DNA of 62,142 nt, the filler included, from Hausera hauseri (lineage: Eukaryota): NCBI GenBank assembly GCA_046269625.1. It is 12 parts of 12 records of this genome, joined end to end, with 100 filler letters (N's around TTAATTAATTAA, not from the genome) between each part and the next. Parts side by side here need not be neighbours in the genome. Positions count along the whole stretch, not along the records: positions 34,754 to 38,820 come from JBJURY010783202.1; 11 more parts are not named here. One strand, given 5' to 3'. Both the position numbers and the translations under genes were made by a program. Below the pieces are notes generated by a model that was not told the DNA's origin, ran no database searches, and saw only the letters and a list, made by a program, of their open reading frames with translations. This document shows, in pieces, positions 1-62,142 of the stretch (positions within the stretch are counted from its first letter, which is position 1; each line of letters starts with the position of its first letter).

Positions 1-3000
1 CAATGTCGAACTACTGTATGGACTACGTCTTGTAGGTTGTCCATGTCATAGTTGCTGTTAATATATTTTATTACCTTTTCTGATCCTGCGTGGGACAGCA
101 TGACATGGTTGTGCGATATCATTTCTACGCGTTTGTTCGTTGGTATCCAAATTTTACCTGTTTGTGTTCTTATTACTTCATCTAGTATAAATCTTCCTTG
201 TTTTCCTCGGGCAATGCTTTCTTTTATTTCTTCTATTTCCCTCATGTTCTTCTGGTATTGGTGTGTTTCTGCTGTTTCAACGACGTTTATCCTCCGAGTC
301 TTGCTTTTCTGCATTTTCGCGTGGTCATGTTATTGTAGACATTGGCTGCATGTTTCGCAACTCGTGGGGATAGCATATATGCGTTCGCATGATTTTGCCT
401 TTTCTGTACTTCAGTTTGATGTCTAGACTGGATATGTAGTTGATCTGCGTCTGAAATTGGGCTGTTATCGGTTTTTGTCATTACCGTGAACGCTATTGCC
501 TTGTGTTCCGCTCTAAACGTGAACCGTTTTCCGTATAAGTAATAATTGAAATGTTGACAGAAATAATACATGGCCAGTAGTTCCTTCCGAGTTATACAAT
601 ATCCTTTTTCATGTTTGTTCATTGCGTGTGATCCGTACGCAATCATTCTCTCTCACCCTAAACTATCATTCTGTGACAGTACCGCTATAATTGTATCGAA
701 GCTTGCATCCACATCGAGGATAAATTCACTGTTGAAATCAGGGAAACCTAATATTTACAATTTGGCTAAGGTTTTTTTCATTGACTCGAAGGCCTAGTTA
801 CATTGCTCGCTCCATATTAGTTTTTCATTATTCCATCCGCATAGTTGCTCCAATGTCTTGGCCTTTGCTGCATAACCTTGGATGAATCTTCTGTAATAGT
901 TGCCGATCGCTAAGTAGCTTCTCAAATTCTTGACACATTTTGGTTTTTCAAAGAATTTAGTTGCTTCCAGTTTTGATGGGTCTGTCTGTATCCCCTTGTC
1001 ATTCACTATATGGCCTAAAATTTTATTTCTTTCTTAAGGATGTGACATTTCTCTGGGTTTACTCTGAGACCTACTTTTCTAATCATCTGCAATACGTTTT
1101 CTAGTATCCTATAATGCTCTTCTAGAGTCTTATAGACGATTAGTATATCATGTAGGTATATCACTGTTTGATCAATATTTCCTAGTACTTTAGTCATTAG
1201 TTTTTGGAAGGGTCCCGGGCTGCTGCTATACCGAGTGGCACCTGTTGAAACAGAACTGCCCTAATTTGGTTGGAAACGCCATCTTCAATTTGGAGTCTTC
1301 CTCTAGCTCAACTTGGTAGTATGCATTGCCTAAGTCAATTGATGTAAAAAACTTAGTCCCGTATAACCTGTCCAATTTCTCTACCACGTTAGGCATGGAG
1401 AAGGCCTGTCGTTCCTTAGAAGATCCAGCTGTCTAAAGTCCAGGCATATTGTGACATCGTTCTTGTCTCTCTTCCATACGCATATCATTGGTATATTCCA
1501 TGCTGAGTTATATGGCTTGATAATGTCGTTCACCCATAGGTTTCGGATGGTTTCGTCGATCTTTTTCTCTAGGTTTATTGGTTTCCTGTGAGGTTTGACA
1601 TTAATCGGCGCTCCTGTCGTGTCTATTCGGTGTTTGATGAGAGATGTGTACCCTATGTCCCACTTTTCGGCCATGAATACCTCTGGGTATTTCTGTTTAA
1701 TGTTGAGTATCTCTTTATTGTCACTCACCTGAAGAGCTTCCTTCGCCCTGTTGACTTGTTCCTGGTTAGTCACGCTACGGCCGAACTTGACTTCCATGTT
1801 TCCGTTACAGTACGCTTCCATCCCAGTTGTATTCCAAATGCATTTTGCAGGTCCGCACTGTGGTACCGCGGTCGCGGACACAACTCATGTACTCACCAAA
1901 ATTCTGGCTTGACAAACAATTCAATATATTATTTCATTCCTTAAACGCTTATCCAGAAACAGCAGCAGAAATTATTGAAGCATCCGAAAGAAGGATTGGC
2001 ATTGTTCCGAGATAGGTTTCTCCATCATTTTCACAATTTATCTAAGTATCAGTGATTACAAATCACCCGTTCTATCAGATATAATTCCCCAGAACATGGT
2101 ATCACGATGATTTGCTGCCTTCTTGAGTATTTATTATTTGTGTGTATCCAATTCAGCACAGTGAAATCGACGCAGAGTCAAATTTCCCTCCAGTCACAGC
2201 AGTACTTACTGTCGAACTACTTAAAGGATCCATTTTATCTAGACTCGATTTAATTGCTGTGGAATATCTGAAACAGAATCCGATATGTGGCGACTGATCA
2301 AGGAATTTCGTTGTTCAGAACAGAATCTATCTACTTTAGAATGTGAACTATCTTATAGTTGCTGTAAAAACTATACCGTTCAAGGAGAATGTAGAATAGA
2401 CAATTTGGAAAATGCAAAGCGGATAAGCGTAACTGGTTGCGCGTCAGTAATGTTGAAAAGAAATATAATGAACTGCATATGGAAATTGTTGAAGTGTGAT
2501 ATGTAAATGAAGTTTTATGAAGTATGATATGTTGAAGTGTGAAGTATGATATATTGTTGAAGTATGATATGTAAATAATAAAACATATGGATTGTAATTG
2601 ATAATTCATTTTTTTGGAAATACACTTTATGCATCGTTAACTGTTTTAAATACGTGGGTTTATTTTTTTGGAAATAATTACCGTTAATGGATGGCTTTAC
2701 TCAAAACACACCACCTATTATTTCTTGGCGTCATTCCGACATTACCAGGAATGTTACGCGTCTCCTTAGTCTCTTGATTTCTGCGTCTCTTGTCAGTGTG
2801 CCCAGGCAATCTAACGGGCTATTATTTGCACATCGTAGTGTGATATCGGATTTCTCTATGCGTGGGTTTGCAAGTTTATCTACGGTTTTCTTGCTTATGA
2901 CGTTTACCCTGATCCCCGTATCCAATAAGCAATCTTCCCATCTGTCTTGTATCTTTAATTCGATTCCTGGTCGACCATTAAATTTCCTGTATAATATCTG

Positions 3001-3990
3001 TTTGACATACAATTTGTCTGGCGTGAAGATCTGCGTATTATTTCCACTTTCCTCCATTCCATTGAAGGACACTTCCGGAAAATTTTCCGTAGCTGACCAC
3101 ATCCGCAGCATCTTACTGGCTTTTTTTCAGGACACTGACTGCTTATGTGTCCTTCTTTTAAACATCCAAAGCATTTAATCGGTCTCTGTACGATGCAAGT
3201 TCTGCTCATATGTCCTTCCTTTTGGCATGTCCAACACTTTAATCCGCTATTTGGTGGTCTAGTTGGCGTCGTCTTGATTCTAGGAACGGGTTTCCTGATA
3301 TTTTGTTCTGCCACTTTTTGGTAGCTACTTCTTCCGATCTCTGGATACTCCTTGACCGTGTTGACTTCTTCTGTCTTAATCTTTACTTCCAGTATTTTCC
3401 GTATTTTCTCCTTTATGGTTTCCACGTCCTGTTTGTCACTAAGGCATATTTCTCTTTCATCTCTCTATTGTTACAACATTGGAACAATAGTTCCTCTTTA
3501 AAGCCTCGCATGAAAGATCGTGTTTCATGACTTTATCGAGCAGTTTTTCGATTGCCTCGAAGTAAGCCTCCGGTTCCGCTCCATTCACTCTGTACTCCAG
3601 CTCTCCTTTCAGATATTCGCACAGTGTTGAGATCGGGCGAAAGCCTTTAGCATTCGGTTTTAATATCCAGTTATTTTCGCATATGCGGCCTGGTATCTTT
3701 CTTGTGCTTTTTCCTACAAGAGGCACTCAACCATGATTTCCCGCTTCGCCGCCGGGGTGTTCATATATTTAAAGAATTTTTCACATGATTTAATGAACTT
3801 CTTCACGTCGTCGCCTTTCCTGAATTTGTTAGGCACCAATTGCTTCGCGAAAATTTTCATTGTGGCGTACGTCACCACGTTGGCCGCGGGCGCATCCACG
3901 CTGTCCACATCGTCGCCCAGCTTGGATAGGGTTGGAAAATCCCCGAACCCTGGTATGTCCGCTAAAGCAGAATTTGATTGTTTGTAATTA
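1..3990 (-). mobile_element. Degenerate Ty3/Gypsy LTR retrotransposon (family A): gag, protease, RT, RNase H
   Basis: Gag with CCHC knuckles (KCWTCQKEGHMSRTC; KCFGCLKEGHISSQC); aspartic protease CLLDTG; RT motifs (ICLDFRQL, IYLHDILI); RNase H (YCITRKELLAM...F). Many stops and frameshifts. Confidence 0.93.
1859..2708 (+). mobile_element. ~850-bp insertion (solo-LTR-like, TG...CA) splitting the Gypsy-A protease/RT linker
   Basis: Removing it restores the minus-strand reading EIIGG-(V/A)DLQNAFGI. Flanks give a CAC (or CGCAC/CACAC) duplication. It starts TGTGG, ends CA, and has short tandem gaagtatgatat repeats and an AATAAA near 2578. Confidence 0.65.
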
Positions 3991-4090
3991 NNNNNNNNNN
4001 NNNNNNNNNNNNNNNNNNNNNNNNNNNNNNNNNNTTAATTAATTAANNNNNNNNNNNNNNNNNNNNNNNNNNNNNNNNNNNNNNNNNNNN
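3991..4090. other. Artificial contig spacer N44-TTAATTAATTAA-N44 (also at 8151, 12380, 16579, 20658, 30533, 34654, 38821, 43950, 51777, 56680)
   Basis: Identical 100-bp linker repeated 11 times. TTAATTAATTAA has stops in all six frames. Confidence 0.98.
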
Positions 4091-5919
4091 GAATGTGATT
4101 ACACAAACGACAGGAAAATTTTTAACCATACGGGCAAATATACGATGTTCATGTAAAAAGTCTGTGTCTATTCGATTTCTAGGCTCGTTGCAAATTTTGC
4201 CGGCTTCAATTAAGACTTTGGCTTCCAACTTAGATAACTACCCATTGACTGAAACGGCTTTTCCTTATGACATTATTAACGGAAAAGGGATTTATCCATA
4301 TACTTCTGCAAAATTTTTCAGCGACTTGCAGTCAATTAAGGACTTGCCACCGAAATGGGACGGTGTGACTGATACCGATTATGAGGAATCACAACTGGTT
4401 TGGTCAAAGTATGGTTGCGGTTCACTTTTGGATTATATGTTGGTGTATATGAAGCTCGACGTCTACTTGTTAAGTGATATCTTTGTACGGTTTAGAAAAG
4501 AGGTTAAGTTGCAGGATGGTTTAGAAGTCGTTAACTTTGTCTCCATTCCAGGTTTAAGTTGGGAAACAGCACTGAAAACCAGTCCTTGTAAGATTGAGCT
4601 TATCCAGGATTCTCAGATGTATCAGTTTTTTCAGCCGGGTATTCGCGGCGGCATGACATTTGTAAATAAACATAGGGTTGTAACAGATGAAAGAACCAGT
4701 CTCTTGTATATAGATGTAAATAATTTATATGGCTGGGCTTTATCGTAACCACTGCCATTTGCGAATTTGGTATTAATATATGATGAGAATAAGTTAAACA
4801 GTCTAGTTGAACAATTGACATATATTGACTGTTAAGGAAAAACGAGGTTTAGTATTTGAAGTGACTGGAGCATTCCTGCTGACAAACATGATAAGTTGGA
4901 TCAACTGCCTCTGGCTCCAATTAATAAATGTCCTCCTAGATCAAAAGTAAAGAAATTGTTGCTAATACATGAGCGAAAGTCCAACTATGTTATTCACTAC
5001 CGCCTCTTACAGTTATATATGGAGTTAGGCGCTGTAGTTGAGAAGGTACATTGGGCCGTTGAGTGTGACCAGGGTTATGAATTTAAGGATTATATCAATC
5101 TAAACACTGCAAAGAGGGCTGCAGCAAATAATCCATTTGAAAAGGATTTATTAAGCTTAAAAACAACAGCTTATACGGTAAAATTCGAAAATTTGCTTAA
5201 TAGGTCAAACCTGAGACTGTAATAATGCTAAAAAGCTAGTTACATATGCTAGTAATGCCCAGTTTAAAGAGTGCATTATAATAGCCGATGATCTGGCTGC
5301 CGTTCTCTTCGATAAAGACATGGTTACATTAGATAGGCCCTCATACATCGGTCAGGCCGTACTTGATCTATCTAAGTTACGGATGTATGAGCTGAATTAT
5401 GTCGACTTGGAGACATAGGCACCAGTTTAATTGTGAGTTAAATATTATTGCTGGTGACACAGATAGTTTCTTCATCGAATGTCGTCGAGTGGACTTAAAA
5501 TCGCAACTGTTACCGGCAATAATAGCAAACGAGCAGTTAGATACATCAAACTATGATAAGACCGATCCACTGTACTCGACTCGTTTCGCAGCTGTAATTG
5601 GCAAATTTAAAGATGAGAGCAAGGGCTGCGTTCATTATCAGGAGGCGATTTTCCTACGGCCGAAGTCATACGCCGTCAAAACCCAAACCAAACCAGTCCT
5701 GAAATGCAAGGGCGTAAATCTCAAGCAGACAGACTTACAGGTCAGTAACTACCAACAGGCTTATGAAACCGGTTGCAGCACCATGGTGGACCAGTAGCGA
5801 ATTGGCAGTAAAAAACATTAGCTGATGACAATCAGTTCAAAAAAGAAAGCACTGCACCCGTCGACGACAAAATCTACTGAATTGAGAAAAACCCGAGTGT
5901 TGCATACGGACATTATTAA
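4091..5919 (+). pseudogene. polB: Polinton/Maverick-type protein-primed DNA polymerase B, copy 1 (divergent subfamily, 5' truncated by contig end)
   Basis: KGIYPY, YMKLDVYLLSDIF, GIRGG, YIDVNNLYGWALS (motif A), IIAGDTDSF (motif C), GKFKDE, LRPKSY. Frameshifts and stops present. Confidence 0.9.
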
Positions 5920-6168
5920 TATGTACATATTTTGTATATCAATAAAAGTTTTAAATCTCTTTTTTGGCTTTTTTCTTGGGGGTGTGAATAATGAAACCAC
6001 GATCAGATCGGCTTTGTTTAGAAACAAAAATTTTTGGCGCAAACCGACCAATCAGATTACACCAAGTGGGGTGGGAATAGTGAAAACATGATCAACATTG
6101 TTCTGGAGGTGGGAATAGAGAAACCACGACCAGATCACATAATACTTTGTCTACCGAATACTGCTCTC

Positions 6169-6280
6169 CCCGATGACGTGTCATCCTCTCATTGGCCAGT
6201 TTTCCTATTCCCGATGACGTGTTCTCCTTCAATTATCCAGTTTTCCTAACCTCGATGACGTGTTCTCCTCTCATTGGCTT
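6169..6280 (+). repeat. Three ~41-bp tandem repeats each carrying TGACGT (ATF/CRE core), two with ATTGG (CCAAT box)
   Basis: cgatgacgtgt at ~6171, ~6212 and ~6253, followed by t(c)ctctcattgg / ccagttttcct. Confidence 0.85.
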
Positions 6281-8250
6281 CCTTCCTTCCCTGGGGGGTC
6301 TGATCTGGTGTGCTTTTTTCTACATACTCGAATGAGATAATGAAGAACTGTTGTAGATTTGTGCTAGTTTCTCCATAATCTCTACACCTATATTCTTGCA
6401 TACCTAGAATAGACCCTCTTCTCATCTATTTTACAGACATACATATTCATACGCATGCTTCTTCTGCGTCTAAATAGCTATAAACTCTAAGGTACAGAGT
6501 TGAAAGTGAGCACTCTATCAACATATAATATTCCTCAGGGTATATTTTGTAGGTGGAGTTCTGGCGGTATGACGGTAAAACCATCCGGCGCCTCTAACCG
6601 ATGCTGATTACCTATTAAACAATGTATATTTTATGAACGTACGTTTATATGCATAAAGCAAAATTTTTGTATATAAGGAAAATCGGTAGACTATTCATTG
6701 TAAATAGTTTTCTTATTGTAAACTGAATGGCTATGACTCTCGTTAGAACAGTGGAGTGGATATATTCTCAAAGACAGTTCTCCTTCCAGAGACCTTTAGT
6801 ATATCCAAAGTACGGTATTATTATAGAATTGTTGTACCCGAACTGAAATTTTCGAATGGGCATCCTGATGATCGTCATTGATATCTATTCACTCAACCTT
6901 ACGTTAGTCTCATGTTAAAACTTGTTAATTCTGCTTGGAATTGCAATGACAACCACCAATAAAGTCGGGTTTGTAATCGAGCAAAAAGGTCTCAACGAAC
7001 CATTTCCTTTCATAACCTCTCCTGATCATAACTTCACTGGTATATACGTTTATCCTCTCTCGTCTAAAACTGCTAGATTCATTTACTTCCGGCCTTCACT
7101 CAACACAGAATATTATTACTCCATAAATTCTATACCAATAGCGTTCTAACGTGCGGAATTGCGAGGCCACACTTTCATACGAATTCGCTACAGATAATTG
7201 TTTAGAAGTTATTTTCCTGCTTTCCAATTAATTGAAGGTCCAGGTCTACAGTCGTCAACCCTCGAAGATACTGTAAATGTACTACAATTAAGGCTGTGGT
7301 TGGTGAATAACTTTTTCAACAATTCGACTGACCGTGGTCTCAGACCATCGTCAATGTAAGTTCGATTATTATAGAAAACCTTTGTTTAATAACAAATTAA
7401 ACATTCGATACAGCTGCTAATCATTTTATTTGTATTCATTCAGCACAATAATTCTCAGGATCATTTGGTTATATAAAACTTTATAAGAATAATTACACAT
7501 GGAATCATCATGGCTTCTTGGTAATTCATTTTGTTGACTGGCCATAATGCTCAAATATCCCTGATTTGTTATATTTACTTCTTAGGACTCTTCTTCGATC
7601 AATAAATAATTCAATATCGGATTGTCGATTAACATAGTTTCAATCTTCAGTGGATTTGATTCTATTGTTAGATGTATTATACTGTTAAAAAGCTTGAACA
7701 AATAAAATTTACCACTTGGTAAGATCGGTATATCTTTCACAGAATGAAACTGTTAATTGTTAGTTTTTTAGTGTTGTTTGCGACTGGTTTATATACCAAT
7801 TCTGTTTTCATCAATTGGACATTTTAATGCCCTCCTATTTAGATTTAAGAACTGGATGAAAAATGAAATGCAGCCAAAGTTGAAGGATAAACTGTAAAAA
7901 GGACTTTAAAAAGACAAAGAATTATTGAATAAGTGTAAATTTTGTGTTTTTACTCATTTCTTGTCCCCTTAGAAACACACTGATTTAGATTTAAAGCACG
8001 GGTTAAATGGTGCCGTGGCAGGTTCACTGACCAGCCCTATTGCTTGTGTTTTACTGACAATACATTTGTCTCAACAAGCAAATGTGTTTCTTGCATTGAC
8101 TTGTAAGGATTATAACCAAAAATTATCCTTTTGATTGATCAAAACATCTGNNNNNNNNNNNNNNNNNNNNNNNNNNNNNNNNNNNNNNNNNNNNTTAATT
8201 AATTAANNNNNNNNNNNNNNNNNNNNNNNNNNNNNNNNNNNNNNNNNNNN

Positions 8251-10925
8251 CATTCCGGCTTTTGAACGGCGTAATCCGACACTGGCAATCAACGTGTTCC
8301 GGTACAACACAATCGTAGAAATACCGGTGGATGAAGAAATTTAGAAAAATCCCATGTGGATATAATCTACCATAATCGGAACCCAAGTGGCCGCCCAATA
8401 AATATGTTGTTTTTGAAGCAAAAGGAAAATTTCCATTACGTTGCTGTGACAAATTTGAACAGACTGTTAAACATGGAACGCGTACACGGTGTAAATGGTG
8501 TCCCGTATATCTGCACGGATTTAGATCGGAAACAACATGGGAGAAACATGTGACTCTGTGCAGAAACAATTCCTCTGGAACCACAATGTACGTCATGCAC
8601 ATCAAACAGGAACTCAGGTTCACTAATTGGTCAAAAACAGACAGTCCGGCATATGTAGTATATGCCGATATCGAACGGCACAACATATATGACCAAAAAC
8701 ATGTTCCAATCGCCGTCAGTATGTTGGTTGTCATAATAAAAGCCGTATGTCAACCGCAATATTACGTTTTTCATGGGTGGAACTTTGTCCGAGATTTCCT
8801 CTATCAGTTGCAAACAATAGTATAAACGGAAATCGCACCTAGTACAGTAGAAATAGCAATAAACCTTTGATGTGGACAGATGACGATGAACGCATGACGT
8901 TTGTAGTCACAGATAAATATTACCTTTGTCACAAAATATTACCGTTTGATGCACAGGAATGGCTCGTACCGGATCACAACCATTTTACCGGTCGATATAT
9001 CAGTCGATATACCACAAGTTTCGAGGTTATGACTATCACCATATTCTGAAATGGGCCATACACGGATTTCCACACTGGGAACTATCCATATTTTCAACAA
9101 CGAAGGAGAAGTACCTGTCCCTATCGGCACTCATAAAAAGCTTCCAGGTACGGTTTCTTGACTCACTGCCGTTCCTCAATGAGTTTCTATGAAAGCTCGT
9201 AAGTGCCTTGCCAGATATGCCGATAACGCTGACACAGTTCCTTGCGCATACTGCACGCAGCAAAGGCATATTCCCATGACTTTGCTGTGTCGTACCAGCG
9301 GCTTCAGACAACAGATGAAATGCCGCCACAATGAACCGGAATCACAGAGGATGAGTACCGCAGTGATTAGGAAGCGTGGATAGAGCTCGGCTGCAGAAAC
9401 ATCTTGGATTATATGCGCCAGTACCTAAAACTAAACGTGTATTTGTTAGACGATGTGTTTCAGACATTTCGTGCTAAGGCGTTGGCGGAAGATAGGCTGG
9501 AGCCGCTAAACTGTTACTCTATACAGGGGATGAGTTGAGCATCGTCACTAATGTCGCTGGACAGGGGAAATTAAGCTGCTGCAAGACCCGAAAATATTGG
9601 TATTTGATGTTGGTATTCGTGGCGGCATGACATTTGTCAACAAACATCACGTAACCAGTGATGACGATTATACAATGTCAATGTTGTACATAGATATTAA
9701 TAACCTGTACGGCTGGGCGCTTATGCAACCCTTGCCGTACGGTTCATTTCAATGGGTAATGGACAAACAAGAACTGGATACATTGCTGGACAGTTTGCCA
9801 GCAGCAAACCAGATAGAAAGTAGCTAAGTCGGCTACCTAATGGAAGTCGATCTTTTGGTACCAGATAAGCTGCATGACACTCTGGACGAATTACTAGTGG
9901 CACCAATCAGCCAATGTCCGCCCAGCTCAAAAGTAAAGAAATTGCTCATGACGTATGAACCCAAATCGAATTACGTGGTTCATTGGCGTCTACTGCAGTT
10001 TTACATGCAGTTCGGTGTACTCGTCACACAGCTGCATAGTGCAATCCGCTTCAGTCAGGCGCCCGCATTCAAGGCGTACATTGATGGCAATTCAGAGGAA
10101 CAAGTCGCAGCTTGTACAGAGTTCGAAAACGATTACTACAAATTGAAAAATAATTCTCTCTATAGCAAAACAGTAGAGAACTTCAAAAAGCGACTCAATG
10201 TGCGCCTATGTAACAACGAAAAGCGGCTGGTTACGTACACCAGCAAGGCTCTGTTCAGGCGGTCAATGCACATTGCCGATGGATTAATTGCGGTGCTGTC
10301 AAACCTGGAAGAAATCGTACTGAACCGACCAAGCTATATCGGACAAGTGGTATTGGATCTGAGCAAGTTGCGAATGTACGAGTTCCAGTATCGAGACTTG
10401 GCACGTTACCAACAAATGTTCGACGGCTGTGAGATCAGTATCGTTGCCGGTGACACAGGCAGCTTTTTCCTTGAGCTGAAATACGTCAATCGCTACCAAC
10501 TGCTACCGCAAATGATGGCAGATGGACTACTGGACACGTCCACGTACTCGCAGAGTAATCCGCTGTATAGAAACTCCATAACGAAGAAAATCGGTTGCTT
10601 CAAGAATGAAAGTGAAGGCTGTGTTCAGTATCGAGAATGGTTATTCCTACGCCAAAAGTACTACAGTCTCCTGACGGACTGTGCACCGAAAATGCGCGCA
10701 AAAGACGTTCAGCTGGCCCAGACCGAAATCAACCACGGTGACTATCGCCATGTCTATGAAGAAGGAGGAGACGGAGGACAATCAAAGGCTGTTGTGCCAA
10801 AAATGATCATTCGATCGACTGAGCACCAGCCGTGTACGGTAACCAATTCAAAAGTTGCTTTATCATGCAATGATGATAAGCGTAAGTTGATGGGGCGGAA
10901 TAAGAGTTTGGCGTACGGACATTAG
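8251..10925 (+). pseudogene. polB: Polinton-type pPolB, copy 2
   Basis: FERRNPTLAINVFRY, YVVYADIE (Exo I), DHNHFTGRY (EndoVII-like insert), FLDSL, YIDINNLYG, KLKNNSLYSK, VAGDTGSF, C-terminal SLAYGH. Confidence 0.92.
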
Positions 10926-11185
10926 CGTTTGGAATAAAACACGCACACACAGATGAAATCGGTGCAGACAGATCAATTATCTATGATGTTTTGTTGTGAT
11001 TTGTGTTTTATAAATAATGTATTTTGTTCATTGTTTTGCCTTTTGTTTTATTATTTTATTATCATTTGATGTACCTTTATATTTAACTTAATGCGACGAG
11101 AAACAATATGGAAAACAAACAAACAAACAAACAAAACCAATAAAATTTATTAATCGTCATATGATAAAATCAAAAACAAAGTAAG

Positions 11186-11640
11186 TTAAATCAGCGTAAA
11201 CTTTCCCAGCTTCCATATTGGTGATTTAACGCCGTGCAGATCCTGGTATGCTTTCAACTTCAATATTTGATGACCTATACCTCCTTCCAGTGGCAAAACT
11301 GCTTTTGCCGCTGCTGATGCTGTCGCTGCGTCATGGGAACTGACAATTTTCGTCACATTTCCATTGGGAAAAACCGACAATATATCTCGGATATCGCTAC
11401 TCAAGACCAAATAACTGTAAACTTTTCTAATTGTGTCTTCCATCGTATCCAAATCATCGTCGCTGATCTTTTTCACCAATAGACCATATTTTCACCGGTT
11501 TGGTTTTGACCGCTTGCGTCAATAGCAATTGAATAGCGTAGCGCAGATAATGTAAGTTGTATCCGTTATACAACCGGGAATTTCTGAGCTGTATCGTGGC
11601 TTTTCTGAGAGACTGTCATTACTTGCTGAAATGTTTTCAA
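11186..11640 (-). pseudogene. Conserved small Polinton accessory gene convergent with polB (possible OB-fold/SSB)
   Basis: Homologous at DNA and protein level to 52063-52565 in the same position relative to polB (KISDDDLDTMEDT / KISDSDLDSMEET). Confidence 0.65.
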
Positions 11641-11811
11641 AAGATATTGACTAAAAAGACAAACGTGAACTGAAATAGCATCTTTATTTATATCAAAGGT
11701 TTGTTTTCATTGTAAACAATAGAATTTTACTTTGTGAGTATTGTTTAATATCACAATGATACAAATTACCTCCACGTCATTAAAACTCATGTTCCGTTAT
11801 TGAAGAAGAAG

Positions 11812-12129
11812 TCATTTGTAATAAATGTGTACAATTTCTATTATAGCACATTTACATTTTGGACATTGGTGGGTTACTTTGGTGGTGGAACACATTTTAA
11901 AAACAACAGATGTTCACACATTAAGAATACCGTATCCACCTTTCTTTGTTTACATAGTACACATAGAAACTTTCATCAATGTTATTGACGCTAAATCTTC
12001 TTTAAATCCAAAATTACCTGCTGCTGTCGCAACCAGCTCACTATCAAGTACTTTCCACCATCGTAACAAGCCTGAAATTGACAATCCATCAAAATTTTGC
12101 AACTGCCTCAGTTAATTAACTATTTCCAT
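11812..12129 (-). pseudogene. Small C-terminal RING finger (IAP/MDM2-type) gene, frameshifted
   Basis: Manual translation with frameshifts: MEIVN*LRQLQ...CTM*..KKVDTVFLMCEHLLF.LKC..TTKVTHQCPKCKCAIIEIVHIYYK*, which matches the C-terminal C3HC4 RING pattern. Confidence 0.6.
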
Positions 12130-12545
12130 GATTATTATTATTATTACTATAACTTACCCGTATTTATAGTTTTTGATTTATTGAACTGAACAATATGGCG
12201 GACCTTATTTACAGAAAAAAAGAAAGAAAGAAATAGAAAAAACATTTATTTATTTGCATGAAATATAGTCAATACAAAGCCGTAGACATTTTTTGTAAGC
12301 ATAATGCGGTCCATGATCACGATACGGACATCGGATATTGTCAGGTACCATAGCCAATGAGCTGTTTGACGTAGAATATNNNNNNNNNNNNNNNNNNNNN
12401 NNNNNNNNNNNNNNNNNNNNNNNTTAATTAATTAANNNNNNNNNNNNNNNNNNNNNNNNNNNNNNNNNNNNNNNNNNNNAAATAAATTTAATTGACACAT
12501 AAAAACAAACATTTAGCGAAATAGTATATTACAAAAACAAAGAGG

Positions 12546-12812
12546 TTAAATATGGTCAATCAGTTTTTTGATTACGATACAAAATGAAACAGAAAGTGTG
12601 AGTCCAATAACGAAATTAATCCGTTGCCATTTTCGCCTCATTTCATCTTTGATGCGTTGTGTGAATAGAGATAGGACTATTAATTCAATATACTCTCACC
12701 TTCTCATTATCCTGGTTTCTGTCAGCTCACATAGATACTGAACGTCAAACACATGTCCGGTCACTATCTCATCTGTCAATTTCCGATTTTCGCTTTCAAT
12801 ATACTCCTCCAT
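12546..12812 (-). pseudogene. 88-codon ORF with C-terminal transmembrane segment, divergent from polB; one internal TGA
   Basis: MEEYIESENRKLTDEIVTGHVFDVQYLCELTETRIMRR*EYIELIVLSLFTQRIKDEMRRKWQRINFVIGLTLSVSFCIVIKKLIDHI*. A TATA-like CTATAAAT lies ~30 bp upstream and is conserved at ~56653-56660. Confidence 0.5.
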
Positions 12813-12977
12813 TTAATTTAGAGTAGCAATGTTACCAAACATTTATAGCCAATTTAGGTGACGTCTGAGATTGCAGTAAGGGAAATAAGTTATGTGCATT
12901 GTAGTTAGTTTTATTTATAATTAATATATTTTTATTTCTTTTTAACTTAACATTACTTTAAATTACTTTGAATTCAG

Positions 12978-15900
12978 AAATGTTCGCAATACCCCATGTA
13001 CTGCGTCTCTCGGATACATGAGGGTGGACAATGTTACAAACAGATGGCACAGTATTATTCAATTGGGGAGGACACTTCCTTGTGTCCAACGTGTAATATT
13101 TCAATGCCCCAATGTCCATACGCCAACTTTTATGAGTTTCAAAAACATCATCTCGGACCGTTTACTCGGTCTAAGAAGATGATGCATGTGCATTGCTCCT
13201 TGTACCCTAGGTATTGTACTAGTAAAGTGCACAACGTTGATGGTTGCCATAGTACAATGGAGCAGTACTATGGCGCCACAACGATGCACGTTAAATGGGC
13301 TTACGTCTATTCCGGTTGTTTTATAGTTGATCAAATCAACTATGAACAATTTTATAATCAGCACAAGGACCACTTTAACCAGTTTCAGAGGTCCAAAAAG
13401 GAAATATTAATGGAGGCAGCAAAAAGCAGTATTCCCTCAACAAGCAGAAAACGTCAAGCATCAACAAGTATTGACGAATACCTGAAAAGCATCAATACAG
13501 AGCATTGGCAGCAGGAGCAGCAGCAGCAGTAACCGCTCATTATTATTAAGTATGACTTAAACATATCGTACGTGGACATAAAAGTAAACAAGTCGGCGAA
13601 ATCAGCAACTCAACTGAGGCATGTATCCTCTCAAGTGCGCAACCGGTTATAAACCGAAGTGGAGAAATTCAAACACCACAACTGCAAAGTGCAATATTAT
13701 GCACTTGCAGAATTTGAGAATCTGCAGGGTAACTGGAAACAATGGTACCTGCCACATCGAGCAGTTCCATATTCCAAAGATTTCATTGACGACATAGGCG
13801 AAAAGCTGGACGAAAAAATCGCCAACTGCACTGAAAAGTCCGTGGTTGGCGAATAATAAAAATTGTCACTCTCGGTTTTATTATAACAAAGTCTAGTGAC
13901 ATAATTTGCCTATCCGGACGTTCATTCATACCGACACCTAAAGCTCAAAAGCACTCTTATGCGGTAGTGAATTTAAAAAACACGGACGATGATTACTGTT
14001 TTATTTACATTATTCTGGTGGTATTAAAATGTGACGAAATGGACAGAAATAGTGCATATCATTCAAGTCATTATCAGCAGTATTTTTTCGAATTTCAATT
14101 CGACGAAAACTGGATGCTGATGAAACTTAAAACCATTCCAACATTTGAACGGCGTAATCCGACGCTGTCAATCAACGTGTTCCGGTACAATACCATAGTT
14201 GAAATATCGGCAGACGAAGTAATTTACAAGAGTTCATATGTGGATATAATCTGTCGAAGTCGGAACACGAATGGACGCACAGTAAATTTGTTATTGTTGG
14301 AGCAGGCAGAAAAATTTCATTACGCGGCTGTAACAAATTTGGACCGACTGTTGAACATGGATCACCATCAGTTTGTCGAAAAACAAATACGTTGGAAATG
14401 GTGTCCTACATGTCCGATTGGCTTCAGATTAGAAACCACGTGGGAAAACATGTGACGCTGTGCAGACAGAATGCATCAGGACCAACAATGTACGTCATGC
14501 CAGTCAAAAAGGAGCTGCGATTTAGTGACTAGTCTAAAACGGACAGTCAAGCATATGTGATATATTCTGATATTTAGGCAATGCTACCACGGCACGACGT
14601 ATACGATCAAAAACATATTCCAATTGNNNNNNNNNNCGTCGAAATGTTGGTTGTCCCAATAAAAGCTGCAGGTCAACCGCAGTATTACATGTTTCACAAC
14701 TGAAACTGGGTGCGTGAATTCCTGCATCATGTGGAAACAATAGTTGAATTGAAAATCGCACCGAGATATCGCAATAACAGCACAAAGCCCTCGGTTTGGA
14801 CAGATAAAGATGAACGCCTGACGTTTGCAGTCACAGAGGAATGTTAGCTGTGCCACAAAATATTACCGTTTGATGCGCAGGAACGACTCATACCGGATCA
14901 CGACCATTTTACCGGTCGATACGTGGGAGCAGCATGTAATTCATGCAATTTAGCGAGGCGTGTGTGGCCATTCCTGCCGGTGATCTTTCATAATTTCCGA
15001 GGTTTTGATTGTCACCATATACTGAAATGGACGATCAACAGATTTCCGCACTGGGAACTGTCTATAATCCCAACAACAATGAAGAAGTACCTGTCCCTGT
15101 CAGCACGCATAAACCGGTTCCAGGTACACTTCCTTGATTCATTGCAATTTCTCAATGAATCACTGGCGAAGCTGGTAAATGCCTTGCCGGACGTGCCGAT
15201 AATCTCAATGCAGTTCTCCGCACATATTGCACGCAGCAAAGGCATATTTCCATATGACTTTGCAACATCATATGACCGACTCTGGACAGCAGAGGAATTA
15301 CCGCCGCGGTGGACAGGCATCACAGAACTTGGATATCATAGAGCACAAGAATCTTGGACAGAGCCAGGCTGTAGAAACATGTTGGATTACATTCTCCAAT
15401 ATCTTAAACTTGACATGTACTTATTGACCGATGTGTTCCAGGAGTTTCGGGCGAAAGCGTTGGCTGAAGATAGGCTGGAGCCACTCAACCTTTATTCCAT
15501 ACCGGGAATGAGTTGGGTATCAGCTCTAATGTCAATGGATCGACATATTGAGCTTCTGCAAGACCCGAAAATGTACCGCATGTTCGATGTTGGTATTCGC
15601 GGCGGCATGACATTTGTCAACAAGCATCAGGTCCATGCTACCGATACCACATCATTGCTGTATATTGATATTAATAACCTGTACGGTTGCGCGCTTTCGA
15701 AACCCTTGTCGTACAGTTCATTCGAATGAGTTGTCAACAGACAAGATCTGGACGGCATAATAGTCAACCTACCACAAGCACACATGGCAGGCTCAGTCGA
15801 ATACCTGATGGAGGTCGATTTTGTGGTAGTAGATTAGGTGCATGACGTTTTCGACGATTTACTGGTTTCACCAATTAGCCAATGTCCATCGGGCTCGAAG

Positions 15901-16578
15901 GTGAGAAAGGTGCTTATGACTCATAAATCCAACCAAAATTACATAGTTCATTTCGACTGTTGCAATTTTACATTTAGTTGGGTGCACGCGTCACACGGCT
16001 ACATCGCGCAATCCGATTTGAACAGGCTCCCATATTCAAGGCGTATATAGATGAAAATTCGGGGAAACGAGCCGCAGCTTGTACAAAGTTCGAAAAGGAC
16101 TAATACCAGCTAGAAAACAATTCTCTGTATGGAAAACAGTGGAGAATCTGAAAAGGCGGCTCAATGTACGCCTATGCAATAGCGAAAAGCAGTTGGTCAC
16201 GTATACGAGTAAGGCGCAGTTTCGGTGGCCAATGCACATTGCCGATGGATTGGTTGCGGTGCTGTTAAACCGACATGAAGTCGTTCTGGACCGGTCAAAT
16301 TACATCGGACAAGTGGTATTAGACCTGAGCAAATTTCGAATGTATGAGCTCCAGTATCGCGATTTGGCACGTTATTGGCAAATGTTCGACGGTTATGAGA
16401 TCAGTATAGTTGCCGGTGATATAGACAGCTTTTGTTTGAGCTGAAAAACGTCAATTGCGACAAATTGCTCCGGCAAATAATGGCAGATTGACTACTGGAC
16501 ACGTCCAACTATCCACCGGATTATCCCTTGTACAGCAGCGCGATCACCAACAAAATTGGCTGCTTCAAGGTTGAAAGT
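12978..16578 (+). pseudogene. polB: Polinton-type pPolB, copy 3, including Cys/His-rich N-terminal extension; preceded by an intron (~12876-12977)
   Basis: One broken frame runs from KCSQYPMYC through NLKNTDDDYCF, FERRNPTLSINVF, DHDHFTGRYVGAACNSCNL, FHNFRGFDCH, KGIFPYDF, YIDINNLYG and VAGDIDSF. GTAAG donor and TTCAG acceptor. Confidence 0.92.
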
Positions 16579-16909
16579 NNNNNNNNNNNNNNNNNNNNNN
16601 NNNNNNNNNNNNNNNNNNNNNNTTAATTAATTAANNNNNNNNNNNNNNNNNNNNNNNNNNNNNNNNNNNNNNNNNNNNAACATTATATAGTAAAGAATAT
16701 GAACCGAATAAACTAAAATCACTTAATCAAGATTATCTTATAAATGATGTAGATAAGTTTAGATACATTCTGCAATCAAATAAAAGAAATTTGATGTGTT
16801 TAATTTTCAATTAGGTTGTAAAGTAAGATGTAATAAACCAGATAAAAAAAATACATGATAAATATTTCATATCTCCTAAACATATTATTAAAACATTTGA
16901 TGATATTGA

Positions 16910-17560
16910 CATGGAATTCGGATTCTTCGTATATGCTTTCCTATCTACCTACGCTTAAAGATTTATTGATTTTAATATGCATCACCTTTAATTTCACCTT
17001 TTAGGATTACAAAATTAGTTTAAGCAAACAAGCACCGTCGAATTACGCAATAATTATTACATATTATTAACTTGTTGGAAAACCTTGCATTGCGCTAATT
17101 TCGATTTCTTTATAGATGTGATCAGATTGTTCCAATAATTTACGCGTGTCCGAGTTTTCGAATTAGAATATCGAATTTATTGATTTATAGTAACGTATTC
17201 GAATACATAACATCGGATTCGGATTTGGCATTCATGGGTTCATATCTAACCCCGCTTAAAGATTTATCAATTTCTGCTTCACTTAACTTAAGAATCACAT
17301 TTTGCTTAATTAGAATTATCGATTTTATATCTATATAGATCATTTTCGTGGAATACTTTTAATGGTTTCCGGTGTTTGGATACATGGGAAATCATTAGAA
17401 ATTATCAGATTCTTCCAATAGTGCTTAGTTCTATATTCGGGGCGGGGGGATATTTTCCTAATCGAATATCTTAAATCATATTCGAAATCTCCATAATCGG
17501 TTTCCTATCTGTCGCGGCTCAATGTAATATCGAATTTTGCTTCTTTAATACCAAAAAACC
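16910..17560. repeat. Diverged tandem repeat, ~280-300 bp period
   Basis: cgcttaaagatttat at ~16952 and ~17253; atcagatt(g/c)ttccaata at 17121 and 17404. Confidence 0.55.
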
Positions 17561-17980
17561 TATGTACCTTCTCCACCACTAACCTCTTCGTTTCGATATT
17601 ATTCGAAAACTATTCGATTAATTTTAATTCTAATTGCACACTTGTATAGTGCACCGTTTTTTGAAATCGATTACACCCGGTACAATATGCTAATCATCAA
17701 TATTGGAATTATTGGGAAACTGGTATTTTTGATTTGCACCCATTTGTACATGTGCAGGTGCTCTGCACTGTGCACCAATCAATGTGCATTATCGACTAGC
17801 ACTTTACACCGATCGATTTGATCAATACTGGACTGTACAGCGATCGATTATTGAAGTGTGCAAACGTACCATGGCAACGATGCCTAAAGGCACCGTCACC
17901 ATGCACATGTGCCTATTGATAGTGAACCGGATACACTATCGATTAGCGCATGTGCTTTATCCATTCTACTGATTACCACG

Positions 17981-18590
17981 GAGAAAAAGTGTAGAGTAGA
18001 GTACGGGCGTTCTAAATATGTAGAAAACATGGCTTTCGCATGTTGGGGAAAAGTGTAGAGTCGGTCAAAGATGGAAAGGTAAGCGAAAGGAAAAAAGGGG
18101 TTTATGCACGCACCAAGTGACCAATCAGAAGCAATTCGCGTGCGGATGGGTCAAATCGACAACAGTGCGGTCGGATTACCTGTGTGGCAAAAGACAAAGC
18201 CGGAAAATGCAGAAGAAAAAAAAGAACATTTTCAAGAAGCAAAATTTGAGCGGAAATGGATAGGAGAAAGTGTAGAGCGGAGTACGGGCGTTCGAATAAT
18301 GTCGAAAACATGGCGTTCGCATGTTGGGGAAAAGTGGTAGAGTCGGTCAAAGAGGGAAAGGTATGCGAAAGGAAGTCCACGCACGCACCAGTTGACCAAT
18401 CAGAAGCGGTTCGCTTGCGGATTGGTCCAATCGACAACGATGCGTTCAATGGCGCGGTCGGAATTCCTCTGTCCCAAAAACCAAAGCCGGGAAATGCAGA
18501 AGAAGAAGACGAACGTCTTCCAGGAACAAAAAAAATTTGAGCAGTAATGTATAGGTGAAGGAAATGTAGGGTGGAGTGGGGGCGGCGGCA
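17981..18590. repeat. Tandem duplication, 283-bp period (2 full copies plus a partial third), containing CCAAT boxes
   Basis: gagaaa..gtgtagag..gagtacgggcgttc at 17981 and 18264; gaccaatcagaagc in both copies. Confidence 0.85.
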
Positions 18591-19379
18591 GATTGATTTG
18601 AAGTATGGGGGTGTTAGTGAAGAAGTGGGAAGGCAAGAAAATGCGTGGTTCCAGCGCTCGCCTACAAGCGCACATGTGGAACACGTGCACGTCATGGTCA
18701 CACGTGATTCATCACACGATACGCATTTGAGTTGCATAAGTAATAATAATGAAATCGAAATAGTTCCAATATAAAAATTGTTTTTTTCAAATCGCTTAGT
18801 AATTGTAAAAAGTATTCGTTTTATTCTATTGTCAAGCATCAAATCAAGTGCAATCCAAACATTTAATAACGGACATTTCAAAGCACAAATGAACTTTGAT
18901 GTTAAATGCTAAGTCGTATTTATAAAGAAAACACGATTTGAATATGTAAGCTAATCATCATATATGCGGTGCTATATAAAATATGATTACCAGTGGGTTT
19001 TTGTTACTTCAACATTTAGCAGTTTGAACAATTGAACGACGAGTAAGGTATTAAGTTTTTTTACGCATATTAATTAAATGTTAGACCTCTTCAGTAAACA
19101 CACTATTAAAGGAATAAATAACGTAAGCATTTTGATTGATAATTTTTAATTGTTTTAATGTGATTATGTAATTAAATTAACATTACCCCATTTTTGGTCA
19201 CCAACAATTCATCACCTATCTGAGGCGGACCTTGTTGCAGACATCTGCAAATCTGGACTAACACCATTTCCCCACCTATATGACTATAACAAACATTTGA
19301 GAACAAGTAGTAGTAGTAGTAGTATATGTTAAAATCACAAAAAGCTGTCTGTCCAAAACAAAATACGTTTAGTCAGTGT

Positions 19380-19752
19380 TTACAAAAATGTTTGTAATGT
19401 AAGGCACAATAAGCCATAATGTTCGCACAATACTGTCAGTGGATATTGATAATGAAGTCGATTGTATTCAACACGATATGACGACTGTCGTTCAATTTGT
19501 GAAACAAACGATGACGGATAGTAAAATCCAAGCGGATCAAATACCTTGACGCCAAAGTTTGTAGGATGTACTTACACAGCAATCCGATGTTCGCCAGGTA
19601 ACGATGACGTGTGTGTATTGACAATGAAGCCGCCGCCGCTGTCATTAATTTGTCGTACGTCACGCGGCACACGGTCCAGTGGAAACACACTGCGAAATTT
19701 CGCATCCATGAGAAGTTTTCCGTAAGCTAATGAGTTGTATCAAGTGAGACAT
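19380..19752 (-). pseudogene. Adenain-type (Polinton PRO) cysteine protease
   Basis: Frame from 19709: MDAKFRSVFPLDRVP...FIVNTHTSSLPGEHRIAV*...VFDPLG...YQYPLTVLCEHYGLL. His, Asp, Gln and Cys occur in adenain order; in-frame TAA at 19572-19574. Confidence 0.85.
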
Positions 19753-20757
19753 TGTATAATCTTATGGGAAAGAAGCACAAGTATGTGTGAATATTATATT
19801 TTAACTATATACATCCAAAATGAAGCAAAATTTGTATAGACACAGATTCCAATAAATATTTCTGACAATTTCCTGATTTCATTGTTCATTAAACGTATTT
19901 CTTGAAATCGGATCAATATAGATGATTACAATTTTCTATAATTTTGAACTTTATTAACTTATTTAATTTTATCAACTTCGCCGATTCATAAACCATTTAT
20001 TTAAACAAATACTGACAAAATTGATACGTTTCTAACGTGCTTTGGAGCCAATAGTATGGTTCAGTCACATTTAATGAATAGTTAAGAACTGTGCTACTAC
20101 TGTACACTTATTAAGCTTATCACGAAGTAATCGGTGAAAACATTGAGCCATAGAGTGGATTAAATAGTTATTTAATTCGCTAACTAGCGACACAATTGTA
20201 AGACGTCCATAATGTACATATGCGTTACTCTGTCACATCAATTTGCCATTAAAATATGTAACATACACATTTATTTAGTACTGGATATGGCTGAAATTAA
20301 AATAAATAACAATATTGATTTTTTATTGAGTCAGGCTGACTGATTAACTGTTTTGTGAAATGAGTTTAGCACGCTACTGAACAAGCCTTTACCCTTTATG
20401 TCGCTATACTCCTCTAGGAAACTTTGGCAAAAGCCGAATATTTGATGCACATTTTTATAAATCGAATATTAGATAGAATATTAACTCGAGAAAAGTAATA
20501 ACAATTTTTCCTGTTTTTTCATATTATAAATTCTTCACGGAATTCGAATTTGTAGGAAATTCAAGCAATTGACATGATTTAGAGTACAATTTGTCTAAAC
20601 CATTGTGTTCAGAGTAATTCGCAGAAAACATTTTATAGATAACAAATAATAAATGCANNNNNNNNNNNNNNNNNNNNNNNNNNNNNNNNNNNNNNNNNNN
20701 NTTAATTAATTAANNNNNNNNNNNNNNNNNNNNNNNNNNNNNNNNNNNNNNNNNNNN

Positions 20758-23700
20758 ATTGGAGTAGAAGTTGGAATTGTATTAGGCGCAAGCGTGAAGG
20801 TGGAAGATGAAACAGAGGTGCTGGTGGAGAGAGGAAAAGAGATAGGAATTGAAGAAAAAAGAGGAGGAAATTGCGAAGCGGAAATGAAAGAGGTAAAATA
20901 CGATGTGTGAGGAGAAAGGGAGGACGAAAACTCCGAAGATAAGGAAGGTGTAAAAGGAGAAAGAGAGAGAGAGACAGAGAAGACGACGAAAAGAGGCAAA
21001 GCGGAAAAGAGCAGGAAGATGGAGAAGGCGAAGGAAAGTAGTTGGAAGGTGGTATACAAGAGGCTGGAATGATGAAAGCGGTAGATGGAGAGATTGGTGA
21101 AATCGAAGTGGTGTTTGGCAGAAGAGGTTTTGTAAAAGGAGAAAGCAAGTTGTCACCAGGGGATGGAGGAGTGTTAAAAGTCTTGAAGGTGCAAAATCGG
21201 ATGGAGAAAAAGAGGCTGAACTGTCCAAAAAAATTCAAGTAGAAGTCTTGGGAGGAAACGTAGGGAAAAGTGGATTAAGAAATTGAGCAGAGATGGAAGG
21301 TGAATTGTTGGATTGCTACGCGGCGTGTAAAGATGGTGGTGGAGAATTGGTTTCGATGGGAGACATATCGTCAATGAAGAAAACCTGCTTAGCGTTGTTG
21401 ATGTGGGCTGTTACTTCTTTGTCGTCCGTGAGAATGATGATGTTGTAAGAGTGTAAACAAATTACTTTGTAAGGGCTAACATACTGAGGTTGAAAACCAC
21501 ACGACGTCTGATTCTTCAGCCATACGAACATGGCAGTATATAAATCATTGGGTATGTAAAATTTATTTCCGTTTAATAGTCTACAAAATGAGTCGTTGCT
21601 GATCGCAACGAAGTGCCTCTGAGCCGCTTGTATGGTTTCGTCTGTAGGAATATTGTCCATCTCAGCCAGCTCGAATAATGATCTGATATAGGTGCCAAAT
21701 AATGCTTCTGCAGGTGAACAGCTTGTAGACGTAGATGGTGTGTTCTGCCAGCCAAGCAGAACGTACGGAAGGAGTGTGATCCAACTGCAATTGGACTCAG
21801 CAAGGATTTTGAGAGACGTTTTCGTTGTTCCGTGAAAACGTTCGAGAAACCCATTCGATTGGGGATGATATGGTGAGGTGTGCATGTGATTAATTTCCAA
21901 TCGATTGACAAGAGCTTTAAACAGGTTGGATTTAAACTGTGGGTCTTGGTCCGAAATGGTGTGGCGAGGTGATCCAAACCTGCTGATCCAAGTGCGGATA
22001 AAAACGTCTGCGATTGTTTCTGTGTTGGTGTTGCTAAGCGGGACAGCCTCTGGCCATCGTAAGAAACGGACCATCATTATGAGGATGAAATGATGACCGT
22101 TGTCTAAGGGTAGTGGGCCTACAATGTCAATGTGAACAGATTCAAAACGAGACGTGCAGGGAAAATAATATAGTGGTGGCTTTAAGTGCTTAGTAACTTT
22201 GTATTTTTGGCGTGCCACATACTGCCTAATCCATGCCTGCATATCAGAGCGCATCGACGGCCATACTACTAGGGGTTGTAAGAGTCGAAAAATGGCCTTG
22301 GCACCGGGATGATGCAACGAATAGATGTTGTTGAATGCTTCTTTTTGAAACGATTCAGAAAGGATGACTTTATGATTATTAGATTTGGAGGTGTCAAAGG
22401 CCACACCGTCGATGGAATTGCACGATTTAAAAGATTTAAGGATGTCAAGAGGTGGCTGGTTTTGTTGAAGTTTGGATTGAGGGAAAATTTGTGCAAAATC
22501 AATCGATCTGACCGATCGGGACAAAAAATCAGCTACTAAATTGTCGACTCCGTTTAGGTGCTTAATTTCAAAATTAAATGTGGACAAATACGATATTCGT
22601 TTCTGCTAACGTGGAGAAGACGATTTCATGGTGAGAATTTGAAGCAAGGGTTTGTGGTCCGTTTGTATTGTAAAGGTTCGTGCGGTTAACAGCTGCTTAA
22701 AGTGTTTAACGGCAAGGACCATTGCAAGCAACTCTCTGTCAAAGGTGGAATATCTTTGCTCTTGTGCTGTAAATTTTCAAGAGAAGAATTTTAATGGCAC
22801 ATTGGATCCATTTTTAACTTGGCGGAGGATAGCACCTGCAGCTGTTGTGGATGCATCCGTGGTTAAGAAGAGTTCTGCATGGGAGTAGGAATAGGCCAGG
22901 ATTTTCACGATTTTTAGATTATCTTTGAGGTGATCGAAAGCGTTGACTAGGTTGGCGGTCCACTGAATAGGCTGTTTTTTCTTGCCAGAGCTTAATGATG
23001 CAAATGGAGCGGTTAGAGTGGAGCAGTGTGGAATATGCTTATGAATAAAGTGCAAGGTTCCGAGGAAAGAACGTATCTCTGTTTATGTACGTGGTAGCTG
23101 TATGGTTTTGAGCTGTGTGATGAGCTCTGGCTGAGGTAAATGTCCGGAGGAGCTAATAACATATCCTAGGAAGTTGACCTTATGTTGGAAAATATAGAAT
23201 TTGTCCAAATTAATTTGCAAATTGTTTTGGTGCAAGCGCTGGACGATTAGACGTAAGTGTTCGGAGTGTTGTTTCGAGAAAGATGATGCAATTAGGATAT
23301 CATAAATACAGGGATAAGCAAAGTTTAAACCTAAGAGAACTATATCTATATGCCTTTGGAAGGTCTGGGAAACGCTACGGAGTCCAAATGGCATGAAAAG
23401 GTATTCGAAAAGGCCGAAATGTGTAATGACAGCCGTTTTCGGAATGTCTGATGGGGCCACCGGAATTTGGTGGTATGCTTTGTGTAAATCAATGCAGGAA
23501 AAGATGGTCGAACCATGGAGCCTGTGAAGGATGTGGTTGATTAATGGTAGAGGGTAGGCATCCATTGTTTTTATGATATTGAGTTGGCGGTAATCACCGC
23601 ATGCGCGAAAGGTACCACCTTTTTTGGAACCACATGAAATGGTGAAGACCAGTGGATTTGGATCTTCTGATTATTCCTGATCTTTCCAGTTCAAGAAACT

Positions 23701-25960
23701 CAGCCTCCACTGCCTGTCTGCAACGAGGCGATAGCGGGCGGACCTCCTGATGTATGGGTCTTTGATGTGCTGTTACTATGTGACGGAAGGTGGATTGATG
23801 TGGTATGAATGATTTGTCCTTTTGCAGCAGAGACGTTCAGGACGATGAAAATTTATCCGATGATGTAGATGCATCGTGACTGGATACAGCTGCGATATGA
23901 GTTATAGACGAGGTGCTGTGACTGGATGGTATTTTGTGCAGGATATTTGTGTTGAAGATGGTGTTTGCAGCTGTGCTATTAGTAATTGGTGCCTCGCAGT
24001 TGGCAATATCGTATTTGTCACCGTAGTAAAAATTTCTGTATATTGTATGATTATAAAAATAATTTAAATCAGAAGTCGTTTGCTTCAGTATTGACTTGTT
24101 GGAAGCGATCGCCGGAGTTGTCATCGAAATGCTGCTAATTTGATTAAGATTATTTTCGCACTTTAAGGAACATAGTTTGTAATTTACAAGTAAATTGTAG
24201 TGGGACAGAAAGTCTGGACCCAATATGGGTGTGCGTACATTGGCTTTTGTAAATTTCCATGTGAATGTGTTTGGAAAGTGTGGAAGTGTGAACATTAATT
24301 TGGTAACTCCACAAATTTGTGAAGGTTCACCGGACGCAGTGAACAGTTGCTTTTTTGAAGTGAAATTGTTTTGGATGTGTTGTGTTGGTGGCAGTAGAGA
24401 GATTGCTGCGCCGGTGTCTATAAGAAAGTTAATGTTTTGCTTTGTTGGAGTGACAACTGCTGCTTCCAACGTGAATACAGCAAAGGAATTGTGTCGGCTA
24501 TCTTTTTGCAGGTTGTTGCCTTTGCTAAGACATACTGTGTGTCCTAGCGGCGAAATCAATTTTTTGTAGTTGGTGAGTTTGGCCTACTGTGCTGTGTAAA
24601 TTTAGTAGTGTTGGTTTTATTGTGTGTATTGTAGTTACAGCCAAATAGGCATTTTTGTGCTTTTGTTCCAAATTTTGAGTGATAAATGCAAAGGATGTTG
24701 CTTGTATTAAAATCAAGGCAGTAAAATTTACAATTAATGCAGCATTTCTGAGCATTGTTACCAAATTTGTTATGATAATAGCAAATAGATGATCGCGCGG
24801 GCGAAGGCGATCGTCTTTGACGTTGATTAAATACATAGAGGAAGCAGCCCTAGAAAAACCCCGTTGAGGCAGCGTTAGGTCATTCAATTTTTCGTTTATG
24901 TTGTTAAGTGTCTTCTGTAAAATTTCATTTTCCGTGCATAATTGCGCAATTTGTTGCTGCAGCATTGAATTTTATTGTTGTTGGTTTGTTGTTAATGCTG
25001 CAGAGACAGTTGGTGTTGTTTGTGAGTGCAGTCTTTATATGCTTTGTCTGGCAATTCGGCTAGCTTGTCCAGAGTCGTGGAGTCTTCGACCATATTGAGC
25101 AAAGCTCTTATTTGAAGGGGCAACGCATTTAAGAAGTAGCGGCGAATAAGTTCTGGACTATGCTCAGATGTTACGCCAAGGGTGTTGAGGTGAGACAAGG
25201 ATGTGTGTAAGAATTCTAAAGGCTTCTGAAGGCCCATGGCGTTATCGTTGAAGAACCTTTGAATGATTGAATCGATTGAAGGCTCAGTAAGCTTGAGAAC
25301 TGCATTATAAAATTGAGTATATGGGTCAGTGTGATGAAGGATATCGATGATATTGGTAATTTTAGTTTTGATGGAAGCTGGCAAGTGGAAAAAGAGGCTG
25401 TTGGCTTTGGATAAAGAGTCGACGACGTTTTGTGATTGGAGCCAAAACTGGTGCAGTTTTAGCCAAGTTTGAGTTGAGTTTTGGCTGTCGAGGAAGTATT
25501 CTGTGCAGGGTGAATGAGTGAGGATGGTGTGTTATGTCGGGGCGTTGAAGCACTTTGTTTGGGTAAGTAAATGATGGGGATCTGTGGTTTGGTGAGTTTG
25601 TCCATGTTATCAATTGTGGGTGAAGAATTCATGCCACCACGGATAAGGAAGTGAATATGAAAGCAGACGCAAGTTGCAGAAGGTTCGAGGGGTTTAGCGA
25701 AAAGCACGGCAGATCCATTTTATGTGAGGTAGAAGTCAAGAGTGGAGTAAAGTAGAGACGTTGTGAATGGCCACGGTGTAGGTGTAGTGCTGTGTGTATA
25801 TATTTGTTGTTTAAAAAAAGGAAGATGGAGTAGGGAGAGGTGATATGCCTGGGGGTGTTGTGGGGCGGCAGCGAAAGGCGCCGCCAAACCCAATAGCAAG
25901 GGTGGGCGTCCGAAGCCATAGCCTCCCCTCGGTGGGTCCCAAATTTCGGGGTGACCGAAG
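20758..25960 (-). mobile_element. Near-complete internal region of a Ty3/Gypsy element (family B): gag, PR, RT, RH, IN; decayed
   Basis: FLIDTGA (PR), YPLPLI, IDLHKAYHQIP, MPFGL, TTDAS (RH), VHIDIVGPLP...YHPQSNG (IN). Pyrimidine-rich 3' tail; degenerate PBS-like TCGGTCACCCCG near 25950. Confidence 0.93.
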
Positions 25961-25964
25961 TTCC

Positions 25965-26495
25965 CGCATGTAGTGTGTCTTCGTCGCTATAGGTAAGAAT
26001 AAAAAACACCGCTTGTCGTACAATACGAAAATAGAACGTGATGTAATCACATGTTGGAATTTTTCTCTAGTAGACTTTTATTGGCATACTGGCCCATCTT
26101 TTCCAATAGAGACAGTGAATTATGTTTGACATTGCTATTCAGTGTCTCTTGGAAATTATTCAGAGTAACTGGCATCGACTTTTCAAGAAAGATCATTTGA
26201 ATTTGGGGATCTAACTGTTCTTCGGAATTTTTTGACTCTGTTTCTTGGAACACAGATTGGTAACATTCTGTAACAGAAAGTTTCTATATTACTTCCTGAT
26301 GATTGCTATCATTAGCTTCCTCTCAAGCTTTGTTAATCGGCAGTTTGCCGTCTTCGTCTTGCAAACGCAAACCAGCGCCGCATCGAAGCAGCATCTTAAC
26401 AACATCCGGCCCACCAAAAAAGGCTGTGCAATGCAAAGAGGATGAACGAACAACTTTACTGATATCTGCACCATGTGCACAAAGATACCCTACCA
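25965..26495 (-). pseudogene. HECTD1: HECTD1 fragment (ankyrin repeats and following ARM-like segment)
   Basis: MVGYLCAHGADISKVVRSSSLHCTAFFGGPDVVKMLLRCGAGLRLQDEDGKLPINKA and LDPQIQMIFLEKSMPVTLNNFQETLNSNVKHNSLSLLEKM closely follow the recalled HECTD1 sequence (RSSSLHYAACFGRP...DEDGKTPLDKA; DPEMAPIYLKRLLPVF...SLALIRKM). Confidence 0.8.
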
Positions 26496-27894
26496 TTTTA
26501 CTGGTGAGAGCACCGCCACACTCAATGAGCAGTTTGGAAATCATACTTTTGTCTTGGTCGTCCGCTTGACTCTTCTCATCAACAATCGTTTGGCCAAATG
26601 TTATCTTTAATAACGTTCGAAAATGTCCTTGTCTTGCAAATACCGAAAAAGAATAATTCACTTGTCAAACAACGCATCGATGTCTTGATCACTAATACTT
26701 TTGTCCCTTGTTTCAGTTTGTCATCGATAAACAATGTCAGATATTCCGGTGATGGAAATTCTGGTTGATAAAAAGTTCAGAATCGGAATTGATCTGATTT
26801 TTGAACAGCTGATTGTTTGCTAAGGCGTTCGTCAACAAACCATTGGCACGATATCGCAAATAAATTTATTTTTGTATTTAATTCTGTGGAGGTTTATCAT
26901 CTACAACGATTTTCCGGCCCTACTCCCGTAGTAAACGACTGATGCAGATGCTCACTTTCGTCAGACCAGAATCAACTCGTTTTAATAAAGTATACATTAA
27001 TCTAATTTCCGAATACTTTTTATTGCTTAGCAAATGAGTCAGACCAGAATTTTCATTATTTACAATTCGCTCCAAATGGTTTTTGATTGATTCGTCGTTG
27101 AGAACTTCGATAATTTTCGATTCGGTTGTTGAATTGAGAAATTCACGAGCACGTTTCGATTCTTCTTCGATAATTTTATTCACTTGATATATACAAATTC
27201 GACGGATTTGCACTTAATAATCGATCACTCTACGATCGATAAAAATCCCTACTTTGATCCAAGAAAAATGTTTCGAAATCATTTTCGTAAATATTTAATT
27301 TATCAACACCTAATTGGACAAGCATTTTACAGGCATCGCGAAGTTGTTTCCGGGGTATGAAATCACCGTTTCGTTCTCGCTTAACCATATCCAACAATGC
27401 CGACCGCAAATGACAACGCATGGGACCGAAAAGTAACACCACATCGCGAAAGATAATCAATTCAGTATTATAAGCATTCGGTTTGTCTGTATAAGCAACA
27501 TAAATTCGATCCATGTACATGATAATATCCCTGATCATAAACATAGCGGTTGCATGATGTTTTGAACATCGATTTAAATGAGCCAAAAAGTTATTATTCA
27601 ATCTCTCGTGCACTTCATCTCTAATTTTACGCCTATGATCGGTAATAACAGCCTTGGTACCGTTATACAATTGCTCACCATTTTTTGTAACACCATTGTG
27701 TATGCATTTTGATATAATTCCTCAAAACTCAATCTGCTTTTATTTTTACGCTGTATTTCAATAATAGCTCCTTTTAAAACTTCCCAAATTTCCCAAACAG
27801 ATTGATCACTCATCGACGTAGGAAGTGGTTTTATACGCATTTTACACGGATTTGAATTATACGATGAATCTAATTTACGAATATTTCGGGACAT
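26495..27894 (-). pseudogene. CUL3: Cullin-3 N-terminal ~two thirds, intronless, decayed
   Basis: [65 protein letters not shown]. Stops and frameshifts present. Confidence 0.93.
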
Positions 27895-27965
27895 TCATGC
27901 AAGTATAAAACAGTAGTTTTGTAGAGACCAGGACGGTTTTAATTTGTATTAATGACGAAAAAATG

Positions 27966-28193
27966 TTACCTTGAAATGTACTCCGATACCAAATTGTGGA
28001 TATCCCATTTGTGCATGTACTTAAAGCCTGGTTCTATGCACTCAGAAACAGAAGATAAATCAGATACACAAGATTCCGTTTCAGAAAAGTTCTCCTGATG
28101 CAGAGTTCTTCTTTTGTTTTCGTGATTGAGCATAGAAAATTCCGAATCAAACTGAAATGAATGTCTGAGTAAATTCTCTGCTATTTCTATCAT
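27966..28193 (-). pseudogene. Orphan first exon of an unidentified host gene
   Basis: ATG-initiated ORF MIEIAENL...FKYMHKWDIHNLVSEYISR ends at a GTAAC donor-like site; no continuation found. Confidence 0.3.
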
Positions 28194-28606
28194 TATGTAA
28201 ACCGGTGCACAACAACTCAATACAATACATGAAAATAATTGATACTGAGAACAAAAATTCAAATCGAAGCGAAATTGTTTACTACCACGGATAAAAAATC
28301 AATTCACTTCGCCAAAAATCAACAATTTCATAGAAAAAATGGCCAATTATTACGAGATTTAAAAACAGCCAAAAAGTCTATATTATTAAAACAAAGTACT
28401 TTTTACAATTCCGTAGCATGTATTTAAGCAGGCAAGCACACATCTCTAAAGACCGGACACACGACAAAATAAAAGTTTCTCTAAAGTGACGTACGAATAA
28501 TTTTTAATAATTAATGACATTTGGAAAAATATTCCCAAACATTTAATTGTTACAATTTTCTGCAGCTATCCCATTTATTCCCTCAGGTAACTGGATCAAC
28601 TTGTTT

Positions 28607-28925
28607 TCACAATACCAATTGTCCTTCAGTTTCTGGACCCCACATTAAATCGGGTGTAATTGCAGCTTTTATGGCTTCAGCAGACTTCATGTCATTTCTA
28701 ACGATTTTCGATATAACAAAATAGACAAAATGAAGTGGTACTGGAAGAATGGTTACAACAAATATCAACCAACCGATAACTCCTGTTTAAAATGGGAATC
28801 GCACTTGATTATAATACTGGCCAATGGTTATTCGCCGACGATTACTAAACGATGACACGGCTGAGAACTACATAACCACTGGAACGATAAATAAAATGCA
28901 TATCTTCCAATATAAGGTTAAATTG
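28607..28925 (-). pseudogene. SLC6 (sodium:neurotransmitter symporter) C-terminal TM11-TM12 fragment
   Basis: LYWKICILFIVPVVM*...RFPF*TGVIGWLIFVVTILPVP...ITPDLMWGP has the SLC6 C-terminal signature; in-frame stops. Confidence 0.75.
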
Positions 28926-30033
28926 ATGGTTCTAGACTGAGAATCGCAGTAAAAGTAATTCAGTTAATACAGTGACTTAACGGATTTCGACTGACACACT
29001 TGTTCGATTTTAGACTCTGAATTATGGGGAAGAAAAGGCACGGTTTCCATTTTACTTGATTGATTAGAAGACTAGAACTTGTTGGAAATATTACTACCTG
29101 AGCCGTTGTTTGATGAAAAGTACCCAACGTCTTTTTGCAGATGTTGATGACTTGGTGACAACAGATTTGCCTGAATGTTCAAGTCACAATCAATGATTGT
29201 TTTATTAGATTTTTTGATTTTCCGTGAATACGGATAATTTTCTTCATATTGTTCTTCTAATTTCCGTATTGTTTCAAAAACGTTCATGGGAAGATCGATG
29301 CCATTGTAACTGAATTTCCACAAGTCCATTGCAAGAATTCTCCGATTGACGTAGAGTGCTAATGTTTGCAAATAGGACTATAATGGACTTGCCAATTGAA
29401 ATTTATTGAGATTGCTCAAAACGACAGGACCGAGACTATTTCGTCTTTGATCGATAAACAAACTATCTAATTTAGTGCCTATAGAATTTATTGTGCTTAG
29501 AATGGAACGGTCTTCAAAATAATTCCCCATAGATAACTTTAGGAAAGGTTCCGCACATTACGATAGATTTTCATTGATTCTGAATCTTGTAAACGAGGCA
29601 GATTTTAATTTTTTGTTTCTGTAAGTACTATCAATACTGCTACACTCCACCGCTTGATGAGTCGAATGAAGCATTTAACCACTTTTGCTTTAATAAATGA
29701 TCACATGGAATTAAATATCTGATTTGATGTGTAGTTTGAAATTTAAGCTACTTCTAGATGAAGACGTGTTGATGGACTCGACACAAGAAATTTCTTCTAG
29801 ATGGGATATAGAATTATCGTTACTCGTATCCGTTCGCCTCATAGCACAGCTTAATCAAAGTGTAGGTGTGATTTTCGAGTAATCTTACACTGTTGATGCA
29901 AATTCAAACATCGTAAAATAAATGTTAGAGGCGGAAGATCGGGGCACACCTATGGGCCCGACGAGGCGGCAGCTCATGCCCGGCCGCGTACAACCAAATA
30001 AGCCAAAGGGCTCCGGCCGCTGCGGTCACCACA

Positions 30034-30532
30034 ACCAGCATTTCATCATTCTCTTTGTCTGCGTATTCTGTGGTTTGAAATCCCTTCTTTCCTCTCTTGG
30101 ATTGGCAAATTTGTGCACTACCACATCCCGATAACTCCGTCGACCATCTTTATTGTATTCTTTGACTGTATTTATTCTATCCGTCTTTGTTGCCTCTTTG
30201 TGAACTTTTTGTACTTTCGATTTGATTTGTTCTACGCTTTTCTCGTCACTGCGGTAGATTTTCTTTCTCATCTCCGGATCGTCACAACAGTGGATCATCA
30301 ATTCCTCTGTTAAAGTTTCCAGTGTTATTTTGTGACTAAAGATTCTCTTCACCAACTGTTTGATTTTGTTGAAGTAGGCAGCCGGTTCTGCCCCCTTCAT
30401 CCTGTAGTTCAGTTGCTCCCGTAGATCTCCACACAGCATTGTCGGATTTGCAAAGGCTTTTCTCAATTGATTTGGTAACCCTTTACTTTCTGCCTCACCA
30501 GATGGTATTTTTCCTGTGCTTTTTTCGCAAAA
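30034..30532 (-). mobile_element. Gypsy family A gag fragment, truncated at the zinc knuckle
   Basis: GAEPAAYF, INTVKEY..GRRSY and KCW are homologous to gag at 2955-3726. Confidence 0.85.
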
Positions 30533-30632
30533 NNNNNNNNNNNNNNNNNNNNNNNNNNNNNNNNNNNNNNNNNNNNTTAATTAATTAANNNNNNNNNNNN
30601 NNNNNNNNNNNNNNNNNNNNNNNNNNNNNNNN

Positions 30633-33600
30633 CTAAGTGCCCCTATTCTAATTTATCCAGATATGACTAAGCCATTTATACTAGCAATTGATGCAAGTAA
30701 TTATGGAGTTGGAACAGTACTGTCATAGAAAGGTGAAGATGGTAAGGAACATACAATTGCTTATGCGTCAAGAAAGTTAAACAAGCATCAAAGGAAATAT
30801 GGCGTTATTGAAAAAGAATTGTCAGCAGTAATATTTGCGCTAGAAGTGTTCTCATCTTACATTAGCAAAAATAAGCCTTTAGATATATATACCGATCACC
30901 GATAGTTACAGTGGCTGAAAAAGCATGAGAATCCTCAAAACGTCAGCCTTATACATTACACTTCCAATATAAACCGAGTACACGAAATGCGAATGTGGAC
31001 TATCCATCAAGTATGCCTCAAGAAGAAAACGAAAAGAAGTAAGAGCGGCGGTATGGAGCATGGATGGATCCATAGAAAAGATAAATGAGAATCAACGGTA
31101 AGATGAAAAGGTAAGAGCAATCAGGAACTTTATCCAAAGTAAAATAATACCCACGGATAGAGAATTAGCTCGTCACGTAGCCAGATTTGGTGATGCCTAC
31201 GAAGAAAAGGACGGATTTTTGTATTATATTCATCAAAATGGGCCAACACTAGTAATTGCAGAAAAGAATAGAGTAGTTTTATTAACTCAACAGCACTGTG
31301 TATTATTAGGTGGACATCAGTCAGTAAGAAAGACGATAAACAAGTTGAAAAGAAAATACTTATGGCCAACTATAACCCAACATGTTCAAAACTTGTGCGA
31401 TAGTTGTAAACTATGCGCCACTCGAAAGAATACCGGATCCAAATTTAAGGCTCCTCTGAAAGTATGGGATAATGCTCCTGCTCCATTCGAATTTACCGCG
31501 ATGGATATAACAGGACACTTACCATTAACAAGAAATGGAAATAGGTATATTCTCATGTTCATAGATTATTTCACTCAATTGGTAGTGGCTTTACCAATGC
31601 AAGACATGAAGGCAGATTATGGAGCCCCACGGATAATATTAACAGATCAAGCATCAAACCTAACCGGCAATGTGATGCAAGCCATATATGACATCATGAG
31701 AATACTAAAATTGCGGTCAACCCCCGGACACCGGGAAAATAACGGAATGGTGAAAAGATATTGGTGATTTGAAAAATAATGAAAAACAGTCGTTAGTCCT
31801 AGGCAAGATGACTGGAATGAGTATATTAATGCATGTGTCTTTGTGAACCGGACATCAGTGCACGAATCTACGAAGGAGACGCCATTATACATAATGTATT
31901 TAAGAGATCCTAGATTACCAATCGACCTGGACTTTAATGTGCGACCAACATCACATTTAATGGAGGTAAAAGAGTATAAACAATTAATGCAAGAATGGTT
32001 AAAATTAGCCTGAGTTAGTGAAGGATAATCAAAAAGATTAAAACTAAGTATAAAAAGTATTACGATGAGAAAACCAAACTACCTAAAGTTAAAGTAGGAG
32101 ATGAGGTGATGTTGTATACACCACTAAGTAAAAAGGGAAAAAGATCCAAATTAGACAGATCAAATAAAGGACCATATAAAGTAGAAAAAGTAGATTTCCC
32201 CAATGTCTACCTCAAGAAAGATCATGTGATATCCAAAGTTCACATCAATAGATGTAAACCGGCCGCTAAAGGAAATAAACTTAGGGAAGATGAACAAGAC
32301 TTTGTTAGGTGGATAGTAAGTAAATCAGAAGAGGCCTTTAACGTAAAATATGTTTTCTAGTACTAATTCTCGTGCTGATGCCTTGTATATTAACGCAAAT
32401 GACTGATCAAGAGATACAAAAAGCAAAGATTCGTCATTCAATTGCCATATCTGAGTACTTGCTATTAAAGAATATACGATGTCAAATTCAATATACTAAA
32501 ACAGGCCAGAAATGTGTGAAGTTTTCCGTAACAACCCAAATGCCACTTCAATATATCGTCGGAATCCAGATCAGACACTGGCAGCCTAATTTGAAGAATC
32601 CTATGGAACGTAAATACGACTATGTATTAAGTCATTGGAAAATAGAAACAGACGGCATAATCGAACAATCATGTATGAACGAAATATATGATACAGTAAT
32701 AAAAACAAGGTGACTATCGAAGTCAATATACAAGAAAAATAAGATCCATATCCATCCGTAACCGGCATGGAATGAATGAAACCCAATTGGGCATAATAAT
32801 AATCGGTTAAATATTAATTAGGTCCATTGGATTCAAAAGTGGACAATGTTGTATTGAAGTGACTAGTAAAATAAGATTAGAGCACATATGATGGATAACG
32901 GTACACATTAAAGAAGAATCGTGTAAAAAATTACCGATTAAATGTTACATAACCCATGAGCAACAGCAGACTTGTAACGTAAGGAAAAGTCTATAACGTA
33001 AAGTATACGTTAACACAAAAGGAATGCGGGTTACTCCGAAATAAATTAAGGGCAAATGGTCTAACAATGTACGATATGAGTTCTATAGAATTTGGCGAAA
33101 AAGAAATAAACGTCACGACACCGCCATCCAATTCTTCGCTAATAAATAGCCATAATAAAAGTAACGAAAGGGAAATGACTATTTTGATTCAACCCCACGC
33201 CTCATATTATCGACAAAGCGCTTCATTTGGGAGAATGTAACTATAACCACTGCTCCAACGACTGATAATTGCAATCAAGCCACACTTGGACTTCTATAAA
33301 GTGAAATTCACCTGTAAAATCCAGCAGGCGATAGTAGACCAAGGTATAATAACCCATGATGATCTGATAGTCCCTTGTGCTGCCTTAACTCCGAATACTA
33401 AGTATACAGTTACACAACATCTCTACGATAACAACAATAAGGTAACGTCTACAAAAATTCTCACAGCATTCACTAAAATGTAACATACAAAACCCCAATA
33501 GAGAAAAATTAATGTTAAGGACATAACAACTTTGAAACCTTTACGACCAGCATACAAACATTCACGTATAGGAATGATATTAATAGGTTCCAAAGTACCT

Positions 33601-34653
33601 ATAACATTTATAATAATGGTATTAGTAACGATCAAAATAATAATTTGCCAACGAAAAAGAAAACAAGGCTGGGTTCGCATTAATATGCGTGATCTAACGA
33701 ATCCGTTAGACACAGACAATCCCAGCTGACGGTTAATCATAGGAAATGCTGTCTAACCAACCTCAGACACAGAGATAACCCAATTTCATCTGGTTACTTC
33801 CCCATATAAATTCTATGAAAATAAAACCATGACGATTACCAAAATGATGTGTATGATAACCGTTGTGTTGTGTTTAAGTACCGTTTTTGAAAAAACATTG
33901 ACTATCTCATTTCTAATATCCGCATCAACGTTGCATCCAATCCAGTCGATCACTAGATCCAAGCATTGGTATAGCAATGCGAAGAACCATCTCATTAACG
34001 AGAATTCAACCTATTAATACCATGTGATTCACAACGAATATACAGTCAGCCTAAATTACCAACAGACACAACAAATACCAAATAACCTTAAAGGTGATAG
34101 TATGGCGAATAGATCATTAGCTCTACTACAAATAACGAAAACAACCTCCTTCTATGTTACTGATATAATCTTATTCCTAGAACAATTCCAGTAAATGAAT
34201 ATCTACTGCATATCTGGACAGTTCCACATCAAAACCACCGATAAGAAAACACGGATAAAAGAAGACCTGATCAATATAGATCCAGAACACGGTATCGCAT
34301 TCGACTTTACCTTCATCAAAAGGAACACGTTGAAAATTCGATCTCTCACCATTCGAATAATGTTCGTCTTCGAGATAATAAAAGAAAAAAAATTTCTACC
34401 CAGTTTACCAGAAAGGAAGTATTTTAACCTTCCGGAACCGGAGTACATCAAATACAAAATGACTGCATAGAGAAGAATTGAAAAAGTATCTTATGATGAC
34501 TTGGACACAGCAGCTGTGAACCTAGCCTGTGACCAATGGAATCAGTTACAACCGACTGAAGCCTCAATAATCACTCTCAGTGGAAATACCCTTTTCTATA
34601 GTATCATCACCCCGAGGTAACGCATTAATAACTTTGATACTCATCTAACGGGT
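30633..34653 (+). mobile_element. Ty3/Gypsy element (family C): RH, IN, env-position membrane-protein ORF and further 3' coding remnants
   Basis: FILAIDASNYGVG, EKELSAV, GGHQ..K..YLWP..C..C, AMDITG, GPYKV. After these come a signal-peptide-like FLVLILVLMPCILT and a TM near 33570-33650. Confidence 0.88.
32350..33729 (+). pseudogene. Env-position type-I membrane protein with FN3/Ig-like domains (decayed)
   Basis: Signal peptide, Cys-containing beta-rich segments, ALTPNTKYTVTQ (FN3-like LxPxTxY), TM followed by QRKRK; homologous to 37180-38590. Confidence 0.65.
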
Positions 34654-34753
34654 NNNNNNNNNNNNNNNNNNNNNNNNNNNNNNNNNNNNNNNNNNNNTTA
34701 ATTAATTAANNNNNNNNNNNNNNNNNNNNNNNNNNNNNNNNNNNNNNNNNNNN

Positions 34754-37700
34754 GTAAAGGAGGCTTTAGACAGACTATCAGGACCGAAATAGTTTACCAC
34801 TATCAACTTACAATCGGGATACTGGCAAGTGGAAATCGAAGAAGGAGATCGATACAAGATCGCGTTCAAAACACACGATGGCGTATACGAATTTAATGCC
34901 CTTCGGTATCACTACCGGACCAGCTATTTTCACTAGAATGATGAACAAAATGCTTATGGGACTCGGTCATGCATTTGCGTACTTAGACGACGTGATTATA
35001 GCATCAAAAACGGAAGAGGAACACTTAAAGGACATTGAGGATACGCTCATGCACCTGGAACAAGCAGGGCTGAAATTAAATCCAAAGAAATGTAAATGGG
35101 CACAAAATGTAGTATCATACCTCGGATATATAGTAGGAGAAGGAGGATCAAAACCAGATAAATCTTTGCTAAATAAAATATCTGATTGCATGGAGCTTCA
35201 GAATCAAAAAGAGTTAAGACATTGGTTAGGCTTATGCGGATACTATGCCACTTACGTACCAGACAATTCGAAAATTAACGCGCCATTATACCGACTGCTT
35301 AAGAAAAGGACTAAATGGAAATGGACGAAAGTGGAGCAAAAAGCATTCTATGAAATGAAGAAAATTTTGACGAGCGAACCAGTTTTAAGATATCCTGATT
35401 TTAACCTGTCATTCATCATTAAAACAGATGCAAGTAAAGAGGGCATAGGATATGATTTAGATCAGAAACGAGAAGATGAAGAATTAGAACATCCAATAGC
35501 CCATAGAGGACGTTTGTTAAAGAAAGCAGAACAAAAATAAGCAGTCACTGAATTAGAAACGTTATCCGTAAATGAAGCACTACGACACTTTAATGTCTAT
35601 ATTTATGGACAAAGGATCGTAATAGTAACCGACCACAAAGCGGTTACGACATTGAAAGGACGAGCTAATAACCCTACATGTAGATTGAATCGTTGGATTG
35701 AAGAAATTTCTCAATATAACATCAAATTCCGATATAAACCAGGCAACAAACACGTCGACGCCGATGCACTATCAAGACTTAAGACAAAAACGAGCGCAAT
35801 CACCACAAATAAAAAGCCACAACTCGAACAACTGATCGAACGACAAAGAACTCTAACAATGAACAAGACGATTTGAATCACAGCCAAACAAGCTAAGAAT
35901 ATGATTATTCAGAAAATTGTTGAGTTCGCACAAAATTTCAAAATGGCCGAAGGACGACAATTGAAGAAGCATTGACAAAAACACGGACATAAATATCGCG
36001 CTTCGAACCAAAATAATTTACTATATTACGAACGAAAAGGAAGAAAGCTAATGGTCATTCCAAAAGGGTTACGCACCGAAGTACTCATGGCTGAACATGA
36101 TTCGTATTTAGCTGGACACATGTCTTGGAAGAAGACATTGGAAAAGATATTAAATAAATACTACTGGCCAAGCATTTATATTGATGTAAAAAATTGGGTA
36201 AGTGCTTGCGAAGTTTGCGCAACAAAGCAAAAGAAAACGAAAAGCTACATAGCAGAATTAAAACCCATAAACGTGCCATACAGACCCATGCAAGCTATAT
36301 CTATGGATATAGTAGGACCCCTGCTTAAAACTCTCAAAAATAACAGATATATTCTACCATGCGTGGATCGGTTAACGCACTTTGTCGAACTAGTAGCGCT
36401 ATTAGATCAAAATACAGAAACTTTAGCCGACACAGTGGTAAGGAAAATCATCTACAGATACGGACCACCAGAACAAATCTTAACGGATAGAGGAAGAAAT
36501 TTCACAAGCGAATTATTCGAAAAAATTATCAAAATATTCGAAATTGAACGTTTAACCACTACCGCGTACCACCACCAATGTAATGAAATGGTTGAACGAA
36601 TGAACGCAACAGTCATTCGGATACTATCAACAGTAGTGGCCAAAGATTAAAAAGATTCGGATGAATTTCTAGAAGGAACACAGTTCGCGATTAATACAAC
36701 TCCACATCCAGCCACGGGATTCACACCGTTCTTCATGATGTATGGACGAGAGGCAATCTTACCTACAGATCTAGGTATGACACCGTATGAAAAGAACCTT
36801 GAGGATCTAGAGCAAAACTTTGCCGAAGTCTTACAGACAAGATTGCAAAAGTGTTGGGAAGTCGCAAAAGCATTATTACTCGAATACCAGGAACAATTTA
36901 AAAAACAATATGATAAAAAGACTAAATCCCATGACCTGAAAAAGGGAAACTGGGTTTATATACATTACCCAATCACGACGAAACATACATCCTTGAAATT
37001 AACGCGTACCGGAAGAAAACCACATGAACTCGTCCGTACAACATCGACCACGGTCTATATTAATAAAAACGGTAAAAAAGAAATCATGTCAATACAAAGA
37101 GTAGTTAAGACAGATATAAGACCAACCAAACGCTACAATTTAAAACAGCGAGAAGCCAAGACATCGGCAGTTGTCATCAGACCGGTATCTTACGCTCAGA
37201 TAATAGTATTGCTGCTCTAACGCCAAAGTCTAACGCCCAATGGTGGATCGATGAAACTTCGTTAAGTGATATATATGGAATGAGGAAAAGAGGACTAAAA
37301 CTTTTACCGGCAAGGAAGGAAATTCCAGAACACAAATCAGAACAAAAAGACAAAAAATTCTTGCGAGCAATAAAATTAGATTATTTTTCGCCAGAAGTCC
37401 CATGTGTCGGGTTTAGGTTACCAGGACCATACGCAGGGAAAATTCAAATACTATTTCATAACCTATTAAGCCAAGCCGAATCTGATTCTATATATGAACC
37501 AGAAGACGATACAGCTTGCTGCAACGTAGAGTATGGACATTTTTACACCCTCAGCTATCGTGCATATTTACCGAACTGTAATGAATTACACTTTGAAATC
37601 AATCTGAAGTCATATTTAGTTATACCACAAACGTATGAAGATTATATTAATATAGAGACGGAAGACTTGTTTTAATCCATTGATCCATTAAAACGAATGC

Positions 37701-38820
37701 TAGAAGAAAATGTAGCTAGTATAACGGAAAACCCAAGGGACAAATGTATCCAGATAAACACAAAAGGACGATTAATTAAGGAACAAGTAATCACAGTTCA
37801 ATTCACAAGAGAGGACAAGGAAGCTCCTAATCAACAATACTGTCAAATTGACGTCGAAAGACCGAATAAGTGTTGTAAGTTACCTCCAGGACATAAATAT
37901 CGAATCCGGTTAGACCTATATGAAATTCGACCAAGTCAGCCGAGTATTTATTTAGGAAGTTATAAATTTGAAAATCTAATCCAAGGAATTTCACCTCAAA
38001 TAACGACAAGTAGAATTACGACTACAAAAACGAATGTGACTACTTCAACTTCTACCAAAATCCTTCAGACAAGTGGATTATCTCAGAAGAATCTAGAAAT
38101 AATTCCGATAAAATATTGGAAACAACAACATGAAATAACGTTCATCGTGGAAGAAGCACTTAATTACTATGTAGAAATAAGCTGCCGAACATTATACAAT
38201 AATCAGAAAATCACATTGGCCAAAGGTAACTATCGAATCAAATGCACCTACTTGAAACCTAAAAACGACTACATAATACAAATAGATGCAGAGAACAAAC
38301 AAAGTAGAACATTTACGGTACAAACCTTAAGTGAGATTTTCTTAACTGAACCACCAACTAAGGAGGAGACGGGAGACGAAATGACGACTACCATTAAAAC
38401 AAAAAATTTAATTAAATGGACATCTTTGTCATTAATATCGATTATTGGAACGTCAATATTTGCTCTCATAATTTTGATTGCGTTTTGTCCATTGACTGCC
38501 TAAAACTGTTATAATAAGCGTCATAAAACAACTGAGAGGGAATTAGGGGCGATTGTACCACAGGATGAAATCAATAATGTAATAATTTGACAATTACAGG
38601 TTGGGTTATTCCACCATCTAACAAGGAATTGGTTCAGATTTAAAACAATACTTTGTTATAGGATTGACACTTATTTCATATTTTTCTTCAGAATGGTAAG
38701 TACGAACAGCCAAATTAGTGTCGACGAATTCCTACGAGGATACGCAACAGTCTTCATCCCAAAGACGAAAGCCATATACAGAAGAATAAATGACGCATTA
38801 CAAACAGAAACGTACGCCGA
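34754..38820 (+). mobile_element. Ty3/Gypsy element (family D): RT, RH, IN, env-position ORF, start of a fourth ORF
   Basis: MPFGI, AYLDDVII, IKTDAS, HVDADALSR, HD..AGH...YYWP..C..C, SMDIVGPL, TDRGRNF. Confidence 0.93.
37180..38590 (+). pseudogene. Env-position type-I membrane protein: signal peptide, ~3 beta-sandwich/FN3-like domains, Thr-rich linker, TM, short tail
   Basis: ORFs 37280-37675 and 37697-38503 share one frame (single TAA between them). Motifs LPPGHKYRIRL and LKPKNDYIIQI; TTSRITTTKTNVTTSTST; TM SLSLISIIGTSIFALIILIAFC. Confidence 0.72.
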
Positions 38821-38920
38821 NNNNNNNNNNNNNNNNNNNNNNNNNNNNNNNNNNNNNNNNNNNNTTAATTAATTAANNNNNNNNNNNNNNNNNNNNNNNN
38901 NNNNNNNNNNNNNNNNNNNN

Positions 38921-39298
38921 CGTTAGTTGGTTCCGAATTCTGGCGTACAATTTCACCCCCTTGCTTAGTGTTTGTAAATTCGCTCAAATTCTTTATTTTC
39001 GTCCAAATATCGAATTTCTTATTTACATCTGTAAATTGTTAAAAGCAGATAATAATTACCTTCACTTATTATTAGAAACTGCTGTTCACTTTTGTGTTTT
39101 TCTAACATTAACTGATTGACGTAAAACAAGAACAAAATATTTTCAAACTTCTTCTAATACTGCTTCTTCGGATTTTATAAAATTCAGTTCATTTTCAATA
39201 TCTACTTTTGTATTTGTAGATTCTGAATCAATGTTATGAACGTTATTCTTTATAATTTGTAGTTTATCCATTAAACTACTTTTGCTTAATGCATCCAT
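38921..39298 (-). CDS. 5' part of an unidentified host gene with two tiny introns (39112-39148, 39029-39059)
   Basis: Removing the 37-nt and 31-nt GT-AG introns gives an open frame MDALSKSSLMDKLQ...VLEE|LMLEK...ISE|DVNKKFDIW... up to the contig end. Confidence 0.6.
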
Positions 39299-39646
39299 TA
39301 AATTTCAGACAGTTAAATATTTGATAATTATTAAAATGACAGAAATAACAAAAGCAAAAAGGCACAAAATCACATGTATGACTACACAAAGTCTAAACGT
39401 TACACATTCTTAGCTTAGAATTTATATGGTACGGACGCTATTGGACAGATTCACTGACTAAAAAGTTCTTGTAGCAATGAGTGTAATAATATAAAATTAC
39501 TGTCGACGAGTTAGTGCTTGTGTGTGTAATCTGCTGTATATTCGTACTTTTAGGAATTATATAATGCATACAAATTTTAAGAATAGTTTGGCTGTCTTGA
39601 CATCTTCAGCAGGTAAATTTTTAATATCTATATACAGTAAATCGAC

Positions 39647-40293
39647 TATGGGCACCGATTTTCCGCGGAAAATTTTTTAAATTCCGTCGCAAGGTTTTTC
39701 GATTTCCGCAGCATATAAGCAATTTTATAAGGTTTTCCACAGCGGGAAGTAAATCATAAATTTTAGAAGAAAAACCATTCACAGGGGAATGAGATTAATA
39801 ATAAAATAAAAATCAATAATATGTAGACTTATAATTTATAAGTTAAAACTATTAAGCGTTGTTATTATAGAATAACGAGCAGTAGGCTTAAAAAGAGAAT
39901 TGTCATGTATTTTATTTAATTTATGTCCGTTCATCACTCAAGACAGAAAGGTAACATAAAAAATGAACGCGTATTTGAATAAATAAGTTTATTACTTTGC
40001 CATTCTGTAAATAATAACATTTCTTGTTGATAAGGCTGTTGACTTTAACCTTTTAGCACGTAGAAAAATCTTGTGTTAATAATAAAAATATGAGCGAAAT
40101 GATCACGATAATGATTAATAATTAATGTTGAAATTAAAGCATAATATCGTCACATGTTCAGAGAAACCCGTTTACGTTATTATATAATTTATCATCTTTC
40201 TCTTAATTTTTAATTTTTCAAAAATCCGCGGCTTTCCACAGCATTTTAGTTCTTCCGCGGCATTCCACTGGCCGAAGAAAATCGGTGCCCTTA
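39647..40293. mobile_element. Non-autonomous DNA transposon (MITE-like)
   Basis: Terminal inverted repeats TA(T/A)GGGCACCGATTTTC with subterminal ttccgcgg/ttccac motifs at both ends. Confidence 0.75.
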
Positions 40294-40501
40294 CAAATTA
40301 GTAATGCACAGCCTACATTATTGCACAATGACAATTCTTATTGAACAACAAATCAAATCAATTCTAAAAATAGAAATATGTATGACGTACACTGCCAACT
40401 TTGCAATGAGATGTTTTTTTTCACATTTCTAATTTGAATAATGAATGTTTAGTATGATTGATTTAATCTTGTTAACATTTTATATTAATAATATTTTTTA
40501 G

Positions 40502-41891
40502 TTCATTAATACGGAATTACAATCGGTTGAATTTATTTATCATTCCAAAAAGTGAACCAGATAATGACAGATATCTGTGCAGTATTTGTGAAGATATTCT
40601 CATGGATCCATGTCAGTCGATCGATGGCATTCGATATTGCTCTACATGCATTTCAGATATCGACAAAGATGACAGTTCATTGAAACAGTTTATGAAAGAC
40701 AGAGCAATTGAAAAGGAAATATTAAATTTATATATCCGTTGTATTCATTAAAATTGTACAGAAATCGTTCAGTTCCGATGTCTCACTGACCATTTAATCG
40801 TATGTCCATATCGAAACGTGTATTGCAAATACTGCAAGGAAAATTATCAATTAATACACGAGAATGATCATATGCAGAATCAGTGTCAATTATAACCAGT
40901 CAATTGCAGTTTTTGTGGATTGTCGATGACGAGAATAGATTACGAACGCCATCATTTGAATCCGAATGGTGACATGGACAGTATTTGCATCAAATGAAAG
41001 GGAATTTGTCCATTCAATTGCAGTATAATAGAACATGATAGTATTTTGCAACATTTATCCAACTGCGAGAATAGATTGGAAGATTGCACACTGAAACGAT
41101 TGGGTTGTGAGAAAAGACTGAAAAGACGAGATCTGAACGATCATTTGTATTTTGAATCAAGCGGTCATCTCCGAATGGTCATTGATGAAATAATTCGAAT
41201 GGAAACGGAAAACGAACAGTGTCGGAAATTATTTCGCGAAAAAGAACAGGAAATCTGTCGAACTGTCGTCCAGCTGAAACAAATAAATACGGAATTAGAA
41301 TGTCAAGTAGATTGTTTGAAAAAGGTCGTTGAAGAGAAGTCCAAAGAACTCCATACAGTGAAGTTGGAAATAAACAAGTACAAAGAATTGTTTGAAGAAG
41401 TGAATTTCATCGATAGTTTAACGAGGTCACTAAATGTTGACGGGGAATTCAATTGGACTGTGGAGAATATTCGAGAGAAAATTAGCAAAGCCCAATCTGA
41501 TGGACAGAATTGTTTGACGAGCGAGCCGTTTTATACGAAACCGATGGGTTATCGAATGCATTTAAAAATGTATCCTAATGGAGATGGAAAAGGGAAAAAT
41601 ACGCATTTATCCGTTTATTTCAGTTTGATGAAAGGCGATTTTGATGAGCGACTGTCGTGGCCATTCAAACAGCCGGTCACGTTGAGAGTGAAGAATAAGC
41701 GAAAGGAACAGGATGTCGTTGTTAGCATGAGACCAGATGATAACGATAATTGTTATGGTAGACCGTTGACGGAATCAAATATTGGTGCTGGATTGTCAGA
41801 ATTTGTACCGTTAACGGAGTTATTGTATCGCGATGATTTTTTGCACAATGGGGCAATCATCATTTCAGCTTCTGTATCGAACAATTTCTAA
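40502..41891 (+). pseudogene. TRAF: TNF receptor-associated factor (degenerate RING, TRAF zinc fingers, coiled coil, MATH)
   Basis: YLCSICEDILMDP; SEPFYTKPMGYRMHLKMYPNGDGKGKNTHLSVYFSLMKGDFD..LSWPF. One frame with stops at 40749, 40893 and 40995. Confidence 0.9.
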
Positions 41892-42199
41892 ATAGATCTT
41901 TTGTCCAATGTTGTGTTCGCTTTTTGCAACAAAGATTTTTATAGTTCGTGAATTAAATAAAGCAAAGAAGCCATCTTTAAGCCTCGGGGTCGGTGCAGCC
42001 GTGGAGTATCCAGGGAGGGAATTAGAGGGATGAATCCACACTCCCTCTGAAATTTGGAAGGAACCATAATTATAAATACCTTGTAGTATCACTTGCCATT
42101 TAATGACAAAGGGAACATAAGTTTAAGTGCTTTTAACCGTACGTATTTGTATAAACATTCACGTATTAACTTCCTGTTTTTACTTTACCGTGATGATTG

Positions 42200-42552
42200 G
42201 ACTATCAGATAGACGAAATATCTGAATGAAATACATAAACATAATCTTCGAGTTCAGAGTCGAACTTTCTTCGTTGGTTTCATGTTTTTCGGATATGGCC
42301 ACGGTACGCCGTACGTTGATTTCGGTGCTTTCCAAATGAAATATTCGTGAATATTTCCCTTTATTTGACCGAATCGCTCTGGATTTCCAGTATCGATAAT
42401 GTCTTCTGCTGGTTTTAACGGTTTTCGTTTGTAGTCTAAGTAGCTGTGCATTGTCATCTTTTTGAGGGGAACGGCTGAAATGTGTTTGTTCTTATGTTCA
42501 ATATCATAATTATGCAAGTAAAAAGTAACAAGCACTGAAAATTCATCATCCT
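42200..42552 (-). pseudogene. Host exon fragment, possibly the N-terminal region of a glycosidase (hexosaminidase-like WPxP)
   Basis: Open exon ending GVPWPYPKNMKPTKK, followed by a short GT-AG intron; weak motif only. Confidence 0.25.
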
Positions 42553-43092
42553 ATGTATACACACACACATACACACAACGGCATTAATAAAAGTCATCAA
42601 TGCTTGTCAAGGACGATGGTATCTGCTATGAATGACTCTACAAAGAACATTAGTATAAAAATAGTCAGTAATTACTCATACAAAATGAATTATACAAAAC
42701 GCTATGTTTCATATAGACAATCATGCGTGTAATAAAGAAACCAATCATCACACAAATATTGTGATGTATTTTATTAGCAATTTTAATAAAATTTTTTCAT
42801 TAACATTAATGGTGAACATGTTTATTTATCTAGATTTTATCCCGGTTTTACAAACTAAATCTGGCGACATATTTCAGAACCACATTCTTCCAACCTTTAA
42901 TGACAATTTCTGTAGTAACCCACATAGTAACCATCGTACATCAAATTTAATATTTCGATATTTATATTGTTGTCTTTCGAATTGAGAATAATAAATAAAG
43001 ATTTTTGAGTCCTTTGAACTGTCTACTTCAGTAAGGGTATTTCGATTATTAAATTTAAAATATTATTTTAAGTTTGTTTAAGTACTGACAAT

Positions 43093-43169
43093 TTAGCGGA
43101 CATTTTAGAAATGAAATTAGCGGACATTTTAGAAATGAAATTAGCGGACATTTTAGAAATGAAATTAGC
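43093..43169. repeat. 24-bp minisatellite x3.2
   Basis: (ttagcggacattttagaaatgaaa)3, perfect copies. Confidence 0.95.
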
Positions 43170-43254
43170 TGTATGTTCGGTTATGAATTAATTCGTATTT
43201 ATGTTTATAATATTTTAAATATGATTTACATTAATATGTCTTATTTCTGTTTTA

Positions 43255-43829
43255 GTTTGAACCATGTCAAAAATGTAGTAGCAATACAAGTAATTTGAAG
43301 AATCATCTGAAATTGGTGAATTCTGACATTAAAATGTGAACAAGAAATAAAATTACTCAAAGCCGAAGTTGATGAAAGCAAAAACGTCATTAAGCAGTTG
43401 AAGAATAATTTACTCGAGATTGCCAAACAATCGACATGTAACGATGACAATGTAAAATTGCGTGACGAAATTACCGCTTTGAAATTAACAATCGTCAGCA
43501 AGGACAAATGCAACAGTTGCGACGAACTCAAGTCGAAATTTGCCAGTTTGAAGAAAGCCACACAAGACGAGAAAATCGAATACGATGCTAAATTGTTGTT
43601 ATTGACAAACGACAATAAACGATACGAAAAACGAAATGAATTGCTGGAGAACAAAAACAAATCGTTGGAGAAGGAAATGCGCGAAATGACGGCGAATAAT
43701 AGACAAGAGGTTAAGGGGAATAAGTTAGTGACGATGTTGTCAGATCAGGTTGAGGTACAGAAGACGAGTATTGCCGATTTGATCAGCAGTCCGTGCGATG
43801 TATGTTCTGAGACTGTGCTGATTTTCTAG
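43255..43829 (+). pseudogene. Coiled-coil protein exon, unidentified
   Basis: Heptad-rich K/E/L ORF 43398-43829 following a tttag acceptor. Confidence 0.4.
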
Positions 43830-44082
43830 TTGAGGAAAATGATTTTAAAATACAACTTTTTATTCAAATTCAGAATGTTTTTAGAAGTTTGAAAGTAGAA
43901 ACTTCACTCAATTTGTTTCAATACGAACGATTTTGAAACCGTAAGATCGNNNNNNNNNNNNNNNNNNNNNNNNNNNNNNNNNNNNNNNNNNNNTTAATTA
44001 ATTAANNNNNNNNNNNNNNNNNNNNNNNNNNNNNNNNNNNNNNNNNNNNAAAACACCAGAAAAACGCAACTGGACATTAAAA

Positions 44083-45033
44083 GTGTGACACAATTTCACA
44101 CTTGTTCAAATATCCCCACTACGTTTAAGAATTTCGGACGTTGGAAAAATTTTATCATTACTTTTCTCGAACTAATATTCTTTTAATATTCGATTTATAA
44201 TGTTTCCTTAATATTCTGCCAAAATAAAAAAAATATCTATCGATAATTCTGTCTATATTCTGTGGGAATATGCAATTGATAACACTGTGAAAGAAAAAAA
44301 ATTATCTAACTAAAATAAGCATATACAAGACTAATAGCAAGTCATGTACTGATGCCAAAACTGTCTTGTTTGGTTTCTATCACGTCCAGATATCAAGTTG
44401 CAGTTGATCAAAGTTTTGCATTAAAAAGTAAGAAAACACAACATTATGATCGAAACCATTTCTATTACTGAGGAAACTGCCGGCTCGACCGCGTCTGTCT
44501 ATTGCTTTGCGCACTATTCTGTCTCCTCAGTATCCAACAAAAGCCTATCATGGAAGGGCTATTCTTTTCTCTGTATCTCTGTTCCATCGTATCTATTTCT
44601 TGATGAAATCTCTCACCACTCTTGTCACTGACGGCTCCAAGATTTTACGAGAAAAAATCAAGATGAAAAATGCAGGAAGTGTATCTTTAAAGACATTCTG
44701 GCTCTGGTAGCATGGGAACTGTGAATGAATCGGTTGATCATTTCTCTGTAATCTGACGACTCTTAGTTTTCCAAGAACCATGTACACAGATTTTGGAAAG
44801 ATAACTACGCACTGGTCGGAAAGACTTCGTCTTTCATTAACTGTCGGATCTGAGGCCCCACAAACATTCCTTCTTTTCACTTTGCTTCTGTTATTATACT
44901 TTGACGAATACGTTTAGTTCCAGAAAATACCATAAATCGAATATTAAAAGAACCTCAGAACGAAAATATTGTCAAAATTCAAAATTCTTCAACGTAGATT
45001 TGAGATTTGAAAACGTGTGAAATATTGTCACAT
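44083..45033. mobile_element. TIR element with ~100-bp imperfect inverted ends enclosing a nested transposon remnant
   Basis: 44083-44200 is the imperfect reverse complement of 44931-45033 (tgtgaca..tttcacac; ttcttttaatattcgatttat). Confidence 0.65.
44283..44720 (-). mobile_element. 3' end of a Chapaev3-like (CMC) DNA transposon
   Basis: MSLKIHFLH.HLDFF...LGAVSDKSGERFHQEIDTMEQRY...SPSMIGFCWILRR; terminus CACTG at 44283. Superfamily assignment is from recalled motif. Confidence 0.65.
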
Positions 45034-45138
45034 ATAAAGCCTCCTTCCTTGGCAAAATAGTTTTCATGTTATTAATCATCATTCTATTTTGCACGTCTCG
45101 GGTATATTTTTGGAATTCGGTTTGTATTGTAGGAAATT

Positions 45139-48100
45139 TGCTGCATTACTATTATAAAAGTCTATGTTTGTACAAGAAATTTTCATAATACACATGGACT
45201 ATCCATAATGTTTCGTCTCTTGGCAGTAAAAATCAACGGAGAAATTTGACATTGAAAATTAGAGGATAAAACCACGAAAGAAATAGTCAGTAATTACATA
45301 ATATTCAATGACAGACATAGTATGATAGTTTTTGCTGCTGCATTACTATTATAAAACTCTGTGTTTGTACAAGAAATTTTCATAATACACATGGACTATC
45401 CATAATGATCTACGTTTGTCGTGTCGATAAAATTTCTCTATGGCTGCGGGTTCTTATGTACAAGTACCATAAATGAGGGATTTTACTGTAAATATGGGTC
45501 AACACATGTAGGCGAAATTAAAATGCCTGTAATTAAGTGTCTCTGTGATTATCTGCGTATATATTATTTCTAGCAATAAGGATACAAATTAATGTAACGT
45601 TCTGCCAGTTTTTTGTTTAAGTAAAATTGAAGAAAATGTTGCCAATTTTGTTCTATAAACTTCACATCAATGAATAACACGATGTCACTATTGTGATGTA
45701 AATTGTCCTCGTTTATTGTCTTTGCCATCTCTGTCATATGATCATCATGGTTTGTTGATAGATTAATTATGTTTTCAACAAAACCTTTGTTCTGTTTATA
45801 TGTATGGCATCACTAATAATCGCATAAATTTATTATTTATATCATCTTGACAGTTTTCATTTATACTAATCCAATTTCAACTGGTTCAATTTGTCATGCG
45901 TTTGCTAAGTATATTTTTGCTAATTAATTTCATATTCGATCTTCTGCAGTTTTACTTTTAGCATTTAAATTATGTACAGAAACATCATCGACCAATTTAT
46001 TCGTGTCAAAATTATCAATTTTCCCAAATCTCCAAAACCGATTTCTTCACAATTTATACATTATTTTCGAACTGTATTTCAGTCGAACAGCGGCTAATCC
46101 GTTTGAAAATAAAGTAGTTCGATTTTCCATTTTTAAATGAAAAGAAAATCATCTTGGAAAGCAAATCGGTTGCTTCCTCAGATGGATTTATGGACAACAT
46201 TAATTTCCATGAAATTTATTTTGGATTGACAGCTTGGACGAAGTCTGGAGATGAGAAACAGATACAGATTTCCGGCTATGCCACTGCGAACTCAGATGGA
46301 CTCTATCTTTTTTGTAGAGGAATTGCAAAAGTATTCCACTACAAATCTGTTGCATAACAAAATAAAAATTCTCTGAACATTCCCAGTTAGAACTATAACT
46401 AACGTCGGTTGATGGACAGAAAAAACTCAGTCCCAGTTGATACAGTTGGGATGATAATCTGCCGGGCATCGAACGTTAATCAGAGTTCGCAGTTGAAATT
46501 CCGATCGGATACGAAATTAGTGGAATAGGTGTTCGAAATCGATTCGAAAAAATTAAGGAAACTCGACTTCAGTTTAGAGCACGGACGAGCAACCACGATA
46601 AAACAGTTTGGTGTTATGTAGATGATTACAAAACATCGATTAGGTTAAATGTTTTTTGTAAATATTAATTATATATACAAAGTACATAAAATGTCGTTTA
46701 GATCCTCCGACAAAAGTTCTCATAATTCCAAAGATCTCTAATATTATAAAAACCGGAAGTTATATGACTTGTTCTGCTGTTGATGGAAATCCGAAACCGA
46801 ATGCAAAATGAACGTTCATAACGGGACCTACAAATGCTACGAATTACTTTCAAATTGTAAACAATGATAGAACGTTTGTGTTGAATGATTCGGCACCTGT
46901 AACGTCTCATTGGGAAATCGCTTGTGAGTCATCAAATATTTTCGGACGACGTATTAATCATCATTATATTTTGTGCATATCTCTGTGATTATTTGTTATA
47001 AAAATGACCCATATTTACAGTAAAATCCCTCATTTATGGTACTTGTACACAGAACCAGCAGCCATAGAGAATATTATTCATCAATGTGAAGTTTATAGAA
47101 CAAAACTGGCAACATTTTCTTCAATTTTACTTAAACAAAAACTGGCAGAACGTTACATTAATTTGTATCCTAATTGCTAGAAATATTACATACGCAGACA
47201 TTTGATTGAAATTTTAAATTTGCGGTAAATCTCCACAATATTTCATACATTGTAAATTTTTATTAAACAGCGTTGCATTCGAGTAGGCATACAACTATTA
47301 AATGGTTCGAATTAATCGATAGAAGCTACAGCATGATTTGGACTTTGTGTTAACCTTTGGCCCTTTGGTCGTTATGATGGTTTTGTCTCTTCTAATTCAT
47401 TCAACGATTTATCAGTTTGAATTACTAATGATCGCGTCTTTCGAGCACTGACTGGCTGGAGTTGAATATTAGTTAAGAAATTGAGTTGCGATTATATTGA
47501 AATTCAAAATTTCCATGCATCAGCAGTGATAGGAAATAAGTACTTAAGTATAGTTTGCATTTAAAGGCTGCAGTAATATTAATATTAGCTGCATTCATAT
47601 TATTAATCCGCATTATATTTCATGTTAACAAATCAACGATTTGCTAAACTTCATGTCATTTTATTTCCAGTTTCTCCACCGACATATACAGAATTCCAAA
47701 TGCCAATCGACATCAATTGTAAAGTCAAATGTACAATTCCAAACAAAGGAATTTTATGTGGAACAGTTCGTTGGGCCGGTAAACATCGGGATGCGAGTGT
47801 GTATATATATAATTTTTATTATTATTCAGTTCGTGATGAATTCACTGCATATTCTGATGAAATGTTCAATGGGATAGAATTCAATACAACTGTGAAATGT
47901 CTCATTACAAATGCACTACCTTTCTATGGTATTGTACGTTGGAAAGGATTGGGTATTAATAATCAACGTTTGTTTGGTATCTAATTGGTGAGTAACAATT
48001 GTCTAATGGTGTACTGTGTTTCAATGTTAGTAATTAGGAAGAACAAAGCGATGGCTGCTCAAATGGAACATTTCATAATCAAAAATTGTTCGATTGTCAA

Positions 48101-48345
48101 AATGGCTTTGGATTTATCCTTCCAATTGCAATGGTACATCGAGATGATAGGTGGATTGAGAAAATTGATTGTATCCATATTTATATTTATTTTTATTTAT
48201 TATTAAATGGCAGTTAAAATTTATAATTCAATGAAGGTGGGGAATATTGTAGAAGTACTGTAAATGAGGTATTTTACTGTAAATATGGGTCATTTTTATA
48301 ACAAATAATCAGAGAGACATGTAAAATATAATGATGATTAATAAT
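45139..48345. repeat. Mosaic of a local repeat family in direct and inverted orientation
   Basis: 45139-45210 is duplicated at 45337-45408; 45435-45680 is inverted at ~47005-47200; 46955-47035 is inverted at ~48260-48345. Confidence 0.75.
47700..48170 (+). pseudogene. CAP-Gly domain gene fragment (CYLD-like) with short introns
   Basis: GTVRWAG; YGIVRWKG...LFGI*L | EEQSDGCSNGTFHNQKLFDCQNGFGFILP. TAA replaces the expected Glu. Confidence 0.7.
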
Positions 48346-48419
48346 ATGGGAAAATTGGTGGACAATTCTTTTATGGAATTTGTTAATGAGCATCACACAG
48401 CCACATCAATTTAATTCCA

Positions 48420-48800
48420 AACTTGTCAGGCTTGGTGCCGATATATTGTTCGAAAAGAACTCACCTGTGGAACTCAAACAGCTGTTCGTCGATTGTCAAC
48501 CACTCATTGGACACATAGACGTCTCGCAGCTTCTTGATAAATGCGCTCGTAATTTCTCTCACTGGTGCCAAAGGGTCTTGTTTGTCCCATTGTAGTGAGT
48601 CGTCAAATCGCATAGCTGATTTGATCTGCAGAAAGCGTTCCATTGACATTGTGTCTCTACAAATAGGACTTCCATCACTTGTAGACCACATGTCTTCAAC
48701 TGTACGATACTTCGCTTTAAATGCCCCATGACTATTAGGAGACCAACAAAAGCTTCCAATTCCACAAGATCCACTGTCTTCCAAACTTTGCGTTTACTTG
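48420..48800 (-). mobile_element. piggyBac transposase fragment
   Basis: ELEAFVGLLIVMG, TMSMERFLQIKSAMRFDD, DPLAPVRE, LTIDEQL..F. Confidence 0.85.
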
Positions 48801-50227
48801 GATTTTCATTATTCCATTTAAGAACCCGTCGTTTTCCTTGTCAGTTGGTATAATACATGACATCTTGAAGAATTATTTAGAGTTCTACATGTCGGTTCTA
48901 AAAGTACAAAATTTTATGCTGTTTATTATCCTTCTTTATGTTCATTTATTTTTATGTCAGTGTATTATTGCTTATTGTGACATGTAATCTTTTCTCAATT
49001 CATTCTTCCATAAGCCAACAGTAAATTTAGAGTTTGTCATCCATTTTCAACTATAGGGTAAACGTTCTATTAACAATTGAAGAACAAATTGTTAATTGTT
49101 GAGCGGAAAAATTACTATTGATAAAATCTTTGAATGTGACAATTTTTTTGCTATTACTTTATGATATAATAACTAATGTATATTATTTATTTTAGGTCAG
49201 GCCGATCTCCTCAAACCGTTGTCTTTACGTTTTAGAGTTTTTTTTGGAACCATCGTTTTCGATTTTCTTTAGTTTTATATTTACATAAAATAATCAATCT
49301 TTAGCATTAACATCTACTGTAACGACGAATACTATAAGCCAAAAATAATAATGATCGAAATACCAGCGAATATGAAAATTGGTAAATGTTATTAGTGTTC
49401 TGTTTTTCATTGGTTTTTATTTACACTTCGAAATGTCAGTTCTTATGAAAAAACACTTCCGAATTGTTACTCACGAATATTGATAAAATTTAGTGTAAAG
49501 TTAAATGGCATGTATTTTAAGAAATCTGGTAAAATTATAACTGGTCATTCATTCTTCATAGAGAAATTTAGAATCAAAAATGCTGAAATTTAAGTTTTTT
49601 TCATTGGTTTTATTTATATCATTTTTGTTAGGAAAACCGTTGCCCGATGACGATTATTATGGTAACTATATGCATAATAGCCAATAATCAATTTTCGAAG
49701 AAAATCTATAAATTCATTTTGCGAATAATCAATTTTGCACCGTAACCAAAGTCCTAATCGATAGTGCTCAATTGTGCGCATTGATCTGTGCTCTTGAAAT
49801 ATTTGGTGCACTATTCAAACGGCGAAAATCAGTAATATTGGTTTTCCTATAATTAGAATATTGATTATTTGAATTTGTGACCAAAGCAAGTCAATTAAGA
49901 AAACGTTGCTCTATACAACTGTGCAGTCAGTTATTAAATCGATCAATTGGTTATCGTAATTATCGATTCGAATGTTGGTGTGTTTGTCACTTTTTCACCC
50001 ACAAGGAAGGAAAATTCGAAAAACCTTTAAGCGTACACAGATTGGAATCAATATATGTGGAATTCGAATCTGGTGTCAGGTATTCGAAAACAAGATTCCG
50101 AATCGAATAATTACTTATTTGAACTTTAAAACTCAATCAATCGTAAATTATTCAAAGCATCTGCCAGTAGTATTACCATGGTTATAGGCCGGCCCCTTAA
50201 ATTAAAAAAAATTTATTCGTTCGCCAA

Positions 50228-51596
50228 GAACGACAGATATAATACTTGTCGGCATTTACCTTTGACATAAAACATATTCATTGGGTTAATAATTTGGATG
50301 CCGACTTTTTATCTAGGTCGGTTAATTCGATTAATTTTTCACCGATTTTTACACAAGCTCAACTTCAACAGAACGAGCTACCTCAAGACATGCTTAATTC
50401 TTTCAAGTCTTGAACAATTGTTAACTGCGTGGCTTTAGACACTTCCAAACCAGGTTATTCCATATTAATTCTCTCACTATCATTGCAAAGGCAAGCATTT
50501 AATAGCGTACATTGGCTACACCACCCTGGTGCTAAAGCCACTTTTCCTTTACTCCATAGACAAGTAATACAGCCGTCAATGCGTCACTGCATATCGCGTT
50601 TAGAGTACGTGCATATTGATATTGTTGGCCCTCTTCCTCCAGATAACGGCCATCAATTTATTCGCACCATGATGGACCATTCCTCACGATGGCCAGAAGC
50701 CATCCCTCTGCGGAGCACAAACACCGATACCATAGCTGACGTTTTTATTCGCACATGGATTAGCAGTTTTGGATCACATCGCTTCATCATCACGGACCAG
50801 GGTCCACAGTTTGAATCCAACCTGTTCAAATCTCTTGTTAACCTATTGGGGATCCATCACATTCCTACTACGCCTTACCATCCCCAATCGAATGGCCTCC
50901 TAGAACACTTCCAACGAACATTGAAAACGTCACTAAGAATCCTGGCAGAGTCCAACACTAGTTGGACGCACCTTCTTCCGTTTGTTCTGCTTGGCTGGCG
51001 TAGCACTACGTCTACTTCTACGGGATGTTCACCTACTGAAGCCTTATTCGGAGCTCCCGTACGACCATTGTTCGACCTAACTGCCCTAGACGACACTCTT
51101 ACAGATGAAACGATACGAGCAGCGTAAAATCAATTCTTCACGGTCAGAAAAGATTCGTTCGGCAGGATATTTCACAAAGACAAAACATATTTACCCGAAG
51201 ACATGTATTTAGCAAAATTCATATGGCTAAAAAATTAGACGCCGTGCGGTTTTCAGCCGCGGTATCTGGGGCCCTATAAACTGATACAGTTGCATTCACA
51301 TAATACTGCTATCTATAAAGACGGCAAAGAACTTACAGTACATATTATCAACTTAAAGCCCGCCTTCTTTGTCGACGACACTTCACCAATCGATACGTCA
51401 ACCTCTTTTCTCACTCCTGCGCTTTCTGCTCTTCCTTTATCCGTTGCTAAACCAGTTTCACCTCCTCCTTCTTCCTCTATTTCTGCTTTATCATTTTCCA
51501 CACCTTCTACTTCTATTCCTATTTCTCTTCCTTTATCTATCTGTCCCTCTGTCTCATTTTCTACTTCTACTCTTTCGCCTAACACAATTCCAATTT
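50228..51596 (+). mobile_element. Gypsy family B integrase and 3' tail, second copy with internal deletions
   Basis: VHIDIVGPLPPDNGH...YHPQSNGLLE; colinear with the reverse complement of 20760-22600. Confidence 0.9.
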
Positions 51597-52062
51597 CTGA
51601 ATACGGAAATTCTTTTGGAGCAACATTTAATGATATAATATAAAGTGATAAATCTTTTTGAGGATAATAATGTTGCAAATTTTTCGAAGCTGATATTTCG
51701 ATCTTATTAAGATCTTCGTCAGAGCACTATGTGTTTCTTTTATATTAGTGTGTACAAATGATCTTAATTTTATCCTNNNNNNNNNNNNNNNNNNNNNNNN
51801 NNNNNNNNNNNNNNNNNNNNTTAATTAATTAANNNNNNNNNNNNNNNNNNNNNNNNNNNNNNNNNNNNNNNNNNNNCGTTTGTCTACTGTTTACAATGAA
51901 AGCAAACCGGTTGGAACAAATTTGGTCGCTGGCTTCATTGGACGTTTGCCTATTGTTTATATAATGGCAAGCCGGGTGGTACATTGTTTACAATGAAAAT
52001 AAACAGATTTGACCAAATTTGGTATAAATATGGATGTCATTACATTTCACTTTGTCTCTAAA

Positions 52063-52565
52063 ATGTCTTCACACCAACAAAACAACAACAGCATCAACAG
52101 TCCAATTGTGCCAGGTTGCAGTTATGTGAGAAAGTCAATTTCGTGTTTACTCTTTTTGCTCTTATTATATATTTAGAAAGCAACAGTGAGTAAAAGTACG
52201 GTCTGTATTCTCTCAGAAAATCCTGGCTGTACAACGGGTACAATCTTCACTATCTGCGAACCACCATTCAATTGGCATTGTCTGAGTCGGTCAAAATGAT
52301 GCAACCAGAAAAGATCAGCGACAGTGATTTGGACTCAATGGAAGAGACAACTAAAAAGGTTGACAGTGATTTGGTGCTGTCTAATGATATTAGGGACACC
52401 GTCCATTTTCCTCAAAGGGAATCTAAAGAAAATTATCAGCTAACGTGAAGGTGAAACGGCGGTTTTGCCACCAGAAGGAGCTAATAGCTACCTAACACTG
52501 AAGTTCAAAGGATTCAAGGAAATGAGTGGCGCCAATGTGGAAAATGGGAAAGTTTACTGATTTAA
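52063..52565 (+). pseudogene. Second copy of the small gene convergent with polB
   Basis: SENPGCTTGTIFTIC, KISDSDLDSMEET, AVLPPEG..YLTLKFKG; homologous to 11186-11640. Confidence 0.62.
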
Positions 52566-52786
52566 CTTACTTTGCGTGTTTTGTGATTTAAGTGTCTCCG
52601 ATCAATAAATAATTGTATTCGTGTTTCATATTTTGTTTTATTTTTACTTATATCTTACTTAATAATAATAATAGGTTAAGTAACCGAAAACAAAAAACAA
52701 AATACATTGAACAAAATACGTTATTGAAATATACGACAAAACAATATACAACGGATAATTGTCAATGATTGTCACAGTAACTGACT

Positions 52787-62142: not shown

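Follow-up and report, generated by a model that had tools for sequence, protein, structure and literature searches.

The window, by which we mean the whole stretch of DNA analysed, comprises 62,142 nt of Hausera hauseri (GCA_046269625.1) in 12 contigs of 4–10 kb joined with N-spacer. Contig 7 (30633–34653) and contig 8 (34754–38820), hereafter elements A and B, are dead copies of animal Ty3/Gypsy elements, each contig being ~4 kb long and ending inside its element; TRAF and cullin fragments in the window indicate an animal source. In Pfam searches both follow the Ty3/Gypsy order of pol domains, with RNase H and integrase in A and RT, RNase H and integrase in B, and all features described here lie on the + strand. 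The contig start truncates the RNase H of element A (30633–30902; RT_RNaseH E = 1.5e-26), which is followed by the zinc finger and core of the integrase (31102–32019; Integrase_H2C2 E = 7.7e-14, rve E = 8.4e-5) in a frame with 4 stops versus 34 and 22 in the remaining frames. The C-terminal, SH3-like part of the integrase lies in a different frame (32022–32357), where SH3_Tf2-1 is matched below the cut-off (E = 0.043) and tblastx finds the integrase tail of element B. The pol of element B occupies 34770–37217 (RVT_1, RT_RNaseH_2, Integrase_H2C2 and rve). The two integrases are 32% identical over 255 residues, and at the DNA level similarity between the elements is confined to stretches of 14–16 bases. 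Among eight integrases those of A and B are mutually best matches (133 bits; next best 121 for B and 58.5 for A), and a tree of eight rows, built without named references, leaves A and B at an open fork and does not recover them as sisters.

Directly behind the integrase, each element carries a third gene, here called the FN3 gene. That of element A begins with a signal-peptide-like hydrophobic segment (32348–32404; hydropathy peak 2.4 over 19 residues), for which this copy has no in-frame ATG. There follow a probable first FN3-like domain, broken and recognized by the motifs present in it (32470–32760), a second FN3-like domain with stops (32826–33100; limits of both approximate), a Ser/Thr/Asn-rich linker (33112–33170) that aligns with the Ser/Thr-rich linker of family B, a third FN3 domain of six strands in an unbroken frame (33250–33477), and a TM helix with a basic stop-transfer stretch, a short tail and a stop (33595–33729; hydropathy peak 2.35). 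Stops are fewer than expected, both in the frame at 32342–32710 (0 in 123 codons, 9.4 expected) and in another piece of the gene (2 in 159 codons, 10.7 expected). The earlier note had described a single ORF at 32350–33729. No such ORF is present. The quoted motifs are spread over three frames, which requires no fewer than two frame changes in the gene, and several stops interrupt it besides; the ATG at 32350 and the hydrophobic segment are in different frames, and 32350 is rejected as the start of one open frame. All 12 motifs that the note quoted do occur on the + strand (in element A KCVKF at 32510, IQIRH at 32564, QCCIEVTS at 32844, WITVHI at 32892, KCYI at 32940 and ALTPNTKY at 33382; their partners at 37400–38249 in contig 8). 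It was also right to place the second family on an independent contig, since the window consists of joined contigs, yet both stand in one window and probably come from one genome. The order that it gave, integrase, hydrophobic N-terminal segment, ectodomain, TM and basic stretch, holds in both elements, with RNase H preceding.

A further decayed frame, ORF4 (33829–34653), begins 100 bases downstream of the FN3 stop in element A with an ATG and a signal-like start, and is truncated by the contig end after 275 visible residues. Its stops number 4, against 18 expected (P = 5e-5). ORF4 has no match in Pfam, PDB sequences, PHROGs or IMG/VR (PHROGs matches to unknown families at E = 0.004–0.07 were taken as chance).

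Relatives of the gene and its place in the element

The FN3 gene of element B (37241–38590) consists of a helical N-terminal part, three FN3-like domains, a Ser/Thr linker, a TM segment (38432–38488) and a tail, and contains 3 stops in 450 codons, with 34 expected. The end of its pol frame is itself a hydrophobic segment, 8/12 identical to residues 12–23 of the signal peptide of P0002, a database relative. With the element B open frame as query, a full HMMER scan over 1.84 billion representatives returned two proteins, P0002 and P0003, both of them single-member clusters from ENA that are known here as protein records alone. P0002 is intact (479 aa, with signal peptide, an ectodomain of ~390 residues, TM, basic stretch and a Tyr-x-x-Ile end); the element B gene is 31% identical to it over 440 residues (E = 4e-60), with nine ectodomain Cys columns in common. 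P0003 (189 aa) corresponds to the C-terminal part only. The tails of P0002 and P0003 share 17/28 residues, and both keep the Tyr-x-x-Ile C-terminus. Within family B, domain 1 and domain 2 repeat one another (E = 4e-4). P0002, intact but diverged (31% identity), and the conserved cysteines suggest long-term selection on the FN3 gene, as the earlier note had proposed; both copies in the window are dead.

Searches beyond these proteins were negative. In a word-index search P0001 found 0 of 2,313 candidates and P0002 only itself among 3,340, and the stretch of element A from domain 3 to the tail found 0 of 114 when compared with longer proteins. We found no relatives of the element A FN3 protein, and there is therefore no profile for it. 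A scan with the family B alignment detected no related locus in viral, metagenome or prokaryote genome contigs, and phage records held no match to P0002 or P0003. An integrase scan found none in viral contigs and four loci at 27–28% identity in metagenomes, whose frames lack a match to the FN3 profile.

Several observations bear on whether the FN3 gene belongs to the element. In each contig the signal segment adjoins or overlaps the end of pol, no gap or LTR separates it from the integrase, and the FN3 gene has decayed to a degree that matches pol. One public run, X1, which holds 49% of the sampled words and possibly has the same source as the window, contains 3,685 contigs on contig 7, 2,344 of them <90% alike, that together cover 30/30 bins. 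Because these diverged contigs cover all 30 bins, the FN3 gene is multi-copy and diverged. The X1 pieces shown lie partly inside the FN3 gene, and one X1 contig spans the FN3 gene tail and ORF4. A bridge from integrase to FN3 gene was seen in none of the eight contig pieces listed of 3,734 in run X1, and the run search listed no RNA holder. It is thus very improbable that these ORFs belong to neighboring host genes or are passengers: such a reading would suit the absence of a visible LTR or PPT from both short contigs, but the overlap of the signal segments with the end of pol in both contigs, an alignment uninterrupted by introns, decay equal to that of pol and the diverged multi-copy state in run X1 all speak against it.

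Fold of the encoded protein

Structure prediction points to an FN3 protein in both families. The P0002 model, based on a three-row alignment, has a mean pLDDT of 50 (domain 1 ~70–86, domain 2 ~56–66, domain 3 <50) and includes an N-terminal helix of ~40 residues. It resembles tandem FN3 structures, with 101 PDB chains at E ≤ 0.001 in Foldseek (best 1.2e-5), and its best viral structural match is an FN3 protein. Its domain 1 superimposes on FN3 at a VIA Z of 7.5, under the caution level of 8 (rmsd 3.0, 85 aligned). Domain 3 of element A was folded alone from its unbroken frame, without an alignment, and one of five models was confident (best pLDDT 75.6). This model has six strands, the folded piece leaving out the first strand of the seven-strand FN3 sandwich, and matches a fibronectin FN3 domain at a VIA Z of 9.4 (rmsd 2.3, 75/76 residues aligned), with 32 chains at Z ≥ 8. 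In Foldseek its best E was 0.008 and none fell below 0.001, with TM-scores of 0.57–0.80 among the matches listed; of the structures listed, those most identical to it (19%) include CD45 FN3 domains. The confident folds thus come from different domains, 1 and 2 in family B and 3 in element A, and the assignment of family B domain 3 to FN3 comes from its sequence only (Pfam fn3 E = 0.12, Tie2 FN3 E = 0.003). The curated Pfam fn3 cut-off was not reached (P0003 scored 13 bits against 25, and P0001, P0002 and the element A pieces gave no fn3 match). In an atlas look-up fn3 was the best named family for both P0002 (0.85) and A domain 3 (0.89), values below 0.9 that serve as leads only.

On these models, the third gene is predicted to encode a type I membrane glycoprotein with three Cys-bearing FN3 domains, a Ser/Thr linker, one anchor and a basic tail, and its modelled fold is not that of a viral fusogen. 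The confidently modelled domains are small FN3 beta-sandwiches and not class I or class III fusogen folds, and there are no fusogens among the fold matches listed for P0002 and A domain 3. A furin-type R-x-K/R-R site and an internal 19-residue hydrophobic stretch are absent from P0002, P0003 and the element B protein. In element A an R-x-K-R basic run occurs where the domain 2 frame ends, an ambiguous case at a frame change. We therefore reject the label env in its fusogen sense, given the FN3 fold and an intact relative that lacks both cleavage site and fusion peptide. The env position noted earlier does not mean env, and the FN3 fold had been missed.

Origin of the two genes

The FN3 genes of A and B probably share one ancestral gene, as judged from alignments that allow for frameshifts. 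Ordinary tblastn does not link the two ectodomain ORFs (E ≥ 2). In a frameshift-aware, whole-length profile alignment, however, A and B score at z = 7.7–8.0, exceeding 60/60 shuffles and 84/84 real decoy tiles from the window, and 0/70 shuffles reach the score at block sizes of 3, 30 and 90 bases. The test also exceeds shuffles with P0002 alone and without the Cys reward (z = 2.6–6.8), removal of the Cys rewards bringing z down to 2.6–3.7. A local version of the test gave z = 2.3–3.6 only, and a decoy tile outscored the A–B pair (40 versus 38). With hhalign the A–B comparisons had E-values of 0.0018, 0.12 and 0.5 (probabilities 14.8, 0.5 and 0.1%).

The likeness is distributed unevenly along the protein. 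In segment shuffles domain 3 with the TM reached z = 6.8–9.9 and domain 2 z = 2.1–5.0, while domain 1 (z = 0.3–0.9) was not significant; the KCVKF/PCVGF match cited by the earlier note falls in this segment and is not above chance. The native domain order was the best of six orders (43 versus 29 and below). Domain 2 of A pairs best with domain 2 of B (z = 5.1, 3/4 Cys in register, with hhalign at only E = 0.12) and domain 3 with domain 3 (z = 5.4, both Cys in register), whereas domain 1 of A pairs convincingly with neither, scoring weakly with family B domain 2 (z = 2.9) and at z = 1.6 with domain 1. For comparison, domain 3 of A and of B score 46 with each other, and domain 3 of element B scores −33 and −4 against its own domains 1 and 2. 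Cysteines are in register at 5/6 positions in domains 2 and 3 and in 0/3 columns of domain 1, where the automatic path left the frame chosen in the earlier note. The TM and basic stretch of element A align with those of family B at E = 0.0018. With a profile of three family B proteins, domain 3 and TM of A formed the best non-self match among 72 frames (E = 2e-4; best reversed decoy 0.32).

An alternative is that two elements independently captured host Cys-bearing FN3 receptor ectodomains, of receptor-phosphatase or cytokine-receptor type, behind pol, and that the likeness is convergent and at the level of fold. Overall A–B identity is ~17% on the optimized path (72/420 and 65/375). A human Tie2 FN3 domain scores 18 bits against the family B profile (best of 177,635 sequences) versus 9.7–13.1 bits for A domain 3 and TM, and because Tie2 outscores element A, part of the A–B likeness is generic FN3. 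Domain 1 is unpaired, the integrase tree does not resolve A and B, CD45 FN3 is among the structures listed as most identical to A domain 3, and rotifer elements have captured ORF3 genes independently, according to the accessible portions of PMC5408684. All of this is compatible with separate captures, but the same domain count and order, linker position, TM distance and similar total length in A and B, together with the 5/6 cysteines in register and the domain-specific pairing, argue for common descent, and we regard separate captures as unlikely. The whole-length alignment is significant and an FN3 fold is predicted in both, the two points on which the earlier note had let its comparison stand or fall. 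These support its claim of the same protein in A and B; the higher score of a generic FN3 domain and the integrases, which are not recovered as sisters, do not.

Proposed function and known env-slot genes

Most known env-slot genes of invertebrate Gypsy elements encode virus-derived fusogens, small FAST-like proteins or captured enzymes. Ectodomains built of tandem FN3 domains on a stalk rich in Ser and Thr act in binding, to ligands or to other cells, and are not known to fuse membranes. Our joint best explanation, to which we give a probability of roughly 0.45, is that the third gene of these Gypsy elements encodes an FN3 adhesion or attachment protein and goes back to one ancestral gene. 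That gene would derive from the ancient capture of a host gene for an FN3 receptor or adhesion protein and would have been retained as pol diverged to the present integrase identity. Its product would go to the plasma membrane and tether a cell that expresses the element, or a budded particle, to its target, for example a cell of the germline. Another factor would provide membrane fusion, and sorting or capsid contact may fall to the basic stretch and the C-terminal Tyr motif of the intact relatives. Granting one ancestral gene, we lean slightly toward a protein that reaches the plasma membrane and acts in adhesion or attachment, tethering to a target cell. We propose adhesion and cell-to-cell spread by analogy with sORF2 of 412/MDG1 elements, which in the available part of its description is a precedent for env-independent transfer driven by a membrane protein (10.1101/2025.03.14.642691).

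Three other functions can be weighed against adhesion. The protein could be a receptor decoy or host modulator (a ligand sink, a Tyr tail interfering with signaling, or a block to superinfection) with no role in particle transfer. Viral FN3 receptor decoys exist, the layout is receptor-like, the structural neighbors include cytokine receptors and receptor phosphatases, and P0002 and P0003 keep their Tyr-x-x-Ile C-terminus and tail identity; yet no single receptor resembles the protein more closely than fibronectin does, the tail of element A does not end in a visible Tyr motif, and we consider this role possible but doubtful. A two-gene envelope, with the FN3 protein as attachment subunit and ORF4 as fusion subunit, appears less probable again. 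It draws on the position of ORF4 100 bases behind the FN3 stop, its status as a genuine though decayed coding frame whose N-terminus is hydrophobic, its linkage to the FN3 tail in another copy (run X1) and an open frame of 76 codons downstream of the FN3 gene in contig 8, but the 275 visible residues match no fusogen in Pfam or PDB sequences, and by eye no likeness was seen between ORF4 and the contig 8 frame. A divergent, fusogenic Env is a highly improbable reading of the FN3 protein: the env position, signal peptide and TM, the ~40-residue N-terminal helix of the P0002 model, the R-x-K-R run at the end of the domain 2 frame in element A and the one FN3-topology domain that class II fusogens have beside the anchor (accessible part of PMC9094657) would suit it, but three FN3-type domains stand in tandem, an elongated fusion domain is lacking, the intact relative has no cleavage site or fusion peptide, and no fusogen is among the fold matches listed.

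Comparison with known systems also sets the FN3 protein apart. Like the F-type or gB-type Env of errantiviruses, it is encoded by a third gene behind pol, has a signal peptide, an ectodomain and a C-terminal TM, and is kept across deep pol divergence in invertebrates; there, however, the ectodomains are F or gB fusogens, and here they are tandem FN3 domains without cleavage site or fusion peptide. The words "fibronectin," "FN3" and "immunoglobulin" have 0 occurrences in the main text of the errantivirus Env paper. As far as the accessible portions of PMC5408684 go, LTR elements of bdelloid rotifers carry non-env ORF3 cargo (a GDSL esterase, a DEDDy exonuclease and small TM ORFs), which had earlier been mislabeled env from TM and similar generic features. 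This cargo is likewise a host-derived gene in the env slot, common to several families, but it consists of enzymes or TM proteins of 210–230 aa, and FN3 has 0 occurrences in those portions (PMC5408684). The sORF2/FAST-like proteins are also element-encoded single-pass membrane proteins with a basic stretch behind the TM. By the parts of their description available they are 60–210 aa long and myristoylated, with an ectodomain of ~30 residues (defining ranges 60–210 aa, an N-myristoylation motif and an ectodomain of 10–50 aa; 10.1101/2025.03.14.642691), whereas the FN3 protein has ~460–480 aa (479 in P0002), a signal peptide and three folded domains in an ectodomain of ~390 residues. The Gc of Atlas virus, a nematode retroelement, is an envelope protein with one FN3-topology domain beside the anchor; in the accessible part of PMC9094657 that topology is domain III of a class II fusogen, unlike the three FN3-type domains without domains I/II found here. 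Animal FN3 proteins (fibronectin, Tie2, CD45, NCAM2, gp130) share the fold and type I topology and give the best structural and profile matches, but identity is ≤19%, Pfam fn3 stays below its cut-off (best E = 0.12), and the present protein lacks a cytoplasmic enzyme domain and is encoded by a retroelement.

Among the papers listed by a full-text search of the open literature we found no description of an FN3 protein as cargo of an LTR element; an earlier mention elsewhere, for instance in subscription papers or Repbase notes, is possible. "Fibronectin" has 0 occurrences in the accessible portions of PMC13524379, PMC5408684, PMC6431247, PMC8220671 and 10.1101/2025.03.14.642691. Captured third genes of Gypsy elements are already known, and the new part is the FN3 surface protein as cargo; in the env slot of Gypsy elements it looks like an undescribed kind of retrotransposon cargo. 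A receptor-like FN3 protein in two families whose integrases are 32% identical adds a class of cargo, one that would escape searches baited with F or gB Env. The intact P0002 allows adhesion, decoy and fusion models to be separated by ordinary expression assays. More speculatively, an old animal Gypsy lineage might spread between cells without a virus-derived Env, by a novel envelope system in which a captured FN3 adhesion protein serves for receptor binding or tethering, perhaps alongside a separate fusion gene downstream. If true, Env capture and sORF2/FAST proteins would be joined by a third route to infectivity.

Boundaries of the FN3 gene in element B

The third gene of element B (the decayed Ty3/Gypsy copy on contig 8) follows pol and encodes a predicted surface protein with FN3 domains. 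Its signal-like segment (37160-37217, +) shares the reading frame of pol and sits where integrase ends, so that a pol-FN3 fusion and an overlapping start are both possible. In P0002, an intact 479-aa database relative of this FN3 protein, the matching segment is closely preceded by the protein's own Met. Directly behind the gene is an open frame of 76 codons (38591-38820, +), within which an acceptor-like pyrimidine-rich site at about 38690 (+) stands a short way ahead of an ATG and a donor-like site. Another ORF may begin here, or the frame and its splice-like sites may be due to chance.

A decayed ORF behind the FN3 gene of element A

In element A, the decayed Ty3/Gypsy copy on contig 7, the FN3 gene is followed by a decayed ORF (ORF4; 33829-34653, +) with an ATG and a signal-like start, cut by the contig end. 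Searches of Pfam, PDB sequences, PHROGs and IMG/VR matched it to no known family; a second copy also joins the FN3 tail to ORF4.

Other mobile elements and host-like genes

Other decayed Gypsy elements and a DDE_Tnp_1_7 transposase fragment occupy 1-3990 (-), 21316-25531 (-), 50414-51643 (+) and 48461-48793 (-). The profile built from family B FN3 proteins gave no match in these other Gypsy elements, and the integrases of contigs 6 and 10 share 58% identity. Decayed DNA polymerase B fragments (4092-5797, 9828-10925, 13835-16444 and 52929-55221), three of the four tested matching Pfam DNA_pol_B_2, are presumably Polinton-like.

A frameshifted cullin fragment without introns (27230-28000, -; Pfam Cullin, E = 2.4e-34) is probably a processed pseudogene. 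A short, secreted-looking protein (61550-61990, -) carries heptad-like repeats rich in Leu/Val/Gly, and a Pfam search assigned it no confident family. Finally, the presence of an uninterrupted TRAF-type frame (40998-41891, +), with zf-TRAF and MATH domains, points to an animal host.

Follow-up and report, generated by a model that had tools for sequence, protein, structure and literature searches.

The closest precedent for the arrangement described here is the crocodilian ERV CrocERV31, in which nectin-3 replaces env; the authors of that report speculate that the protein aided infection (PMC4299795). Nectin-3, a membrane protein of the adhesion type, has three Ig-superfamily domains; CrocERV31 is an ERV of vertebrates that captured it recently, and the captured copy and the host gene are about 76% identical (PMC4299795). 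For invertebrate Gypsy elements, a survey that searched with F and gB baits names two types of env, the F-type and the HSV/gB-type, and the words "fibronectin" and "immunoglobulin" each have 0 occurrences in its main text (PMC13524379). An F-type env contains a furin site and then a hydrophobic fusion peptide (PMC5408684). In bdelloid LTR elements, the ORF3s are F-type env, TM proteins of 210-230 aa, GDSL esterases or DEDDy nucleases, and the main text of that study has 0 occurrences of "fibronectin" (PMC5408684). Env-less Drosophila elements are described as moving between cells via a small membrane protein (10.1101/2025.03.14.642691). Our literature search, with subscription papers, Repbase reports and supplements largely outside its scope, found among the papers listed no description of an FN3-type ORF3 or env in Gypsy elements.

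The window analyzed here is a stretch of 62,142 nucleotides from Hausera hauseri (assembly GCA_046269625.1), composed of 12 short contigs linked by N-TTAATTAATTAA-N. The receptor-like gene lies on the contig at 34754-38820, which carries a 3' portion from the interior of a decayed Ty3/Gypsy element, here called element A, and is cut at both ends by linkers (34654-34753 and 38821-38920); all features below are on the plus strand. TRAF-like and CUL3-like genes, which sit on other contigs of the window, suggest an animal host. In element A, the C-terminal half of a reverse transcriptase containing YLDD (34866-35135; Pfam RVT_1, E 2.7e-20) is followed by an RNase H with a stop inside at 35538 (35322-35717; RT_RNaseH_2, E 1.2e-18; RT_RNaseH, E 5.2e-12), the zinc-binding and core domains of an integrase (36057-36572; Integrase_H2C2, E 9.5e-20; rve, E 5.5e-13), and the integrase C-terminal region, in which the translation, ORF list and stop counts place one stop (36573-37178; stop at 36648). 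This order of Pfam domains, with a single RNase H, is that of Ty3/Gypsy elements (Metaviridae). The best PDB match of the pol region is Ty3-G Gag-Pol (E 1.6e-68), and foamy integrase matches at 1e-20. The third ORF is followed by 230 bases up to the contig end, so no LTR is visible; the frame is open from 38591 to the contig end, no purine run of at least 10 occurs in 38480-38820, and no Rfam match was found in 30633-38820.

Directly 3' of the integrase, the preliminary description had placed a frame of about 460 codons encoding a signal peptide, three Cys-containing segments, two L-x-P-x-x-x-Y motifs, a Thr-rich linker, one TM and a short tail. That layout was recovered in full, with the three segments resolving into two related four-cysteine domains and a third domain. 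The frame that runs from 37238 to 38590 has 451 codons and includes 3 stops, at 37673, 38501 and 38588 (the end stop), whereas each of the remaining five frames has 25-42. The ORF is broken by one frame change and two internal stops, and P0001 is its read-through translation. In translation, the pol frame continues past the integrase into the signal-peptide codons RPVSYAQIIVLLL (37179-37217), and the cleavage-site codons TPKSNA/Q (slash at the cleavage site) are in the next frame; the single frame change falls within the signal-peptide region, near 37211-37220. The signal peptide (37179-37237) was called from hydropathy and from the homolog P0002, whose N-terminus, RPISYAQILLAL...TQA/QW, it matches by eye. 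The mature protein opens with an N-terminal segment (37238-37360) in which alignment A1 shows a conserved W..D..D[IV]YG[MI]R and then a charged stretch. Domain 1 (37361-37618) and domain 2 (37676-37966), the latter just behind the stop at 37673-37675, constitute a tandem repeat of related four-cysteine domains (profile comparison E 3.1e-5, probability 73%). The four conserved Cys of domain 2 follow the pattern C-x31-C-x9-CC. Next come a Thr/Ser-rich linker (37985-38077; 53% S/T over 30 residues from residue 258, the values for the two homologs being 47% and 50%) and domain 3 (38081-38338), which has two conserved Cys. A single transmembrane helix (38420-38488; residues 407-425, KD19 2.7) leads into a short cytoplasmic tail (38489-38590 by frame translation), where the second internal stop (38501-38503) lies just past the TM and the end stop is at 38588-38590. 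P0001 has 12 Cys in total, and its L-x-P-x-x-x-Y motifs, found in domains 2 and 3, are at residues 223 and 347.

Domains 2 and 3 are predicted to be FN3-like. Both were modeled with moderate confidence (mean pLDDT 57, pTM 0.35) from alignment A3, which has 4 rows and omits one element B fragment that was misaligned in A2. Domain 2 is a predicted beta-sandwich with a pLDDT of 70-82 per 10-residue block over model residues 11-80; six strands are modeled and the last strand is not. In the PDB, Foldseek ranks proteins with tandem FN3 domains at the top (fibronectin, gp130, neogenin and Tie2), with 7 matches at E ≤ 0.001 and a best E of 2.4e-4. Domain 3 aligns with FN3/Ig-like chains at VIA Z 6-7.6 (rmsd 2.4-3.5 Å, 69-82 residues) and with FN3 chains alone at Z 6-7.2 (rmsd 2.4-3.4 Å, ~70-80 residues); a bacterial Ig-like DUF3244 ties with FN3 at Z 7.3-7.6, and the best Z values are all below 8. 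A 3-row profile searched against PDB sequences affords 3 matches at E ≤ 10, all of them Tie2 FN3 fragments (best E 0.0013, to domain 3). Domain 3 as modeled has the FN3 topology, an s-type Ig beta-sandwich with L-x-P-x-x-x-Y ahead of the tyrosine corner, and domain 2 agrees with it more weakly. Domain 1 is predicted to be FN3-like through its relatedness to domain 2; in a single-sequence model of P0001 (pLDDT 36), the TM is the only confident part, and domain 1 and the N-terminal third are not confident. Language-model neighbors are mostly FN3 membrane proteins, all below 0.9, and are therefore leads only. The Pfam fn3 (PF00041) cut-off is missed, with P0003 reaching 13 bits versus 25 (E 0.12) and P0001 and P0002 giving no match. 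P0001 alone has no PDB sequence match, no PHROG match and no Pfam match above the cut-off (NRG2_N, E 0.16). The Foldseek matches, the Z values of 6-7.6 and the Tie2 profile match support the earlier proposal of a receptor-like, FN3/Ig-type, single-pass protein in the env position.

The earlier statement that the protein lacks viral fusogen motifs is borne out for F-type env. No R-x-K/R-R (furin) site is present in P0001-P0003, where R-x-x-R appears only in the cytoplasmic tails, and hydropathy reveals no fusion-peptide-type hydrophobic segment between the signal peptide and the TM of any of the three; the one strong hydrophobic stretch there (KD11 1.7) is a predicted strand of P0002. A class I, errantivirus F-type env is disfavored by this combination of no furin site and no fusion peptide. 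As for the long trimeric coiled coil of F-type env, the only helix in the modeled domains 2-3 is 9 residues long, with domain 1 and the N-terminal third outside the confident model. For class III (HSV/gB-type), whose ectodomain has five domains, the moderate-confidence model favors tandem beta-sandwiches, domain 1 being unmodeled. Class II fusogens such as phlebovirus Gc and alphavirus E1 have an elongated domain II with a hydrophobic fusion loop; domains 1 and 2 form a tandem repeat with no outstanding hydrophobic loop, and fold searches of this kind do not exclude a family. With the same proviso, no known fusogen is among the matches listed in the PDB and viral fold searches. The viral structure library gave 0 matches at E ≤ 0.001; phage tail proteins and FN3 proteins make up most of its top matches, and a fragment of a salmon alphavirus polyprotein ranks 47th (E 0.06). 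A short sORF2/FAST protein with a tiny ectodomain is ruled out by the 479-aa homolog P0002, which has ~390 residues outside the membrane.

Two matches to P0001 were found among 1.84 billion proteins. P0002 is an intact homolog with the same layout (33% identity, E 2.4e-56), and P0003 is a partial homolog (47% identity, E 2.6e-33); both retain the Cys of domains 2 and 3, the linker, the TM and the tail in the alignment. They come from contigs of 4,939 bp (P0002) and 16,242 bp (P0003) and are known as proteins alone, so membership in Gypsy elements is not implied. Word-index protein searches with P0001 yielded 0 of 3377 candidates at near lengths and 0 of 235 in the shorter search; with alignment A1, only P0002 was recovered among 4464 candidates. 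JGI metagenome contigs and viral contigs contained no loci of the homologs. The third ORF is multi-copy and is integrase-linked in other copies. In public runs X1 and X2, 10 of the 16 contig pieces listed fall in the third ORF, eight with 14-18% other letters and two identical to the window; since each run contains an identical piece, either may derive from the source organism and the two are not independent lineages. Position 38121 reads differently from the window in 49 X1 contigs and 6 X2 contigs (summed contig depth was left out as a measure of copy number). Contigs of X1 also connect the integrase tail to the ORF start, from 37139 to 37208 (82 letters on the shorter side) and from 37154 to 37208. 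The diverged copies and these junctions place the ORF in other copies of the element.

The neighboring contig carries a second, divergent Gypsy element (element B), with RNase H and integrase at 30636-32360 (Pfam Integrase_H2C2, E 2.6e-14; tblastn) and an integrase 32% identical to that of element A. Its third ORF (32342-33730) is heavily decayed; profile matches and translation show a signal-peptide-like start, domain-2-like and domain-3-like stretches, a TM and a basic tail. The domain 2 (32823-32975) and domain 3 (33295-33438) profiles find their best non-self matches among 72 frames in element B, and the whole-profile domain E is 0.006. The frameshift-tolerant score is 51, compared with 31 ± 4 for 60 shuffles (maximum 46.7) and 45.8 for the next-best unrelated window. 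This weak match is collinear with the third ORF of element A and in the same position, and the two ORFs are likely distant homologs with weak homology. By translation, a further decayed ORF with a signal-peptide-like start (33829-34653) follows in element B and is cut by the contig end; it has no match in Pfam, PDB sequences or PHROG. With this ORF present, the FN3-type gene need not be the sole surface protein.

Fold similarity shows no function, and we infer the role of the FN3 protein from the model and its position. The explanation we prefer, and to which we give an even chance, is an old, element-borne FN3-type surface protein with an attachment or adhesion role that would aid passage between cells and would not fuse membranes by itself; the gene likely serves attachment rather than fusion. 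The third ORF would be made as a separate product that enters the secretory pathway, and the protein would then sit on the surface of the cell that makes it or of budding particles. A Thr-rich stalk, probably O-glycosylated, would project two disulfide-braced distal domains outward. Binding to a host surface ligand could then bring capsids next to a target cell, probably of the germline, with uptake or membrane merger supplied from elsewhere, by host endocytosis, cell contacts or another element protein.

This attachment protein resembles nectin-3 of CrocERV31 in being an adhesion-type membrane protein that replaces env (PMC4299795). It differs in that it belongs to a Ty3/Gypsy element, has FN3-like domains and comes from a family ~33-47% identical with no recognizable host source. 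Of the preliminary description's picture of a putative retrovirus with a possibly host-captured adhesion protein, the FN3/Ig-type protein in the env position stands; host capture, for which no host source was found, and infectivity are without support. As in the errantiviruses described in the survey, the third ORF comes after pol and encodes a signal peptide, an ectodomain, a TM and a tail, but here there is neither furin site nor fusion peptide and the ectodomain has ~365 residues predicted to form tandem beta-sandwiches (PMC13524379). The MDG1-group sORF2/FAST-like proteins, as reported, are likewise non-classical-Env membrane proteins encoded after pol and linked to cell-to-cell spread; however, sORF2 is short and fusogen-like, whereas the protein here, ~470 residues long, combines a large folded ectodomain with a cleavable signal peptide (10.1101/2025.03.14.642691). 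The bdelloid ORF3s offer a further parallel, since in those elements, too, genes other than env often fill the env position, some of them encoding TM proteins that lack known homology (PMC5408684). Cellular FN3 receptors (Tie2, gp130, neogenin and fibronectin repeats) provide the best fold and profile matches and share the type I topology, but identity is 7-18%, the Pfam fn3 cut-off is missed, the Cys pattern is the protein's own, and there is no kinase or long signaling tail.

These matches also bear on an unlikely alternative, in which the protein mimics a receptor or acts as a decoy, altering host-cell signaling or immunity or keeping related elements from re-entering, with no direct part in transmission. 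Among the top fold matches are ectodomains of cytokine receptors and receptor kinases (gp130, IL-31R and Tie2), and both homologs terminate in Y-x-x-I, a possible sorting or signaling motif. However, this motif occurs in viral Env tails too, the position and size of the protein match env, and identity to any receptor is at the 7-18% given above. WSxWS, the class I cytokine receptor motif, is absent from P0001-P0003 by reading. On the side of the mimic, there are retroelements with captured host ligands, KIT-ligand being an example (PMC4299795).

The protein could instead be the receptor-binding half of a two-protein envelope whose fusion partner is the next ORF, which we regard as improbable. 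Alphavirus E2 and the paramyxovirus attachment proteins are models for such a division. The signal-peptide ORF of element B starts ~100 bases after the TM gene, at 33829, and the frame downstream in element A is open from 38591, but the element B ORF has few cysteines and matches no Pfam, PDB-sequence or PHROG family, and the downstream sequences of A and B, both cut by contig ends, are dissimilar to each other. That the FN3-type protein performs fusion itself, as a structurally new kind of fusogen, is very improbable: the env position is occupied in two divergent elements and an aromatic N-terminal motif is conserved after the signal cleavage site, but there is no furin site, hydrophobic fusion peptide or loop, or long helix in the modeled part, and an arrangement of compact tandem domains above a Thr-rich stalk is that of receptors. 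Least probable of all is a host gene or retrocopy that lies by chance beside a Gypsy fragment, for although hosts commonly make type I membrane proteins with FN3 domains, the homologs are known as proteins alone and no LTR is in view, there is no intron across 1.4 kb, the signal-peptide codons overlap the pol frame, many diverged copies exist with contigs joining integrase to ORF, and element B has the same arrangement.

Returning to the attachment protein, we advance more tentatively a joint claim for which the chances fall short of even: that an old animal Ty3/Gypsy lineage spreads with a third kind of large env-position protein, an FN3 adhesion molecule, either without a viral fusogen or with a partner encoded next to it, and that this molecule lets particles or producer cells dock with target cells. 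The vertebrate precedent of nectin-3 in CrocERV31 limits the surprise. If true, a non-viral kind of env-position protein would stand beside the two virus-derived fusogen types and would have been overlooked by fusogen-baited searches. The FN3 gene would separate attachment from fusion, making it testable whether adhesion alone can carry a retrotransposon between cells, and such an adhesion-only route would be a step from transposon toward virus.

The finding lies on the contig at 34754-38820, which carries element A, a decayed Ty3/Gypsy retrotransposon on the + strand. Pfam searches identify RT, with its YLDD motif, followed by a single RNase H and then integrase, the Ty3/Gypsy order, and Ty3-G Gag-Pol is the top solved-structure match to this pol (E 1.6e-68). 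The contig spans neither gag, protease, nor either LTR, all of which lie beyond it. The pol frame contains four internal stops (35538, 35874, 35973, and 36648) and ends at 37218; this copy is therefore dead. After integrase, a third ORF has 3 stops in 451 codons, compared with 25-42 in each of the other five frames. Its signal peptide is split between frames near 37211-37220: the pol frame encodes the hydrophobic core, and the next frame encodes the cleavage site. At 37109-37220, the pol frame enters the signal-peptide codons without a stop, whereas the call for the homolog P0002 is a stand-alone protein; the run-on could reflect a fusion to pol or decay. P0001, the translation of the third ORF with X at two internal stops, contains 12 cysteines and two L-x-P-x-x-x-Y motifs; Ser/Thr make up 53% of one stretch, and a single TM segment precedes a short tail. 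Inspection of the translation, motifs, and hydropathy recovered every feature that a preliminary description had named in this ORF. The feature is real, and what is shown comprises the gene, how it is laid out, and that it is linked to pol.

Other copies were surveyed by placing contigs of two public sequencing runs, X1 and X2, on this stretch at 80% likeness; contigs of each run cover all 30 bins. The third ORF holds 10 of the 16 pieces listed (13,527 further pieces lie beyond these), and among those 10, eight have 14-18% other letters and two are identical to the window. At position 38121, 49 X1 contigs and 6 X2 contigs differ from the window. X1 contigs join the integrase tail to the ORF start, bridging 37139 to 37208 (shorter side, 82 letters) and 37154 to 37208 (51 letters). 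These bridges and the diverged contigs indicate that the gene exists in multiple copies and that its link to pol extends to copies other than this one. Because the organism of the window may itself be the source of X1 or X2, this evidence concerns one family in one host rather than breadth. Just 3' of the third ORF, at 38562-38697, summed contig depth climbs to pol-like values in both runs (in X1, 12,016 versus 273-1,935 across the ORF body, a depth that cannot rank parts). This hints at a widely shared segment, such as an LTR start, a cis signal, or a next gene; it has no Rfam or Pfam match, and a pyrimidine run, AG, ATG, and GTAAGT occur near 38680-38703.

HMMER, run in full against 1.84 billion representative proteins (E<=0.001), returned two relatives, both single-member ENA clusters (source contigs of 4,939 and 16,242 bp). 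P0002 is an uninterrupted, 479-aa, full-length match (33% identity, E 2.4e-56), and P0003 is a 189-aa C-terminal part (47% identity, E 2.6e-33). The N-terminal signal peptide of P0002 resembles the window's pol-frame codons (RPISYAQI versus RPVSYAQI), and P0002 shares the linker, TM segment, and tail of P0001. Domain 2 of P0002 retains all four cysteines, and domain 3 retains its two. An open frame and conserved cysteines despite 33% identity imply that the protein has probably been under selection. Both homologs terminate in Y-x-x-I-T (P0002 475-478, P0003 185-188), preceded in the tail by R-V-V-R-E; the tail of the element A copy is divergent.

Element B, a second Gypsy element on the adjoining contig of the window (RNase H/integrase 30636..32360, +), has an integrase 32% identical to that of element A. 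Directly 3' of it lies a decayed ORF (32342..33730, +) with a signal-peptide-like start, a TM segment, and a basic tail. Profiles of domains 2 and 3, run against 72 contig frames, both have their top non-self match in this ORF, in the right order, with individual E values of 0.42 and 0.09, respectively; E is 0.006 with the whole profile. Its frameshift-tolerant score of 51 is the highest of the non-self windows (144 windows scored; next 45.8); in 60 triplet shuffles, scores averaged 31 (sd 4.3) and peaked at 46.7. The match is weak but consistent, and the gene likely predates the split of elements A and B.

A 4-row alignment was used to model the fold of domains 2 and 3 together with the linker between them (mean pLDDT 57, pTM 0.35). 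In domain 2 there are blocks with a pLDDT of 70-82; most of those in domain 3 score 57-70. The model has six strands in domain 2, five in domain 3, and one 9-residue helix. The preliminary description had proposed an FN3/Ig-type membrane protein, and the top Foldseek ranks go to tandem FN3 proteins: fibronectin, the IL-6 receptor complex, IL-31R, neogenin, and Tie2 (7 matches at E<=0.001, best 2.4e-4). VIA aligns domain 3 with FN3 chains at Z 6-7.2 over 70-80 residues, with an rmsd of about 3 A; the bacterial Ig-like DUF3244 ties with these chains at Z 7.3-7.6, and no Z reaches 8. Among PDB sequences, the 3-row profile matched nothing except FN3 fragments of Tie2 (three, best E 0.0013). Atlas neighbors, a lead only, are mostly FN3 membrane proteins (0.82-0.88). 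The Pfam fn3 match falls under the cut-off, and the proteins are not formal Pfam members. The predicted FN3-like beta-sandwich is fairly secure for domain 3 and likely for domain 2; domain 1 is related to domain 2 by profile comparison (E 3.1e-5, probability 73%), and we infer the same fold for it.

The window comprises 12 short, repeat-rich contigs with N-TTAATTAATTAA-N linkers between them, so contigs side by side are not true genomic neighbors. Two other contigs suggest an animal host. One carries a TRAF-type gene or pseudogene with few introns (about 40500-41891, +; zf-TRAF, coiled coil, MATH), and the other a CUL3-like fragment, possibly a retrocopy (27230-27721, -), for which human Cullin-3 is the top match (E 8e-45). 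Pieces of protein-primed DNA polymerase B, all decayed and resembling one another, lie at 4092-5797, 8251-10925, 13835-16444, and 52929-55407 (Pfam DNA_pol_B_2 in three of the four tested) and are likely Polinton-like or adenovirus-like endogenous elements. Another Gypsy family, at 21316-25531 (-) and 50414-51643 (+), has a DUF7041 gag-like region, RT, and integrase; the similarity is about 75% across 468 bases, and integrase is not followed by any obvious third ORF.

For Gypsy elements of invertebrates, Chary and Hayashi recognize F-type and gB-type env genes and searched with such baits; "fibronectin" and "immunoglobulin" are absent from the main text (PMC13524379). In bdelloid elements, ORF3 takes varied non-env forms, none of them called fibronectin in the main text (PMC5408684). 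sORF2 is described as supporting spread independent of env (10.1101/2025.03.14.642691). sORF2/FAST proteins are far smaller than the third-ORF protein. The nearest precedent is CrocERV31, in which a captured nectin-3 with three Ig-like domains stands in place of env; the idea is the same, but CrocERV31 is a vertebrate ERV with a recent capture (PMC4299795). PMC12440569 contributed nothing further. Among the mostly open-access articles searched, no account of Gypsy elements whose third ORF encodes FN3 domains turned up, and a Ty3/Gypsy third ORF for an FN3-like type I membrane protein is likely undescribed.

The protein is laid out like a receptor or adhesion molecule, with disulfide-braced domains at the distal end, a Thr-rich stalk, an FN3 next to the membrane, and a short tail that closes with Y-x-x-I in the two homologs. 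The protein might act as a host-modulating decoy, a reading we consider rather unlikely. It is less probable still that it forms the binding half of a two-protein envelope. This reading is prompted by element B, which has a further ORF 3' of its FN3-like gene (33829-34653, +) with a signal-peptide-like start, which could encode a second secreted or surface protein, but this ORF has three stops, is cut by the contig end, and, as a partial sequence, lacks a family match in Pfam, PDB sequences, or PHROGs. That the protein is a new fusogen seems very improbable: as the preliminary description had held for viral fusogen motifs, P0001, P0002, and P0003 have no R-x-K/R-R site and no strong hydrophobic stretch between the signal peptide and TM segment. 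A host gene neighboring pol by chance is, if anything, marginally more doubtful, given the X1 bridges in other copies. We favor an attachment role over these readings, at about an even chance. From gene position and precedent, we infer that the element would display the predicted FN3-like protein on producer cells or particles, where it may bind a host surface ligand and so contribute to spread, with uptake or fusion supplied from elsewhere rather than by the FN3-like protein.
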